Positions 1 to 64,000 of a DNA stretch of 64,000 bases are shown here, piece by piece. Source of the DNA: Bacteroidales bacterium (GTDB lineage Bacteria > Bacteroidota > Bacteroidia > Bacteroidales > P3); contig JAFSQF010000067.1 in assembly GCA_017446745.1 (NCBI GenBank), forward strand, positions 15,010-79,009. The letters are read 5' to 3'. Under the pieces are notes generated by a model. That model searched no databases and was not told the DNA's origin. It worked only from the letters and a program-made list of their open reading frames with translations. The translations under genes were made by a program, and so were the position numbers. Each line of letters starts with the position of its first letter. Position 1 is the first letter of the stretch.

Positions 1-293
1 CTGCTCTCTGGCAGTATCGTCGCGCCAATAAGCTGGCCACCGTGGCATGGCAACGCACCAAGGAAGGCATGATGAAAGAAGTTATCAATCAGGAAGAAAA
101 AGCCATCAACGGCCTCGCAGAACTTGAGGCCTCCGTCAAAGCCCTCAAGGCCCGCGAAAACGAGGACTTCGACCCCTCAAAACAGATCGCCAACCTCTTG
201 AACGACTACACTTTCCGCATTTACGACAACACCACCTTCGCATGGCGTCAGCTCGAAGAAAAATACTGGCACCTTTTCGGCATGGGTTTCTAA
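1..293 (+). CDS. 3' end of a CDS that starts upstream of the window (function unknown)
   Basis: Frame 3 is open from base 3 to the TAA at 291-293. The listed 83-aa ORF is only the part after an internal GTG. No recognisable motif. Confidence 0.4.
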   Translation, partial: ALWQYRRANKLATVAWQRTKEGMMKEVINQEEKAINGLAELEASVKALKARENEDFDPSKQIANLLNDYTFRIYDNTTFAWRQLEEKYWHLFGMGF

Positions 294-355
294 AACCATA
301 GAATCTATAGATTTTATAGAATCTCTAGAACCTATAGAAAAAAGTAAATCAATCA

Positions 356-712
356 ATGACACAGAATCTTGACAACCTTATAATCATCGGCGACCGTGTG
401 CTAATACAGCCTGGCACCGCCGCGCATCGCACCAAAGGCGGCCTCTACCTCCCGGCAGGCTACCAGGAAAAGGAGGAAATCCAGTCGGGCTACATCCTCA
501 AATGCGGCCCAGGCTATGCCCTCCCCAATATGGAGGGCGATGAACCATGGAACCCCAAAGACAAAGAACCGCGCTACCTGCCCCTACAGGTAAAGCCCGG
601 CGACTTGGCTCTTTTCATGCAGAAAAATGCCGTGGAAATCAAGTACAACGGCGAGAAATACTTCATCGTCCCTCAAAATGCCATCCTCCTGGTGGAACGC
701 GACGAATTTTAG
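356..712 (+). CDS. GroES/Cpn10-like co-chaperonin family protein, stand-alone
   Basis: IIIGDRVLIQP...GGLYLP...GYILKCGPG...VKPGDLALF...ILLVERD matches the Cpn10 fold pattern. It is 118 aa, longer than canonical GroES, and no groEL is adjacent. Confidence 0.7.
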   Translation: MTQNLDNLIIIGDRVLIQPGTAAHRTKGGLYLPAGYQEKEEIQSGYILKCGPGYALPNMEGDEPWNPKDKEPRYLPLQVKPGDLALFMQKNAVEIKYNGEKYFIVPQNAILLVERDEF

Positions 713-777
713 ATGACATATAAACCATTACACATCTGAACAATTAAACTTTTAAACAAATAAACACTTCAACAATA

Positions 778-3420
778 ATGACTTCCCAAGAGATACGTAA
801 AAAATTCCTCGACTTTTTCCAGAGCAAGAACCACCATGTTGTACCTTCGGCCCCTATGGTGGTGAAAAACGACCCCACGCTGATGTTCACCAATGCCGGC
901 ATGAACCAGTTTAAGGATATCTTCCTCGGCAACAGTGCAGCGCAATACCCACGCGTGTGCGACAGCCAGAAGTGCCTCCGCGTCAGCGGCAAACATAACG
1001 ACCTTGAGGAGGTGGGGCACGACACCTACCACCACACCATGTTCGAAATGCTCGGCAACTGGTCGTTCGGCGACTACTTCAAGCGCGAGGCCATAGCCTA
1101 CGGGTGGGAGTTCCTCACCGAGGTGATGAAAATCGACAAGAACAACCTCTACGTCACCGTCTTCGGCGGCGACGAGAAGGAAGGCTTGGCCATGGATACC
1201 GAAGCCTACGACTTCTGGAAAGAGCATATCGCTGAGGAGCGTATCCTCAAAGGCTCGAAGAAAGACAACTTCTGGGAGATGGGCGACCAGGGCCCTTGCG
1301 GCCCATGCAGCGAAATACATGTCGACATCCGCGACGACGCCGAGAAAGCCAAAATCCCCGGCAAAGAGCTGGTCAACAAGGACAACCCTCAGGTTATAGA
1401 GATTTGGAACCTCGTCTTCATGCAATACAACCGCCTCGCCAACGGCACTCTCGAACCCCTTAAAGCCAAGCATATCGACACAGGTATGGGCTTCGAACGC
1501 CTCTGCATGGTCATGCAAGGCAAGAAGTCGAACTACGACACCGACGTCTTCCAGCCTCTGATCCAGGAGCTTGCCAAACTCTCCGGCAAGACCTATGGGG
1601 CCGATGCGGAGGCCGACGTGGCCATGCGCGTCTGTGCCGACCACCTGCGCGCCGTCAGCTTCTCCATCGCCGACGGCCAGCTGCCCAGCAACGCCAAGGC
1701 CGGCTACGTAATCCGCCGCATCCTGCGCCGCGCCGTGCGCTATGGCTACACCTTCCTCGGGCAGAAAGAGCCGTTCTTGCATACCCTCGTGCCCACCCTG
1801 GTGCAGCAGATGGGACATCAGTTCCCCGAGCTCGCCAAGCAGCAGGAGCTCATACGCCGCATTATCCTCGAAGAGGAGCAAGCCTTCCTTAAGACCCTTA
1901 TGGGCGGCATCGTGAAGTTCGAGAACTACATATCCAAAGCCATGGAGTGCGAGACCGGTTGCGAGGCTTGTGAACAGAAAGCCACGGTCGACAAAGTCAT
2001 CGACGGCGCTTTCGCCTTCGAACTTTTCGACACCTACGGCTTCCCCATCGACCTCACGCAGTTGATGGCCGCCGAAAAGGGCTGGACCGTGGATATGGAG
2101 GGTTTCAACAAAGGCCTTGCCGAGCAGAAAGACCGCTCGCGTGCCGCCGCCAAGACCGAGAGCGACGACTGGGTGGAACTCCAGCCCGGCGTGGAAGAGC
2201 AATTTGTGGGCTATGACGAGCTTTGCATCGAGGTACATATAGTGCGCTATCGTCAGGTGCGCACCAAGGAACGCTCGTTCTATCAGCTCGTTTTCGACCG
2301 CACCCCCTTCTACGGCGAAGGCGGCGGACAGGTGGGCGACACCGGCACGCTTGGAGCGGGCGACGAGGTGCTACCTATTGTCGACACAAAGAAAGAGAAT
2401 AACCTTATCGTTCATATAGTCACTAAGTTGCCGAAGGACTTGAATGCCACCTTCAAGGCCGAGGTGGACAAGTGCCGCCGCATAGCCATCGAGTGCAATC
2501 ACAGCTCCACCCACCTGCTACATAAAGCATTGCGTAATGTCCTCGGCACTCATGTGGAGCAGAAAGGGTCGAGTGTCGACGACCAGCGGCTGCGTTTCGA
2601 CTTCTCCCACTTTGCCAAGCTCACCAAGGAGGAGTACCGCGAGGTGGAGAAACAGGTGAACATCGACATCCGCATGTCGTTGCCCCTCGAGGAGCATCGC
2701 GCCATGCCCATTGCCGAGGCCCAGAAAATGGGTGCCATGGCCCTCTTTGGCGAGAAATATGGCGAGAAAGTACGTGTGGTGAAATTCGGCGAAAGCGTTG
2801 AGTTCTGCGGTGGTACGCATATCAGCAACACCGGTCATATAGGCTCTTTCCGCATCGTCAGCGAAGGAGCTATTGCTGCCGGCATGCGCCGCATCGAGGC
2901 CGTGACAGGTGCCGCTGCCGAGCGCTTTGTCAACGACCTTCAGGACCAGCTTGAGGCAGCCAAAGAGCAGCTGAAGAACCCCAAAGACCTTGCCGCGGCC
3001 ATCAGCAAGCTGCAGGACGACAATGCCGCGCTCCGCGCTCAAATCAGTGCTTTCCAGAAAGAGAAAGTGCAAAGCCTGTGCCGCTCTCTTGCTCAGGAAT
3101 TGAAAACCACCAATATCATCGCACGTCGTATGGACGACGACATCATGCAGCTGAAGGAAGGCGTCATGCAGCTCCGTGCAGACCATCCCGACATGGCTTT
3201 GGTTTTGGGCAGCGTGGTTGACGGCAAGCCCCAGCTGATGATTTGTCTTGGCCAGAACCGTGTGGATGCCGGCAAGAATGCCGGGACCATCATACGCCTC
3301 GCCGGTAAGGAAATCCAGGGTGGTGGTGGCGGTCAGCCTGCCTATGCCACAGCCGGTGGCAAGAACCCCGACGGCCTCGACAATGCTATTGCCGCAGCCC
3401 GCAACGAAATTGAGGGTTGA
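778..3420 (+). CDS. alaS: alanine--tRNA ligase
   Basis: 880 aa. Class II AlaRS N-terminal motifs (FTNAGMNQFKD, WNLVFMQYN, IDTGMGFERL), editing-domain HxxxH (HSSTHLLH) and a C-terminal DHHA1-like GGGGG tail. Confidence 0.97.
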   Translation: MTSQEIRKKFLDFFQSKNHHVVPSAPMVVKNDPTLMFTNAGMNQFKDIFLGNSAAQYPRVCDSQKCLRVSGKHNDLEEVGHDTYHHTMFEMLGNWSFGDYFKREAIAYGWEFLTEVMKIDKNNLYVTVFGGDEKEGLAMDTEAYDFWKEHIAEERILKGSKKDNFWEMGDQGPCGPCSEIHVDIRDDAEKAKIPGKELVNKDNPQVIEIWNLVFMQYNRLANGTLEPLKAKHIDTGMGFERLCMVMQGKKSNYDTDVFQPLIQELAKLSGKTYGADAEADVAMRVCADHLRAVSFSIADGQLPSNAKAGYVIRRILRRAVRYGYTFLGQKEPFLHTLVPTLVQQMGHQFPELAKQQELIRRIILEEEQAFLKTLMGGIVKFENYISKAMECETGCEACEQKATVDKVIDGAFAFELFDTYGFPIDLTQLMAAEKGWTVDMEGFNKGLAEQKDRSRAAAKTESDDWVELQPGVEEQFVGYDELCIEVHIVRYRQVRTKERSFYQLVFDRTPFYGEGGGQVGDTGTLGAGDEVLPIVDTKKENNLIVHIVTKLPKDLNATFKAEVDKCRRIAIECNHSSTHLLHKALRNVLGTHVEQKGSSVDDQRLRFDFSHFAKLTKEEYREVEKQVNIDIRMSLPLEEHRAMPIAEAQKMGAMALFGEKYGEKVRVVKFGESVEFCGGTHISNTGHIGSFRIVSEGAIAAGMRRIEAVTGAAAERFVNDLQDQLEAAKEQLKNPKDLAAAISKLQDDNAALRAQISAFQKEKVQSLCRSLAQELKTTNIIARRMDDDIMQLKEGVMQLRADHPDMALVLGSVVDGKPQLMICLGQNRVDAGKNAGTIIRLAGKEIQGGGGGQPAYATAGGKNPDGLDNAIAAARNEIEG

Positions 3421-3499
3421 CCTATTCAGTATGCCTGACGGGCTGCATACGTCCCCCGTGTGCAGCCCATTAGTAACATCATAAACAGATTCTTAATAC

Positions 3500-3889
3500 A
3501 TGCCTCCAGAAATAATTGCCGGAAACAAACATCGTTACCATATTGAATCGCTTGTAGGTACCAGCAGCACGGCCTACACCTATCGTGCCTTCGTCAGGCG
3601 TAGGAGTGGCAAGACCATACGTCGCCGCTACTACGCCTTGGTGTCGCCAAATGACGAACAGTCGCTCATTTCTTTCCTTTCCGACTTGAGACTGAGTATG
3701 ATGACCACCCCTTTCCCCGTCAGGATTGAGGAGGAAATCAAGAGCGATGATGGTCATTTTTATGTCATCGCCCGTGGTATGAAAGAAAAAAAGAGACACC
3801 CATTGCAAGCTTATACCAACAAAGGTTATCTGATGCTTTTCCTTTCTGCTGTTATACTTATTTTACTGGTAATTAAGTTTTTTAGTTAA
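3500..3889 (+). CDS. hypothetical protein with C-terminal transmembrane anchor
   Basis: 129-aa ORF in an otherwise empty gap, with a hydrophobic C-terminus (LMLFLSAVILILLVIKFF). No family recognised. Confidence 0.35.
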   Translation: MPPEIIAGNKHRYHIESLVGTSSTAYTYRAFVRRRSGKTIRRRYYALVSPNDEQSLISFLSDLRLSMMTTPFPVRIEEEIKSDDGHFYVIARGMKEKKRHPLQAYTNKGYLMLFLSAVILILLVIKFFS

Positions 3890-3907
3890 TTAGATAACAA
3901 TTCCTTT

Positions 3908-4414
3908 ATGGCTTTAATAAAATCTTTCAGAGGCCATTTGCCCCGTTGGGGCAAAGACTGTTATTTCAGCGAGAATGCCACCCTTGTGGGCGACGTTACC
4001 CTGGGCGACCAATGTTCGGTGTGGTTCAATGCCGTGGTGCGCGGCGACGTGGCACCCATTACCATTGGCGACCGCACCAATGTGCAGGATGGCTCGTGCA
4101 TCCACGTCACCCATGAGACTGGCCCCACGCATATAGGCAGTGATGTCACCATAGGCCATAATGTCACCGTTCATGCCTGCACAATATGTGACGGGGCCTT
4201 GATAGGCATGGGGACCACGCTTCTCGACGACTGTGAGGTAGGAGAGGGGTCCATAGTAGCTGCCGGTGCCCTCGTGCTGCAGGGCACCAAAATACCTCCA
4301 CACGAGATATGGGGTGGCGTTCCGGCGCGCTATATCAAGCCCACCCGTCCCGGTCAGACCGACAATGCCGCCCATTATGTAGAGTACGCTAAAGAATACC
4401 TCAAGCAGCAGTAA
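3908..4414 (+). CDS. gamma-carbonic-anhydrase-like / hexapeptide-repeat (LbH) family protein
   Basis: 168 aa with left-handed beta-helix hexapeptide repeats (VGDVTLGDQCSVWFNAVVRGD...IGDRTNVQDGSCIH...IGHNVTVHAC), the YrdA/PaaY-type layout. Confidence 0.85.
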   Translation: MALIKSFRGHLPRWGKDCYFSENATLVGDVTLGDQCSVWFNAVVRGDVAPITIGDRTNVQDGSCIHVTHETGPTHIGSDVTIGHNVTVHACTICDGALIGMGTTLLDDCEVGEGSIVAAGALVLQGTKIPPHEIWGGVPARYIKPTRPGQTDNAAHYVEYAKEYLKQQ

Positions 4415-4532
4415 TTTCACCTCGTCGTACTTCCCGCCGGCCAACTTCCCCTGCCGTTCAGCACACGTTCCAGCGCGCAACCCGTCAACCCACTGCCATA
4501 CCGACACGCGTCACTTACCATCAAAAAAACAT

Positions 4533-4572
4533 AAAAGCACTGTGGAAAATGAACTGCCACAGTGCTTTTTTT
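4533..4572. terminator. bidirectional rho-independent terminator between convergent genes
   Basis: 10-bp stem AGCACTGTGG / CCACAGTGCT (4536-4545, 4557-4566), with an A-run on the left and a T-run on the right. Confidence 0.6.
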
Positions 4573-4609
4573 GTTGAGTGCGGAAGCACAGCCTTCCCGA
4601 TAAGCTCTT

Positions 4610-7216
4610 TTATCCCGCCACCGGTTCGGCGAAACTCTCGTTTATGGCTTCGCTCAGTTGCTGGCTGGCCTCTCCTTTTTCTATGTCGAAAACAATCTTG
4701 TCAGCCTCTTTACCGTCGGCGGCGTCGGTGGTGATGTGGATGGTGTCGCCTGCCAATATGTCAGCCTTGATAATCTCCTCGGCCAGGTCGTCCTCTATGT
4801 AGCGTTGAATGGCGCGTTTCAGCGGTCGGGCCCCATACTGAGCATCCCATCCTTTCTTCACCAGGAAGTCCTTGGCACTCTCATCTATCGTTATGCCATA
4901 GCCCATGCCTTCTATACGTTTAAACAATCCCTTTAGTTCGATATCGATAATTTTATGGATGTCATCGCGTTGTAGGCTATTGAAGTAGATGATGTCATCT
5001 ATGCGGTTCAGAAATTCTGGAGCGAAGGATTTCTTGAGGGCTTTCTCAATCACGTCGCGTTCCATGTAAGCTTTCTCGGCTTCGCGGGCGGCGGTGTTGA
5101 AGCCTACGCCGGTGCCGAAGTCCTTCAGTTGGCGACTGCCGATGTTGGAGGTCATGATGATGGTGTTCTTGAAGTCCACCTTGCGGCCCAGGCCGTCGGT
5201 GAGCTGGCCGTCGTCGAGCACCTGTAGCAGCACGTTGAACACATCGGGATGAGCTTTCTCTATCTCGTCCAACAGGATGATGGAGTAAGGTTTGCGGCGC
5301 ACTTTCTCGGTCAGCTGGCCACCCTCTTCATAGCCCACGTAGCCCGGAGGTGCTCCGATGAGGCGCGACACCGCGAATTTCTCCATATATTCGCTCATGT
5401 CGATGCGTATCATCGACTGCTCGCTGTCGAACAGGTATTTTGCCAGCACCTTGGTGAGGTAAGTCTTGCCGACGCCCGTGGGGCCAAGGAAGATGAATGT
5501 ACCGATGGGCTTGTTGGGGTCTTTCAGTCCGGCGCGGTTGCGGCGTATGGCCTTACAAATCTTTTTGATGGCTTCCTCCTGACCTATCACGGTGCCGCTC
5601 AGCTCCTGCTCCATCTGTAGCAGACGGCTGCCTTCGTTCTGCGCTATGCGTTGCACAGGCACGCCGGTCATCATGGCCACCACTTCGGCAACGTCGTTCT
5701 CCGTCACCTGCACCCGGTTGTCGCGTTGCTCTTCTTCAAAGTGTTGCCGCATCTCTTCGAGCTGGGCAGTGAGCTGTCGCTCCTCGTCGCGCAGTGCCGC
5801 GGCCTCGTTGTAGCTGCGCTGCGCCAGCACCTCTTTCTTCTGCTTCACCACATCGGCTATACGGGCTTCCATATCAAGAATCTCCTGTGGCACCCGCACA
5901 TTGGCGATGCGGACGCGCGCTCCGGCCTCGTCGAGGGCGTCGATGGCCTTGTCGGGCAGCAGGCGGTCGGTGACGTAGCGTTCCGTGAGGCTTATGCATG
6001 CCTTCAGGGCTTCTTCGGTGTATTGCACGCCGTGATGGTCTTCATATTTGTCGCGTATGTTGTTGATTATCTCCAATGTCTCTTCGGGAGTGGCGGCCTC
6101 GACAAGCACCTTTTGGAATCGGCGTTCCAGGGCTCCGTCTTTCTCTATATATTGACGGTATTCATCGAGGGTGGTGGCTCCGATGCACTGTATCTCGCCA
6201 CGTGCCAAAGCCGGTTTGAACATGTTCGAGGCATCGAGCGAGCCGCTGGCGCTGCCGGCTCCCACTATGGTGTGTATCTCGTCGATGAATAGGATGATGT
6301 CGTGATTTTGCTCCAACTCGTTGAGGATGGCTTTCATACGTTCCTCGAATTGGCCACGGTATTTCGTGCCCGCCACCAGCGAGGCCAAGTCGAGCGAAAT
6401 AACCCTCTTGTGGTAGAGTGTCCGCGGCACACGCCCGTCGACAATACGTTGCGCAAGCCCTTCGGCTATGGCCGACTTGCCGACGCCGGGCTCGCCTATC
6501 AGCACCGGGTTGTTCTTCTTCCGGCGGCTCAGGATCTGGGCTATGCGTTCAAGCTCTTTGGCACGTCCCACGATGGGGTCCAGCCGCCCCTCTTCGGCAG
6601 CCTTCGTAAGGTCGCGTCCGAAGTTCTCCAATGCCGGTGTCTTGCCGCTCTTTGGCGCTTCGCTGCGCTGCTGCGCGTTGGGGTTGGCATACGGATAGTC
6701 GTCGTCATCCTCGTCGTCGCCCATGTCAAATTTGGGCTCGTAGTCGTCGGCCTTACGCCCCTCTTGTCCATCTTCTTTCAGTTTGTTCTTCAGCAAACCA
6801 TAGAATTTCTGATAGGTCATTCCCTCACGCTCCAACAGTCGCGAGGCTACGTTCTCGCCCTCCATAAGGATTGCCAGCACCAGATGCACGGTGTGTATCT
6901 CCGGGGCTTTAAGCTTGGTGGACTCCAGGTATGCGAGGCGCAGCACCTTCTCCGTCTGCTTCAGCATGGGCACGTGGCTGTCCTCCGCAAAAATGATGTC
7001 GCTCTGCTGCCGTCCTATGGCCGATTCGATGCGGCTCTTTAGGGTCTGCATATCAATGCCCTGTTGCGATAAGACCTTGTATGCCGAGCATTCCGGCTCC
7101 CTTATTATCCCTAAAAAAAGATGCTCCACACCCATATTGCCATTCTTCAGTCGTATGGCTTCGTCGTTGGCGTTGTTTATTGCTTTTCGGCTGTCTGAAC
7201 TGAATTTTGGTTCCAT
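4610..7216 (-). CDS. clpC: ClpC-type AAA+ ATP-dependent chaperone / Clp protease ATP-binding subunit
   Basis: 868 aa. Has a Clp_N repeat N-terminus, two Walker A boxes ([17 protein letters not shown]) and a short UVR-like middle segment rather than the long ClpB coiled coil. Confidence 0.9.
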
Positions 7217-7272
7217 GTATTCCTTTGTAAAAAAATGTATTGTATTATTGCTTACTTATTGTGTTCCGAGTT

Positions 7273-7280
7273 CAAAATTA
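7273..7280 (-). promoter_or_regulatory. candidate Bacteroidetes -7 box (TAATTTTG) for clpC
   Basis: The + strand reads CAAAATTA, about 57 nt upstream of the clpC start. Matches TAnnTTTG. Confidence 0.3.
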
Positions 7281-7432
7281 CTCTGTTTTTCTTTTCCAAC
7301 AATTCCTTTGCCAAAGTTGTTTTCAACATGCTTTTGTGGATTGCGTCTGACAATATGTCAGTATGTTTATTTATTGTTAATAATTAATCTTTTTTTTTGT
7401 TAAAATGCGGCTCAAAATTGGAAGATTTTTAC

Positions 7433-7440
7433 TACTTTTG
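7433..7440 (+). promoter_or_regulatory. candidate -7 box (TACTTTTG) for gyrA
   Basis: Exact TAnnTTTG match 68 nt upstream of the gyrA ATG. Confidence 0.4.
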
Positions 7441-7507
7441 CGTTCTGTCACGAAAGAGGCAACTATTCTCTTTCTTTCTAAACTACAATAGATTAAACTA
7501 ATTCTTA

Positions 7508-10108
7508 ATGGTATCTGATAACGAAAAAATCACTCAAGTTGATATAGAAACCGAGATGAAGTCGGCCTATATCGACTATGCCATGTCTGTCATCGTTTCG
7601 CGCGCCCTGCCGGATGTCCGCGATGGCCTAAAACCCGTCCAGCGTCGTATCCTCTATGCTATGAACGACATGGGCCTCACATATAACACCTCCTATAAGA
7701 AATCCGCCACCGTGGTCGGCGAAGTGCTGGGTAAATACCACCCCCACGGCGATTCGTCGGTCTACGGCGCCATGGTGCGTCTGGCTCAGCCTTGGGCTAT
7801 GCGCTACATGCTCGTCGACGGCCAGGGCAACTTCGGCTCTATCGACGGCGACGGCCCGGCAGCTATGCGTTACACCGAGGCACGTATGAAGCAGATCTCC
7901 AACGAAATGCTCGCCGATATCGAGGAAGAGACCGTCGACATGATGCCCACCTACGACAACGACCGTGAAGAACCCACCGTTCTTCCCTCTAAAATACCAA
8001 ACCTGCTGGTCAACGGCTCCAACGGTATCGCTGTGGGTATGGCAACCAACATGCCCACCCACAACCTCAAGGAGGTCATGAACGGCTGCATTGCCTTCAT
8101 CGACAACCCCGACATCACTATCGATGAGCTCATGAAGCATATCACTGCTCCCGATTTCCCCGGCGGCGGTATCATCTATGGCTACAAGGGGGTACGCGAA
8201 GCCTTCACCACCGGACGCGGCTCCATCATCATCAGGGCCGAGACCTCGTTCGAGACCGACAAGAAAGGTCGCGAGATGATTGTGGCACACTCTATCCCTT
8301 ACAATGTCAACAAGGCTGAGATGATTAAGAAACAGGCTCAGCTTGTGAAGGAGGGCAAAATCGTGGGCATCACCGATATCCGCGACGAATCGGACAAGGA
8401 TGGTATCCGTGTGGTCTACTATCTGCGTCACGATGTGGTACCCAATATCGTCCTCAACAAACTTTTCCAATTTTCCGACCTCCAGTCTTTCTTTGCTGTC
8501 AACAACATAGCCCTGGTTAAAGGCCGTCCTCAACTCCTTAACCTCAAAGACTTGATACGCTGCTTTGTGGAGCACCGTGAAGACGTGGTGACCCGCCGCA
8601 CCAAGTTCGAGATGGCCGAGGCCGAAAAACGCGCTCACATCCTCCAGGGTTTCCTCAAGATGATTGACATCCTCGACGAGGTCATCGCTCTCATACGCCG
8701 TTCCGAAACCCAGGACGACGCCCGTCAGGCCATGATGGACACTTGGGGCTTCTCCGACTTGCAGGCCCGTGCCATCATCGCCATGCGCCTTGGCCAACTC
8801 ACCAAACAGAACCGCCTGGAATTGCAGGCCGAATACGACGAGAAGATGCAGTTCATCGAACGCTGCAAGGACATCCTCGCCAACCACGACGTGCTCATGA
8901 GCGTTATCAAGGATGAAATGATCGAGATCCGCGACAAGTACGGCGACGAACGACGCACACGCATCGAGTTCGACGCCTCCAACTTCAGCGTAGAGGATAT
9001 GATTGCCGACGACAAGGTAGTCATCACCATCTCGCACATGGGCTACATCAAACGCACCCTCCTCAACGAATACCGGACCCAAAGCAGGGGAGGGGTGGGC
9101 TCCAAGGGCAGCTCTGTGCGCAACGAGGACTTCGTCGAGCACATCTTCATGGCCACCAACCACAACTACATCCTCTTCTTCACCGAGAAAGGACGCTGCT
9201 ACTGGAAACGGGCTTTCGAGATTCCCGAAGGCAGCAGGGACTCAAAAGGTCGCGCCATCCTCAACCTCATCAGCATCGAACCCGACGACAAGGTCAAGGC
9301 TTACGTCAACGTCTCTAACCTCAAAGACCCCGACTACCTCAACAACCATTTTATCGTCCTCTGCACCAAGAATGGCATCGTGAAGAAAACCAACCTCGAA
9401 GCTTATTCCCATCCTCGCTCCAAGGGCATCATCGCCGTTGGTATTCGCGAGGGCGACGAGCTGCTCACCGCGCGTCTCACCGACGGCAACAGCGAGCTCC
9501 TTATCGCTTCGAGCATGGGCCGTGTGGTTCGCTGCAGCGAGAACGAGTTCCGCGACATGGGACGCGGCGCCTCGGGCGTAAAAGCCATTTCGCTCGAGAA
9601 CGAGAACGACAAGGTCATCGGTATGCTCTGCACCAACAACGATGACGAGGATATCCTCGTCGTCAGCGAAAAGGGTATAGGCAAGAAATCTCAACTCCGA
9701 CATGATGTGGAGAAAAATCTTGGCTATCGCCCCACGCACCGTGGCGGCAAGGGCGTGATGACTATGAAAGTGACCGAAAAGACCGGCAACATCGTAGCCA
9801 TAGAAAATGTCACCGACGACAACGACCTGATGATTATCAACCGCTCGGGCATCACTATACGTATGCATGTGGCCGACCTCCGTGTCATGGGTCGCAATAC
9901 GCAGGGCGTCAAGCTGATAAACCTTCGTGGTAAGGATACCATAGCTTCCATCACCAAGGTGGATGCCGAACCGGACGAGGCAGTTCCAGAACAGCAGCCT
10001 GCTGACGCGACGAATACGTCTTCCGAAGCAGATACCACGCAACCCCAAAGCCTTGACACGCCAGAGCCGTCGGATTCATCAGATATGAAAGAAGACAACG
10101 AGAATTAA
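7508..10108 (+). CDS. gyrA: DNA gyrase subunit A
   Basis: 866 aa. Shows [23 protein letters not shown], the QRDR region [17 protein letters not shown], the active-site Tyr region AAMRYTEAR and beta-pinwheel CTD repeats. Confidence 0.97.
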
Positions 10109-10189
10109 CCCTTTTTAACCCTTACGGCACACAATAATACTTGTTGAAACAATACTAAAAGGAAAATAACTTAAAACCAATTAAAGAAA

Positions 10190-11440
10190 ATGAAAAAATT
10201 TGCATTGTTTACAGCGCTTCTCTCTTTGGGTTTTGCTGTCACTGCACAGACACTCAACGTTCAGAGTGCTATGACCGACCTTAAGCGAGGCTACTTAAAG
10301 AAAGCAAAGACTTCTATCGACAAGGCATGTGAACATCCCGACACTAAGGATGATGCCAAGACGTGGTACTATGCAGGCCTCATCTACAGCCGCATCGGCA
10401 ATGAAGCCGGCAACTCCAAATCCAAAAACAAGGACATCGACCCCGAGTGGGCCGAAAAGGCCTACAACGCCGCCCTCCGTTGCAAGGAACTCGACAAAAC
10501 CGGCGAGTACGACCTGAAGTATATCTTCGGTATGATAGGCACCGACTACTACAACAAGAGTATTCCGCTCTTCAACGAAGGCAAATATCAGGAAGCCCTC
10601 AACCTCAGCGACAAAGCCGTCATGGTCTTCAACAACTCTGGCGACAAGGACCAGGCCAACGAAGCTCTTTTCATCGCCGGCTACTGCTGCCAGATGCTGA
10701 AAGACAACGACGGCGTCAAGAAATACTACGGCCCGCTGGTGCGCAAAAGCACCTTTTCTAAAGAGTTCAAAGCCCGTATGCCTCACGTCTATCAGGTTAT
10801 GTACGGCGTTTATATCGAGGCTAAGGACACCGCCAATGTGGTTAAGACCGCCGAGCGTTACACCAAAGCTATGCCCGAAGATCCTCAGGCTAACATTATG
10901 CTCGCCAACGCCTACGTGTGGATGGGCAACACCAAGAAAGGCATGGAACTGGCCGACAAGGCTGTGGAAGAAAGCAAGAACGACCAGCCCAAATATGTAA
11001 AAATCCTTTGCGCTGCAGCAGGTATTCACGAGATGGCTGGCGATTATGCTACGGCAGAACAGATGTACAAAACTTCGTCTGAGCTCGAAGCCAACCAGTT
11101 CGAAGCCAATTATGGTATGGGCAGTATGATGAACAACCGCGCTGCCGACAAGAGCGACGCTATCAACAAAATGGTTGAAGCTGGCAGCTTCTCCGACGAA
11201 GACCAGGCCGTTATGGACAAGCTGACCGAGGAACGTAACGAATATCTCCGCAAGGCTATTCCTTATCTGACGTCTGCTATCGCTTACATCGATTCTCTTG
11301 ACCCGGAAGCTGCTGGACAGTACCGTCCGCAGCTGCATGGCTGCCTCAAGGCTCTCAACGCTTGCTATATAGCTCTTGAGATGTACGACCAGTCGAAACC
11401 CATCAAGGCCAGAATCGAGCAACTCGAAAAAGGCAATTAA
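10190..11440 (+). CDS. secreted TPR-repeat protein
   Basis: Signal peptide MKKFALFTALLSLGFAVTAQ. Repeated A/Y/L-rich helical-pair pattern throughout the 416 aa. Confidence 0.7.
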   Translation: MKKFALFTALLSLGFAVTAQTLNVQSAMTDLKRGYLKKAKTSIDKACEHPDTKDDAKTWYYAGLIYSRIGNEAGNSKSKNKDIDPEWAEKAYNAALRCKELDKTGEYDLKYIFGMIGTDYYNKSIPLFNEGKYQEALNLSDKAVMVFNNSGDKDQANEALFIAGYCCQMLKDNDGVKKYYGPLVRKSTFSKEFKARMPHVYQVMYGVYIEAKDTANVVKTAERYTKAMPEDPQANIMLANAYVWMGNTKKGMELADKAVEESKNDQPKYVKILCAAAGIHEMAGDYATAEQMYKTSSELEANQFEANYGMGSMMNNRAADKSDAINKMVEAGSFSDEDQAVMDKLTEERNEYLRKAIPYLTSAIAYIDSLDPEAAGQYRPQLHGCLKALNACYIALEMYDQSKPIKARIEQLEKGN

Positions 11441-11481
11441 TTATATCAAGTCCCTTAGGTCGACTTAAAAAAATACACATA

Positions 11482-11512
11482 AAAAAGCATCCTGCAACGG
11501 GATGCTTTTTTA
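11482..11512 (+). terminator. rho-independent terminator after the TPR gene
   Basis: AGCATCC-loop-GGATGCT hairpin followed by TTTTTT. Confidence 0.7.
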
Positions 11513-11660
11513 TGGTCTATATTGCAACACAATTTCCATTATGTTAAGTAGAGGGTAGGAAAAATGACTGCGCGTATCACTACACGCAGTCTACAAGATT
11601 ATTACCCATAGTTTCAAATTATCAAGTTTCAAATTATCAAAATGGAACAGACAAAAAGAA

Positions 11661-12395
11661 TTAGCCAATTCTCATGACGGCATTGACAGAAATACCGCCG
11701 GCGTTGGTAAGCTGGAAATATTTTTTTCCATTATTGTCTGTGTATAGCACGTCGACATTTCGGTCTGAGTATTTGGTCTCTTTCAGATAGTTGATTTCAA
11801 AATCTTTGATTTCTGGTCGTCCATTACTTCTTGGTTGGCACAATTCTGGAACACAGTCGCAAATCCATTTAATATATTCAGCGTTATTCACGTGTCGTGT
11901 ATGGTCCAACGACGAATACGGAACGTCTATATGTTTTATAACCTCCATACCTTCTGGCATCCTGATTTTTTCAAGTTTGATATGGTCTGTTGCGTGGCAA
12001 TCCTCTTTTTCGTATTTCTCAATGATGTCGCCCAGACGGCACACGCGTCGTTTGTCCATGTCAAGGATGACCCAGTTGGAGGCACTGGCGGCACAGATAT
12101 TACCGTCAGAATCAACCAACTGATAATCTCTTGGGGCTATAAGGCCATTATCGTGTTTCGCCCATGTTTTCAGGGTTAGCCTCTCCCCTGCCGTTGGCAT
12201 TTGTAAAATGTTGTAATATACATGAGTAAGCACCCATGCTTTATTCATTGGTTTAAGGCCTTCAAAACCCACACCAAACATATCGGATTGGTCGCCGGCC
12301 ACATCCTGAAACAAACGTGCCAATCCCCATAGGGTCAGCACGTCGTCCTCGTCGCATAACAATGTCGACAATGTAAAGTCTTCGGTGTATATCAT
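11661..12395 (-). CDS. acyl-ACP thioesterase family protein
   Basis: 244 aa double hot-dog layout (WGLARLFQDVAGDQS...AWVLTHVYY; SSLDHTRHVNNAEYIKW). Confidence 0.8.
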   Translation of the reverse strand: MIYTEDFTLSTLLCDEDDVLTLWGLARLFQDVAGDQSDMFGVGFEGLKPMNKAWVLTHVYYNILQMPTAGERLTLKTWAKHDNGLIAPRDYQLVDSDGNICAASASNWVILDMDKRRVCRLGDIIEKYEKEDCHATDHIKLEKIRMPEGMEVIKHIDVPYSSLDHTRHVNNAEYIKWICDCVPELCQPRSNGRPEIKDFEINYLKETKYSDRNVDVLYTDNNGKKYFQLTNAGGISVNAVMRIG

Positions 12396-12443
12396 CTATT
12401 AAGTAACAGTAAAACAATAAGGTGTAACGATATTCTGTCAGAG

Positions 12444-12566
12444 TGAGCCCCGTAGGTGTGAAGAAAGCTCCAGTGGAGCTTTCGATAGCGAAGCGGAGAA
12501 CTAAATATATTAGCCGTGGGCGCGAGCCCACGGGAATCGAAATACTCTATTAATCTGAGCCCCGTA
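12444..12566 (-). repeat. composite multi-hairpin intergenic repeat, copy A (inverted orientation)
   Basis: The reverse complement aligns to copies at 54458, 59507 and 61199. H1 hairpin CCGTGGGC-GCGA-GCCCACGG lies at 12514-12533. Confidence 0.85.
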
Positions 12567-12580
12567 ATAAAACAATCTAC

Positions 12581-14371
12581 TTACATCCGCTCCGGCACTT
12601 CAATGCCGAGGATTGACATCATGTTTTTCAGTCCGAAGGCCACAGAGTTGCAGAGGCGTACCAGGAAGCGCATCCTCTCGGGGTCGCTCTCGCGCAGTAT
12701 CGGCGTGTCCTGATAGAAGCTGTTGAACGCTTTGGCCAGTTCGTAGCTGTAGTTGGCAATCATGGCCGGGCTATAGGCCGCTGCGGCCTGTTCGACGGTC
12801 GACGGCATATCATGCAGCAGTTTTATAACTTCGCGTTCCTTGTCGTTCACTGTCACGGCCTTGCAGGGCTGCGCCAGCTCTATGCCCTTCTCTCCTATGG
12901 CTTTGCGCACTATGGAGCGGATGCGCGCGTGTGTATACTGTATGAAGGGGCCTGTATTGCCGTTGAAATCAATGCTTTCGGCAGGGTTGAAAAGCATGGT
13001 TTTTGTGGGATCGACTTTGAGGATGAAATATTTAAGAGCTCCGAGTGCCAGGGTATGATAGAGCTCTTTCTGTTCTTCTGCACTCAGTTCGTCGTTCTTG
13101 CCTCTGTCGCGGCACATCTCTTCGGCAGTGGCTTCCATTTCAGCGATGAGGTCGTCGGCATCAACCACGGTGCCCTCACGCGATTTCATCTTGCCGTTGG
13201 GCAGTTCAACCATGCCATACGAGAGGTGGTACACTTTGTCGGCCCAGTCGAACCCTAAACGACCCAGAACAATCTTCAGTACCTGGAAATGATAGTCTTG
13301 TTCGTTGCCTACAACGTAAATCAGCTGGTCTGCGCCGAATTCTTTCTGTCTGAGCAAGGCGGTCCCCAGGTCTTGGGTCATGTAGACTGAAGTGCCGTCT
13401 TTGCGGAGCAATAACTTTTGGTCCAGTCCGGCATCGGTAAGGTCGCACCATACCGAGCCATCCTCCTTACGGAAAAGAACTCCCATGTCGAGACCTTTCT
13501 GCACTAACTCTTTACCTAACAGGTAGGTATTTGATTCATAGTATATTTTATCGAACGAGACACCCATTTTGCGATAGGTCTCGTCAAAACCGGCGTAGAC
13601 CCAGCTGTTCATCTTCTCCCAGAGGTCGCGAACCTCTTTGTCGCCATCTTCCCAACGTTTCAGCATCTGCTGTGCCTCTACCATCAGCGGGGCCTCGCGT
13701 TTTGCCTGCTCCTCCTCTATCCCTTTGCTCATAAGGCCTTTGACCTCTTCCTTATAATGTTTGTCGAACTCTACGTAGTACTTGCCTACCAGGTGGTCGC
13801 CTTTCATGCCCGAGGTCTCGGGCGTCTCGCCGTTGCCATAGCGCATCCAGGCGAGCATAGATTTGCAGATGTGTATGCCGCGGTCGTTCACTAGATTGAC
13901 TTTCTTTACATTGCGGCCATTTGCTGCCAGCAGCTGCGACACCGACCACCCCAACAGGTTGTTGCGGATGTGGCCTAAATGTAGCGGTTTGTTGGTGTTG
14001 GGTGAAGAAAATTCTATAACCACAGGGGCTTCATCGTCTTTTGCTGTCTTGATGCCATAACGGTCGTCATCTGCCACCTGGTTGGCGAAGTCGAGCCAGT
14101 AGCTGTCGCTGACGCTGAAATTGAGGAATCCTTTGATGACATTGAAGTCCACAATCTGAGGTACAGCCTCTTTCACTGCTGCCCCCAGCTCGTTGGCTAC
14201 CGCCTCGGGCGATTTCCGCGCCTGTTTCACAAACGGGTATACCACGATGGTGAAGTCTCCGACGAACTCTTTTTTTGTTTTCTGAAGCACGATGCTCTCT
14301 GAAACGGCGTCGATACCGTATAGTTTTTTTAACGCGTTGGCTACTGCTGTTTGTAATATGCTATCTATCAT
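12581..14371 (-). CDS. argS: arginine--tRNA ligase
   Basis: 596 aa. Class I HIGH motif (PNTNKPLHLGHIRN), a KMSK-like MKSREG motif and the anticodon-binding C-terminus ending in M. Confidence 0.96.
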   Translation of the reverse strand: MIDSILQTAVANALKKLYGIDAVSESIVLQKTKKEFVGDFTIVVYPFVKQARKSPEAVANELGAAVKEAVPQIVDFNVIKGFLNFSVSDSYWLDFANQVADDDRYGIKTAKDDEAPVVIEFSSPNTNKPLHLGHIRNNLLGWSVSQLLAANGRNVKKVNLVNDRGIHICKSMLAWMRYGNGETPETSGMKGDHLVGKYYVEFDKHYKEEVKGLMSKGIEEEQAKREAPLMVEAQQMLKRWEDGDKEVRDLWEKMNSWVYAGFDETYRKMGVSFDKIYYESNTYLLGKELVQKGLDMGVLFRKEDGSVWCDLTDAGLDQKLLLRKDGTSVYMTQDLGTALLRQKEFGADQLIYVVGNEQDYHFQVLKIVLGRLGFDWADKVYHLSYGMVELPNGKMKSREGTVVDADDLIAEMEATAEEMCRDRGKNDELSAEEQKELYHTLALGALKYFILKVDPTKTMLFNPAESIDFNGNTGPFIQYTHARIRSIVRKAIGEKGIELAQPCKAVTVNDKEREVIKLLHDMPSTVEQAAAAYSPAMIANYSYELAKAFNSFYQDTPILRESDPERMRFLVRLCNSVAFGLKNMMSILGIEVPERM

Positions 14372-14429
14372 GATTGATGTTATTTTTTTCGATATTGTGT
14401 TATTGATATGTGTGATGTTGTTTTTATTG

Positions 14430-15854
14430 TTACTGTTTTTTGTTCCAGGGGCCGTTGGCGAGGAAACCGGTGCTTGGTGCTGGCGTGATGTCGTATTCTA
14501 TCTGACCGTCAGGATTTATCAGTACGAACCACGGGAAGGTGGTCACCTTGAAATGACGAAGAAGGTCGTAGTTGCCGTTGAAATGAAGCCATGTCCAGTC
14601 GAATTGCTTTCCTCGTCGCGTATTTTTTAGGAAATGGAACATTTTTTGAAATTCGCGGTCGCATGCTATGGTGACAAGCTCAACGTCGTCGCGCTGATTA
14701 AGGTATTTCTCTTTGAAATGAGCTATTGTCTCTATCTCTGAGATTGAGGCCGGCTCATTGACGCGAACGAACGAGAGGTATACCCATTTGCCTTGCAGAT
14801 CGCTTAGATTTTCCATCTTTTTGTCGACATTGGGCAATGCGAAAATGTTGTTTTCTGTTGCCGCCTCGGCACCATTTATCGCTTCGAGTATGTGTCGTGC
14901 TATTTGGCGATGTTCGGGGAATTTGGTCTGTTGCGACAGCTTTTCAATCATCTTCACCACCATCTCAGGGTCGTAATATTTGAAGTTGTAGTACGATTCG
15001 TAAAGGGCTTGAAGAGCTGCAAGTTCGCGCACCTGTTCGTGGCGCAACAGTGGGTCGGTGCCTAAAGAGTCTATATAAGTCTTCAGGTCAAGGTTGTTGA
15101 CCCAATGCGAAAGCCGGTATACGGAGATGTCTTTTGTGCCCTTGGATATGCTGTAGGCATACAGCGTGGCGAAGAGCGACATATAGTTCTCGTCCTGATA
15201 GAGGATAGGGTTGTTTCGTATGAATTTGTTGATTAAGTTTTTCCGAGTGTCGAATTTCATGGCGTATTTTATCTCGGCCAGCTGGTATGTCTTATAGCGG
15301 TTGATGAAATCACTTTGCGTATCTGGATAGAGTCTGTTTACTATATATTGCAGACTATCAAAGTAATATACAGATGGTTTAAAGCGTTGGTCGAAATAGA
15401 AATAATTCTCGGAGATGAAATCGTTTATCACCTTATCAATACTGTCGATCATCAGGTTGATATCGTCGGGAGGAATGTTCTGGAAGATAAGGGGCAGTGG
15501 CTCAGGGTCTAAAAAGACGTTGCGTTTTTCGTCAAGGTTCCAATCGAATGAGGGGATGAATACAGAGTATTCGCGGGCTGCCTCAACATAGAACGACTGC
15601 GAGTAGTTCTCTACCTGCATGGTCACCATCATGGGGTAGTTGGTGTAGCAACGTAGTTCAAAGCGTCCGTCCTCCCCCACCCTGAAGCTGTCGATAAGAA
15701 CCTCGGCTTTTGAAATTTGGTCACTGCTCCGGTAGAGCTCCACCTTGCGTCCGGCAGCATTCTCACTCGAACCATGGATGGCTATATTCTGTTGGGCGTT
15801 AACGAAATGTATGAAGCTACTTAAAGCAATGATTAAAGAAAAAAATCGCCTCAT
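14430..15854 (-). CDS. secreted protein with C-terminal thioredoxin-like fold lacking CXXC
   Basis: Signal peptide MRRFFSLIIALSSFIHFVNAQ. The C-terminal roughly 130 aa resembles TlpA/AhpC-like proteins (GKWVYLSF...VELVTIACD...TTFPWFVLINPDGQI), but NEPAS replaces the redox CXXC. Confidence 0.6.
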   Translation of the reverse strand: MRRFFSLIIALSSFIHFVNAQQNIAIHGSSENAAGRKVELYRSSDQISKAEVLIDSFRVGEDGRFELRCYTNYPMMVTMQVENYSQSFYVEAAREYSVFIPSFDWNLDEKRNVFLDPEPLPLIFQNIPPDDINLMIDSIDKVINDFISENYFYFDQRFKPSVYYFDSLQYIVNRLYPDTQSDFINRYKTYQLAEIKYAMKFDTRKNLINKFIRNNPILYQDENYMSLFATLYAYSISKGTKDISVYRLSHWVNNLDLKTYIDSLGTDPLLRHEQVRELAALQALYESYYNFKYYDPEMVVKMIEKLSQQTKFPEHRQIARHILEAINGAEAATENNIFALPNVDKKMENLSDLQGKWVYLSFVRVNEPASISEIETIAHFKEKYLNQRDDVELVTIACDREFQKMFHFLKNTRRGKQFDWTWLHFNGNYDLLRHFKVTTFPWFVLINPDGQIEYDITPAPSTGFLANGPWNKKQ

Positions 15855-15977
15855 ATTAGTGCATTATTATTTCAAACTTATTTTGCAAAATTACTAAAAT
15901 TATTGCATATGGAATGCAAAAATATATTATATATAGTACCAAATAAACAAAAAAACGGCTGTTTTGTAAAAAATGTG

Positions 15978-15985
15978 TAAATTTG
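15978..15985 (+). promoter_or_regulatory. candidate -7 box (TAAATTTG) for the S9 peptidase gene
   Basis: Exact TAnnTTTG match 50 nt upstream of the ATG at 16035. Confidence 0.4.
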
Positions 15986-16034
15986 CACTCTCAAAAACGA
16001 ATACACGAAATAATGAAAAACAATATATAACATT

Positions 16035-18116
16035 ATGAAAAAAGTCTTTATAGCAATTGCTTCTGTTGCGCTTTTAGCATCATGCGCCAAGAAGCAGGAA
16101 GATGTCAATTCCGAAAAAATAGTCGAAAAGACTAACATCGAAGTCAAGGATGGGCGCTTCACTCCCGAAGTGATGTGGGCTTTGGGCAAGATGGGCGAGG
16201 TCGCCGTGTCGCCCGATGGTAGCAAGCTGGCCTACACTCTCACCTACTACGATATGGATGAGAACAAGGGCAATGCCGAGATCTACGTCATGCCTACGGC
16301 TGGCGGCGACGCGCAACGCCTCACGGTCAGCGCCAAGAGCGAGTTCAACCCCGCGTGGCAGGACGACAACACCCTGCTCTTCTGCCGTGGCAATGAAATG
16401 CTTAGCATCGATGTGAACACTAATGCTGAGAAGCTCTTGGCCACTTTCGACAACGGCATTGAGGGTTTCAAACTCTCTAATGATAACAAATATGTGCTTT
16501 ACATCTCCCCTATGCCCGTGCAACGCGCCTCGGATGTCGCTCCGCTCTTCGACGGCCTCGACAAGACCACCGGGCGCATCAACGAGGACCTCATGTATCG
16601 CCATTGGGACCAGTGGGTCGACGAATATCCGCAGATTTTCCTTGCCGAGCTTGGCGAGACCCTTGATGTGGAGCACAGCACGGCGATCATCGACAGCACT
16701 TTCGAGTGCCCCATGCGCCCCTGGGGCGGCATCGAGCAGTTCAATTTCTCGCCCGACGGCAAGCGCATTGCCTACACCTGTCGCAAAAAGACGGGTATGG
16801 ACTATGCCCTCTCCACAAACAGCGATATCTACCTTTATGATATCGCTGAAAGGAAAACCGTCAACATCTCGGAAGGCATCATGGGCTACGACCAGAACCC
16901 CGTCTTCAGCCACGACGGCAGCAAGATAGCATGGGAAAGCATGGAACGCGACGGCTATGAGAGCGACAAACTGCGGCTTATGGTCTTCGACCTCACCTCC
17001 GGCGAACGCACCGACTATACCGAGGGCTTCGACTATGGCGTCACCGGCATCAGCTGGACCGACGACGACAGCGAGCTGCTTGCCGTGGTCATGTACCGCG
17101 GCATGGACGAGATTTTCGCTTTCAATGTGGCCGATAAGGGCATCCGCCAAATCAGCCACGGCTATCACAACGTCAACGCCTTCCAACTCGTGGGCAATAA
17201 GATTTATGCCACTCAGGTCTCTATGCAATATCCTGCCGCCGTCTACACCTACAACCTCAGCGACGACAAGCAGGAGGGTACTAAGCTGACCACCTTCAAC
17301 GATGACATCCTCTCGCAAGTACGTATGGGCAAAGTCGAGGAGAACTGGATTAAGACCCACGATGGCAAGGAGATGCTCACATGGCTTATCTATCCTTATA
17401 ACTACGACAGCACCAAGGTCTACCCTGCCCTGCTTTACTGCGAGGGTGGCCCTCAAAGCATGGTCAGCCAGTTCTGGAGCACCCGCTGGAATTTCATGGT
17501 CATGAGTGGCGCCGAGTATTTCATCATAGCCCCCAACCGCCGCGGATGCCCGGGCTTCGGCACCGCCTGGTGTGAGGAAATCAGCGGCGACTACGGTGGA
17601 CTCTGTATGAAAGACTATATGACGGCAGCAGACTATTTCGCCAACAAGCCCCAAATCGACAAGAACCGTATGGGAGCATGCGGCGCTTCGTTCGGTGGCT
17701 TCAGCATCTACTGGCTTGCCGGACATAACGAGAACCATCGCTTTAAAGCCTTCCTGGCACATAACGGCATGTTTAACTTTGAGCAGCAGAGCCTTGAGAC
17801 CGAGGAGCTCTGGTTCACCAACTGGGACCTCGGTGGCCCCTACTGGGCCAACACGCCTCAAACCAAGAAAAGCTACAGCAACTCCCCTCACCTCTTCGTC
17901 GACAAATGGAACACCCCCATCTGCGTGGTGCATAGCGAGTTCGACTTCCGCATAGTGGCTTCGCAGGGCATGGCGGCCTATAATGCCGCCAAACTTAAAG
18001 GCCTCGACGCTCGCTATCTCTACTTCCCCGATGAAACCCACTGGGTGTTGCAGCCCCAGAACAGCCTCCTCTGGCATCGCAATTTCATCGACTGGTTCGA
18101 CAGACATCTGAAATGA
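16035..18116 (+). CDS. S9 family serine peptidase (prolyl oligopeptidase / acylaminoacyl-peptidase type) lipoprotein
   Basis: Lipobox LLASC, an N-terminal beta-propeller region, the nucleophile elbow GASFGGFS and a C-terminal DETHW His region. Confidence 0.9.
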   Translation: MKKVFIAIASVALLASCAKKQEDVNSEKIVEKTNIEVKDGRFTPEVMWALGKMGEVAVSPDGSKLAYTLTYYDMDENKGNAEIYVMPTAGGDAQRLTVSAKSEFNPAWQDDNTLLFCRGNEMLSIDVNTNAEKLLATFDNGIEGFKLSNDNKYVLYISPMPVQRASDVAPLFDGLDKTTGRINEDLMYRHWDQWVDEYPQIFLAELGETLDVEHSTAIIDSTFECPMRPWGGIEQFNFSPDGKRIAYTCRKKTGMDYALSTNSDIYLYDIAERKTVNISEGIMGYDQNPVFSHDGSKIAWESMERDGYESDKLRLMVFDLTSGERTDYTEGFDYGVTGISWTDDDSELLAVVMYRGMDEIFAFNVADKGIRQISHGYHNVNAFQLVGNKIYATQVSMQYPAAVYTYNLSDDKQEGTKLTTFNDDILSQVRMGKVEENWIKTHDGKEMLTWLIYPYNYDSTKVYPALLYCEGGPQSMVSQFWSTRWNFMVMSGAEYFIIAPNRRGCPGFGTAWCEEISGDYGGLCMKDYMTAADYFANKPQIDKNRMGACGASFGGFSIYWLAGHNENHRFKAFLAHNGMFNFEQQSLETEELWFTNWDLGGPYWANTPQTKKSYSNSPHLFVDKWNTPICVVHSEFDFRIVASQGMAAYNAAKLKGLDARYLYFPDETHWVLQPQNSLLWHRNFIDWFDRHLK

Positions 18117-18196
18117 ACCTTTTGAGGAAGCTCGCGAATGGTGACCGTTCTCTCTTTTATTGTCAAATCCTTTTTAACATTAACCTGTAATCCGTT

Positions 18197-18760
18197 ATGA
18201 AACTTATAAAATGCAGCCACTGCGGAAGGCCATTCTATAATGAGGAAAAGGCATGCCCTTACTGTGGGCATGCCACCAACCTCTCCGCCACCAATTTCGT
18301 CACGCGTCCTATTAGTGACCATAAGGCTCACAAATTAATGGAGGACATGCTCTCTGGCAACCTCACTCCTGAGCCTCGCCCGGTTCATGCTGCTCCGCTT
18401 ATTCACGACGACGAGTCCTCCCCCACCCCTCTGGCTGAACCCGCTGAGGTAGAGGAGCAGCAGCCCCTCCCCAATGCTGGCCCGGAACCCGAGGCAACGG
18501 TCGACGAGGCCGCTGAACCTTCCAATGCTGTAAGGGAACGGGCCGACGGCATCGCTACAGCCTTACAACAAACAGAGGAGGTATCCCACGAGGAACATCC
18601 CATTGAAGAACCTAATGCCGCCGACATCGACCATCTGCCACGCAAACGCCGCGGATGGATTTGGATTGTTGTCGTCATCCTTGTCCTTGCCATCGCCGCT
18701 GCCGTATATTTGAAATGGGATTTCGTCTATAGCAAGATTTCCTCCCTTCTCGGCAAATAA
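18197..18760 (+). CDS. zinc-ribbon protein with acidic/Pro-rich linker and C-terminal TM helix
   Basis: CSHCGRPF...CPYCGH zinc ribbon at the N-terminus. WIWIVVVILVLAIAAAVYL transmembrane segment near the C-terminus. Confidence 0.6.
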   Translation: MKLIKCSHCGRPFYNEEKACPYCGHATNLSATNFVTRPISDHKAHKLMEDMLSGNLTPEPRPVHAAPLIHDDESSPTPLAEPAEVEEQQPLPNAGPEPEATVDEAAEPSNAVRERADGIATALQQTEEVSHEEHPIEEPNAADIDHLPRKRRGWIWIVVVILVLAIAAAVYLKWDFVYSKISSLLGK

Positions 18761-18801
18761 ACGTATCTGCCCGGATAACGTTTAATTTCTTACCCTCCCT
18801 C

Positions 18802-18838
18802 AAAAAAATGTGGCTCCACAAGCGAGCCACATTTTTTT
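18802..18838 (+). terminator. rho-independent terminator
   Basis: ATGTGGCTC-loop-GAGCCACAT stem flanked by A7 and T7 runs. Confidence 0.65.
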
Positions 18839-18932
18839 GTAGTTACGCGACCGCAGAATGCGGTCGCCTCCCAGATTACAACCCTGACCGGCACGGCCGC
18901 AGGCGGGGACGCCCGCGTACCACGTCGCATTG
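18833..18932 (+). repeat. GTAG-hairpin REP-like repeat, copy 1
   Basis: TTTTTTGTAGTTAC-GCGACCGC-AGAAT-GCGGTCGC-CTCCCAG, then ACCGGCACGGCCGCAGGCGGGGACGCCCGCGTACCACGTCGCATTG. Repeated at 19069-19174. Confidence 0.85.
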
Positions 18933-19068
18933 TCAAACTAAAAGCTTCGCTACATGTAGGAGGTCGGGCTTCCCAGCCCGACCAATGGCAACCACAGGCA
19001 AGGAGCCCTTCGCATTCGGCGAAGGTGTAACTTTATTTTTCGGGGTACAACATTGGCTCGACAAAATC

Positions 19069-19174
19069 TTTTTTGTAGTTACGCGACCGCAGAATGCGGT
19101 CGCCTCCCAGTTATCGCCTACAGCCCTTACCGGCACGGCCGCAGGCGGGGACGCCCGCGTACCACGTCGCATTG
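19069..19174 (+). repeat. GTAG-hairpin REP-like repeat, copy 2
   Basis: Both conserved blocks are identical to copy 1; only the 12-18 nt linker differs. Confidence 0.85.
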
Positions 19175-19213
19175 GCAAAGCTATCGTTTTGATAGCGCGA
19201 TAAAGATGATGGG

Positions 19214-19245
19214 AAATAAAAAAAAGAGGAAATTGCTTTCCTCTT
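19214..19245 (-). terminator. rho-independent terminator downstream of tRNA-Arg
   Basis: AAGAGGA / TCCTCTT stem (19224-19230, 19239-19245), followed on the minus strand by a T-run. Confidence 0.6.
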
Positions 19246-19252
19246 TTCTTAG

Positions 19253-19326
19253 TGACTCCTGCAGGATTCAAACCTGCAACCTTCTGATCCGTAGTCAGAT
19301 GCTCTATTCAGTTGAGCTAAGGAGCC
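19253..19326 (-). tRNA. tRNA-Arg (anticodon ACG)
   Basis: Hand-folded 74-nt cloverleaf: acceptor GGCTCCT/AGGAGTC, D arm GCTC/GAGC, anticodon stem TCTGA/TCAGA with loop CTACGGA, T arm GCAGG-TTTGAAT-CCTGC, discriminator A. CCA is not encoded. Confidence 0.93.
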
Positions 19327-19353
19327 ATCATTTGTTTCTCTCGAAATCGGTTG

Positions 19354-19361
19354 CAAAAGTA
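19354..19361 (-). promoter_or_regulatory. candidate -7 box (TACTTTTG) for tRNA-Arg
   Basis: The + strand reads CAAAAGTA, 28 nt upstream of the mature tRNA 5' end. The extended match TGCAAAARTACACACTTTT recurs at 41568-41586. Confidence 0.45.
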
Positions 19362-19450
19362 CACACTTTTTCAATACTGACCAAATTTTTTTTTCATTTT
19401 TTCGCGAGAGAGGACTTATCTATTTGAATTAATGGAATAAAAAAATTAAA

Positions 19451-19984
19451 TTATTTTGTTTTTTTGCCGCTATAGTGGTACACTTCCCGGTAAAGAATGT
19501 CGCGCATTTCGTCAAATTCGCCGTCGTCCAGCTCATATTTTGACATCACTATCATTTGTAGTGCTAATGATTTTTTCCCATGATAAGAGGGTTGCCAATA
19601 TTCTTGAGGGTTGCGTGTGAAGCCGAGGTCGGTGTAGAATTCCAAGCGGTGGTCGGCCTGTTCGGTGGATGGCAGTTCGGTTTCCAGCACCACTTGTCCT
19701 GGGTGTTGCGACAGGAAGCTGAGCATAGAGGCTTTCCCCAAGCCGCGGTTGCGGAAGTCGCGGTCGATGGCGAAATGTTCAATGTAGGCAAAATCCTCGA
19801 AGACCCAATAGGTCAATATTCCCAGAGGCTCATCGTCGAGGGTGGCCACAAGGAAATGGAAGCGCTCGTCGCGGTCTTCGAGGCTTCTAAACGGAGGCCG
19901 CTCCTCGTCGGGGAAGGCCGATTCGAAGAGCTCTTTGGCAAAATGATGGTGTCTGCTTTCAGACAGGGGTTCGAAATCTATCAT
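19451..19984 (-). CDS. GNAT family N-acetyltransferase
   Basis: 177 aa with acetyl-CoA binding motif A (FAIDRDFRNRGLGKASM). Confidence 0.85.
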   Translation of the reverse strand: MIDFEPLSESRHHHFAKELFESAFPDEERPPFRSLEDRDERFHFLVATLDDEPLGILTYWVFEDFAYIEHFAIDRDFRNRGLGKASMLSFLSQHPGQVVLETELPSTEQADHRLEFYTDLGFTRNPQEYWQPSYHGKKSLALQMIVMSKYELDDGEFDEMRDILYREVYHYSGKKTK

Positions 19985-20079
19985 ATTATTTGTTTGAATG
20001 TTTTAGCGTTTGAAGTGTTGTATTGTTTTGTAACGGTGTTTTGTGAAGCACTATTATTGGTCTGCTTGCAGGCCTCGGG

Positions 20080-20949
20080 TCATTTGAACGAAAATTTGTT
20101 GAGGATTACGCTGAGCTTGATGGCGTGGTGGAAGCCGAAGGTGTTGTAGCCCTGCAGGTTGGTGCGATTATAGTAGAGTGTGTAGCCCAGCCTCATGGCG
20201 GTGCCAATGGGGAGGGTGATGCCGGCGTCTAATGATGCGAAGCCGCCAAGACCAATGCCACCCTGGTTGATGTATTCGTAGCTGGCCACATACGAGGATG
20301 GTGTCTGACCCTGCCATACGTCAAGTATGCTGTAGGTCCGTCCGGCAATCATAACGTCGCTTTTCTCCACTTTGGTGTTGTTGACATTGCCGCCGAGGGA
20401 TAGCTCGATATCCCAGCCGTTGCCGAGTCTGAATTTATGCAGAATGCCCAGGTCGATATAAATGCGGCGTTCTTGTCCGAGGGCTGGGCAGTTGACGTAG
20501 GCATCCTTGTTGGTCAGCATCCCCGTTTGGCGACCGCTTTTGAGCTGGATAATGCCGTTGGCCTCGGCCTTGGCGAAGTCGAAGCGTACAAGCCATCCCC
20601 ATCGGCTGTTCTCGAAATCATAACGGAAGCCCATGCCCACTTGCATGGCGATGCGATAATAGAAATCCCTGCCGTAGTTGTCGACCTCGATTTCGCGGTA
20701 GTTTTGTACGGCGCTGCTTATGAGGTCCTGTTCGGTGAGGTCGTTCCAGATCTGCGGGCCGTAGGATTCGCTATGGAGGATACGCAGCAAAGTATTGGCG
20801 TTGCTGATGTCGCCGTTATAAAAAGAGGCTTGGGAATTGTCGAACCATGTGGGTCCGATATCTACGGTCAACGAGAGTCCGCGGAGCTGGGCGGAGAGAT
20901 GGGAAGGCATAAAAAAAACAGTCAGCAGCAATATAATGCTGCCCACCAT
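20080..20949 (-). CDS. hypothetical outer-membrane beta-barrel-like protein
   Basis: The start is moved to the internal Met giving signal peptide MVGSIILLLTVFFMPSHLSAQ. Alternating aromatic/Gly-rich strands and a C-terminal aromatic-rich ending (KFSFK). Confidence 0.5.
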   Translation of the reverse strand: MVGSIILLLTVFFMPSHLSAQLRGLSLTVDIGPTWFDNSQASFYNGDISNANTLLRILHSESYGPQIWNDLTEQDLISSAVQNYREIEVDNYGRDFYYRIAMQVGMGFRYDFENSRWGWLVRFDFAKAEANGIIQLKSGRQTGMLTNKDAYVNCPALGQERRIYIDLGILHKFRLGNGWDIELSLGGNVNNTKVEKSDVMIAGRTYSILDVWQGQTPSSYVASYEYINQGGIGLGGFASLDAGITLPIGTAMRLGYTLYYNRTNLQGYNTFGFHHAIKLSVILNKFSFK

Positions 20950-21160
20950 TTGTCTGCCAAAGCAGTTCCTGTATGGCAATGGCTGTCTACAGCCTTCTGT
21001 ACTTTCTGCGACGGGTCCTGCACCGTCGCCACTTCGGTCTCGTTCGTTATCGTTCATTTTTTAGGTTGACGTTCATTATTAAACCACACTAAGCTGTCTT
21101 ATTAATCTAAAGATTTACAAATATTAAAAAACAATTAAACAATTCTACATACCACTTTAT

Positions 21161-21772
21161 TTATATAGCTTCGCGTTTATCGCGCAGTATGTTTTGCAGC
21201 AGGTCGCGTGCGCGGAAAAGCTGTACCTTGACGGTGCCGAGAGGAAGCCCCAGTTCTTCGGCAATTTCCTCGTAAGAGCGCTCTTCAAAATAGCGTAGTT
21301 CTACCAGTCGGCGGTAGCGTGGCTTCAGTTGCTGCACCACTTGGCGGAGCATCTGCACTCGTTGTTGGTGGATGACGGTTTCTTCCGGGTTGTTGGCTTC
21401 CGATGGGATGGGGTATTCCCAAACCTCGTCGTCTGAAGTGGTTCTGATGTCGTCGAGGTAGATGGTCTGAAGTCTTTTTCTTCTGATGAAGTCCACGCAG
21501 TTGTTGGTGGCAATGGAGAACAGCCAGGTGCTGAAGGCGTGGGTGGGGGTGTAGAGATGGAGCGAGGCAAAAGCTTTGCCGAAGGCCTCGATGGTGAGGT
21601 CGTCGGCTTCGGTGGGATTGTTGGTCATTTTGAGCAACATCAGGTAGATTGGCTCGCGGTACATGTGCATCAGGTCGGCATAGGCTCTTTGGTCGCCTTC
21701 CTCGCGTGCCCGACATACGAGTTGGTAATCCCGTCGTGCTTTATCAGTTGTAAGTTGTGTGTTCAACTCCAT
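21161..21772 (-). CDS. sigma-70 family (ECF-like) RNA polymerase sigma factor
   Basis: Region 2 (DLTIEAFGKAF...FSTWLFSIATNNCVDFIRRK) and region 4 HTH (SYEEIAEELGLPLGTVKVQLFRAR). Confidence 0.9.
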   Translation of the reverse strand: MELNTQLTTDKARRDYQLVCRAREEGDQRAYADLMHMYREPIYLMLLKMTNNPTEADDLTIEAFGKAFASLHLYTPTHAFSTWLFSIATNNCVDFIRRKRLQTIYLDDIRTTSDDEVWEYPIPSEANNPEETVIHQQRVQMLRQVVQQLKPRYRRLVELRYFEERSYEEIAEELGLPLGTVKVQLFRARDLLQNILRDKREAI

Positions 21773-21776
21773 TCTG

Positions 21777-22922
21777 TTATTTTTTCCTTAATAACGCGAC
21801 AAGCCACAAAAAAGTATTTGAAATCAAAAAATAAAGTTCAAAAAATATTGCGAAATATGTTAGTTTTTTGATATTGAAATATTTAGACAGGAAATAAAAA
21901 CATATTAATTCCCATATTATTCTGATGGCCAGCACCGAGGCGAGTATTTGCCACATCATTGTGCCGCCTATCCAAAGCCAGAGGAGGGAGGCCAGGAAGA
22001 GCATCTGCATAAGGGGATAGAAAGCCAGGTTTATTTTTTGTGCCATGCTGTAATGCCGTCGAGCAGCCATGCGGTCCTGTCTTTCGAGCCGCCAGGAGTG
22101 CATCGTTGGATGGCTCTCGCGAATGGTTTCAGCGCCGTTGCGGAGCACCACGGCAGTGTTTTTCTTCGTGGCATTACGATTGATGAAGAGGTCGTCGGCG
22201 CCTTCCGGGAAGCTGTACTGGTTGATGAAGGCACCTTTAGCGAAGAAGAAGTCCCTGCCAAACGAGAGGTTGCGTCCCGAACCGGTGAAAGGGACGCTAT
22301 ACAGAGCCCTACCGAGGAAGCGTGCCGAGCCGGTGACGTTGTCGTAGCGTTCCAAAGCGTTCAGTAAGCTTTTCTGAGGCTTCACTTGGCTGTAGCCCAA
22401 AATAATGTCAGCGCCGTGCGCGTATCCCGTCATCATCTCCCGGATCCAATTGAAACCCGAGGGGAGGCAGTTCGGTTCGGTTAGGAGGATGACATCCTTG
22501 CTGGCCGACTTGATACCTATGGAGAGAGGATATTTCTTTCCCTGGAACATATTGACGTCGTGAGAGAAAATGACGGGTTTAAGGTTGGGATAATTCTCGC
22601 TGCACACACGAAGTACGAAGCGAGTGTCGTCGGTGGAGGTATAGTCCACCACGACGACCTCAAAGTTGGGGTAATCTTGCTCCAACAAGTATGGGAGGCT
22701 TTTTTTCAGGGCGTCAGCCTCGTTATGAGCCACGAGCACCACCGACACCGAGGGGAGGTCCTTGTCGGGGAAATCCTTGCCCTTGGGAAGACGGTTGTCT
22801 TTCCATAGTCCCATCCTTAACCATCCCAAGCCATACCACAAGCATAAAAAAAGAAATGATACTAATAGTATGATAAGCAAACACAGTGTAAGTGCGTCAT
22901 TTAAAAGGTATGAAAAGTCCAT
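21777..22922 (-). CDS. family 2 glycosyltransferase, membrane-bound
   Basis: VSVVLVAHNEADALKKSLPYLLEQDYPNFEVVVVDYTSTDDT GT-A signature, with N- and C-terminal TM helices. Confidence 0.85.
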   Translation of the reverse strand: MDFSYLLNDALTLCLLIILLVSFLFLCLWYGLGWLRMGLWKDNRLPKGKDFPDKDLPSVSVVLVAHNEADALKKSLPYLLEQDYPNFEVVVVDYTSTDDTRFVLRVCSENYPNLKPVIFSHDVNMFQGKKYPLSIGIKSASKDVILLTEPNCLPSGFNWIREMMTGYAHGADIILGYSQVKPQKSLLNALERYDNVTGSARFLGRALYSVPFTGSGRNLSFGRDFFFAKGAFINQYSFPEGADDLFINRNATKKNTAVVLRNGAETIRESHPTMHSWRLERQDRMAARRHYSMAQKINLAFYPLMQMLFLASLLWLWIGGTMMWQILASVLAIRIIWELICFYFLSKYFNIKKLTYFAIFFELYFLISNTFLWLVALLRKK

Positions 22923-22973
22923 TTTGTTATCCTTTAGCGTTTACAAAAGTAAAAATAATAAGCAAATTGTTGC

Positions 22974-22981
22974 TATCTTTG
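22974..22981 (+). promoter_or_regulatory. candidate -7 box (TATCTTTG) for tgt
   Basis: Exact TAnnTTTG match 91 nt upstream of the tgt ATG. Confidence 0.35.
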
Positions 22982-23071
22982 CATTCCGAAAAACAGATTA
23001 TTTTTCAACAGGATTCATTGAAAATATATGATTTTTAATTTGATATATAATAATAACTTGTTAATAGCTTT

Positions 23072-24196
23072 ATGCATTTTGATTTATTGGCCACCAGCGG
23101 CAAGGCAAGAGCCGGCCTGCTTCATACCGATCATGGCGACATACCGACGCCTATTTTTATGCCTGTAGGCACTGTAGGGTCTGTCAAGGCCGTGCATCAG
23201 CGGGAGCTGACCGACGACATCGACGCCAAAATCATCCTTGGCAACACCTACCATCTCTACCTCCGTCCCGGGACGCCCAGCCTGAAGGCTGCCGGCGGAT
23301 TGCACAGGTTTATGGGCTGGCAAAGGCCAATATTGACCGATAGCGGTGGCTTTCAGGTCTTCTCGCTGGCAGAGAACCGGAAGTTGAGCGAGGAGGGGTG
23401 CACCTTCAAGTCGCACATTGATGGCTCGCGTCATGTTTTCACTCCCGAAAAGGTCGTAGACCTACAGCGCGAGATAGGCAGCGACATAATGATGGCTTTC
23501 GACGAATGCCCACCGGGGGAGTCGCCTTACGATTATGCCAAGAAGTCGATGGCATTGACCCACCGTTGGATGGACCGCTGCATGAAACGATATCATGAGA
23601 CGCAACCCCTCTATGGTCATCAGCAGGCCCTCTTCCCTATTGTGCAGGGCTGCAAATATGCCGACCTCAGGCGCCAAAGTGCCGAGCATGCGGCAAGCCA
23701 CAACGCCATAGGCTATGCCATTGGCGGCCTTGCTGTGGGTGAGCCCACTGAGGTTATGTATCAGATGATTGAGGTGGTGAATGCCATACTTCCCACCGAC
23801 AAGCCCCGCTACCTGATGGGTGTAGGCACTCCGGCCAACATTCTCGAAGCCATCGAGCGTGGCGTGGACATGTTCGACTGCGTCATGCCCACTCGCAACG
23901 GACGCAACGGCATGCTTTTCACTTGGGAAGGCACCATCAATATAAAAAACAAGAAATGGGAGCATTGTTTTGATGCCATCGACCCCACATCGCATGCTTT
24001 AGCCGACCGATGCTACACGCTGGCCTACCTCCACCACTTGATTAAGTCGGAGGAGCTTCTGGGGCTGCAGATTGCATCAATTCACAACCTTACGTTCTAT
24101 CTTGAGCTGGTGCGCACAGCACGTGAGCATATTATTCAGGGCGACTATGCCGAATGGAAATCCAAGGTGGTTGACAAGCTCTCCGTAAGACGATAG
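23072..24196 (+). CDS. tgt: tRNA-guanine transglycosylase (queuine tRNA-ribosyltransferase)
   Basis: 374 aa. Shows TPIFMPVGTVGSVK, ILTDSGGFQVFSL, LMGVGTP and CVMPTRNGRNG. Confidence 0.96.
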   Translation: MHFDLLATSGKARAGLLHTDHGDIPTPIFMPVGTVGSVKAVHQRELTDDIDAKIILGNTYHLYLRPGTPSLKAAGGLHRFMGWQRPILTDSGGFQVFSLAENRKLSEEGCTFKSHIDGSRHVFTPEKVVDLQREIGSDIMMAFDECPPGESPYDYAKKSMALTHRWMDRCMKRYHETQPLYGHQQALFPIVQGCKYADLRRQSAEHAASHNAIGYAIGGLAVGEPTEVMYQMIEVVNAILPTDKPRYLMGVGTPANILEAIERGVDMFDCVMPTRNGRNGMLFTWEGTINIKNKKWEHCFDAIDPTSHALADRCYTLAYLHHLIKSEELLGLQIASIHNLTFYLELVRTAREHIIQGDYAEWKSKVVDKLSVRR

Positions 24197-24256
24197 TTGT
24201 ATTTGTTGAAGTATTGGATTGTATGGGTGTAATCTCCCCTGGAGCAATTGTGAAAT

Positions 24257-24279
24257 ATGCCGCCCCGTGGGGGCGGCAT
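24257..24279. terminator. hairpin between convergent tgt and threonine aldolase genes
   Basis: 10-bp GC-rich stem ATGCCGCCCC / GGGGCGGCAT with a 3-nt loop. Confidence 0.55.
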
Positions 24280-24284
24280 TCTAT

Positions 24285-25307
24285 TCACATAAGTCTCTTT
24301 AGAGCTGCAACAAATTGGTGTACATCGTCTTCTGTGGTGTCGAAAGAGCACATCCAGCGTACCACGTCCATCTCCTCGTCCCAATCGTAGAAGAAGTATT
24401 CTTTTTGCAAGGCCTGCCAAACCTGTCGTGGCAGCTGTGCGAAAACGCTGTTGACCTGAACGGGGTACATTATTTTAATGCCGTCGACATTGCGAAGTTC
24501 GTTGTACAGGAGCTGAGCCATGTGGTTTGAATGTGCGGCATTACGTTTCCAAACCCCAGAGGTGAGGTAGGCCTCGAATTGTGCGGCCATGAAACGCATT
24601 TTCGAGCAGAGCTGTCCCATTTGCTTGCGCCGGTATTTGATGTCGATATCCAGCTCCGGGTTGAGCAGCACTGCCGCTTCGCCCATGAGCATGCCGTTCT
24701 TGGTGCCGCCGAAAGAGAGGCAGTCGACGCCGGCGTCGGAGGTCATGGCTTTCATGGTGCATCCCAGCGCAACGGCGGCATTGGCCAGCCGGGCGCCGTC
24801 CATGTGTAGGTACATGTTATGGTGATGAGCCATGTCGGCCAGGGCTTTGATTTCATCTATGCTGTAGAGTGTCCCCAGTTCGGTGCTTTGCGTGATAGAG
24901 ATAGCTCGAGGTTGGGAATGATGCTCAAAGCCAAAGCCATGCATTTGCTTTTGTACCAGGCTGGGCGACAGTTTGCCATCGGGAGTGTCGACGGTGAGCA
25001 GTTTGCAGCCCACTATTCTCTGTGGGGCACCGCATTCGTCGACGTTTATATGAGCAGTCTCGGCACATATCACAGCATGGTGGGACCTGCACATGGCGTC
25101 GATATTCAGCACGTTGGCCCCGGTGCCGTTAAAAACCAGGTAAGGCCTGGCGTTTGGGCCGAAGGTGTCCTGAAACAGGTGGTTCAGGCGTTCGGTCCAT
25201 TCGTCGTCGCCATAGGCCAATGCATGGTCGTGGTTAGCGTTATTTATTGCTTCAATTATTTCGGGACTTACGCCCGAATGATTATCGCTTCCAAATCCTC
25301 TTTTCAA
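24285..25307 (-). CDS. ltaE: low-specificity L-threonine aldolase (PLP-dependent)
   Basis: 340 aa. FGSDNHSGVSPEIIEAI start, and SFGGTKNG containing the PLP lysine. Confidence 0.85.
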   Translation of the reverse strand: MKRGFGSDNHSGVSPEIIEAINNANHDHALAYGDDEWTERLNHLFQDTFGPNARPYLVFNGTGANVLNIDAMCRSHHAVICAETAHINVDECGAPQRIVGCKLLTVDTPDGKLSPSLVQKQMHGFGFEHHSQPRAISITQSTELGTLYSIDEIKALADMAHHHNMYLHMDGARLANAAVALGCTMKAMTSDAGVDCLSFGGTKNGMLMGEAAVLLNPELDIDIKYRRKQMGQLCSKMRFMAAQFEAYLTSGVWKRNAAHSNHMAQLLYNELRNVDGIKIMYPVQVNSVFAQLPRQVWQALQKEYFFYDWDEEMDVVRWMCSFDTTEDDVHQFVAALKRLM

Positions 25308-25358
25308 TGCGATGCGGTTTAAAATATTATACGTGTGTAGGTTGAATTGTTTGACAGC

Positions 25359-27515
25359 TTACTTGTCCATCGACATCAGGAATTCTTCGTTGTCGCGGGT
25401 GTTCTGCATATAGCGTTTCAGCATCTCCATAGCTTCCACGGGGTTGAGGTCGGTGAGGTGATTGCGGAGCACCTGCATACGAGCGAGTATGTGTTGCGGG
25501 ACGAGCATGTCGTCGCGGCGGGTTGAAGAGCTGACGATGTCGATAGCCGGCCAGAGGCGTTTGTTGGCGAGTCTGCGGTCGAGCTGAAGTTCCATATTAC
25601 CGGTGCCTTTGAACTCTTCGAAGATGACGTCATCCATTTTCGACCCTGTTTCTGTCAGGGCAGTGGCTATGATGGTCAGCGAGCCACCGTTCTCAATCTT
25701 GCGTGCGGCGCCGAAGAAGCGTTTAGGTTTCTGCAAAGCGTTGGCTTCTACGCCACCCGACAGCACCTTGCCGGAAGCCGGCTGAACGGTGTTGTAGGCG
25801 CGTGCCAATCGGGTTATGGAGTCGAGGACGATGACGACATCTTGTCCGCTTTCTGTCATGCGTTTAGCTTTCTCGAGCACGATGTTGGCGATACGCACAT
25901 GCCTTTCGGCGGGCTCGTCGAACGTTGATGCTATGACTTCGGCATTGACGCTGCGCTGCATGTCGGTGACCTCTTCCGGACGTTCGTCGATGAGCAGCAC
26001 CATAAGGTAGACTTCAGGGTGGTTGTATGCTATGGCGTTAGCAATTTCTTTCAGCAGAGTGGTCTTACCGGTCTTAGGCTGTGCCACGATAAGTCCGCGT
26101 TGTCCTTTACCGATGGGGGTAAACATATCGATTACCCTGGTCGAGAAAGATTCCTGTGGATGTCCTGTAAGTTTGAATTTCTCTTGAGGGAAGAGAGGCG
26201 TGAGGGCTTCAAAGGGCACCCGGTCGCGTATGCTCTCAGGGGATTGTCCGTTGATTTCCTTTATTTTCACCATCAGAAAATATTTCTCGGCATCGTGAGG
26301 AGGCCTTATAGAGCATCGCACCGTGTCGCCTGGCTTAAGGCCATAGGAGCGTATCTGTTGTTGGGCGACAAAGATATCGTCGGGCGAGGCAAGATAGTTG
26401 TAGTCGGACGAACGCAGGAAGCCAGAACCGTCGGGTTGCAGCTCCAGCACACCTTCGGCATCGACAAACCCTTCAACCTCAAATGGGAATTCAACTTTAC
26501 GGTTGTTTCTCTGTTTAAAATCTTTATTATCCTTGAAGTTCTTGTTGCCCTGTTTGCCATTCTGATCGGCAGGTTGCTGGTTGTTGTTGGTGGTGGTGTT
26601 GTTATTATTGTTGTTGCTGTTGTTGGTGGTGGTGTCGGAGTTGCTGTTGTCGTCAGTGACTTCCTTAGGTGCAATGGGTTCGGTGGTGCTTGGCGACGTC
26701 TGCTCTTGAATTGTAGTTTCCTTAGGCTCAGGTTGCTGTTCCTGTTTTTCTTCTTTTTGCTTGTTCTTCTTGCGTTTTGACTGCTTTGGTTTCTCCGGTT
26801 TAGTCTCTGTTGCTTCTGCTGGAGCCTCCGACGCATTAGAGGTCTCGGTCACCTCCGGCTGTTCTGTAGAGGTTGCGTCAGATTCATTTTTTTCCTCTAA
26901 TATTTTCGCCTTGCGTGGCGGGCGTCCGCGGCGAGGTTTCTTCTGGACTTCTTTGTTGTCGTTGTTGTCGCTGGCATCGGTTGTTGAAGCCGGGGCTTCG
27001 GCAGGTGGGTTTTCAGCAACGTTTTCCTGAGCGTTTTGGTTACGTTTCTGGATATAATCCTGCGGGCTTGCCACGTCGGGCACAGTAGGGACGACGGGGA
27101 TTTCCAGGTCGTTGATGTTGAGCGAAAGGGTGTGTTCGTCATCAAAAGAGTTCTCGCTGAAGAGCGTAGGAGTTTTTATTTTCTTGTCTTCTTTTTTCCG
27201 TTTGGGGACAACAATCAGGCCTTGGTCCTTATGGGCCTGATATTTTTTCACGTTCGATTCGGCGACAGGAATAGGTTTAAGACGAGCGCGTCGAGGGTGA
27301 GGCTGCTGCTGGTCGGAGGGTGTGACGGGTCCGGCCGAGGTTTCCTGCTTAGTTTTAGCGGTTGGCGCATTAGAAGGGTTAGCGGCTTGAGCATCAAGAA
27401 TTTTATAAATCAATTCTTGGGGATCTAAACGAGTGGCTCTTGATATTCCCAGTTCTTTGGCTATCTCAATAAGCTGGATATGAGCTTTCGTTGACAATTC
27501 GGAAATGTTATACAT
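25359..27515 (-). CDS. rho: transcription termination factor Rho with large N-terminal insertion
   Basis: Start set at [10 protein letters not shown] (Rho_N helix). CSD-like RNA-binding region ([15 protein letters not shown]), Walker [16 protein letters not shown] and the C-terminal RecA fold. About 291 aa of low complexity lie between Rho_N and the CSD. Confidence 0.95.
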
Positions 27516-27693
27516 TAAGGTAGTGTAAAAAATATTAATGGTAAGAACCTCAATGGCCGTGGGAACACAGGCTTCTTCGTGCCATTCAACCATTTTTTGC
27601 CTGTCGGCAAATAGTGGTGTAAAAAGGTCAAATAATTAATTCAGATGAGATTATGCGTATCTACGCCACATTCTACGTCTCCTTTTTCGCAGG

Positions 27694-27701
27694 CAAAAGT
27701 A
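27694..27701 (-). promoter_or_regulatory. candidate -7 box (TACTTTTG) for rho
   Basis: The + strand reads CAAAAGTA. This implies a leader of about 175 nt. Confidence 0.3.
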
Positions 27702-27752
27702 GTTATTTTTTTTTATTTACTAAAAAAATTTTGTCACTATTTTGAAAAATAG

Positions 27753-27760
27753 TATTTTTG
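27753..27760 (+). promoter_or_regulatory. candidate -7 box (TATTTTTG) for gcvH
   Basis: Exact TAnnTTTG match 103 nt upstream of the gcvH ATG. Confidence 0.35.
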
Positions 27761-27862
27761 AAATCTCAAAACAAGGTGTCTTTGAGGCCGAATGAGGTGT
27801 TTAAAATGCAGTAGATTAAATTAATAATTAATATTAAACAATACACTTAATAAAAATAAATT

Positions 27863-28240
27863 ATGAACATTCCTGAAAATTTGAAGTATACCCAGGACGA
27901 CGAATGGGTAAAAATGGATGGTGACATAGCCATTGTCGGTATTACAGACTATGCACAGCACGAGCTTGGCGACATAGTTTTCGTTGATGTTGATTGCGAG
28001 GGCGACACAATCGAGGCCGGCGAGGCTTTCGGTTCTATCGAGGCTGTGAAGACCGTTGCCGACCTTCTGATGCCCTGCACCGGTGAGGTCGTAGAGTTCA
28101 ACAGCGCCCTTGAGGATGCCTCCTCCATCAACAACGACCCCTATGGCGAAGGCTGGATCATCAAGTTCCGTCCCAACAACGCTGCCGACATCGACAACCT
28201 GCTTGATGCCGCTGCCTACAAAGCAAAAATCGGTGCCTAA
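27863..28240 (+). CDS. gcvH: glycine cleavage system protein H
   Basis: 125 aa. Lipoyl-lysine motif SIEAVKTVADL and the HEW-type N-terminus (YTQDDEWV). Confidence 0.93.
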   Translation: MNIPENLKYTQDDEWVKMDGDIAIVGITDYAQHELGDIVFVDVDCEGDTIEAGEAFGSIEAVKTVADLLMPCTGEVVEFNSALEDASSINNDPYGEGWIIKFRPNNAADIDNLLDAAAYKAKIGA

Positions 28241-28270
28241 GCATCCACATCTTAGAGTTTCGATTCATAC

Positions 28271-28306
28271 AAAAGAGAGAGGACTCCGAAAAAGTCCTCT
28301 TTTTAT
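28271..28306 (+). terminator. rho-independent terminator after gcvH
   Basis: AGAGGACT / AGTCCTCT stem followed by TTTTTATTT. Confidence 0.7.
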
Positions 28307-28383
28307 TTATATGTATACATATATTAAATAATCGTGCAAAAATAGTTTACATATTGGGATGCTATTTGGAACATTATTTATAA

Positions 28384-28471
28384 TATGTCGCCCCTACGGG
28401 GCTCAATGTAACTGCCTGGTTTGTACCGTGGGCTTTCGCCCACGGCTAATATATGTCGCCCCTACGGGGCT
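28384..28471 (+). repeat. composite hairpin repeat, copy B (short form without module 2)
   Basis: ATGTCGCCCCTACGGGGCT flanks both sides of the H1 hairpin CCGTGGGC-TTTC-GCCCACGG-CTAATAT (28426-28445). Confidence 0.8.
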
Positions 28472-28964
28472 ACGACAAGAGGTTATTTAATTTTGAACAG
28501 TTACTTATGAGGCTGTCTGATGTTATGTCATGAGCAATGAATTAGATTTCATAATGCCTGTTATCTATTGTTTTAAACAGCCATATTGATACTTATACTT
28601 TTGACATAAGTAATTATTTTTCAGTGTATCATAATTCGTAATAACATTATTTTCAACAGTGATGACGTTCAAAAAAAAATGATAAAAAAAATGATATTTT
28701 AATTTGTTTTGAGAAAAAAAGTGTATATTTATAGGCCGTTTTTTGGTTAATGTGGCAATAATTTATTGTCATTAAAGAAATTTTATTTTTGTTACAATCT
28801 GCGGGCTAATGGAGGGCGTTTTCGGTTTACTGTTTTTTTATGAAACATGCAAATTTTTTTCACGAAAATTATCAAGAAAAATTGTTGGAAATTTGCAAAA
28901 CAATTTTGGTTCATAGAAGAACATTATAACGCATATATAATCATATTGAAACAACAAATACGCG

Positions 28965-30407
28965 ATGCAGAACTATAAAACTGTTTGGGCAAACTGCTTA
29001 AAGATTATCAAGGATAACCTTGGTCCCGAGAACATACAGGTTTTTCGGACCTGGTTTGAGCCTATTGTTCCTATCCAGTTGGAAAACAATGTGCTCACGA
29101 TACGCGTCCCTAGTCAGTTTTTTTACGAGTGGCTTGAAGAGCATTTCATAGACCTGCTAAAACGTACCATCAGGCTACAGCTGGGCCCCAACGGTATGTT
29201 GAAATACAGTATTCTTATGGACACCAGTATAGACGAGACCCCCATCACCACCGACCTGCCCTCGTCGGGGCGTCAAGCCACTGTTAACCGCCCTAAGAGT
29301 GTGCCCTTGAGAATGGCTCCGGAGGATGGACGAGAGATAGCCAATCCCTTCATCATCCCCGGCATACAGAAACTAAAAATCAACTCACAGCTCAATGGCA
29401 ACTATACGCTTGAGAATTTTGTTGAGGGCAGTTGTAACAGCCTGGCCCGTTCGGCCGGCTATGCTGTAGCGAAAAATCCGGGACGCACAAGCTTCAACCC
29501 GCTCTTGCTGCATGGCGGCGTGGGCTTGGGAAAGACCCATCTGGCACATGCCATAGGCATCAAAACAAAAGAGCTGCATCCCGACATGACGGTGCTTTAC
29601 GTCACCTCCGAGCAATTCTTACAGCAGTATGTGGAAGCTGTGAAAAATAAGAACACCAACGATTTCATTCATTTCTATCAGATTATAGATTTTCTGATTC
29701 TCGACGACATCCAGTTTTGGGCCAATAAAGGCATACATACCCAAGAGGCCTTCTTCCATATTTTCAACCATCTGCACCAGAACAACTGCCAGATAATAAT
29801 CACCAGCGACAAGGCACCTGCCGAGCTGGGCACCCTTGAGCCCCGTCTGCTTTCGCGCCTGAAATGGGGGCTTGCCGCTGACCTTGGCACCCCCGATGTG
29901 GAGACACGCAAAGCCATCCTGCATCAGAAATTGGCCAACGACGGCATAGAGATGCCTGAGGATGTGATAGATTATATAGCCTACAACATCAACACCAACG
30001 TGCGCGAACTGGAGGGAGCCCTGGTGTCGCTCATAGCGCAGTCGTCGCTCAACCATAGGCAGATAACCATAGACCTTGCCAAGCAGATGATTGACAAGTT
30101 TGTGAAAAGCAACACCAGGGAGATAACCATCGACTACATACAAAAGGTGGTGTGCGACTACTTCAACCTGCCAGTAGAGAGCATACAGTCGTCTACACGC
30201 AAACGCGAGATTGTGCAGGCGCGCCAGCTAACCATGTATTTCGCCAAGAAGCTGACCACCTCGTCGCTGGCCATCATCGGTCTGCACTGTGGCAACAAAG
30301 ACCATGCCACGGTGCTGCATGCCTGCAAAACGGTGGCGAACCTCAACGAGACCGACAAGCAGTTCCACAGCTGGGTTGACGACATAGAGAAGAAACTACG
30401 CGATTGA
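28965..30407 (+). CDS. dnaA: chromosomal replication initiator protein DnaA
   Basis: 480 aa. Walker A GGVGLGKTHL, box VII/sensor regions and the C-terminal DNA-binding helix (ARQLTMYFAKKLT...IGLHCGNKDHATVLHA). Confidence 0.96.
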   Translation: MQNYKTVWANCLKIIKDNLGPENIQVFRTWFEPIVPIQLENNVLTIRVPSQFFYEWLEEHFIDLLKRTIRLQLGPNGMLKYSILMDTSIDETPITTDLPSSGRQATVNRPKSVPLRMAPEDGREIANPFIIPGIQKLKINSQLNGNYTLENFVEGSCNSLARSAGYAVAKNPGRTSFNPLLLHGGVGLGKTHLAHAIGIKTKELHPDMTVLYVTSEQFLQQYVEAVKNKNTNDFIHFYQIIDFLILDDIQFWANKGIHTQEAFFHIFNHLHQNNCQIIITSDKAPAELGTLEPRLLSRLKWGLAADLGTPDVETRKAILHQKLANDGIEMPEDVIDYIAYNINTNVRELEGALVSLIAQSSLNHRQITIDLAKQMIDKFVKSNTREITIDYIQKVVCDYFNLPVESIQSSTRKREIVQARQLTMYFAKKLTTSSLAIIGLHCGNKDHATVLHACKTVANLNETDKQFHSWVDDIEKKLRD

Positions 30408-30412
30408 GAACC

Positions 30413-30982
30413 ATGGGAAAAGTAGCTTTCAAACCAGGGAATATGCTATATCCGCTTCCTGCCGTGATGGTGAGTTGCGGTGATGAGCCAAGCAATTACA
30501 ATATACTGACCATAGCATGGACGGGCACTGTATGCAGTGACCCGCCCATGTGCTATATATCAGTGCGAAAACAGCGCCATTCCTACGACATTATCCGTCG
30601 TTGCGGCGAGTTTGTGATAAATCTCACCACTGAGGAGTTGGTGCGTGCCACCGATTGGTGTGGCGTGAAAAGCGGAAGGGAGTGCAACAAATTCAAAGAG
30701 ATGCATTTGACGCCACAGGCTGCTCAGTGCGTAAAGGCACCCCTCATAGCTGAATCGCCTCTCAATATAGAATGCAAGGTGGTGGATATCCGCGAGTTGG
30801 GTACTCACGACATGTTCTTGGCCAACGTTGTGGCCATAGATGCCGAGGAGGGATTGATAGACCGTTCGACAGGCACGTTCCAGCTCAACCACGCCCACCC
30901 CTTAGCCTATTCGCACGGCAAATATTACGCACTGGGTGCAAAACTCGGCAGTTTCGGCTTCTCTGTCAAGAAGAGGAGATGA
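30413..30982 (+). CDS. flavin reductase family (FMN-binding split-barrel) protein
   Basis: LYPLPAVMVSCG...NILTIAWTGTVCSDPPM...FVINL pattern. The ATG at 30413 is preferred over the TTG at 30404. Confidence 0.85.
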   Translation: MGKVAFKPGNMLYPLPAVMVSCGDEPSNYNILTIAWTGTVCSDPPMCYISVRKQRHSYDIIRRCGEFVINLTTEELVRATDWCGVKSGRECNKFKEMHLTPQAAQCVKAPLIAESPLNIECKVVDIRELGTHDMFLANVVAIDAEEGLIDRSTGTFQLNHAHPLAYSHGKYYALGAKLGSFGFSVKKRR

Positions 30983-31044
30983 ATGCTGTGTGGTTTTAAA
31001 CGAATAGTAAATCACATAAAGTATAAACAACAAATATTTATTAT

Positions 31045-31977
31045 ATGAAAATCACTTGTGTAGAACCCTTAGGGATGTCGGAAGAGACCCTGAAGCAACA
31101 TAAGGCATTTTTTGCCTCCAAAGGACATGTATTTGCCTATTTCCTCGACCGCAGAGAGGATGATGCCACATTGACAGAAAGGATGCAAGACTCGGATATC
31201 GTTATCATTTCCAACATTAAACTCACGTCGTCAGTTATGGAGCGCTGCAAGAGCCTGAAGATGCTGTCTGTTGCTTTCACAGGCCTTGACCATATCGACA
31301 TGGGCTATTGCCGCAGCCACAACATCCAAGTGAGCAATGCCGCCGGCTATTCCACAACGGCAGTCAGCGAACTGGCCATAGGGCTTATGCTTGATGTCTA
31401 TCGTCGTATCACGGCTCTTGACACTGCCACGCGCGGCAGCGGAAGCCGTGGCACTTTCCTCGGCCGAGAGCTGCGTGGCAAGACAGTCGGTGTGGTAGGT
31501 ACAGGAGCCATAGGCCTTGCAACAATGCGTCTTGCCCAAGCCTTCGGGTGCCGTTTGTTGGCATATAGCCGCAGCGAACGTCCGGAAGCCATGTCACTTG
31601 GTGCGCGTTATTGCACTCTCGACGAGCTCATGACGTTAAGCGATATCGTCACATTGCATGTGCCACTGAACAGCGACACCTACCACCTCGTAGGAGAGCA
31701 CGAGTTGTCGCTGATGAAACCCACAGCAATACTCATCAATACCGCGCGTGGTAATGTGGTTGATATCGACGTGCTTGCCAAAGCATTGACAGAACGCCGT
31801 ATTGCCGGAGCCGGCATCGACGTCTACGAGAAAGAACCACCCCTCGCTGCCGACCATGCCCTGCTGTCGGCACCAAATTGTATTGTTGTACCTCATATTG
31901 GCTACGCCACACGAGAGGCTTTCGACATCCGTGCTGATATTGTTATAGACAACGTAAAACGCTATCTGAAAATATGA
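31045..31977 (+). CDS. D-isomer-specific 2-hydroxyacid dehydrogenase (NAD-binding)
   Basis: GKTVGVVGTGAIGLATMRLAQAFG Rossmann motif. Catalytic R/E/H context (INTARGNVVD...VVPHIGYAT). Confidence 0.88.
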   Translation: MKITCVEPLGMSEETLKQHKAFFASKGHVFAYFLDRREDDATLTERMQDSDIVIISNIKLTSSVMERCKSLKMLSVAFTGLDHIDMGYCRSHNIQVSNAAGYSTTAVSELAIGLMLDVYRRITALDTATRGSGSRGTFLGRELRGKTVGVVGTGAIGLATMRLAQAFGCRLLAYSRSERPEAMSLGARYCTLDELMTLSDIVTLHVPLNSDTYHLVGEHELSLMKPTAILINTARGNVVDIDVLAKALTERRIAGAGIDVYEKEPPLAADHALLSAPNCIVVPHIGYATREAFDIRADIVIDNVKRYLKI

Positions 31978-34364
31978 AACGTTTTTTGCCGATACTCCTT
32001 GCAGTATTGTTGTCCAACCAGGTCGCTTCCCAAGCCATCAGTATTGACGAAGCACGCGAAGCTACGTTGTTTTTCATGGCATGCAATGAACAGCGAAGTC
32101 AGATAGACAGTATGCCCCATCGCGCCACGCTGCGTACAGATGAGGGCTTGAGTGTGGCTTATGTGTTCGACCTCAGCAACTATGGCTTTGTCATCGCCGG
32201 TGCCCTTGACGATTTTGCACCAGTGATAGGCTATTCTTTCAAAGGCGTCTGGGACGAGGGCAGCAGAGTGGAAAACCTGACGAGCTGGCTTCAGGGCTAC
32301 GTGGATGATGTTGATGCAGTGATGCATAGCTACAGTCTCCCCGCGACCATAGAGAAGGAGCAGAAAGAGTGGCGCAGAGAATGGGAGGCCTTGAAGGGCA
32401 GGGACGGCAGCTTTTACGGAGCCAAAAGGGGCAAGTCGGTGGAAGCATTGTTAGAGACGGAGTGGGACCAGACGGCAGGCTACAACAACTACTGTCCCCT
32501 ATACAGCGGAGGCAGCTATTCGTGCCACGGCAGAGCACTGACGGGCTGTGTGGCGACGGCCATGGCTCAAATTATTCGTTATCATCGCTATCCCAATACC
32601 GGCTTCGGGCAAAGAAGCTACTTTCATAGTGTTTATGGCAGCCTCAGTGCGCAGTTCGATTCGGCATACTACAATTACGACCTCATGCCCGCCTACGTCA
32701 ACTATTATTCCCCCAGTCAGGAGCAAGCGGCCGTATCGCTGCTATGCTACCACTGTGGCGTTGCCGTCAAGATGAATTATGAGAATGTCAATCATACCAG
32801 TGGCAGTGGTGCGCATAGCAACGACGTTCCCGCGGCGCTAAAATATTTTGGCTATTTCAATGCATACTACCATGGCAAAAACGCCCATAACGACATCTGG
32901 GATTCGTTGTTGAAAGACAACCTTAACCAGTTGTTGCCGGTCTATTATAGCGGAGAAAGCAGTGCTGGAGGACATGCCTTCGTGTGCGATGGCTATCGTA
33001 ATAGCGGATACTACCATTTCAATTTTGGATGGAGTGGCAGTGGCAACGGCTGGTACACCCTGTCGAGTGTCAACGGTTACTCCACCCGTCAGGATGCGGT
33101 GTTCGACATCAAGCCGTCGGGTATAGGGCCTTTTCACGGACATTACCATGTGTCGCCCGACGGCACAGGCGACGGCACCTCATGGGGCAATGCAACCAGC
33201 AAGTGGTCAGAGGTGATGTCGGCGCTTGACATCTATGGCGGAGGAGAGGTATGGCTGAAGAACGGCGTCTATTATGGAGACACTGCTGCGGAGGTGGCTT
33301 TCACAATTGCGAGAGGAACCACATTGCTTGGTGGCTTCGACGGAACGGAGGAGAGCCCCGACGGGCGGATGTTCTCAGATGGCAACACGGTGCTAAGCGG
33401 CATGGGGCAGCGTCGCATACTTGACGTCCCGAGCAACATAGGCGGATGCAGCCTTAATGGCATTAGCTTTACTGACGGCTATGCCGCGTCGGGTGCAGCA
33501 GTGACATTGGAGGGGGGCGTGAAAGTGGAACGCTGCATTTTCGCCAACAATCGTTGCGACAGTCCTGATGGTGCTGCGCTCTCTACCAGCTCCTCGATGG
33601 TGCTCACCAGCAAGTTCTACAACAACCGCTGCGGAGCCGTCATTTTGAACGGGGTGCCAATGAAGAATAGCTTGGTGGCACACAACGACGGTTTCGGTGT
33701 TGCAGCGAACGGAGGCACCGTTGAAGGTTGCGACATAGTGTGCAACAAAGGTGTCGGACTGTTATGCTCTGGCAATTCAAAGATAAGGAACACAGTGTTG
33801 TGGCATAACGACAGCTCCATGGCCATTGCTGGCACGCTGACGATGACCTTCTGTGCTGCCGAGGGCTTTGGCGAGCGCGACAGCAACAGCAATTTCGGGC
33901 TGACCCACGAGAACCGGCCTGCCGAAGGCCTCGGCCCCTATTTTATCATGCCCGACACCACGGTGGGTGTTTCCGAAGAGTTGGGCGACTGGCATCTTAG
34001 CAGCCTCTCGCCCCTGGTGGATGCCGGCGACACACTGCGTGGTGCCATTTATTCCTACGACCTCGACTATAGCGGTCGGCAGCGTGGAGGACGCACCGAC
34101 ATAGGCTGTCTTGAATGGATTCCAGGCAATGCAATAGAGGCCACCGATGCAGACTGCCGAATGCGAGTGTTCCCTAATCCCTGCGGAGGCATGTTCACCT
34201 TGGATGTCGCCGAGGGTGGTCTGGTCAGCATTTATGACATGATGGGGCGTCTTGTGAAGACCCTGCAATGTCAGGGACGCACAGAGATAGACATAAGCCA
34301 CCTGCCCGACGGCATTTATCTGCTTCGCATGGGCATGACGACAAAAACGCTTATAAAGAGATAA
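31974..34364 (+). CDS. C10 (streptopain-like) cysteine peptidase with beta-helix region and T9SS C-terminal sorting domain
   Basis: N-terminal inhibitor-like prodomain, catalytic Cys context ALTGCVATAMAQIIRYH, His context GGHAFVCDGY, and a parallel beta-helix-like Gly/Asn-rich middle. The C-terminal roughly 80 aa (VFPNPCGGMFTLDV...GIYLLRM) is typical of T9SS CTDs. Confidence 0.85.
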   Translation: MKRFLPILLAVLLSNQVASQAISIDEAREATLFFMACNEQRSQIDSMPHRATLRTDEGLSVAYVFDLSNYGFVIAGALDDFAPVIGYSFKGVWDEGSRVENLTSWLQGYVDDVDAVMHSYSLPATIEKEQKEWRREWEALKGRDGSFYGAKRGKSVEALLETEWDQTAGYNNYCPLYSGGSYSCHGRALTGCVATAMAQIIRYHRYPNTGFGQRSYFHSVYGSLSAQFDSAYYNYDLMPAYVNYYSPSQEQAAVSLLCYHCGVAVKMNYENVNHTSGSGAHSNDVPAALKYFGYFNAYYHGKNAHNDIWDSLLKDNLNQLLPVYYSGESSAGGHAFVCDGYRNSGYYHFNFGWSGSGNGWYTLSSVNGYSTRQDAVFDIKPSGIGPFHGHYHVSPDGTGDGTSWGNATSKWSEVMSALDIYGGGEVWLKNGVYYGDTAAEVAFTIARGTTLLGGFDGTEESPDGRMFSDGNTVLSGMGQRRILDVPSNIGGCSLNGISFTDGYAASGAAVTLEGGVKVERCIFANNRCDSPDGAALSTSSSMVLTSKFYNNRCGAVILNGVPMKNSLVAHNDGFGVAANGGTVEGCDIVCNKGVGLLCSGNSKIRNTVLWHNDSSMAIAGTLTMTFCAAEGFGERDSNSNFGLTHENRPAEGLGPYFIMPDTTVGVSEELGDWHLSSLSPLVDAGDTLRGAIYSYDLDYSGRQRGGRTDIGCLEWIPGNAIEATDADCRMRVFPNPCGGMFTLDVAEGGLVSIYDMMGRLVKTLQCQGRTEIDISHLPDGIYLLRMGMTTKTLIKR

Positions 34365-34400
34365 AACGAACAGGCCAGTTATTGCTGGCCTGTTCGTTTT
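34364..34400. terminator. bidirectional terminator between convergent genes
   Basis: Perfect 16-bp stem AAAACGAACAGGCCAG / CTGGCCTGTTCGTTTT with a 5-nt loop. Confidence 0.75.
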
Positions 34401-34417
34401 ATTGGGTGGAGGGATAT

Positions 34418-35734
34418 TTATTTCACGGGGTGGTCGGCGTGGAATTTCTCCAGACGGGCTTTAAGGTCGGGGAATTGGTCGCGTTGCACCAGAGCCACGC
34501 AGGCGCGTATGCCTTGCTTGTGGCTTCCCGTGATGTCGAGGGCGATGGCGCTGATGCCATACCGGATAAGCTCGTTGAGGAGGTCGACGCCGCCGAAGCC
34601 GGGGTAGCAGAAGGTGAAGTAGAAACCGTCGCCGATATCTTCGCCCATATCCTTGTCGTACACAATAAAGAAGCCGTTGTCGGTGAAGAGTTTCTTCATG
34701 ATAGCGGCCTTTGCGCCGTATTCCTTGATGTCGTTGACGAAGTTGAAGGTGCCGTCGTTGGCGCCCTTAAGCATGGCGGCCATGGCGTACTGCACGCTGT
34801 GGGCGGTGCCCGACGAGAGGCAGTAGAGGGTGCCGAAGATGAGAGCGCGACCCAACTGGGTTTGGCTGTAGTAGCGAGCCAAGTCGGGGCATTCCATGTT
34901 GAAGAGCTTGGGGCTGCACACCATCATGGCTATGCGTTCGCCGGCGTAGCTGAAGCTCTTGGAGCCGGAGATCATGATGACGTAGCGGTCGGTGTATTTA
35001 GCCACGGTGGGTTGGAAAGGAGGTTGCCCGGGCACGCTGTAGTCCTTACGGAAGTCCATGAGGAAATAGGCGGAGTCTTCCATCACTACCACGCCATACT
35101 TGTTGGCCATCTCGCCGATGATCTGAAGCTCATGTTCGGTGAAGCAGAACCATGCGGGGTTGTTGGGGCTGCTGTAGATAAGGCATGCCACATCGCCGTC
35201 GCGGAGCTCCTCTTCCAGTTTGTCGCGCAGCTTGTCGCCACGGTATTCATAAACGTCGAAGCTCTTCATGGGGATGCCCAGCACGCGGCACTGCTGTTTC
35301 TGCACGGGGAAGCCGGGGTCGATGAAGAGCACCTTGGTTTTCTTGGCGTCGTAGCGCGTAAGGGTAAGGAAGCTGGCGAAGCCGGCCTGCATAGAGCCCA
35401 CGGTGGGCACGCAGCAGTCGGGCGTGACGTCGATGTCGAGGAAGTTCTTCACGAAGCGTGCGGCCTCTTTCTTGAAGTCGGCAGTGCCATAGATCTCGGG
35501 ATAGATAGAGGCGACGCCGTTCTTCAGGGCCTCGATCTGAGCGTCGACGCCGATCTTGGGAGCGGGCAGGCCGGGGATGCCCATCTCCATCTTTACGAAG
35601 CGGATGCCCGTCTCGGCCTCGACATCCTGGATCATCTTGCGCATCTCGCGGATGCTGGCTTTGCCGGGATTCTGAATCTTGTTGTTGCCCGCAATGCGGT
35701 CTATCGTTTCTTTCTGTATGGGTATTTGAGTCAT
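34418..35734 (-). CDS. class I/II PLP-dependent aminotransferase
   Basis: 438 aa. SGSKSFSYAGERIA contains the PLP-binding Lys. NNPAW is an Asn-Pro motif. Confidence 0.88.
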   Translation of the reverse strand: MTQIPIQKETIDRIAGNNKIQNPGKASIREMRKMIQDVEAETGIRFVKMEMGIPGLPAPKIGVDAQIEALKNGVASIYPEIYGTADFKKEAARFVKNFLDIDVTPDCCVPTVGSMQAGFASFLTLTRYDAKKTKVLFIDPGFPVQKQQCRVLGIPMKSFDVYEYRGDKLRDKLEEELRDGDVACLIYSSPNNPAWFCFTEHELQIIGEMANKYGVVVMEDSAYFLMDFRKDYSVPGQPPFQPTVAKYTDRYVIMISGSKSFSYAGERIAMMVCSPKLFNMECPDLARYYSQTQLGRALIFGTLYCLSSGTAHSVQYAMAAMLKGANDGTFNFVNDIKEYGAKAAIMKKLFTDNGFFIVYDKDMGEDIGDGFYFTFCYPGFGGVDLLNELIRYGISAIALDITGSHKQGIRACVALVQRDQFPDLKARLEKFHADHPVK

Positions 35735-35784
35735 GATATTATATTTTGGGTTTTAGATTAGTGTCGTTATTTCGATGATTATTT

Positions 35785-35920
35785 TTCGATATCTCGATGT
35801 TTCGTGGTTTCGATGTTTCGTGGTTTCTATGTTTCGTGGTTTCGATGCTTCGATATTTCGATATTTCGATGCTTCGATATTTCGATGTTTCGAAGTTCCT
35901 ATGTTTCGAAGTCTCGAAGG
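35785..35920. repeat. 17 consecutive in-phase 8-bp units (consensus TTCGATGT)
   Basis: Hand-parsed units: TTCGATAT CTCGATGT TTCGTGGT TTCGATGT TTCGTGGT TTCTATGT TTCGTGGT TTCGATGC TTCGATAT TTCGATAT TTCGATGC TTCGATAT TTCGATGT TTCGAAGT TCCTATGT TTCGAAGT CTCGAAGG. No indels. Confidence 0.9.
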
Positions 35921-35927
35921 GAAAAAG

Positions 35928-36875
35928 TCATTTTACATTCCAGTCTTTCAGTTTGGTGACATTTATGGGGCTTATTTCTTTTATTATGGTGTATATCTCT
36001 TTCTGTTCTTCGGCGGGAGCCGGGGTGAAAATGGAAACGATCTCGTCGATTTTCATATCTAAAAATTGGGTGACGGAGAGCAGGTTGCTGCGTTTTTTAT
36101 GCACCTGTTGCAGGTATTTAAGGGCCTGCATGATGTTGGCGCGTGCTTGAGGCTGGTCTTTGGTCATCATGTCAAGGCCAAGGCGATAGTAATAATAATA
36201 GACGCTGTGCAAGGCTTCGTAGGCCGAGTTGGTGTGGTTTTCCATAAACCAGTAGCGTGCTTTTTGGCTGTCGCCGGAGCGCCATCCTTTATACTGGCTT
36301 CCTGCCATGCTGCTGACAGTTTGTTGGATGTTTTGTGCCATGTCGAAGAAAGGGGCGCCGCCGTTGGGGCCATAAGAGTCGAAATAGAGGCCCAGCATGA
36401 TGTAGCAGTAGTATGCCAGGGTCGATGAGAGGTTGTCGTAGAAACTGTTGGGGTCAAATTCCAGAGGCTGGCTTTCGTTGAACGAGAAGAGGAGGTCGTT
36501 GCTTCCCTCCATATAGTTGAAAAGGCCGGTGGTGTAGTTGGAGTTATACACCGGACGGCGTAGCTGGACAGAGATCTGGCCGCCGAAGTCGGTGGCCGTT
36601 GTTCGTTGTGAGAGAACGATAGTGATAGAGCAGTCGATGCGTTCCACCTGTTCAAACTCCAGGTTGGTCCAGTGACGGTTGTTGACGAAATCCTCCACGT
36701 CGCGTTTCATGGTCTCGAAGATCTTGATGTCGCCGGTCTCGTACTGTTGGGTAGTGCTTTGTAGTTTCTGATAATTAATGTTCACTCCGCAACGGAACTC
36801 CTGAGCCCGGGCAGAGATGAGGAAAAGGTTTAATATCAACAGCCACAATAATTTCTTCACAATCAATGACAGCAA
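35928..36875 (-). CDS. DUF4835-like (PorD-like) secreted protein
   Basis: Signal peptide, then AQEFRCGVNINYQKLQ...FVNNRHWTNLEF...ERIDCSITIVL. I recall this as the DUF4835 pattern. This is from memory only, not a search. Confidence 0.5.
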   Translation of the reverse strand: MLSLIVKKLLWLLILNLFLISARAQEFRCGVNINYQKLQSTTQQYETGDIKIFETMKRDVEDFVNNRHWTNLEFEQVERIDCSITIVLSQRTTATDFGGQISVQLRRPVYNSNYTTGLFNYMEGSNDLLFSFNESQPLEFDPNSFYDNLSSTLAYYCYIMLGLYFDSYGPNGGAPFFDMAQNIQQTVSSMAGSQYKGWRSGDSQKARYWFMENHTNSAYEALHSVYYYYYRLGLDMMTKDQPQARANIMQALKYLQQVHKKRSNLLSVTQFLDMKIDEIVSIFTPAPAEEQKEIYTIIKEISPINVTKLKDWNVK

Positions 36876-37064
36876 TTTCGAGTTTGCAAAGATAACAAAA
36901 TAATAATGATAATATTGTACACATATAAGATATTGTTCATTAAAAAAACGATGAATAATGTATTATAACTTGATATACAACACAATGAGTTGTCAAAAAA
37001 TTTATTCACATTTTGTTGATAATTCTTGCACGTAAAAAGCTGTTAATAATTTAGAAAAAATTAG

Positions 37065-37072
37065 TATTTTTG
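37065..37072 (+). promoter_or_regulatory. candidate -7 box (TATTTTTG) for gyrB
   Basis: Exact TAnnTTTG match 30 nt upstream of the gyrB ATG. Confidence 0.45.
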
Positions 37073-37101
37073 CAAATTCAAAAAGAAAAAAGAAAAGATA
37101 G

Positions 37102-39060
<1,959 letters not shown>

Positions 39061-39174
39061 AATTCTCCTTAGAAGCCAGAGGATATAGAGAGGCTATAAC
39101 CCCCACAAAATCCGGAAAATCCAGAATGTCTATGGCTTCCAGAAAATCTATAAAGAACAATAAAATAATCAACT

Positions 39175-39924
39175 ATGGATAAACGAAATCTTCTTCTCAT
39201 CAGCAACAGCACCATGCGAGGCGAGGCCTATCTGGGCTGGTGCAAGGACATGATTGCCGACTTTTGCAAACGCCACAACGTCAAGCGAGTGCTTTTCATT
39301 CCTTATGCAGGCGTATCGCTGGCCCCAAATGGTTTGACAAAGAGCTATGATGCCTACGAAGCCAAGGTGGCCGCCGTATATAAGGAGTTTGGCGTGAAGC
39401 TGACATCGGTGCATCATAAAGCATTGCCCGTGAATGCTGTATACGACACCGACTGCGTAGCTGTGGGAGGAGGCAACACATTCCATCTGGTGCGCGAGTT
39501 GCAGCGCACCGGCTTGATGCAGGCTATCCGCCAGCGTGCCTTCGACGGCATGCCCTACATGGGCTGGAGTGCCGGCAGCAATGTGGCAGGTCCGACGCTC
39601 TGCACCACCAACGATATGCCCATCGTCATGCCGGCATCGTTCGACTGTATGGGGCTGGTGCCTTTCCAGATCAACCCTCACTACACCGACTTCTTCGACC
39701 CCAAGCATGGCGGCGAGACGCGCGACGACCGCCTGAAGGAGTATATCATGGTGAACCCCAAGGCCACCGTGGCTGCCATACGCGAGGCAACGGCCCTGCT
39801 GCTCGAAGAGGGCAAGCTCTCCCTTATCGGGAAACCCAACAAGATGAAAGTCTTCAAAACCAAGATGGAGAACACCATGGAGTACAGTCTTACAGACGAC
39901 CTCAACTTCCTGCTGAAAGCATAA
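39175..39924 (+). CDS. pepE: dipeptidase E (S51 peptidase)
   Basis: LLLISNST...VGGGNTFHL...GWSAGSNV nucleophile-Ser context. Confidence 0.85.
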   Translation: MDKRNLLLISNSTMRGEAYLGWCKDMIADFCKRHNVKRVLFIPYAGVSLAPNGLTKSYDAYEAKVAAVYKEFGVKLTSVHHKALPVNAVYDTDCVAVGGGNTFHLVRELQRTGLMQAIRQRAFDGMPYMGWSAGSNVAGPTLCTTNDMPIVMPASFDCMGLVPFQINPHYTDFFDPKHGGETRDDRLKEYIMVNPKATVAAIREATALLLEEGKLSLIGKPNKMKVFKTKMENTMEYSLTDDLNFLLKA

Positions 39925-39936
39925 TAGTAAAGACCT

Positions 39937-40224
39937 ATGCCGACGACCTTAGAGTCCAATACCAGAGACACATTGGCAAACGTATTGATGATTAACAGCC
40001 AAGGATTACTGTTGTCTGTTTGCGGGCATGACTATTTTCTTTCGTTCAATCGAGTGCCGTGGATGCGTGATGCCTCCATCAATGATGTACTCGATGTTCG
40101 CATGAGTGGACGCAATGCCATCGAGTGGCCGTCACTAGACGTTGACCTGGAAATCGACAGCCTTCGCCACCCGGAGCGCTATCCACTGCTCATCCGCCGC
40201 AATGAATTTGACAGCGTGGTATAG
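39937..40224 (+). CDS. DUF2442-like small protein
   Basis: FNRVPWMRDASINDVLDV...IEWPSLDVDLEIDSLRHPERYPL matches the DUF2442 pattern as I remember it. The true start may be the internal MINSQ. Confidence 0.55.
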   Translation: MPTTLESNTRDTLANVLMINSQGLLLSVCGHDYFLSFNRVPWMRDASINDVLDVRMSGRNAIEWPSLDVDLEIDSLRHPERYPLLIRRNEFDSVV

Positions 40225-40353
40225 GCACAACCATCAAACCTTATCCTACACCGTGTCAGTGTGGGGTTTACTGCGGTGTGTGGAATGTTTTCGAAATACT
40301 TAGTCTTTTGATATTAAGTATTTACTTGAATCAGCATATAATCATGACTAAAA

Positions 40354-40390
40354 ATAGGGGCGGCAGAATACTATTCTTTGCCGCCCCTAT
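40354..40390. terminator. long hairpin between convergent genes
   Basis: ATAGGGGCGGCA / TGCCGCCCCTAT outer stem, extended by AGAATA / TATTCT. Confidence 0.7.
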
Positions 40391-40423
40391 GGGTTATAAA
40401 ATCAATTATAAACAGGTTTCTTT

Positions 40424-41338
40424 TTAGTTTTCATAAGTATAATAAAATAAGGGATATTTATTGTCATCAACCACTATATACATCGTGGTAGGATACATTC
40501 CTGACGCATCATAGTCATAGCTGAATGTTCTCGTCTCATGATGCTTGCCACCCATCATTGTTATGTTGTTCTTATTTACCAATAAATTACCAAAGAAACA
40601 ATTATAGCCTTTTATATCAAAGATATATTTTGAGTACCCTATACACAACTTATCAAAATGTAACGGGTAAGACAACGATTCAATTACACCTACTGGGAAA
40701 GATAGAGGGTTGGGATGATTATCATAAGTAAAAACTGCATCAGAATAATCAAAGAATGAAGCATTTGTAACATTACCATTTGAATATGAATAAATTTTTT
40801 CTCCCACATTACGTAATACTAACGCATCTTCCGCATCTTCGTTATGCGTATTGTACCAATAGTACGTGTTGATTTTCGACACATTACCTTCATTATCATA
40901 CTCTACAGTTACGTAAGGCAGATGCTCTTCGTCTAATCCCTGAAGGTACCAGTCCTCAGGATCCAAAGGAATATGGATAATAGCTTTGTTGATTTTTCCA
41001 TTGGAATAAAGATATTCGAAATCAACTCCGCCCTTTCGACCTGAGATATGAGTGTTGACAACCCTATCGTCCTTATAGGTAAAGGAATAACTTAAAGTGT
41101 CATAAATATCTGTATACGCGATTTCAGATATTTTATTATTATTCCAAGAGAAATGGCATTTCATTGACCTTGGTGTAACAGAATCGTTAGTTGTAATACT
41201 GCTAATTCTGCGTTCAGGCCATGCCATCCCACCCCCGGAAGGGGCGGTTCCGGATTCGGATAGTGATTCTTTTCCGCAGCCAGTAAAGAGGACTGCTGCC
41301 GATGCTAACATTAGCATCAATAATCTGTGTTTTTTCAT
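40424..41338 (-). CDS. hypothetical lipoprotein
   Basis: Start set at MKKHRLLMLMLASAAVLFTGC (lipobox). Tyr/Asn-rich body, with no family recognised. Confidence 0.55.
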   Translation of the reverse strand: MKKHRLLMLMLASAAVLFTGCGKESLSESGTAPSGGGMAWPERRISSITTNDSVTPRSMKCHFSWNNNKISEIAYTDIYDTLSYSFTYKDDRVVNTHISGRKGGVDFEYLYSNGKINKAIIHIPLDPEDWYLQGLDEEHLPYVTVEYDNEGNVSKINTYYWYNTHNEDAEDALVLRNVGEKIYSYSNGNVTNASFFDYSDAVFTYDNHPNPLSFPVGVIESLSYPLHFDKLCIGYSKYIFDIKGYNCFFGNLLVNKNNITMMGGKHHETRTFSYDYDASGMYPTTMYIVVDDNKYPLFYYTYEN

Positions 41339-41628
41339 TGTGTGGTGTATTTGTAAGTTTTGTGCATAATTGCCAAATAAAAAAGGTACAAGCCTTTCCA
41401 TCTGCCTTACTGGTTCACCACAACCATCTACAATCATGGACAACTTGCACCTATAAAAAGCGCAAAAAACCAATATTGCAGATGATACTCGAATCAACTT
41501 CAAGGTGGTGATTTGTAAGGCAATTGAGTTCTTCTACCGTCAGTGTCATTTCTCTCGACAAAGACGGTGCAAAAATACACACTTTTCCCGACATGACAAA
41601 ATATTTTTGCCATTTCATTGAAAAGTTG

Positions 41629-41636
41629 TATTTTTG
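41629..41636 (+). promoter_or_regulatory. candidate -7 box (TATTTTTG) for nfo
   Basis: Exact match 65 nt upstream of the ATG. A second match lies at 41602-41609. Confidence 0.4.
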
Positions 41637-41700
41637 CATGGATTATAGTTCCTAACAATTAATGGATAATTAATGGCTATTAACATAAAATAAAGATACC

Positions 41701-42540
41701 ATGACGAAATATATTGGGGCGCATGTCAGCGCAAGCGGGGGCGTGGGGAACGCCATATTGAATGCTGAAGCCATAGGGGCCAACGCTTTTGCTTTATTCA
41801 CGCGGAATCAACGCAGCTGGGTCAGCAAGCCATTGGCCCAAGCGGAGATTGAGGGCTTCAAGACACTACTTGTCGAGAGGGGCTTCGAACCCCGTTACGT
41901 GCTTCCTCACGACAGCTATCTTATCAACCTTGGATCGCCCGACGAGGAGACACTTCAGAAAAGCCGTGCGGCATTCCTCGACGAGATGCGCCGCGCCCAA
42001 CAGCTGGGTCTGACAATGCTCAACTTCCACCCAGGCAGTCATTTGAACAAGATTGGCGAAGAAGAATGCCTGGACCAGATAGCAAGAGAGATAAATCTGG
42101 CGCTGAGCATGACCGAGGGAGTCACGGCCGTGATAGAGAACACCGCAGGGCAGGGCACCAACCTGGGATGGAAATTTGAACATATAGCCCGCATTATCCA
42201 GGGTGTTGACGACAAGAGCCGCGTGGGGGTGTGCATCGACACCTGCCATACCATAGCTGCCGGCTACGACATTTCCACCGAGATGGGATACCAGTTCACT
42301 ATGGACGAGTTCGAGCGTGTGGTGGGCTTCAAATATCTGCGAGCCATGCACCTCAACGACAGCAAGAAAGGTGCCGGCAGCCATGTGGACCGCCACGAAG
42401 TGCTGGGCGAAGGCACCGTAGGCAAGGACTTCTTTGTCCGCATGATGCACGACGAGCGTTTCGACAATATTCCCATTATCTTGGAGACCCCCGACCCAAG
42501 CCGATGGGCCGACGAGATAAAATGGCTGCGAAGCCTTTGA
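41701..42540 (+). CDS. nfo: endonuclease IV (deoxyribonuclease IV)
   Basis: 279 aa. [30 protein letters not shown] and HLNDSK metal-ligand motifs. Confidence 0.93.
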
Positions 42541-42577
42541 GGAACATACCATCGTTCAATTATTACGTAATTGTTAA

Positions 42578-42826
42578 ATGATTATCCGCAAAAGGCCCAA
42601 ATTTGAGATCGCGTCTCTTATTCGCTGTATTTGATTTTATTCAGCGGTGCTCATCACCCTTTCAGGGGTCGAGACGCGGGGACTGGCTTGATTTACAGAT
42701 CCCCAGACTGCACCCTGTTTGTCTGGGGTTATTAAGATAATATGCCACGCGCAGAGCTTCTTTGCGCACTCCACTGGAGTTTGCACCCATCTCCGAGGCT
42801 TCTTTGTGGAAAATGCGGATAATCAT
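42578..42826. mobile_element. MITE-like non-autonomous element (13-bp TIRs, 8-bp direct duplication)
   Basis: ATGATTATCCGCA at 42578-42590 and its exact complement TGCGGATAATCAT at 42814-42826. ATTGTTAA lies immediately outside both ends (42570-42577, 42827-42834). No credible ORF inside. Confidence 0.55.
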
Positions 42827-42853
42827 ATTGTTAAAAGTAAAATAAACGTATTT

Positions 42854-43690
42854 ATGTATCATTATTATGTTGTTGATGCCTTTACGGAACGTGCTTTCGG
42901 AGGCAATACGGCAGGGGTAGTACTGCTGGAAGAGAAAGAATTCCCATATGAGACCTGGATGCTGAAGGTGGCAGACGAACTGAGGTATTCGGAGACGGCT
43001 TTCGTGCGGCGGCAGGATGACGGAGTGTGGCACCTGCGCTATTTCACGCCCCGCGCCGAAGTGGAGCTCTGCGGTCATGCTACCATAGCCACTTTTGCAC
43101 TGTTGCATTCCTTGGGTCTGGCTTCGGGGCCATGCCGCGCCCTTACGCTGGCAGGCGAGCTGGAGGTGATAGCAGCACCCAAGGTGATGATGCAGATGGC
43201 AAAGCCTCGGATCATAAGTACCATAGAGGCGACGGCAAGCGTCTATGATGCCGTCGGCATACACGGATATGAACCGGAGCTGCCTGTGCAGGTGGTAAGC
43301 ACCGGCCTGCCCGATATCATGCTGCCGGTGCCATCGGTGGAGGTGTTAAATACCCTCCAACCCAATATGGAGGCTATAGCAGCCTTGACGGCTCATTATG
43401 AAGCTATAAGCATCCATCCTTTTGCTTTGTCGGACGACGGATATACGGCTCATGTGCGCGACTTCGCCCCGAGGTGCGGCGTGCCGGAAGAGAGCGCCAC
43501 GGGGACAGCCAATGCTGCCCTTACCCATTTCCTCGCCGCTCATGCCGTTATAGCGGAGGGGGAGCACAGTTTCCTGCAAGGCGAAGCCATGGGGCGGCCC
43601 TCCACAGTGGCCACACGCCTTGATGCCGACGGCACGGTATGGGTGGGGGGCTCCGCAGCCATCGTGGCAGAAGGGGCATTGTTGGCATAG
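42854..43690 (+). CDS. PhzF family isomerase
   Basis: Start set at MYHYYVVDAFTERAFGGNTAGVVL. Also ELCGHATIA and ESATGTANAAL active-site contexts. Confidence 0.88.
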   Translation: MYHYYVVDAFTERAFGGNTAGVVLLEEKEFPYETWMLKVADELRYSETAFVRRQDDGVWHLRYFTPRAEVELCGHATIATFALLHSLGLASGPCRALTLAGELEVIAAPKVMMQMAKPRIISTIEATASVYDAVGIHGYEPELPVQVVSTGLPDIMLPVPSVEVLNTLQPNMEAIAALTAHYEAISIHPFALSDDGYTAHVRDFAPRCGVPEESATGTANAALTHFLAAHAVIAEGEHSFLQGEAMGRPSTVATRLDADGTVWVGGSAAIVAEGALLA

Positions 43691-43703
43691 ACAATGGCTT
43701 GGC

Positions 43704-43735
43704 GGGTTGCAACAGTGTTGCAACATACGGAACGG
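43704..43735 (+). repeat. GTTGCAAC-type REP hairpin, upstream copy
   Basis: GGGTTGCAAC-AGT-GTTGCAAC-ATACGGAACGG. Confidence 0.85.
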
Positions 43736-43909
43736 AGGAAACAGCAAAAAAACAGAGCAAAAAAAACAGAGCAAAAAAAGCAAAAAAAAACAAAAACAGC
43801 AAAAAAACAGAGCAAACAGCAAAAAAAAGCTTAAAAAAAATCAAAAAGCTTAAAAAAAAATCAAAAAGCTTAAAAAAAATCAAAAAAAACTTAAAAAAAC
43901 AGCAGAAAG
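43736..43909 (+). repeat. A-rich low-complexity tract with internal 19-20-bp units
   Basis: Almost no T or G-runs on the + strand. AAAAAAACAGAGC occurs 3 times, and GCTTAAAAAAAATCAAAAA twice plus a degenerate third. Confidence 0.85.
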
Positions 43910-44959
43910 ATGGATTTGGAAACCTTCAAACGGCAAGAGGCCTTTGCCGGAGAGCTAAAGCCTTCAATGAAGCGCCGATGCGTGGCCCACGACTACAGCC
44001 AGCGAGGGATGTATATGGTGACGCTTGCCACAGAAGGGCGAAAGAAACTGTTTGGAATACTGACAGGGCGCAGCGAAGGCGTTCCCGGAGCTCCTGATGC
44101 ACCAGGGATAGCATTGACGGAACTGGGGAAAGAGGTGGAACGCTGTTGGAATGCAATACCTCATTACTATCCGGAGGTTAAGGTGATAGCACTTCAGATA
44201 ATGCCCGACCACATTCATGGCATAATTTTCGTAACACGCCGGATGGAGGGGAAAGACCTCGGGGATGTGATAAAAGGGTTTAAGGTGGGTTGCAACAAAG
44301 CCATGCGCAGGCTGGAGGGCGATGAATATGAGGTTGCATCAATGATGCAACATACGGAACGGCAAAAACATACGGGGCATGAGAGAGGGCTTGTTTTTGA
44401 GAGGGGCTACAACGATAGGCTCCTGCTTAGAGAGGGACAGCTGCAGCGATGGAAAGATTATCTGGCGGACAATCCACGCCGATTGTTGGCTAAACAAGAG
44501 CATCCGGATCTTTTCCGTGTGATTTTTGGCATTCACGTTGCCGAACAAAGTTTTGCGGCGATAGGGAACCGTTTTTTGCTCGACAGGCCCTATAAGCTGC
44601 AGGTGCAATGTTCGCGCAGCTTGACAGTTGCGGAAGTGGAACAAGAGAAGGAACGTTACCTGGCAGAGGCTCGGCAGGGGGCCGTGCTGGTGTCTCCGGC
44701 CATAAGTGAGGGGGAGAAAGCGGTGATGCGTGCGGCCCTCGAAGCCAGGATGCCATTGATATTCCTCTCGCCCAACAGCTTCACGCCATTCACAAAACCC
44801 GGAGGGGAGTACATAGAAGCCTGCTCACGAGGAGATTTTCTGATTCTTGCGCCATGGCCGGAGAGGAGGAACACGAAGGCCATAACGAGAGAAGAATGCC
44901 TGATGCTGAATAGGATGGCGAAGGAGATATGTGGTTGCAACGGTGTTGCAACATACTGA
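43910..44959 (+). CDS. REP-associated tyrosine transposase (RAYT)-like HUH/Y1 protein with about 150-aa C-terminal extension
   Basis: HDYSQRGMYMVTLAT..KLFG, HUH motif MPDHIHGIIF and Tyr motif WKDYLADNPRR, in canonical order. Flanked by cognate-looking hairpins. Confidence 0.75.
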   Translation: MDLETFKRQEAFAGELKPSMKRRCVAHDYSQRGMYMVTLATEGRKKLFGILTGRSEGVPGAPDAPGIALTELGKEVERCWNAIPHYYPEVKVIALQIMPDHIHGIIFVTRRMEGKDLGDVIKGFKVGCNKAMRRLEGDEYEVASMMQHTERQKHTGHERGLVFERGYNDRLLLREGQLQRWKDYLADNPRRLLAKQEHPDLFRVIFGIHVAEQSFAAIGNRFLLDRPYKLQVQCSRSLTVAEVEQEKERYLAEARQGAVLVSPAISEGEKAVMRAALEARMPLIFLSPNSFTPFTKPGGEYIEACSRGDFLILAPWPERRNTKAITREECLMLNRMAKEICGCNGVATY

Positions 44960-45032
44960 ACGGGGAGGGTTGCAACGGTGTTGCAACATACTGAACGAGG
45001 AGGGTTGCAACGGTGTTGCAACATACTGAACG
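44933..45032 (+). repeat. three head-to-tail GTTGCAAC-type REP hairpins, 35-bp period
   Basis: GGTTGCAAC-GGT-GTTGCAAC-ATACTGAACG at 44933, 44967 and 45002. The first copy contains the last 8 codons and the TGA of the RAYT-like ORF. Confidence 0.9.
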
Positions 45033-45325
45033 AAAAAGAGGGGCGGCGAAACAATAAAAAAAACAGAAGGACGTTAAATAGAAAAAAAACTAAAAAAGAG
45101 AAATAACGCAGGGAGGGGGGGGCACAGGAAAAAGAGAGAAAACGCAGGAAAAAGAAAAAAATGCTGGAAGAGAAAATAGACGCAGGAAAGAAAAAAAAAC
45201 ACTGAAAAAGAGAAAAAAAAACACAGAGAAGAGGGAAAAACGCTGAGAGAAAAAACACAGAAAAACAAACAGAAAAAAAACAGAGAAAACAAACAGTGAA
45301 AACAAAACAGAAAAAAGATAAAGAA
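45033..45325 (+). repeat. purine-rich (A/G) low-complexity tract
   Basis: 293 bp of AAAAAGAGA / AACGCAGGAAA / AAACACAGA-type words, with almost no T on the + strand. Ends at the LolA-like start codon. Confidence 0.85.
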
Positions 45326-45982
45326 ATGAAGAGAATTTTTGTGATGCTTATGATGCTTGTGGCGGGGATGACAACGGCTATGGCTCAGATAACGCATACC
45401 GCCAAAGGGCATGTGGACCAGAATGCCGAAAGGATATTGAAGAAAGCAGAGCAAGCCATAGCTTCGGATGCAGTATCGTTCACTGTGACAATGGTCAGCA
45501 AGGATGCCAATAAAAAAGAGACGGCACGTATGAAGGCTGATGTGCTTTATAAAAAAGGCAAATATAGGGTGAGTTTTGAAGGAAATATCATCTATTGTGA
45601 CGGAGAGGCGACGTGGCATTGGAATAAGGAGAACGATGAGGTGGTGGTCAACAAGATGAGTGATGGTGCCGACGACCTCATGAATCCGGCCTCTATATTG
45701 GCTAATTATAGCAAGAATTTCAATGCCAAATATATACGTCAGGAGGAGAATGGCACAGCTGTGATAGACCTTACGCCCAAGAAGACAAAGAGCTACTACA
45801 AAATCAGGCTTTTCGTCAATGCCAACAACGGGCAGCTACAGCGTATGGAGATGCACAACTACGATTCGACCAGTGGAGAATATCAGATTAGCAACTACAA
45901 GAAAGGCATGAAAACGGCTGATAGCGACTTCATGTTCCCCAAGGCGCAGAATCCCAAAGTGGAGATAATAGATATGAGATGA
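45326..45982 (+). CDS. LolA-like outer-membrane lipoprotein carrier family protein
   Basis: Signal peptide MKRIFVMLMMLVAGMTTAMAQ, with a half-barrel pattern (FTVTMVS...YKKGKYRVSF...VIDLTPKK...KIRLFVN). Confidence 0.7.
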   Translation: MKRIFVMLMMLVAGMTTAMAQITHTAKGHVDQNAERILKKAEQAIASDAVSFTVTMVSKDANKKETARMKADVLYKKGKYRVSFEGNIIYCDGEATWHWNKENDEVVVNKMSDGADDLMNPASILANYSKNFNAKYIRQEENGTAVIDLTPKKTKSYYKIRLFVNANNGQLQRMEMHNYDSTSGEYQISNYKKGMKTADSDFMFPKAQNPKVEIIDMR

Positions 45983-45983
45983 T

Positions 45984-46844
45984 ATGAGACGAAGACTGCC
46001 CATACTTTTTATGGCCTGTTTGATGTTAATGGCCTGTCCACACTATGATAAAGAGGAGGATATTGTTTCGGAGTATCATTGTTATTATGAGGACCCTTTT
46101 TTGGACAATAGCGATACAACAGGCATATATATAAGTGTAACAATAGATTTACCAGTATGCAACAGCAACGACACAACGGTGCTGATGCGGAGGGACGAGA
46201 TATCCACGGTGTTAATCAGGCGATTTTTCGATGCCGACTATCAGTCCGGAGACGATATAGAAGAAATAGTGACCAGATATGGGAAGCAGGCGCGGAAGAG
46301 ATACGACGAGTATGCTGCCGCACATCCTGACGAACCCGGGACGAAGCGTTGGGAGTATGTGAAAGGGCTTAGCATTGAATATTTAGGATCGTATGATGAG
46401 GTCTACAGTTTCTCGTATGTCCATACCGACAACCGAGGTGGGATGTTTGAGGCAGACGACGTTACCTTCATGGTGTATGATGCCGATAACGGGAAGGAAA
46501 TAAAGGAGAAAGACATATTCGTTGACTACGAGAACATCACAAAGCGAAAGCTCACAGAGCTGATGAGAGAGAGCCTGGAAAAGACCATCCGTCAGACTTC
46601 ATACCTAAGCATTAATGATTATTATATTGACCGACTAAGCCCCAATGGCAATTTCCATATAACCGACGAAGGGATTGAGTATTATTATCGAGCCGGTGAG
46701 ATAGCGCCACGAATCATGGGGCCACAATGGATAGCCATAGACAGCAGAGACATCAAAGATATTTTAGATCCCGAATCAAGTGTCTATCAATACTTTTTTG
46801 ACGACAGGCCAAAAGCGGGTGGAGAAGAAGAAACAGAACAATAA
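45984..46844 (+). CDS. lipoprotein, possibly DUF3298/DUF4163-like
   Basis: Lipobox LMLMAC. C-terminal GIEYYYRAGEIAPRIMGPQWIAIDSRDIKDIL resembles the DUF3298 motif from memory. Confidence 0.5.
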   Translation: MRRRLPILFMACLMLMACPHYDKEEDIVSEYHCYYEDPFLDNSDTTGIYISVTIDLPVCNSNDTTVLMRRDEISTVLIRRFFDADYQSGDDIEEIVTRYGKQARKRYDEYAAAHPDEPGTKRWEYVKGLSIEYLGSYDEVYSFSYVHTDNRGGMFEADDVTFMVYDADNGKEIKEKDIFVDYENITKRKLTELMRESLEKTIRQTSYLSINDYYIDRLSPNGNFHITDEGIEYYYRAGEIAPRIMGPQWIAIDSRDIKDILDPESSVYQYFFDDRPKAGGEEETEQ

Positions 46845-47542
46845 TGAGCAACATATTACTATTAGAAACAGCCACGCAGGTGTGCAGCGTGGCGTTGGTG
46901 CGCGACGGGGAGAAATTGGCGGAGCGCAATAGCGACGAGCCGAATGCCCATTCTTCGCGTCTTGCAGTGTATATCAATGAGATATTCGAAGAGGTTGGTG
47001 GCAAGGCAGGGATGCTGGATGCCGTATGCGTGTCGTCGGGTCCAGGGTCGTACACTGGACTTCGCATTGGGGTGAGCAGTGCCAAGGGGCTGAGCTATGC
47101 CCTAGGCATACCGTTGTTGGCGGTGCCCACCTTAGAGAGCATGGCGATGCACTACTATGCGCAGCATCCGGGCTATCGAGGAATGGTGTGCCCGATGATA
47201 GACGCACGACGCATGGAGTGCTATACAGCATTTTACAGTCAAGAAAAGGAACTCCGAGAAACGCGAGCCGAAGTGATAGAACAAGGATGTTATGACGAGT
47301 GGCTTGACAAGGGGCCGGTGGCATTCATCGGCAATGGAGCCGAGAAGACCCGCCCGATGCTTTCGATGCATCCCAATGCGGTGTACGACAGTGAGTTTGT
47401 TGTTTCTGCCATGGGGATGGCGGCGATAGCAGAGCGTAAATTGCGATCGGGAGAGCATGAAGATGTGGCCTATTTTGAACCTTTTTACCTAAAAGACTTC
47501 GTGGCGAAGAAGTCGGTAGTACATGGATTGCGAGGGAACTGA
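46844..47542 (+). CDS. tsaB: tRNA t6A37 biosynthesis protein TsaB
   Basis: ILLLETATQVCSVAL...VCVSSGPGSYTGLRIGVSSAKGL. Confidence 0.9.
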   Translation: MSNILLLETATQVCSVALVRDGEKLAERNSDEPNAHSSRLAVYINEIFEEVGGKAGMLDAVCVSSGPGSYTGLRIGVSSAKGLSYALGIPLLAVPTLESMAMHYYAQHPGYRGMVCPMIDARRMECYTAFYSQEKELRETRAEVIEQGCYDEWLDKGPVAFIGNGAEKTRPMLSMHPNAVYDSEFVVSAMGMAAIAERKLRSGEHEDVAYFEPFYLKDFVAKKSVVHGLRGN

Positions 47543-47578
47543 CGAAAAGAAACAGACTAACAATCAACGATATAAACG

Positions 47579-48658
47579 ATGGTTCGATATATAGGGAAGC
47601 GGATGCTGTATGGCCTGCTGGTCGTATTCGGGGTAGTGACGTTGGTGTTTTTCCTTTTCAATGTGCTGCCTGGCGACCCGGCGCGCATGATGCTCGGCCA
47701 GCGTGCCGATGCTGAGAGCATAGAAATGATAAACCGTGATTTGGGGCGCGACAAGCCATTGGGCCTACAGTATCTCTCATATCTCAACGACCTATCCCCC
47801 CTTTCGCTACACAACAATACAGACCCTACGAGCCACTGGTATCTGGCAACAGAGAAATACGCACCCTACGCCACATTGTTTTCCATAGGCAGCACGACGC
47901 TCGTGGTGAAAGCGCCCTATTTGCGCCGCTCGTATCAGTCGAAGCGCAAGGTGACAGAAATCATAGCCACCGCATTCCCACAGACAGCGGTATTGGCATT
48001 GACGGCCATGACCTTTGCTTTAGTGGTAGGCATACTTTTAGGCATCCTGTCGGCCTTGAAGCAAGGCTCATGGATAGACCGGTTGACGTTGTTCCTTTCC
48101 ACCATAGGCATGTCGCTGCCATCCTTTTTTGCAGCAATACTTATAGCCTGGTTTTTCGCTTATGTGCTGGCCGACTGGACGCACCTTAACATGTTTGGCA
48201 ATCTGATTAGTGTTGACGACTATGGCAGCGGAGAATACATAGACCTAAAAAACCTGATATTGCCGGCATTGACATTGGGTATACGACCGCTTTCCGTACT
48301 TGTGCAGCTCACAAAGAGCTCGATGCTTGAAGCCCTGTCGCAGGACTATATTCGCACGGCCCGCGCCAAGGGAATGAAGCGAGGCAGGATCATATTCCGT
48401 CATGCCTTGCGCAATGCCATGAATCCCATAGTGACCTCAGCCTCGGGATGGTTGGCCGGACTGCTGGCCGGAGCAGTGTTTGTGGAGTACGTGTTCGACT
48501 GGAAAGGCATGGGCGTAGTGATAGTCGACGGTTTGGAGAAATACGACTTTCCTGTGGTTATGGGCGCAATACTCTTCGTTTGTTTATTGCTGGTAATCAT
48601 CAATATCCTCGTCGACATAATCTATGGTTTCCTCGACCCGAGAGTGCGTTTGAAATAA
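47579..48658 (+). CDS. ABC transporter permease (OppB/DppB-type)
   Basis: N-terminal RYIGKRMLYGLLVVFGVVTLVFFLF..LPGDPA and an EAA-loop region (EALSQDYIRTARAKGM). Confidence 0.88.
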   Translation: MVRYIGKRMLYGLLVVFGVVTLVFFLFNVLPGDPARMMLGQRADAESIEMINRDLGRDKPLGLQYLSYLNDLSPLSLHNNTDPTSHWYLATEKYAPYATLFSIGSTTLVVKAPYLRRSYQSKRKVTEIIATAFPQTAVLALTAMTFALVVGILLGILSALKQGSWIDRLTLFLSTIGMSLPSFFAAILIAWFFAYVLADWTHLNMFGNLISVDDYGSGEYIDLKNLILPALTLGIRPLSVLVQLTKSSMLEALSQDYIRTARAKGMKRGRIIFRHALRNAMNPIVTSASGWLAGLLAGAVFVEYVFDWKGMGVVIVDGLEKYDFPVVMGAILFVCLLLVIINILVDIIYGFLDPRVRLK

Positions 48659-48694
48659 AAAAGAGACATAACGTGTTAATTCCCGAAAAATCAT

Positions 48695-48702
48695 TATTTT
48701 TG
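48695..48702 (+). promoter_or_regulatory. candidate -7 box (TATTTTTG) for the DHH phosphoesterase gene
   Basis: Exact match 25 nt upstream of the ATG at 48727. Confidence 0.4.
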
Positions 48703-48726
48703 CAAAATGCTTTTTAAGTAGACGGT

Positions 48727-49788
48727 ATGCCTTTAACATTTGACAACGAAACTGTTGAGCGTTTTGCCAAGCATTTGGGCAAAGCCAAAAATATAGCATT
48801 GATAGCTCACAAGAACCCAGATGGCGATGCCGTGGGTTCGATGTTGGGTTTCTATCATTGGCTTTACGAGTCCTTTTTTGTAGGAGAAGAGGAGCCGCGG
48901 ATAACCATGGTCCTCCCCCACCCCATTCCGGAGGATGCCTCATATCTGCCCGATAGCGACAAGATTATCAACGCTGTAGCAGAGCCAGCCCGATGCAAAA
49001 AGGCGTTGCTCGATGCCGATTTGATAATGGGAGTAGACTTCAACAATGCCAGCAGGGTGGAGCCCCTGGATGAAGCCCTTGAGCAAAGCCAAGCTGTCAA
49101 ACTTCTATGCGACCATCATCATAATCCCGACCGAGAGTTGTTCGATGAAGTGATATCCGTAGCGGACCTTTCGTCGACCTGTGAGCTGATTTTTTGGCTT
49201 TTTGTGCAGATAATAGGAGAAAGCTCCATAACGCTCAACACGGCGCGGTGTCTCTATCACGGCATAAATACCGACACGGGCTGTTTTTCGTATTCCAATG
49301 AAGACCCCAGCCTTTACGAGGCAGTAGCCGTGATGATGCGTCATCCCCTGCATGCCGCCGAGGTACACAACAGGCTTTTCAACAACTACAGTTGTAGGAA
49401 GATGAATATACTTCGTTTTCTTTTGGGCCAGAGGATGAAGATATTTGCCGACGAGGGCTTTGCATATCTCTATATCAATGCAGCCGACCTTGCCAAGTTG
49501 GAGGGAACGGCAGAGGATTTGGAGGGGCTGGTGAATTACAGTCTGATGATGAGGGATGTTGATGTCGGGGTCATGGTGAAAGAGACCGACGGGCAGGTAC
49601 GGATGTCGTTCCGTTCCAAGAGCGACTTCGACGTAAACCGTTTTGCCAACAAATATTTCGGAGGAGGGGGCCACACCAAAGCCAGCGGAGCCACATCGCA
49701 ATACGACTTCGACACCACGCTGAAAATATTGGAAGAAAGGATGTTGGAAGAACTTCGGGAGAATAGAGAGAAGAAATTAGAGGAATAA
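48727..49788 (+). CDS. nrnA: DHH/DHHA1 family phosphoesterase (NrnA-like)
   Basis: IAHKNPDGDAVGS, DHHHNP and GGGHTKASGA motifs. Confidence 0.85.
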   Translation: MPLTFDNETVERFAKHLGKAKNIALIAHKNPDGDAVGSMLGFYHWLYESFFVGEEEPRITMVLPHPIPEDASYLPDSDKIINAVAEPARCKKALLDADLIMGVDFNNASRVEPLDEALEQSQAVKLLCDHHHNPDRELFDEVISVADLSSTCELIFWLFVQIIGESSITLNTARCLYHGINTDTGCFSYSNEDPSLYEAVAVMMRHPLHAAEVHNRLFNNYSCRKMNILRFLLGQRMKIFADEGFAYLYINAADLAKLEGTAEDLEGLVNYSLMMRDVDVGVMVKETDGQVRMSFRSKSDFDVNRFANKYFGGGGHTKASGATSQYDFDTTLKILEERMLEELRENREKKLEE

Positions 49789-49790
49789 AA

Positions 49791-50300
49791 ATGTTTATGA
49801 AGCGATTATATTGGTTGTTGTCAGTGATGTTCCTGGCGGGTTGCCATGGCGATCCGCCAATGGTAGGCCGTCCCGTTACACAAGGGCCGGATATAAAGGA
49901 GCACATGATTAACGCCAATCGCACTATAGCGCAATCGGAGGAGACAGTCATAGATGAGTATATAGCGCGGCGAGGGTGGCCGATGGAGAAGAAGGGCGAC
50001 GGCGTAAGGCTGTGGGTCTACCATGAAGGCAAAGGCCACACGATAGAGATGGAAGACACGGTGGAAGTGCGCTACAATATCGAAGCCATAAACGGGAAAA
50101 AGATATATGACTATGCAGAAGAGAGTTATGTGGCCGGTCATCGTCGTGACATTATAGGGCTTGACATGGCAGTGATGGGATTGCCACGAGGCAGCAAAGC
50201 GAAAGTGATAGTGCCATCGAACCTGGGCTACGGAATAGGAGGCGACGGCAACCGCATACCACAGAGTGCCATACTCGTAATGGATATAGAAGTGCGCTAA
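49791..50300 (+). CDS. FKBP-type peptidyl-prolyl isomerase lipoprotein
   Basis: Lipobox LAGC. C-terminal FKBP core (VEVRYNIEAINGKKIYD...GLPRGSKAKVIVPSNLGYG). Confidence 0.85.
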   Translation: MFMKRLYWLLSVMFLAGCHGDPPMVGRPVTQGPDIKEHMINANRTIAQSEETVIDEYIARRGWPMEKKGDGVRLWVYHEGKGHTIEMEDTVEVRYNIEAINGKKIYDYAEESYVAGHRRDIIGLDMAVMGLPRGSKAKVIVPSNLGYGIGGDGNRIPQSAILVMDIEVR

Positions 50301-50391
50301 ATGGAGACACCACGGTTTAACAATGAAGTTATATAGCTTTATTATAAATAAATAAAAGCAAATATTTAAAGTAAAACATCAAATAAAAATC

Positions 50392-51288
50392 ATGAAAAAA
50401 GTACTTAAAATGTTTTTTGCCACATTTGTGGGTGCCACGCTGTTGGCATCGTGTGGCGATGGTTTCAAAACAACCCCTAATGGACTGAAATATAAATTTT
50501 TAGAGGTTAATCCCGAGGCGCAGCAGGTGCAGGACAATGACGTACTGGTTGGTACGTGTACGCTGAAGCTTAACGACAGCGTGCTGGGCGAAGTGAAAAC
50601 TCCCGACCGCATACTGCAGGCCACAGCGCCGGCTTTCAAAGGCGACCTTCCTGAAGGGCTGAAGATGATGCATATAGGCGACAAAGCCATCTTCGTTATC
50701 GAGGCCGATTCGGTGCATGCCCGTGGTGTCAACTTCCCAGACTACTATAAAGAAGGTACGGGAATGAAGCTCTATTACGAGATTAACCTCACCGACATAG
50801 TAACCCTTGAGGAGCTCAACCAGGAACGTGCCAACTATCTTGAGAATATGGAGCAGGCACAGGAAGCCGAGAAGGAGCTGATAGCCAATTATGTGGCTGA
50901 ACACAAGATTAAAGCCACACCCGACGAGGATGGGCTGTACATCATTGTCAACAAAAAAGGCAATGGTCAGAAAGTGGAGATCGGACGTGAGGTTTCGGTC
51001 AACTACACAGGCCGTCTGCTTGACGGAAAGGTGTTCGACACCAGTGTGGAGAGCGTTGCCAAGGATAACGACATGTATGATGCGCGTCGCGGATACAGTC
51101 CGATGACCTATGTGGTGGGGCAGCAGAGCATGATTCCGGGATGGGAGAAAGGCATACTGAACCAGCCTGCCGGCAGCAAACTCACCCTCATCGTGCCATC
51201 CTCGCAGGCCTATGGTCCTCAGGCTGTTGGTTCCATACCTGCCAATAGCACTTTGGTGTTCGACATAGAGATTTTGTCGGTGAAATGA
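50392..51288 (+). CDS. FKBP-type peptidyl-prolyl isomerase lipoprotein (two-domain)
   Basis: Lipobox LLASC. FKBP core VSVNYTGRLLDGKVFDTS...MIPGWEKGI...LIVPSSQAYG. Confidence 0.88.
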   Translation: MKKVLKMFFATFVGATLLASCGDGFKTTPNGLKYKFLEVNPEAQQVQDNDVLVGTCTLKLNDSVLGEVKTPDRILQATAPAFKGDLPEGLKMMHIGDKAIFVIEADSVHARGVNFPDYYKEGTGMKLYYEINLTDIVTLEELNQERANYLENMEQAQEAEKELIANYVAEHKIKATPDEDGLYIIVNKKGNGQKVEIGREVSVNYTGRLLDGKVFDTSVESVAKDNDMYDARRGYSPMTYVVGQQSMIPGWEKGILNQPAGSKLTLIVPSSQAYGPQAVGSIPANSTLVFDIEILSVK

Positions 51289-51370
51289 TTATTTTAATTT
51301 CAATATTCTGAGGCATTGAGCTTTAGAGTTATCGAAGTATCGAAGCTTTGAAATAATAAAAAAAGAGAAG

Positions 51371-51940
51371 ATGTTAAATATAGTCATATTTGGAGCTCCG
51401 GGTGCCGGCAAAGGCACCCAGAGCGACCTTATAGTGGAGCGTTACCACTTGAACCATATTTCTACTGGCGAGTTGCTTCGCAAAGAGATAGCCGACCAGA
51501 CCGAGCTTGGCAAGCGCATCAAAGGCATCATGGATTCTGGCAGCTTGGTGAGCGACGATATCGTAGTGGAAATGATAGACAAAGCCATAGCCAACGACAC
51601 GCAAGGGATACTGTTTGACGGCTTTCCACGTAACGTGGCACAGGCCGAGATATTGGACCGACTGCTTGAGAAGCATGGGCGCCGGTTGACCTGTATGGTG
51701 AGCCTTGATGTGCCGCGCGAAGAGTTGGTGCGTCGAATGCTTGAGCGAGCCAAAATATCCGGTCGCAGCGACGACAACGAAGAGACCATCAAAAACCGTC
51801 TGAAAGAGTATGAGGCGAAGACGCTTCCCGTGGCCGACTACTACGAGAGCAAGGGGCTACATGCCAAGGTGAATGGCTTCGGCAAGGTTGAGGATATATT
51901 CGAGGCCATAGCAAAAGAGATAGATTCGAGAAGGGAATAA
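51371..51940 (+). CDS. adk: adenylate kinase
   Basis: P-loop GAPGAGKGTQ and short LID form (GRSDDNEETI). Confidence 0.95.
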   Translation: MLNIVIFGAPGAGKGTQSDLIVERYHLNHISTGELLRKEIADQTELGKRIKGIMDSGSLVSDDIVVEMIDKAIANDTQGILFDGFPRNVAQAEILDRLLEKHGRRLTCMVSLDVPREELVRRMLERAKISGRSDDNEETIKNRLKEYEAKTLPVADYYESKGLHAKVNGFGKVEDIFEAIAKEIDSRRE

Positions 51941-51961
51941 CACTGCAAATCATTAACAAAA

Positions 51962-52957
51962 GTGACATCCAATTTTGTTGATTATGTGAAGATTTTAGTC
52001 CGTTCCGGCAAAGGCGGAGCAGGGTCGGCGCACCTGCTGAGGGTGAAATACAATGCCAAGGCGGGTCCTGACGGCGGTGACGGCGGTCGTGGTGGCCATG
52101 TGATACTGCGTGGCAGCACTAACCGCTGGACGCTGCTGCACCTGAAATACACCAAGCATGTCTTTGCCGAGAACGGACAGAACGGAGGCCAGAACCTATG
52201 CACGGGACGAGAGGGGGCCGACCAGGTGCTTGACGTGCCGCTGGGGTGCGTGTGCCGTGATGCTGATACTGGCGAGCAGCTGTGCGAGATAACAGAGAAC
52301 GGGCAGACAGCCATCATAGCGCGAGGCGGACGAGGAGGCTTAGGCAACGACCATTTCAAGTCGCCCACCAACCAGACGCCCCGCTACGCGCAGCCTGGCG
52401 AGCCTGCCGAAGAGCGGTGGGTGATAATAGAGTTGAAAGTGTTGGCCAACGTAGGTCTTGTGGGTTTCCCCAATGCGGGGAAGTCCACCCTGCTTTCTGT
52501 TGTTTCCGCCGCCAAACCGGAGATAGCCGACTACCCTTTCACGACCTTGGTACCGAATTTAGGGATAGTGAAGTATCGCGACGACCAGTCGTTTTGCATA
52601 GCCGATATCCCCGGAATCATCGAGGGGGCTGCAGAAGGCAAAGGACTGGGGTTGCGTTTTTTGCGACATATAGAGCGCAATTCGATACTGCTCTTTATGG
52701 TGTCGTGCGAGAGCTTAGACATCAAACACGAGTACCAGGTGCTTTTGAAAGAGTTGGAGAAATACAACCCGGAGTTGCTTGACAAGGAGCGGATATTGGC
52801 CGTAACAAAATGCGACATAATGGACGAGACCATGATGAAGCAGTTGAAGCGTACCCTGCCGCGCACATTGCCTACGATAATGATTAGTGCGGTGACGGGC
52901 TACAATATACAGCAACTAAAAGACATGATTTTTGAGAAATTGAATGGAAGCAATTGA
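51962..52957 (+). CDS. obg: GTPase Obg
   Basis: [18 protein letters not shown] Obg fold, Gly-rich GGDGGRGG, G1 GFPNAGKST and G3 DIPG. GTG start. Confidence 0.95.
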
Positions 52958-53531
52958 CCGAAGCCTATTTTGGTGGATAAACAGCCACAGCAACACCTTT
53001 TTAGACTGGACCTTATGGACCTTCAGCCAGCATTGGAGCTGGCTGATAGTCATTTTGTTGGTATATGTGTTCACCACGTTGCGCCACGACCGTGGCAACT
53101 GGCTGTGGGTGCTGGTCGGCGTGGCTCTATGTTTTCTGTTGGCCGACCAGATCAGCAACAACGCCATAAAAGAGGGAGTGCAGCGCTTGCGCCCCTGTCA
53201 TGCCATGGAGGGGGTGCGCATGTTCCATACCGGCAAAGGGGGGCTGTATGGTTTTGTGTCGTCGCATGCCGCCAACAGCTTTGCCATAGCCATGTTTTTC
53301 AGCCTGTTGTATGGTGGTGGCAAAAAAGAGGGAGCGAGGTGGCGAGGAGAGTGGGTGCCGTGGGTGATGTTTGTGTGGGCCGCGGTGGTGTGCTACAGCA
53401 GGGCCTATCTTGGCAAGCATTATCCGGGCGATTTGGTATGCGGGGCCTTGTTGGGCCTCGGCGTAGGAGCCCTGGTTTATTTCGCCATGTCGAGGATTAA
53501 GTTGTGGATATCGTCGAGGCGAGAGGCGTGA
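52944..53531 (+). CDS. PAP2 superfamily phosphatase, membrane-bound
   Basis: KX6RP (KEGVQRLRP), SSH (VSSHAANS) and SRX5HX3D ([12 protein letters not shown]) motifs. Confidence 0.85.
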
Positions 53532-54430
53532 AGCACCTTACGCTTGTTCAATTCCGTACCGGGCAATTCTTTCGAGAGTAGGCACCAGTATTCTTTCATT
53601 TTACGGCATTTGGCTTCGTCGCTGATTTCCAGGGCGCGAATATCGTCCATCAAAGAGGATATAAAAGCAGCGGCGGAGGCCACAGGGCGAGGCGCGTTTG
53701 GCGAAGGGAAGTCGGACGCGCATTCTTCTTTTATCTGCGACGGCAGCAGAGGGTTGTACAAAGCGCCGCGGCCAATCATGATGTCTTTTACCGAGGGGAA
53801 GCGGGAGCGAATGCGTTTGTAGTCATAAACTGTGTTGATATCGCCGTTGTAGACGACATGATGCTTAATGCAGGGCAGTATTTCTTCGAATTTTTCCAGA
53901 TTGGGGGAGCCGGAGTAGAGCTGTTTGCCGATGCGGGGATGGACGGTGACGCTCGAGAGGGGAAAGTCGTTGAGGATGGGGATAATGCAGTCTATCTCGT
54001 TGTCGGAGCGGTAGCCGAGGCGCACCTTGACGCTAAGGGATGGTTTGATGCGAGGCGCCACGAAGTCGAGGATGCTGCGCACCTCGTCGGGGAAAGGGAG
54101 GATGCCGGAGCCGCGGTGTTTTGCGGCGACGCGACGCATGGGGCATCCCATGTTCCAGTTCACCTCGGTATAACCCAGGTCGAAGAGGCGGTTGGCCAGT
54201 TCGACGAAGCCGTTGGCTTCATGCCCCAGCAGCTGAGGCACCACGGGCATAGAGCCATAGTTGGCTTCAGGCAGCACATCCTCCACTTTTTTTCCGGCGT
54301 CGCGCAGGTTGCCATGAGTGATGGAGAGGAAAGGACTTATGGCATAGTCGAAAGCGCCGGGGAAGGAACGGTTAAAAGCCTTTCGGAAAAGCACTTCGGT
54401 AAGACCTTGCATAGGAGCGAGAATGAGCAT
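53477..54430 (-). CDS. tRNA-dihydrouridine synthase family protein
   Basis: LAPMQGLTE..FR and VNWNMGCP catalytic Cys context. Overlaps the convergent PAP2 gene by 55 nt. Confidence 0.88.
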   Translation of the reverse strand: MLILAPMQGLTEVLFRKAFNRSFPGAFDYAISPFLSITHGNLRDAGKKVEDVLPEANYGSMPVVPQLLGHEANGFVELANRLFDLGYTEVNWNMGCPMRRVAAKHRGSGILPFPDEVRSILDFVAPRIKPSLSVKVRLGYRSDNEIDCIIPILNDFPLSSVTVHPRIGKQLYSGSPNLEKFEEILPCIKHHVVYNGDINTVYDYKRIRSRFPSVKDIMIGRGALYNPLLPSQIKEECASDFPSPNAPRPVASAAAFISSLMDDIRALEISDEAKCRKMKEYWCLLSKELPGTELNKRKVLHASRLDDIHNLILDMAK

Positions 54431-54457
54431 GGAGATAAGTGTTGAATTGTTGCGTTA

Positions 54458-54594
54458 TATGCCGCCCCTACGGGGCTCAGATAGGATAGGATATTTTCGA
54501 TTCCCGTGGGCTTGCGCCCACGGCTAATATATTTTGTTCTCCGCTTCGCTGTCGAAAGCTCCACTGGAGCTTTCTTCACCCCTACGGGGCTCAG
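54458..54594 (+). repeat. composite multi-hairpin repeat, copy C (full form)
   Basis: H0 GCCCC-TAC-GGGGC, H1 CCGTGGGC-TTGC-GCCCACGG (54504-54523), CTAATATA, module 2 with H2 GAAAGCTCCA-C-TGGAGCTTTC (54554-54574), and terminal CCTACGGGGCTCA. Confidence 0.9.
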
Positions 54595-54607
54595 ATAGAT
54601 TTGTTTG

Positions 54608-55150
54608 TCAAGGCTCATCGTCCATGTGAGCCTTACGGTTTTTGATATAAAGCTCCATGTGGCCTACCAGGTGTTTTCCGGCACGTTGGACGGGAGAGTA
54701 AAGCATAGAGGCCTGCTTGGTTTCTTTGGTTAGTATGCGTTCTTTCAAGTCGATAAAAGTGATGAAATAAAGTAATACTCCAATGATGCAAACACCTTTT
54801 GCGAGCCCCGAGATAGCGCCGGCGATGTTGTTGGCGAAGCCCATGTGGACGAGTTTTACTGAGCGCTCTACCAGTTTGCCTACCAGCATAGAGAGGAACA
54901 CCACAGCGATGAAAAGGAGGAAGAAAGCGATGAGATAGGCGTTGTCGCCCTTGAGGCCAACGGAAGAGGCGAACCAATGAGCGAAGCGGACAGCCACAAT
55001 AGAGCCCACGATAAGGCCGGCCAGAGAAGCCAGCTCGAAAATCAGGCCGCGGCGGTAGCCCTTAAAGATGAGATAGCCGAGTGGCAGAGCAATGATGAGG
55101 TCAAGAAAATTCACGTCAAAGAGTATTTTTTTCGGGGTGCAAAAGTACAT
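54608..55150 (-). CDS. cvpA: CvpA family membrane protein
   Basis: 180 aa, four TM helices, with an N-terminal DLIIALPLGYLIFKGYRRG motif. Confidence 0.8.
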   Translation of the reverse strand: MYFCTPKKILFDVNFLDLIIALPLGYLIFKGYRRGLIFELASLAGLIVGSIVAVRFAHWFASSVGLKGDNAYLIAFFLLFIAVVFLSMLVGKLVERSVKLVHMGFANNIAGAISGLAKGVCIIGVLLYFITFIDLKERILTKETKQASMLYSPVQRAGKHLVGHMELYIKNRKAHMDDEP

Positions 55151-55429
55151 CTTTTTTCGCTAATTAAGAAAAAATCATTATCTTTGTGAGATGAAAAAAT
55201 AGTGGCGATAATGTATAAATGTCAATCTTTCTGTTTTTTATGTATGTAATTAATATATAATGCATCGTTGAAAACGGGGAAAAAAGAGACATAAAAGAAC
55301 ATTATGAGCCCACAAAAGACATAAAAATACTAATGTTTCGGCAAAAAAAGAGTGTCGGGATGGTGCGTTTCCAGATGGGAGTGACCGTGCGATAGTATTG
55401 TCCAAAACTTCACGGAACTATTAATTTGT

Positions 55430-56161
55430 ATGCAGCAATATTACAATTATAGGCTAAGCGAGAGCCTTGACAAGGTGGTGATGGTCGGTGAAGGGCGAGT
55501 CACAGTGGTTGCGTGTCTGAATCCCCATTCGTTCGTCACGGCGCTTGACGACAGCGAATTCCGTCAAGCCTTGGAGAGTTGCGACGTCCTCCTGCCCGAC
55601 GGCGAGGGGGTATGCCTGACCATGCGATGGTATGGCAAGCGTAATATTGTCAAGATAGCTGGCGACGACTTGCACAGCCACTTGTTGCGTCGGCTTGCAG
55701 ACCGAGGAGGGCGAGTGTACTATATGGGGAGTCGGCGTGAGGTTTTGACGCTCATAAAGAGGCGAGTGGAGCGAGAGCATGCGGGCATAGAGGTGCGGTG
55801 CTGGTCGCCGTCGTGGGGTCGTGAGATTCCGGAGGAAGAGAGCCGAGAGATATTGTCCGACATCAAAAGCTTTGCACCCGACGTGTTGTTTGTAGGGATG
55901 ACAGCGCCGAAGCAAGAGAAATGGGTGGCGCGCCACCGCGACGAGCTTAGCGGGGTTGGCGTGGTGGCGTCGATAGGTGCGGTGTTTGAGTTTTATGCCG
56001 GCACCGTGAAGAGGGCGCCGGGATGGATAGTGCGGCTGAAGATGGAATGGTTGGTGCGCCTGCTGAAGGAACCGCGCCGGATGTGGCGACGCAATTTCGT
56101 GTCGACCCCCCGATTCCTGCTGTGGACCTGGAAGCACAGGAAAGAGATAAAGAAAACATAA
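55430..56161 (+). CDS. WecB/TagA/CpsF family glycosyltransferase
   Basis: 243 aa. VLLPDGEGV and GMTAPKQEKW motifs. Confidence 0.85.
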   Translation: MQQYYNYRLSESLDKVVMVGEGRVTVVACLNPHSFVTALDDSEFRQALESCDVLLPDGEGVCLTMRWYGKRNIVKIAGDDLHSHLLRRLADRGGRVYYMGSRREVLTLIKRRVEREHAGIEVRCWSPSWGREIPEEESREILSDIKSFAPDVLFVGMTAPKQEKWVARHRDELSGVGVVASIGAVFEFYAGTVKRAPGWIVRLKMEWLVRLLKEPRRMWRRNFVSTPRFLLWTWKHRKEIKKT

Positions 56162-56166
56162 TACTT

Positions 56167-56970
56167 ATGAAACGCATAATCAATAAATTGTTTTTATTCT
56201 TAGGCATGGCGTTGTTGGCCACGTCGTGCGGCACAGTGGAGGAGTATGTGCTGTTGAACGATTTGGACGTCAACACCTACTACAAGATGCCCCCGATGGA
56301 GGAGTTGCATATAAAGCGAGGCGACGAGCTTCGTATAGTGGTGACGCACAAGCTGCCACAGATATCCGAGCTGTTCAACAACAAGCTCAACACTCTGGAA
56401 GAAGGGCAGTCGCTGACCACCTACAGTGTGAATGGCGACGGGTATATCAACTTCCCGTTGTTGGACACCATAAAGGTGGAGGGTCTTAGCTGCACGGAGC
56501 TGGAGCAGTTGCTATCGAAGAAGATAGCCGATGCGGGGCTTGCCACGGGGACCACGGTGAACGTGAAGATTACCAACTTCAAGGTCACCGTGATTGGCGA
56601 GAGTGCCACGGGGATATATGAATTTGACAACGAACGAGCCACGATCTTCGACCTGATAGCCAAGGCCAACTTGGCCCAGGGAAACAACAGCGGCAATGGA
56701 GGGATAAGCATACGCAGGGACAAGATACTGGTGATGCGCGAAGTGAACGGAGTGCTTAATTCCGACTATATCAGCCTATTGTCGAAAGATATCATCTATT
56801 CGCCCTACTACTACCTGCAGCAGAACGACGTGGTGTATGTGTGGCCGTCGCAGACCTCCATACGCGGCAGCAACCGCATTGTCGACTTCTGGCTGGGCCG
56901 CGTGTCGATAATAACCACGGCGGTAAGCCTCGTAACCCTTTTCGTGACGTTATTCCAGAAGAAGCAATAG
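56167..56970 (+). CDS. polysaccharide export outer-membrane protein (Wza/BexD-like) lipoprotein
   Basis: Start set at MKRIINKLFLFLGMALLATSC. Poly_export-like core (YKMPPMEELHIKRGDELRIVV...DGYINFPLLDTIKVEGLS). Confidence 0.82.
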   Translation: MKRIINKLFLFLGMALLATSCGTVEEYVLLNDLDVNTYYKMPPMEELHIKRGDELRIVVTHKLPQISELFNNKLNTLEEGQSLTTYSVNGDGYINFPLLDTIKVEGLSCTELEQLLSKKIADAGLATGTTVNVKITNFKVTVIGESATGIYEFDNERATIFDLIAKANLAQGNNSGNGGISIRRDKILVMREVNGVLNSDYISLLSKDIIYSPYYYLQQNDVVYVWPSQTSIRGSNRIVDFWLGRVSIITTAVSLVTLFVTLFQKKQ

Positions 56971-57065
56971 GAAAAGCAATCATATTGAACAGTTTAATAA
57001 GTTGATTATAAAAGCTCCGGCGAGACCGGAGGAGCAGGCGAACACAGAAAAAAAACAGAAGAACA

Positions 57066-59480
57066 ATGATAGACCAAGCAAACAACACCAATAGTGGAGC
57101 CCCGACGGTGCGGAAAAACACCAACCGTTTCATCATACACAACATCATAGAGCTGTTCATGTCGGCATGGTATTGGATAATAGTGTCGTTGGTGGTGTGC
57201 CTGCTGGCGGCATGGCTGTATTTGAAGATGAGTCCCGACGTGTATTCAGTGGCGGCGACCATACAGATCAACTCGCCCAATCAGCAGGTGAACCAAGACG
57301 TGATGAAAGCCTTCCGCACGCCGAGCAGTGCGGAGAAGGAGATCCACTTCTTCATGTCGCGTCAGGTGATAGACGACGTGGTGCGCGACCTGAACCTCAC
57401 GGTGACGTACATCCAGAGCCACCTATTCCGCGACGAGGACCTATACGACAAGTCGCCGATCGAGGCCTTTTTTGTCGACAACAACTATCCGGCCTGCAAT
57501 TTCATAGCCGAATGTCATACAGGGGGCTACACGCTGACCACCATCGAGACCGAGCGAGGTGTCAGCCCATTGAGCTGGAAGGCCAACTACGGCGACACCT
57601 TGGTGACTCCCAAAGGCGTGATAGTCATCAATAAGCGTCCGGGATACAGCAATCTTGACAAAGAGGAGGTGAAGATACAGTTCCGTCCGTTGAGCGAAGC
57701 CACGTCGATGTACATGGGGAAGATGAGTGCCTATATAGTGGACGAGGATGCCGGCAACATACGTCTGACAATGAACGAGGAGAACCTGAAGCGCGGCATC
57801 GACATCATCAACCTGTGGATAGAGTCGTACAACCGCCATACGGTGGACTACAAGAACCGTGTGGCGCAGAACACAGCCCAGTTTATAGAGGAGCGCCTTC
57901 AGGTTATCAGCCTTGAGCTCTCCGATGTTGAGGACGATTTGGAGAACTATATGCGACAGCACAATATCAGCGACATGAACACCGAGACGGGGAGCAACAT
58001 CACCAGCCGCAACCAGTACGCCCAGTCGCTGGTCGACGAGGAGGTAGCGGTGCGCATAGCCCGCGACCTTCAGAACCGCATCCTCGACGCGCGCCCCTTC
58101 ACCATCCTGCCCAATATATCGATCAACAACGGCAGCGTCAACCAGCTTATCAACGAATATAACCAATCGGTGCGCGAGCGTCAGGAGCTCATAGCCAACT
58201 CGAGTACCGGCAGCCCGCTGGTGGCGGAGAAGGAGTCGCAGATGGACGTGATGCGCACCACCATATTGCGCACGATAGACAACTACATCGAATCGTTGCA
58301 GATACGCATCCGCGAATACCGAAACCAGGAGATTCGCACCACCACGGCCATCAACATGGTACCCACACAGCGTCGCGAGATGCAGTCGTTCACGCGTCAG
58401 CAGTCAATCAAAGAGCAGCTGTACCTTTATCTGCTCAACAAGCGTGAAGAGAACGCGCTGAAGATGACCATCACCGAGGCCGACACCCGCGTGGTGGACT
58501 ATGCAGCCGGCGGCAAGATAGCGCCGGTTCCGTCGCGCACCTATTCCATAGCCTTCATCATAGGGTTGCTGATACCCATAGGCGTGGTGATGCTCATCAA
58601 ATGGCTCGACGTGCGCATCCGCAGCAAGAAAGATGTGGAGGCCTACTGCTCCATACCGGTGGCCGGCATCATCCCCATGGTTGAAGAGGGAGGCAGCCGC
58701 GTCATCACCAAGAGCGGCAAAGACCGTTTCAACGAGACTTTCCGCATCTTGCGCAACAACATACAGTTCATGTGCGGCCAGGTGGAGGGTGGCAAGGTGC
58801 TGATGATGACCTCCACGATGTCGGGCGATGGCAAGAGCCTGCTGGCCTACAACATAGCCCTGTCGTTCGCCTATGCCGGCGAGAAAGTGCTGCTGATAAA
58901 CAGCGACGTGCGTAAGCGCGAGACGTGGCATGGCACCAAGGAGAAATACCGTCACGGCTTGTCGACCTATCTTGCCAAACGCGACAACGACATCAACGAA
59001 CTCATTATGGACGACGAGATTTGCCCCGACCTGAAGGTGATACATAATGGTCCCATACCGCCTAACCCTGCCGAGATATTGATGAGCCACCGTTTCGACG
59101 AACTCGTGGCATGGGCACGGACACAGTACGACTACATAGTCATCGACAGCGTTCCTATCGACATCGTGGCCGATGCCACCATAGTGAACCGCCTGGTCGA
59201 CGCCACCTTCTTCGTCATTAAGGAGAAGACCTCCGACCGCCGCATACTGATGGAGCTGGAGGAATTCTACAAGACAGGTAAGCTCAAGAACATGAGCATT
59301 ATCCTCAACAGCTATAAGATACGCAAGCACAGCTATGGCTATGGCGGTTATGGCTACGGCTACGGTTACGGCTACGGCTATGGTTATGGCTACGGTTATG
59401 GGTATGGCTATGGTTACGGCGACGGCTATGGCGACAGCAAGACCGACGAGAGCGAGGTGCTGAAACCAGCCGACAAATGA
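57066..59480 (+). CDS. Wzc/GumC-type polysaccharide co-polymerase and BY-kinase with (GY)n tail
   Basis: Wzz-like N-terminus with TM helices. Walker A MSGDGKS, A' LLINSDVRKR and B YDYIVIDSVP. C-terminal tract with 15 Tyr. Confidence 0.9.
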   Translation: MIDQANNTNSGAPTVRKNTNRFIIHNIIELFMSAWYWIIVSLVVCLLAAWLYLKMSPDVYSVAATIQINSPNQQVNQDVMKAFRTPSSAEKEIHFFMSRQVIDDVVRDLNLTVTYIQSHLFRDEDLYDKSPIEAFFVDNNYPACNFIAECHTGGYTLTTIETERGVSPLSWKANYGDTLVTPKGVIVINKRPGYSNLDKEEVKIQFRPLSEATSMYMGKMSAYIVDEDAGNIRLTMNEENLKRGIDIINLWIESYNRHTVDYKNRVAQNTAQFIEERLQVISLELSDVEDDLENYMRQHNISDMNTETGSNITSRNQYAQSLVDEEVAVRIARDLQNRILDARPFTILPNISINNGSVNQLINEYNQSVRERQELIANSSTGSPLVAEKESQMDVMRTTILRTIDNYIESLQIRIREYRNQEIRTTTAINMVPTQRREMQSFTRQQSIKEQLYLYLLNKREENALKMTITEADTRVVDYAAGGKIAPVPSRTYSIAFIIGLLIPIGVVMLIKWLDVRIRSKKDVEAYCSIPVAGIIPMVEEGGSRVITKSGKDRFNETFRILRNNIQFMCGQVEGGKVLMMTSTMSGDGKSLLAYNIALSFAYAGEKVLLINSDVRKRETWHGTKEKYRHGLSTYLAKRDNDINELIMDDEICPDLKVIHNGPIPPNPAEILMSHRFDELVAWARTQYDYIVIDSVPIDIVADATIVNRLVDATFFVIKEKTSDRRILMELEEFYKTGKLKNMSIILNSYKIRKHSYGYGGYGYGYGYGYGYGYGYGYGYGYGYGDGYGDSKTDESEVLKPADK

Positions 59481-59506
59481 TGAAAATAGGCGCGACCGGT
59501 TAGGTA

Positions 59507-59644
59507 TGTGCCGCCCCTACGGGGCTCGAAATAAAGGGGTGGGGACGTTGTTTCCGTGGGTTTGCACCCACGGCTAATATATTTTTGTTCTACGCTTCGC
59601 TATCGAAAGAGCCACTGGCTCTTTCTTCACCCCTACGGGGCTCA
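59507..59644 (+). repeat. composite multi-hairpin repeat, copy D (full form, compensated stems)
   Basis: H1 CCGTGGGT-TTGC-ACCCACGG (59554-59573). H2 GAAAGAGCCA-C-TGGCTCTTTC (59605-59625). Confidence 0.9.
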
Positions 59645-59703
59645 GCGAGGAGCTGAAACCGGCAAACGAATGATGACTGACAGAAAAAAATAACTTAGGA
59701 TAG

Positions 59704-61188
59704 ATGACAATCAGAAAGATAATAGTTTTTTTTGCCCTTGCAGGAATGATAAGCCTGGCAGAGGGGCAGGAGGACAAAAGCACCTACGTGGCGCATGAGA
59801 GAGCCTATCATGCCGACGACACTGCCGTGGTCAACGGTCGGCGCGGTGTGGGTTGGGTGCGTTCGCACCTTTTCGACGACTGGTTTGTGGAGGTGCAGGG
59901 CGGCGGCCAGCTCTATTATGGCACCGACGACCGTCTGGGCCGTTTTGGCGACCGCCTGACGGGCAACGGGGAGGTTCACTTCGGACGTCGCATCTTCCCC
60001 ATGTTCGGCTTCCGCATCGGCCTTGGCGGCGGCTATGCCCATGGCTTCATCACCAAAGAGCACCATGCCGGGCTGCTTGAACATGGCGGCAACGGACAAT
60101 GCGGCACCGATGCGCTGGGCAATTCGCTGGGCGGATACTACTGGGCCTATGACGGCGATGACAACCTATACATACAGAAATGGAAATACATCTATTTCGG
60201 AGCCGACATTTTCTTGGATCTCGCACTGTTTCGCGGTGCCTCCAACTATAATCCCTACAAAAAATATAATCACTTCATTTATGGAGGTGCTCACACCAAG
60301 TGGGGCCTTTCGGAGACCGACGCCACCAACCACCGCAGCGAAGCCCATCTGGGGTATATCCTGAAACGCAACATCACCCCCAATCTGGGTCTTTTGGTTG
60401 ATGTGCGAGGTTCGTGGATGGAGCGCCGTTTTGACCGCGAATGGGTACCGTCGGTAGAGAGAGCCCAATGGGGAGTGGATTTCGTGCTCAACGCACAGGT
60501 AGGCGTGATTTATAAATTCCACATGCGCGACGAAGAGGAACGCAACAAATTCGCCTACGTAGACCATAAGCGAGTAGAGACTCGCAAGACGTTGACCTAT
60601 TACACCTTCATCAATCGCGAGGAGCGTGTGGAGGAGACGCTGATCGACAGCCTGTTGCACTACGAGATGGAGCTGGTGCCCACGCCCGAGACGCAGCAGG
60701 CCATCGACTCGCTGAATCATGTGCTCGACAGTTTGCTCAACGCCCGCAAGCATCGTGCCGACGGGCAGCCGCTCGACAGCATCCTCCTCAACGACCTGCT
60801 GCCCTACGAGATGGTCTTCTTCGAGCTCGACAAATGGGACATCCTGGCCAGCGAAGAAATGAAGATCGACAAGATGGCGCGCATCATGAAGGCCTACCCC
60901 AACGAGACCTTCATCCTTACCGGCTCGGCCGACTCGAAGACCGGCACGCCGCACCGCAACGACTTCCTGAGCCACAACCGTGCCGACATAGTCTACAACG
61001 AGTTGACAACGCGCTACGGTATCCCGGCCTCGCAGCTGCGCCGCGAGTATCTTGGCGGTATACTCGACTACCAGCCATTCCAGCTGAACCGCTGCACGGT
61101 GATCATCATGAACCACCCCGCCGTGGTTAAAGCCTTCAACGAGATGAAGCAACAAGGACGTGCCGGCGGCGGCGAAGTGAGGCAATGA
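59704..61188 (+). CDS. OmpA-family outer-membrane protein (beta-barrel plus OmpA_C-like domain), paralog 1
   Basis: Signal peptide, Gly/aromatic-rich N-terminal half, and C-terminal VFFELDKWDI...LTGSADSKTG...NDFLSHNRADIVYNEL matching the OmpA C-terminal pattern. Confidence 0.75.
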   Translation: MTIRKIIVFFALAGMISLAEGQEDKSTYVAHERAYHADDTAVVNGRRGVGWVRSHLFDDWFVEVQGGGQLYYGTDDRLGRFGDRLTGNGEVHFGRRIFPMFGFRIGLGGGYAHGFITKEHHAGLLEHGGNGQCGTDALGNSLGGYYWAYDGDDNLYIQKWKYIYFGADIFLDLALFRGASNYNPYKKYNHFIYGGAHTKWGLSETDATNHRSEAHLGYILKRNITPNLGLLVDVRGSWMERRFDREWVPSVERAQWGVDFVLNAQVGVIYKFHMRDEEERNKFAYVDHKRVETRKTLTYYTFINREERVEETLIDSLLHYEMELVPTPETQQAIDSLNHVLDSLLNARKHRADGQPLDSILLNDLLPYEMVFFELDKWDILASEEMKIDKMARIMKAYPNETFILTGSADSKTGTPHRNDFLSHNRADIVYNELTTRYGIPASQLRREYLGGILDYQPFQLNRCTVIIMNHPAVVKAFNEMKQQGRAGGGEVRQ

Positions 61189-61198
61189 ATATTTTTTA

Positions 61199-61415
61199 AT
61201 GTGCCGCCCCTACGGGGCTCTTGATTGAATAAAAAAAACGATAATGGTTCCGTGGGTTTACACCCACGGCTAATATATGCCGCCCCTACGGGGCTCTGAT
61301 TGAATAAAAAAAAGACGATAATGGTTCCGTGGGTTTACACCCACGGCTAATATGTTTTGTTCTCCGCTTCGCTATCGAAAGCTCCACAGGAGCTTTCTTC
61401 ACACCTACGGGGCTA
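61199..61415 (+). repeat. composite repeat, copy E: two tandem 76-77-bp H0-linker-H1 units plus module 2
   Basis: H1 CCGTGGGT-TTAC-ACCCACGG at 61250-61269 and 61327-61346. The linkers TGATTGAATAAAAAAAA(G)ACGATAATGGTT are near-identical. Confidence 0.9.
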
Positions 61416-61479
61416 AGAAGGGAAAACATTTGATTATGAATGGTCTCAGAATTAATTCTTTAAATATTACAACAAAATC

Positions 61480-62979
61480 GTGAAACGAAAAAGCATCGTA
61501 TTGTTTATCATACTGACAGTTGGAGCCGTTGCGCTTAGGGCGCAGCGAGAAGATGTGCGTTCGTGGACCGACACCAACGTCAGCAATGCCGAGCACAGTG
61601 TGGGATGGCTTAGGTCGCACATCCTCGACAACTGGTTTATAGGCTTGAAGGGCGGCGGCCAGCTCTACTATGGCTACGAAGACCGTATGGGGCCGATGGC
61701 CGACCGTCTGACGTGGAAAATGGACGGCCATCTGGGACATTGGATATTCCCGCAGGTGGGCATACGCGGCAACCTGGGCATAGCCAGTTCGCGAGGCTTC
61801 ATAAGTCTGGACAACTACATGACCTACCGAGACTCGCTGACGCGCGATATGGGCAGCTGCTGGGGTACCACGACGAGCGACACCACGATAGGAGGCTATC
61901 ACATACAGGGCGTCATGGGCGGCTACTACCACCCCTACAGCGACGAGCTGCTGAAGCAGGACTGGCGCTATCTGTATGGCGGTTTCGACCTGATGCTCAA
62001 CCTCACGTTCATGAAGCCGCACCAGAAAATCAACGTCAACCGCCGCTGGCAGAATATAGTGTATGCCGGTTTCAATATCCGCTTTGGCATCAGTGAATAT
62101 CATCCTCAGCGCACAAACAACACCAATGCCGCCAACGAAGGCCATATAGGCTACATTGCCAACTGGAACATCTGGAAAGGGCTGAATCTGAGTGCCGACG
62201 TGCGCCTGTCGATAATTGAGGGCGACTTTGACCGCGAGCGCATAGAGGGCGTGGAGAAGATGCGTCCCGACCTGGAGCTCAGCGTGATGGGCGGGCTGAC
62301 CTACGATTTCAATCTGCGCAGCAACGCCACACGGCGCCGATACTACCAGGAGCGCGGACAGCTGAGCTATAGCGTCGTGGAGGTGCCAAAGTGGGTGAAC
62401 CTTATCCAGATAGAGGAGGTGGAGCATATCAATATTGTCGACACCATACTGGTTTATCAGCGCTACGAAGCCGACAGTCCGGCCATACAGCACTACCTTG
62501 ACTCGCTGCGCGGCGTGCTCGACAGCCTGGTGCATGGCATTCCCGACGACACCCCCCTCGACAGCATACTGCTGAAGCGCATGCTGCCCTACGAGATGGT
62601 CTTCTTCGACCTCGACAAATGGGACATCCGCCCCACCGAGGAGATGAAGATAGCCCGTATGGCACGGGTCATGAAAGCCTATCCCAACGCCATCTTCCAC
62701 CTCTACGGTTCGGCCGATGCCAAGACGGGTACGGTGAAGCGCAACAACTTCCTGAGCCACAACCGGGCCGACATGGTCTACAACCGACTGATATTGGAAT
62801 ACGGCATCAAGGCGTCGCAGCTGCGTCGTGACTATCTTGGCGGCATCATGGACTATGACCCCTTCATCCTAAACCGCACCACCGTGATCATCATGGAGCA
62901 TCCGGCCGTACAGAAAGCCTTTGAAGCCATGAAAGCGCAGCGCCGTGCCGGAGGCGGAGTGACGGAAGTGGAGAATTAA
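61480..62979 (+). CDS. OmpA-family outer-membrane protein, paralog 2
   Basis: GTG start. Collinear with paralog 1. By eye, roughly 45 percent identity in the barrel half and roughly 70 percent in the OmpA_C-like half. Confidence 0.75.
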   Translation: MKRKSIVLFIILTVGAVALRAQREDVRSWTDTNVSNAEHSVGWLRSHILDNWFIGLKGGGQLYYGYEDRMGPMADRLTWKMDGHLGHWIFPQVGIRGNLGIASSRGFISLDNYMTYRDSLTRDMGSCWGTTTSDTTIGGYHIQGVMGGYYHPYSDELLKQDWRYLYGGFDLMLNLTFMKPHQKINVNRRWQNIVYAGFNIRFGISEYHPQRTNNTNAANEGHIGYIANWNIWKGLNLSADVRLSIIEGDFDRERIEGVEKMRPDLELSVMGGLTYDFNLRSNATRRRYYQERGQLSYSVVEVPKWVNLIQIEEVEHINIVDTILVYQRYEADSPAIQHYLDSLRGVLDSLVHGIPDDTPLDSILLKRMLPYEMVFFDLDKWDIRPTEEMKIARMARVMKAYPNAIFHLYGSADAKTGTVKRNNFLSHNRADMVYNRLILEYGIKASQLRRDYLGGIMDYDPFILNRTTVIIMEHPAVQKAFEAMKAQRRAGGGVTEVEN

Positions 62980-62982
62980 GCG

Positions 62983-64000
62983 TTGAGAATCCTTGTAGTA
63001 CATAACGACTATGGCCGCTACAGCGGCGAAGAGGCCGTGGTGGACCGCATGATTGGCGAGCTGCGCCAGGCCGGGCATACCGTCGACACGTTGCGGCGCA
63101 GCTCGGAGGGCTCGCGCGACAGCCTGTGGGGCAACATCCATGGCTTTCTGGCGGGATTGTGGAGCATCTCGGGTCGGCGGCAGATGCGGCGCAAATTGCG
63201 TACCTTCCGTCCCGACCTGGTGCACATACACAACCTCTACCCTTTCATCTCGCCGGCGGTGTTGCCCTTGTGCCGCCGTGCCGGCGTCAGGGTGGAGATG
63301 ACGGTGCACAACTACCGGCTGATATGCCCCACCGGCCTGTTCCTGCGCGACAACCGCCCCTGCGAGAACTGCCTTCGCAACGGCAACGAGCGCGACTGCA
63401 TACGCTACAACTGCGAGCAAAGCCTTCTCCGGTCGCTGGGCTACGCTTTGCGCAACATGATGGCACGCCGCACGCGCGCCTATATAGACAATGTAGACTA
63501 CTACCGTTGCCTTACTCAATTTCAGCGGCGGAAACTGATAGAGGCCGGTTTCGACGGAGAGAAGATCGGGGTGTTCCCCAACCGGGTGGACTATGTGGAG
63601 CCGTCGGCTGAGCCACTGCCCCACTGCGAGCCTGGCTACGTGGGCTATGTGGGCCGGCTCAGTCCCGAGAAGGGCTACGACCTGCTGCTCGAGGTGGCCC
63701 GCCGGCACCCCGAGATGGAGTTCCGTTTTGCCGGTTTCCTGCGCGAGGGCGAAGCCATGCCGCAGCTGCCCAACGTGAGGCTCTGCGGTCAGTTAGGCCC
63801 CTGGCAGCTGGCGCGCTTCTATGCCGATGCACGTTTCATAGTGGTGCCCAGCCGATGCTATGAGGGGTTCCCAATGGTATTGCTCGAGGCGGCGTCGCAC
63901 GGCAAGCCCTGCGTGGCACCAAGCCATGGGGCTTTCCCAGAGCTTATGAGCCTCGACGGTGAGGTCACGGGACGGCTGTTCCGCCCATTGGATGTCGACG
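62983..64000 (+). CDS. GT4 (GT-B fold) glycosyltransferase, 3' end beyond the window
   Basis: Own translation from the TTG at 62983: RILVVHNDYGRYSGEE...VHIHNLYPFISP...GYVGRLSPEKG...VVPSRCYEGFPMVLLEAASHGKPCV. Open to the window end and not in the supplied ORF track. Confidence 0.8.
   Translation, partial: MRILVVHNDYGRYSGEEAVVDRMIGELRQAGHTVDTLRRSSEGSRDSLWGNIHGFLAGLWSISGRRQMRRKLRTFRPDLVHIHNLYPFISPAVLPLCRRAGVRVEMTVHNYRLICPTGLFLRDNRPCENCLRNGNERDCIRYNCEQSLLRSLGYALRNMMARRTRAYIDNVDYYRCLTQFQRRKLIEAGFDGEKIGVFPNRVDYVEPSAEPLPHCEPGYVGYVGRLSPEKGYDLLLEVARRHPEMEFRFAGFLREGEAMPQLPNVRLCGQLGPWQLARFYADARFIVVPSRCYEGFPMVLLEAASHGKPCVAPSHGAFPELMSLDGEVTGRLFRPLDVD

Follow-up and report, generated by a model that had tools for sequence, protein, structure and literature searches.

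The Acido-Lenti-1 motif (RF01687) is typed in Rfam as 'Gene; sRNA' with unknown function, from Acidobacteria and Lentisphaerae. It was rated as likely RNA by Weinberg et al. (2010; PMC2864571), and a 2026 preprint, which reported 'Acido-Lenti-1 ncRNAs' near protease genes of Tannerella, speculated that these proteases are regulated. Among the TnpA-Y1 transposases, proteins of subclass 1.2 are about 148 aa long and carry the signature DH[IV]H, WQ and Y---Q--HH (Quentin 2018, Table 1). They belong to class 1 and are close to the TnpA of IS200; the subclass was reported without REPs and with a low and divergent copy number, and it 'does not share IS properties' (Quentin 2018).

The repeats described here were found in a stretch of 64,000 nucleotides from a Bacteroidales bacterium, referred to as the window. 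Their 46-nt core, consisting of the hairpin H1, a tail and the hairpin H0, is a member of RF01687, and their probable gene partner is a Y1 transposase gene. Neither was recognised in the original prediction, which had described a modular, multi-copy hairpin family; the family itself is real.

Repeat loci in the window

In the window, the H1 pattern CCGTGGGYNNNNRCCCACGG was matched six times, against 0.07 matches expected by chance, and GCCCCTACGGGGC was matched 16 times with up to two mismatches, against 1.44 expected. The six H1 hairpins are spread over five intergenic loci. All five loci were present where the original prediction had placed them, and both the ORF list and Pfam agree that all copies are intergenic. 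The element layout at each locus is H0-linker-H1-CTAATAT-(module 2)-H0, where the tail is CTAAT and module 2 is 44 nt long; module 2 was confirmed in loci A, C, D and E and is absent from B. The core unit, in the oligonucleotide form readable at the locus, is H0-linker-H1-CTAATATATGCCG-H0. The H2 hairpin, for which a 10-bp stem had been given, has a 9-bp stem and a 3-nt loop.

Copy A (12444..12566, minus strand) is located 15 nt past the argS stop codon in sense orientation and is a single unit that contains module 2 and whose 5′ H0 is truncated. Its parts are H0′ (12447-12459), module 2 (12458-12501), H2 (12463-12483), H1 (12514-12533), the linker (12534-12556) and the H0 remnant (12557-12566); a covariance-model match of 29.4 bits covers 12500-12533 on the minus strand. 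Copy B (28384..28508, plus strand) lies in the gcvH-dnaA spacer and is without module 2. Here, H0 (28390-28402) is followed by linker A, H1 (28426-28445), the tail, a further H0 (28458-28470) and linker B (28472-28508). The extent of this copy to about 28508 is shown by a paralogue just past the window, 36 kb away (L001:893-1026), which is 96% identical over 135 nt.

Copy C (54458..54594, plus strand) is antisense to the flanking genes dus and cvpA and comprises H0 (54464-54476), linker (54477-54503), H1 (54504-54523), tail (54524-54535), module 2 (54536-54579), H2 (54554-54574) and H0′ (54578-54590). Its ssDNA fold has four predicted hairpins (z = -3.4). Copy D (59507..59644, plus strand), also with module 2, comprises H0 (59513-59525), H1 (59554-59573), module 2 (59587-59630), H2 (59605-59625) and H0′ (59629-59641). 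An imperfect duplication of about 30 nt of the 3′ end of the upstream gene flanks this copy (about 59452-59480 and 59646-59676). Copy E (61199..61415, plus strand) begins with two tandem 77-nt units, with H0 at 61206-61218 and 61282-61294 and H1 at 61250-61269 and 61327-61346, and continues with module 2 (61359-61402), H2 (61377-61397) and H0′ (61401-61413). A candidate solo relative of the tail and H0 was observed at 24251..24279 (ATATGCCGCCCC-GTG-GGGGCGGCAT, no strand assigned), between convergent genes. This sequence contains a perfect 10-bp palindrome and gave weak partial R1 matches on both strands (E = 0.34 and 0.87); it possibly belongs to the repeat family, its membership being uncertain.

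Most copies start 11-35 nt past a stop codon. The motif is in sense orientation just 3′ of a stop codon in five of seven loci and antisense to both neighbours in the other two, and the occurrence of both orientations relative to the flanking genes had been correctly noted. A GC-skew minimum was observed at about 17-20 kb, near dnaA. The motif strand lies on the presumed lagging-strand template in five of seven loci, a number too small to be meaningful.

Family membership and stem covariation

Two window units exceeded the RF01687 gathering score of 37 bits, namely those at 28426-28471 in copy B (56 bits; R1, 60.7 bits) and at 61250-61295 in copy E (57.3 bits). The four module-2 units scored 24.7-29.1 bits, copy C reaching 29.1 bits, and fell below this threshold because module 2 splits H1 from H0. 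A covariance model, which the original prediction had proposed as a check, was built and revealed copies beyond the window in other organisms. In a genome scan for the H1+CTAAT core, at least six phyla were represented among the matches listed; those with an exact H1 core include, among these matches, Cyanobacteria, Planctomycetota, Verrucomicrobiota, Acidobacteriota, Bacteroidota and Sumerlaeia, and many of the copies listed were from Hormoscilla and other MAGs. An identical H0 upstream of H1 was found by a strict test in 14 of 83 copies, against 0.45 expected. As the upstream H0 often has a different sequence, the layout appears to be general while the two H0 copies are not always identical. 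A search for module 2 in about 180 loci of other organisms was negative, as was one in the regions flanking the closest Y1 genes; the module thus appears to be lineage-specific.

H1 position 8 is C:G at 12514, 28426 and 54504 and T:A at 59554, 61250 and 61327, and H2 at 59605-59625 carries the double swap GAAAGAGCC/GGCTCTTTC (compensated CT/AG), both exactly as predicted. One 77-nt unit is duplicated in tandem at 61250 and 61327, so that these two are not independent; the covariation inside the window represents only one or two independent events. The claim of compensatory stem changes was borne out by the family as a whole rather than by the window alone. In alignment A2, 96.2% of cells were paired and double changes occurred in 12 of 13 pairs; in the independent alignment A3 (87 copies), 98.3% were paired and all 13 pairs showed double changes. 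Both alignments back both helices (8 bp and 5 bp) by this strong Watson-Crick covariation.

The further claim that mismatched intermediates do not occur was correct inside the window and failed outside it. Just beyond the window, in the same strain and species, position 8 is T.G in some H1 copies, mismatches are left uncompensated in two H1 copies and a C.A mismatch is present in one H2 copy. Decayed repeat copies also exist. The tag GCTA(A/T) is conserved on the 3′ side of H1, its reverse complement being a TAGC-hairpin; in A2, no variation occurs at G20 and T22, and conservation of C21 is at least 90%. Pairs of the G.U type made up about 0.3% of cells. A scarcity of G.U pairs is atypical for RNA helices. 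The near absence of G.U pairs, together with the presence of inverted copies on either strand next to the gene described below, favours a constraint at the DNA level over one at the RNA level. Long-range pairing of the linkers around H1, seen in an RNA fold, was discarded, as this pairing is not conserved in other copies.

The Y1 transposase gene and readings of the repeats

In assemblies of the window's strain (L190 and L191, 100% identical to the window over the overlap), a Y1_Tnp gene lies about 4.5 kb past the right window end. Its 147-aa protein contains KDHIHLL, FAWQDGYG and YIDNQEEHH and thus bears the subclass 1.2 motifs DHIH, WQ and YIDNQEEHH (Quentin 2018). In protein alignment A1, residues H54, H56, W94, Q95, Y114, Q118 and H122 are invariant, and Pfam Y1_Tnp was matched with E-values of 1e-18 to 1e-27 (L010, L076, L025). 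The left flank of the gene is an inverted H0-linker-H1-H0 unit; the right flank is H1-module 2-H0, followed by five to seven 74-nt units in tandem, with module 2 present in the last one. The gene is flanked by inverted copies also in strain L189. The original prediction had held that the repeats are not the hairpins flanking a RAYT-like gene. This is true for the HUH-like ORF 43910-44959, which is flanked by a different hairpin family and matches Y1_Tnp very weakly (E = 0.14) and is therefore not the partner of these repeats, but it obscures their role as flanks of a bona fide Y1_Tnp gene. No cognate Y1 gene was detected inside the window at E < 1e-3 by tblastn with nine Y1 proteins.

Nine repeat loci were found within the about 95 kb of the genome examined, in which one copy of the Y1 gene is present. 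Six loci cluster in about 15 kb near this gene, compared with three in about 63 kb. Confinement to the region by local duplication, named beforehand as a way to overturn the finding, was contradicted by the copies elsewhere, although copies are enriched near the Y1 gene. Homologues of the gene elsewhere are mostly on 1-4 contigs. Most of them lie on contigs of less than 3 kb, suggesting that the arrays break metagenome assemblies.

The association of gene and repeat was observed in both directions. In the forward test, a Pfam Y1_Tnp protein of 148-192 aa (E = 1e-18 to 1e-27; motifs DH[IV]H, WQ and Y---Q--HH) was found near the motif in nine of about 100 motif-selected 8-kb loci. In L010, L022 and L091, both ends of the gene have H1 copies at a distance of 37-138 nt; in L008 and L018, an exact H1 copy was not found within 1 kb of the Y1 gene. 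For the reverse test, 80 metagenome loci were chosen by the protein alone and then searched with the covariance model. The motif was present at E <= 1e-3 in 55 of these loci, and at a distance of up to 300 nt it occurred upstream in 44, downstream in 43 and on both sides in 33. Of the 44 nearest copies on the left, 41 were on the minus strand, and of the 43 on the right, 38 were on the plus strand; i.e. the inverted flanking copies point outward from the Y1 gene. Motif density was 2.38 per kb within 300 nt of the gene and 0.041 per kb farther away, a 58-fold difference, and the Rfam model at its gathering score also labels flanks of protein-selected loci as RF01687. The remaining 25 of the 80 loci gave no motif match at E <= 1e-3; many of them are Bacteroidales-like and have a different, longer hairpin in place of H1. 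A minority of the loci, among them Hormoscilla and the seed region of L. araneosa, have an upstream copy that faces the gene. This original Rfam seed region adjoins an ORF matching the N-terminus of the Y1 family (hhalign probability 86%, E = 4.9e-6). A minimal symmetric form of the window-strain arrangement is present in L195 and L197, the closest Y1 relatives, and the downstream side in L076 has the same layout as the window-strain locus.

At the Wzy|GT2 junction, which measures 0 nt in L186, the window strain carries the Y1 gene and the arrays. The spacers of relatives are too diverged to be aligned base by base, so that the comparison covers only lengths and motif absence: the copy C spacer is 177 nt here and 13-31 nt in relatives; the copy D spacer is 223 nt here and 40 nt in relatives, strain L182 having a different arrangement; and the copy E spacer is 291 nt here, 214 nt in L182 and L189, which have only one unit, and 58-63 nt in relatives. 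H1 or H0 was not found at three orthologous spacers of related species (about 65% protein identity). The repeats are insertions relative to the sister species, and strains differ by whole 74-77-nt units, a polymorphism that the original prediction had proposed to look for. Such changes in unit number could arise from replication slippage or unequal recombination, without a transposase.

It is likely that the five loci are REP-like DNA satellites, REP/BIME-like or of the 'TIRtron' type, of the small HUH Y1 transposase encoded past the window, which would recognise and mobilise them. The repeats can equally be described as 'solo arms' of the Y1 transposase element. The repeat unit would be a two-hairpin DNA with a period of about 75 nt, made up of a linker, H1 (8 bp), a CTAAT-type tail and H0 (5 bp), usually preceded by another H0 and occurring singly or as tandem arrays; module 2 (H2) would be a 44-nt lineage-specific accessory hairpin, sometimes inserted between tail and H0. 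By analogy with the TnpA of IS200/IS605 and with TnpA-REP, the enzyme may recognise the hairpins as folded ssDNA and, in addition, the conserved CTA at the base of H1; in the reverse complement, this would be a TAG-hairpin resembling the GTAG of classical REPs. It might then cut and rejoin, and H0-bounded units would be copied, lost or inserted beside other H0-like hairpins. The stem covariation may have arisen through recognition of shape by the enzyme and its co-evolution with the substrate. Effects on RNA, e.g. on 3′-UTR stability, would be secondary.

The gene and its arms could instead be an autonomous IS200-type insertion sequence with long structured TIRs (a 'TIRtron'), whose gene-less copies are decaying solo ends or MITE-like debris. 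The class 1 protein near IS200 TnpA (Quentin 2018), the insertion of gene plus arms relative to L186, the resemblance of L195 and L197 to compact units with symmetric arms and the TIRtrons with repeated TIRs of Di Nocera et al. (2013; PMC3733652) would all fit. However, the ends of IS200/IS605 are direct on one strand while the flanks here are inverted, and the low, divergent copy number of the subclass and its lack of IS properties (Quentin 2018) likewise disagree with an insertion sequence. Also, there are about seven gene-less loci for the one gene in the roughly 95 kb examined, and this excess, the tandem arrays and the module variants are unlike the expectation for dead IS ends, which makes this origin unlikely.

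A structured small RNA, with transcribed copies whose hairpins are selected as RNA for trans- or cis-acting regulation, would account for the strong covariation of both helices and for the five of seven loci in sense orientation immediately 3′ of stop codons, and it would accord with the rating as likely RNA (Weinberg et al. 2010; PMC2864571) and with the protease regulation speculated for Tannerella in the 2026 preprint. Yet the copies are inverted around Y1 genes and hence occur on both strands, two loci are antisense to both neighbours, strains differ in the number of whole units and the sister species lack the repeats at orthologous sites. The near lack of G.U pairs and the decayed, mismatched copies are equally at odds with an RNA function, and a promoter or terminator signature was looked for and none was found. 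We consider a small RNA very improbable.

REPs in E. coli stabilise upstream mRNA. That the repeats are host-selected terminators or mRNA 3′-end protectors spread by duplication, with an incidental link to Y1, would agree with this and with the position of most copies 11-35 nt past a stop codon, but it is the least credible reading of all: the hairpins are without a U-tract, one H0 alone fits a terminator pattern marginally, both orientations occur, and the 58-fold enrichment beside Y1 genes across phyla argues that the association is not incidental. Intrinsic terminators (a pattern scan gave a marginal GC hairpin with T-run at H0 61206 and none at H1, H2 or the other H0), a CRISPR array (the linkers, i.e. 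'spacers', hardly differ from unit to unit, and cas genes were found neither in the window nor in the gene-called loci) and a MITE (both element ends are the same H0 in direct orientation, and a consistent short target duplication was not found among the copies, copy D alone having its imperfect one of about 30 nt) were rejected.

Beyond the satellite reading of the five loci, we lean, if only slightly, towards the wider view that Acido-Lenti-1 is not an RNA gene but the missing cognate repeat of TnpA-Y1 subclass 1.2, the two jointly forming a widespread REPtron-like system in which module 2 was recruited in the window lineage. If so, the system would span more than 7,900 proteins and at least six phyla, its substrate would be a two-hairpin unit of about 75 nt multiplying as direct tandem arrays bounded by H0, it would stand evolutionarily between IS200 insertion sequences and classical REP-RAYT, and the window lineage would have added a new 44-nt hairpin module to the unit. 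A shared explanation would then cover an 'orphan' RNA family and an 'orphan' transposase subclass. A curated Rfam family of unknown function, propagated by annotation pipelines, would become a DNA-level repeat tied to a transposase, and the Y1 subclass reported without IS features and REPs would gain a candidate substrate. Partnerships of hairpin repeats and HUH enzymes would extend well beyond Proteobacteria, with a different unit architecture that combines two hairpins with direct tandem arrays and an optional module. The arrays also give strain-level length polymorphisms in a capsule/polysaccharide locus and are possible strain markers.

Comparison with known systems

The BOX elements of Streptococcus pneumoniae (boxA-boxB(n)-boxC) are intergenic repeats of modular build, with predicted stable hairpins and a middle module that is optional and iterated. 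Their likeness to the present family is one of analogy only, as modular repeats with an optional module and no sequence relationship, and we know of no cognate transposase for BOX. With IS200/IS605 and PATE elements, the family shares the Y1_Tnp fold and motifs, subterminal DNA hairpins and a presumed ssDNA mechanism. It differs from them in that the ends are inverted and not direct, tnpB is absent, the gene copy number is probably low and the gene-less units far outnumber the gene in the stretch examined.

In TIRtrons or TIRYTs, Y1 genes likewise lie within long inverted repeats, some of them double-palindromic, and some of the repeats are found elsewhere in the genome as singles, dimers and clusters (Di Nocera et al. 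2013; PMC3733652). The comparison with TIRtrons is one of published descriptions, and the account of TIRtrons in that paper, whose examples include Koribacter versatilis, draws no link to RF01687 or to subclass 1.2.

The REP/BIME and RAYT systems of Proteobacteria (REPtrons, REPINs) resemble the present one in their short, intergenic, multi-copy hairpins with a conserved short tag at the hairpin foot, in their mosaic or modular clusters, as in BIMEs, in a cognate HUH-Y1 gene with inverted repeat flanks and in stems that covary with lineage. In contrast to these systems, the protein here is of class 1, subclass 1.2 (Y---Q--HH), and not of class 2, and the Y..NP motif is absent. On the 3′ side, the tag reads CTA(A/T) (TAG in the reverse complement), in place of GTAG at the 5′ foot, the unit has two different hairpins, and copies without the gene take the form of single arms or direct tandem arrays, unlike the inverted doublets of REPINs.

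RF01687 has the same 46-nt architecture, with an 8-bp hairpin with a 4-nt loop, a 12-nt linker starting with CUA, and a 5-bp hairpin with a 3-nt loop followed by U. Its published seeds likewise form tandem clusters, with spacings of 74-200 nt. The sequence NC_008009, a source of these seeds, is presumably Koribacter versatilis. Compared with RF01687 as described, the repeats here are from Bacteroidales, and the exact core is matched in at least six phyla among the matches listed. The unit is longer, adding an upstream H0 and a linker of about 27 nt, four of the six window units carry the 44-nt insert (module 2), and the family here is tied to a Y1 transposase gene.

The repeat loci and their Rfam family

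The original prediction of five multi-hairpin loci was confirmed in the window sequence, and all copies were intergenic, as had been claimed. ORF and Pfam analysis placed each of them between genes of clear identity: copy A (12444-12566, minus strand) between argS and an acyl-ACP thioesterase gene, copy B (28384-28508) between gcvH and dnaA, copy C (54458-54594) between dus and cvpA, copy D (59507-59644) between genes for a Wzz-like kinase and an OmpA-like protein, and copy E (61199-61415) between two OmpA-like genes. A unit consists of hairpin H0, a linker, hairpin H1, a CTAAT-type tail, in some units a 44-nt module 2 with hairpin H2, and a closing H0. The H1 pattern was matched six times in 64 kb (0.07 expected) and the H0 pattern, at two mismatches or fewer, 16 times in the window (1.44 expected). 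Folded as single-stranded DNA, copy C formed four separate hairpins, H0, H1, H2 and H0' (z = -3.4); the H2 stem, previously given as 10 bp, comprises 9 bp and its loop 3 nt. In copy E, a single 77-nt unit has been duplicated in tandem to give the two H1 units, and only a truncated 5' H0 is present in copy A. The 3' limit of copy B was placed at about 28508 because a 96%-identical 135-nt paralogue lies just past the window end on the same contig.

Two units passed the Rfam gathering threshold (37 bits) of RF01687, the Acido-Lenti-1 motif with the core H1-tail-H0: 28426-28471 (56 bits) and 61250-61295 (57.3 bits). By Rfam's own criterion, the element is a member of this family. The four module-2 units reached only 24.7-29.1 bits, because the 44-nt insert parts H1 from H0. 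The motif was described from Acidobacteria and Lentisphaerae (Weinberg et al. 2010, PMC2864571), and in the published seed alignment its copies form tandem clusters with spacings of 74, 110-115 and about 200 nt. A 2026 preprint notes Acido-Lenti-1 annotations near Tannerella protease genes and calls their function little known. At H1 pair 4:17, a conserved A.C is seen in many of the Lentisphaera seeds (CCUAGC.../...GCCAGG), which would read as a G.T wobble on the complementary strand; this hints that the folding strand may differ from that modelled by Rfam.

When species-representative genomes were searched for CCGTGGGNNNNNNCCCACGGCTAAT, the matches listed included Hormoscilla (Cyanobacteria), Sumerlaeia, Planctomycetota, Verrucomicrobiota, Acidobacteriota, Saprospiraceae and several Bacteroidales MAGs, the last with tandem arrays of about 75 nt. 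Aligned in register by eye, without counting, most copies showed a small lineage-specific hairpin, 20-30 nt, H1, CTAAT and the small hairpin repeated. The module-2 variant appears to be confined to the window lineage.

Several other features of the window were also observed. A perfect 10-bp palindrome at 24251-24279 (ATGCCGCCCC-GTG-GGGGCGGCAT), preceded by the family's tail ATATGCCG and located between convergent tgt and beta-eliminating-lyase genes, may be a solo tail plus H0 or an independent bidirectional terminator-like hairpin. From the cumulative GC skew minimum at about 16-20 kb and the position of dnaA (28965-30407), the replication origin may lie within the window at about 17000-29000, with copy B in the gcvH-dnaA spacer. 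The 349-aa ORF at 43910-44959 (plus strand), previously termed RAYT-like, contains an HUH-like PDHIHGIIF, with Pfam Y1_Tnp matching only at E = 0.14. Its hairpins (43705-43739 and 44933-45037) belong to a different repeat, GGTTGCAACnGTGTTGCAACATAC(T/G)GAACG, which occurs once upstream and three times in tandem, as 35-nt copies, downstream; the family was rightly distinguished from them. Embedded in long A-rich low-complexity tracts (43720-43906 and 45040-45320), this ORF and its hairpins may represent a second HUH/hairpin system with no relation to the H0/H1 family. A microsatellite-like array of about 185 nt at 35749-35933 consists of about 23 tandem 8-nt units (TTTCGATG / TTTCGTGG and variants). 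A tandem duplication of about 242 nt at 18836-19180 (95% identical over 61 nt), beside a tRNA gene at 19253-19326 (minus strand), contains densely spaced GC-rich hairpins (GCGACCGCAGAATGCGGTCGC and GGCCGCAGGCGGGGACGCCCGCG, for example) of another repeat family, unrelated to H0/H1. At 59346-59441, GGTTATGGCTACGGC repeats encode the (G-Y)n C-terminal tail of an 804-aa Wzz/GNVR/AAA_31 protein, which resembles the tyrosine-rich tail of capsule-locus bacterial tyrosine kinases.

Association with a Y1 transposase gene

A look-up with the window OmpA2 protein yielded two loci that match the window at 100% identity across 3-4 kb (L190 and L191) and a strain at 99.7-99.9% identity (L189). All three contained an identical 147-aa Y1 ORF, called as a Y1_Tnp gene in L189 and L190, at window-equivalent position 68.5-69.0 kb (approximately), 4.5 kb beyond the window end. 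Its upstream side carried, on the minus strand, H0-linker-H1(CCGTGGGTTTGCACCCACGG)-CTATCATATGCCG-H0. Its downstream side carried H1-module 2-H0, beginning 10 nt past the stop codon, then four to six tandem 74-nt units, and finally one further unit in which module 2 recurs. The repeats of the window, module 2 included, are thus those that flank this gene. The protein was 59% identical to that of a Bacteroidales MAG (L076), whose gene runs straight into GTGCCG-CCCCTACGGGG-CTC, a 28-nt linker, H1-CTAAC and H0'. The other closest relatives (L195 and L197; 58-63% identity) showed a minimal symmetric form with one H0-linker-H1-tail-H0 arm per side.

Clustering of the ORFs of motif-selected loci gave one family recurring across phyla, in nine loci, with proteins of 148-192 aa matching Pfam Y1_Tnp. 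Judged by sequence, their motifs DH[IV]H, WQ and Y---Q--HH are the signature of TnpA-Y1 subclass 1.2, which Quentin et al. (2018) described as near IS200 transposases but lacking IS properties, low in copy number, occurring chiefly in Cyanobacteria and Bacteroidetes, and 'REP: no'. In three loci (L010, L022 and L091), inverted H1 copies were located 37-138 nt off both gene ends.

The association was also found in the reverse direction. A profile from seven aligned Y1 proteins retrieved at least 7,911 homologues, and 80 metagenome loci picked by protein alone were searched with a covariance model built from 29 published seeds, two window copies and three others. The motif was present at E <= 1e-3 in 55 of the 80, with a copy within 300 nt upstream of the gene in 44, downstream in 43 and on both sides in 33. 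The nearest left copy was on the minus strand in 41/44 and the nearest right copy on the plus strand in 38/43, at median gaps of 55 and 84 nt. Motif density was 2.38 per kb near the gene versus 0.041 per kb farther off, and Rfam's own model labelled flanks of these loci as RF01687 at gathering score. One original L. araneosa seed region runs into an ATG-started ORF that matched the N-terminus of the Y1 family (hhalign probability 86%, E = 4.9e-6). Four rumen/gut Bacteroidales-like Y1 loci (L104, L105, L107 and L110) retained H0-type hairpins (CCCCTACGGGG / TCCCTACGGGA) and scored poorly with RF01687-type models because H1 was replaced by a longer, different hairpin, GGCAGGGG...CC(A/G)CCTGCC, followed by TAAAT.

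Structural constraint and turnover

Both helices were strongly supported across the family. Paired cells amounted to 96.2% in the seed-based set, with double changes at 12 of 13 pairs, and to 98.3% in 87 independent gene-flanking copies, with double changes at all 13; shuffled and slid controls were far lower in both sets. G.U pairs were nearly absent (about 3 of 1,099 cells in the gene-flanking set); this favours a constraint at the level of DNA hairpins, or of both strands, over one acting on a transcript.

Within the species, H1 position 8 occurred as C:G, T:A and, just outside the window, T.G, so that the claim of missing mismatched intermediates holds for the window alone; uncompensated mismatches were present in two H1 copies and one H2 copy, likewise outside it. 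The predicted two-base swap on both H2 arms held up as one clean two-pair swap among six copies; templated correction in quasi-palindromes could yield such swaps without selection. Within this species, the repeat looks young and still subject to turnover.

Four spacers were compared with their counterparts in the nearest related species, where gene order is the same and proteins are about 65% identical; three of the four were short in every relative. The dus/cvpA spacer measured 13-31 nt in relatives and 177 nt in the window species, OmpA1/OmpA2 58-63 and 291 nt, and Wzz/OmpA1 40 nt in three relatives, 184 nt in L183 and 223 nt in the window species. The Wzy/GT2 spacer measured 0 nt in L186, 1,116 nt in L189, including the Y1 gene and arrays, and 1,438 nt in the window strain (L190). 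Neither H1 nor H0 was present in the syntenic loci of these relatives. Site E held one unit in L182 and L189 and two in the window, site D was arranged differently in L182, and the arrays on either side of the Y1 gene differed between strains by 148 and 174 nt. Decayed copies were also found.

Copy D is bracketed by an imperfect direct duplication of about 30 nt, 59452-59480 (GAGGTGCTGAAACCAGCCGACAAATGATGA) and 59646-59676 (GAGGAGCTGAAACCGGCAAACGAATGATGA), which derives from the 3' end of the upstream Wzz-like gene. The second duplicate is missing in strain L182; a long target duplication or the scar of a rearrangement could account for the pair. About 2.9 kb past the window end, two glycosyltransferase genes are separated by a tandem repeat with a 54-nt period that does not belong to RF01687; it also differed in copy number between strains (L189 13905-14096, 216-nt spacer, versus L190 4336-4635, 324 nt).

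Proposed mechanism and comparison with known systems

The analysis shows a partnership of repeat and gene, inversion of the flanking copies, insertion by comparison with sister species, and variation in the number of units. By analogy with IS200/IS605 TnpA and E. coli TnpA-REP, the Y1 enzyme would bind the folded hairpins on transiently single-stranded DNA, read the conserved CTA at the base of the H1 hairpin, and cut and rejoin nearby. Because an H0 stands at each end of every unit and arrays gain or lose units whole, excision of linker-H1-tail-H0 segments and their insertion at H0 hairpins is a plausible model; alternatively, the changes in array length could stem from slippage between direct repeats.

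In the literature library searched, no paper connected RF01687 with a transposase, and none connected subclass 1.2 with a repeat. The element seems to work like a REP/BIME-RAYT system but departs from the classical family in several respects: it lacks the GTAG tag, its protein is not of class 2, and REPIN doublets are absent. Di Nocera et al. (2013, PMC3733652) described 'TIRtrons', in which Y1 genes are accompanied by inverted repeats of double-palindromic form, some of them repeated across the genome; Koribacter versatilis is among the examples. Their description anticipates the present system in concept.
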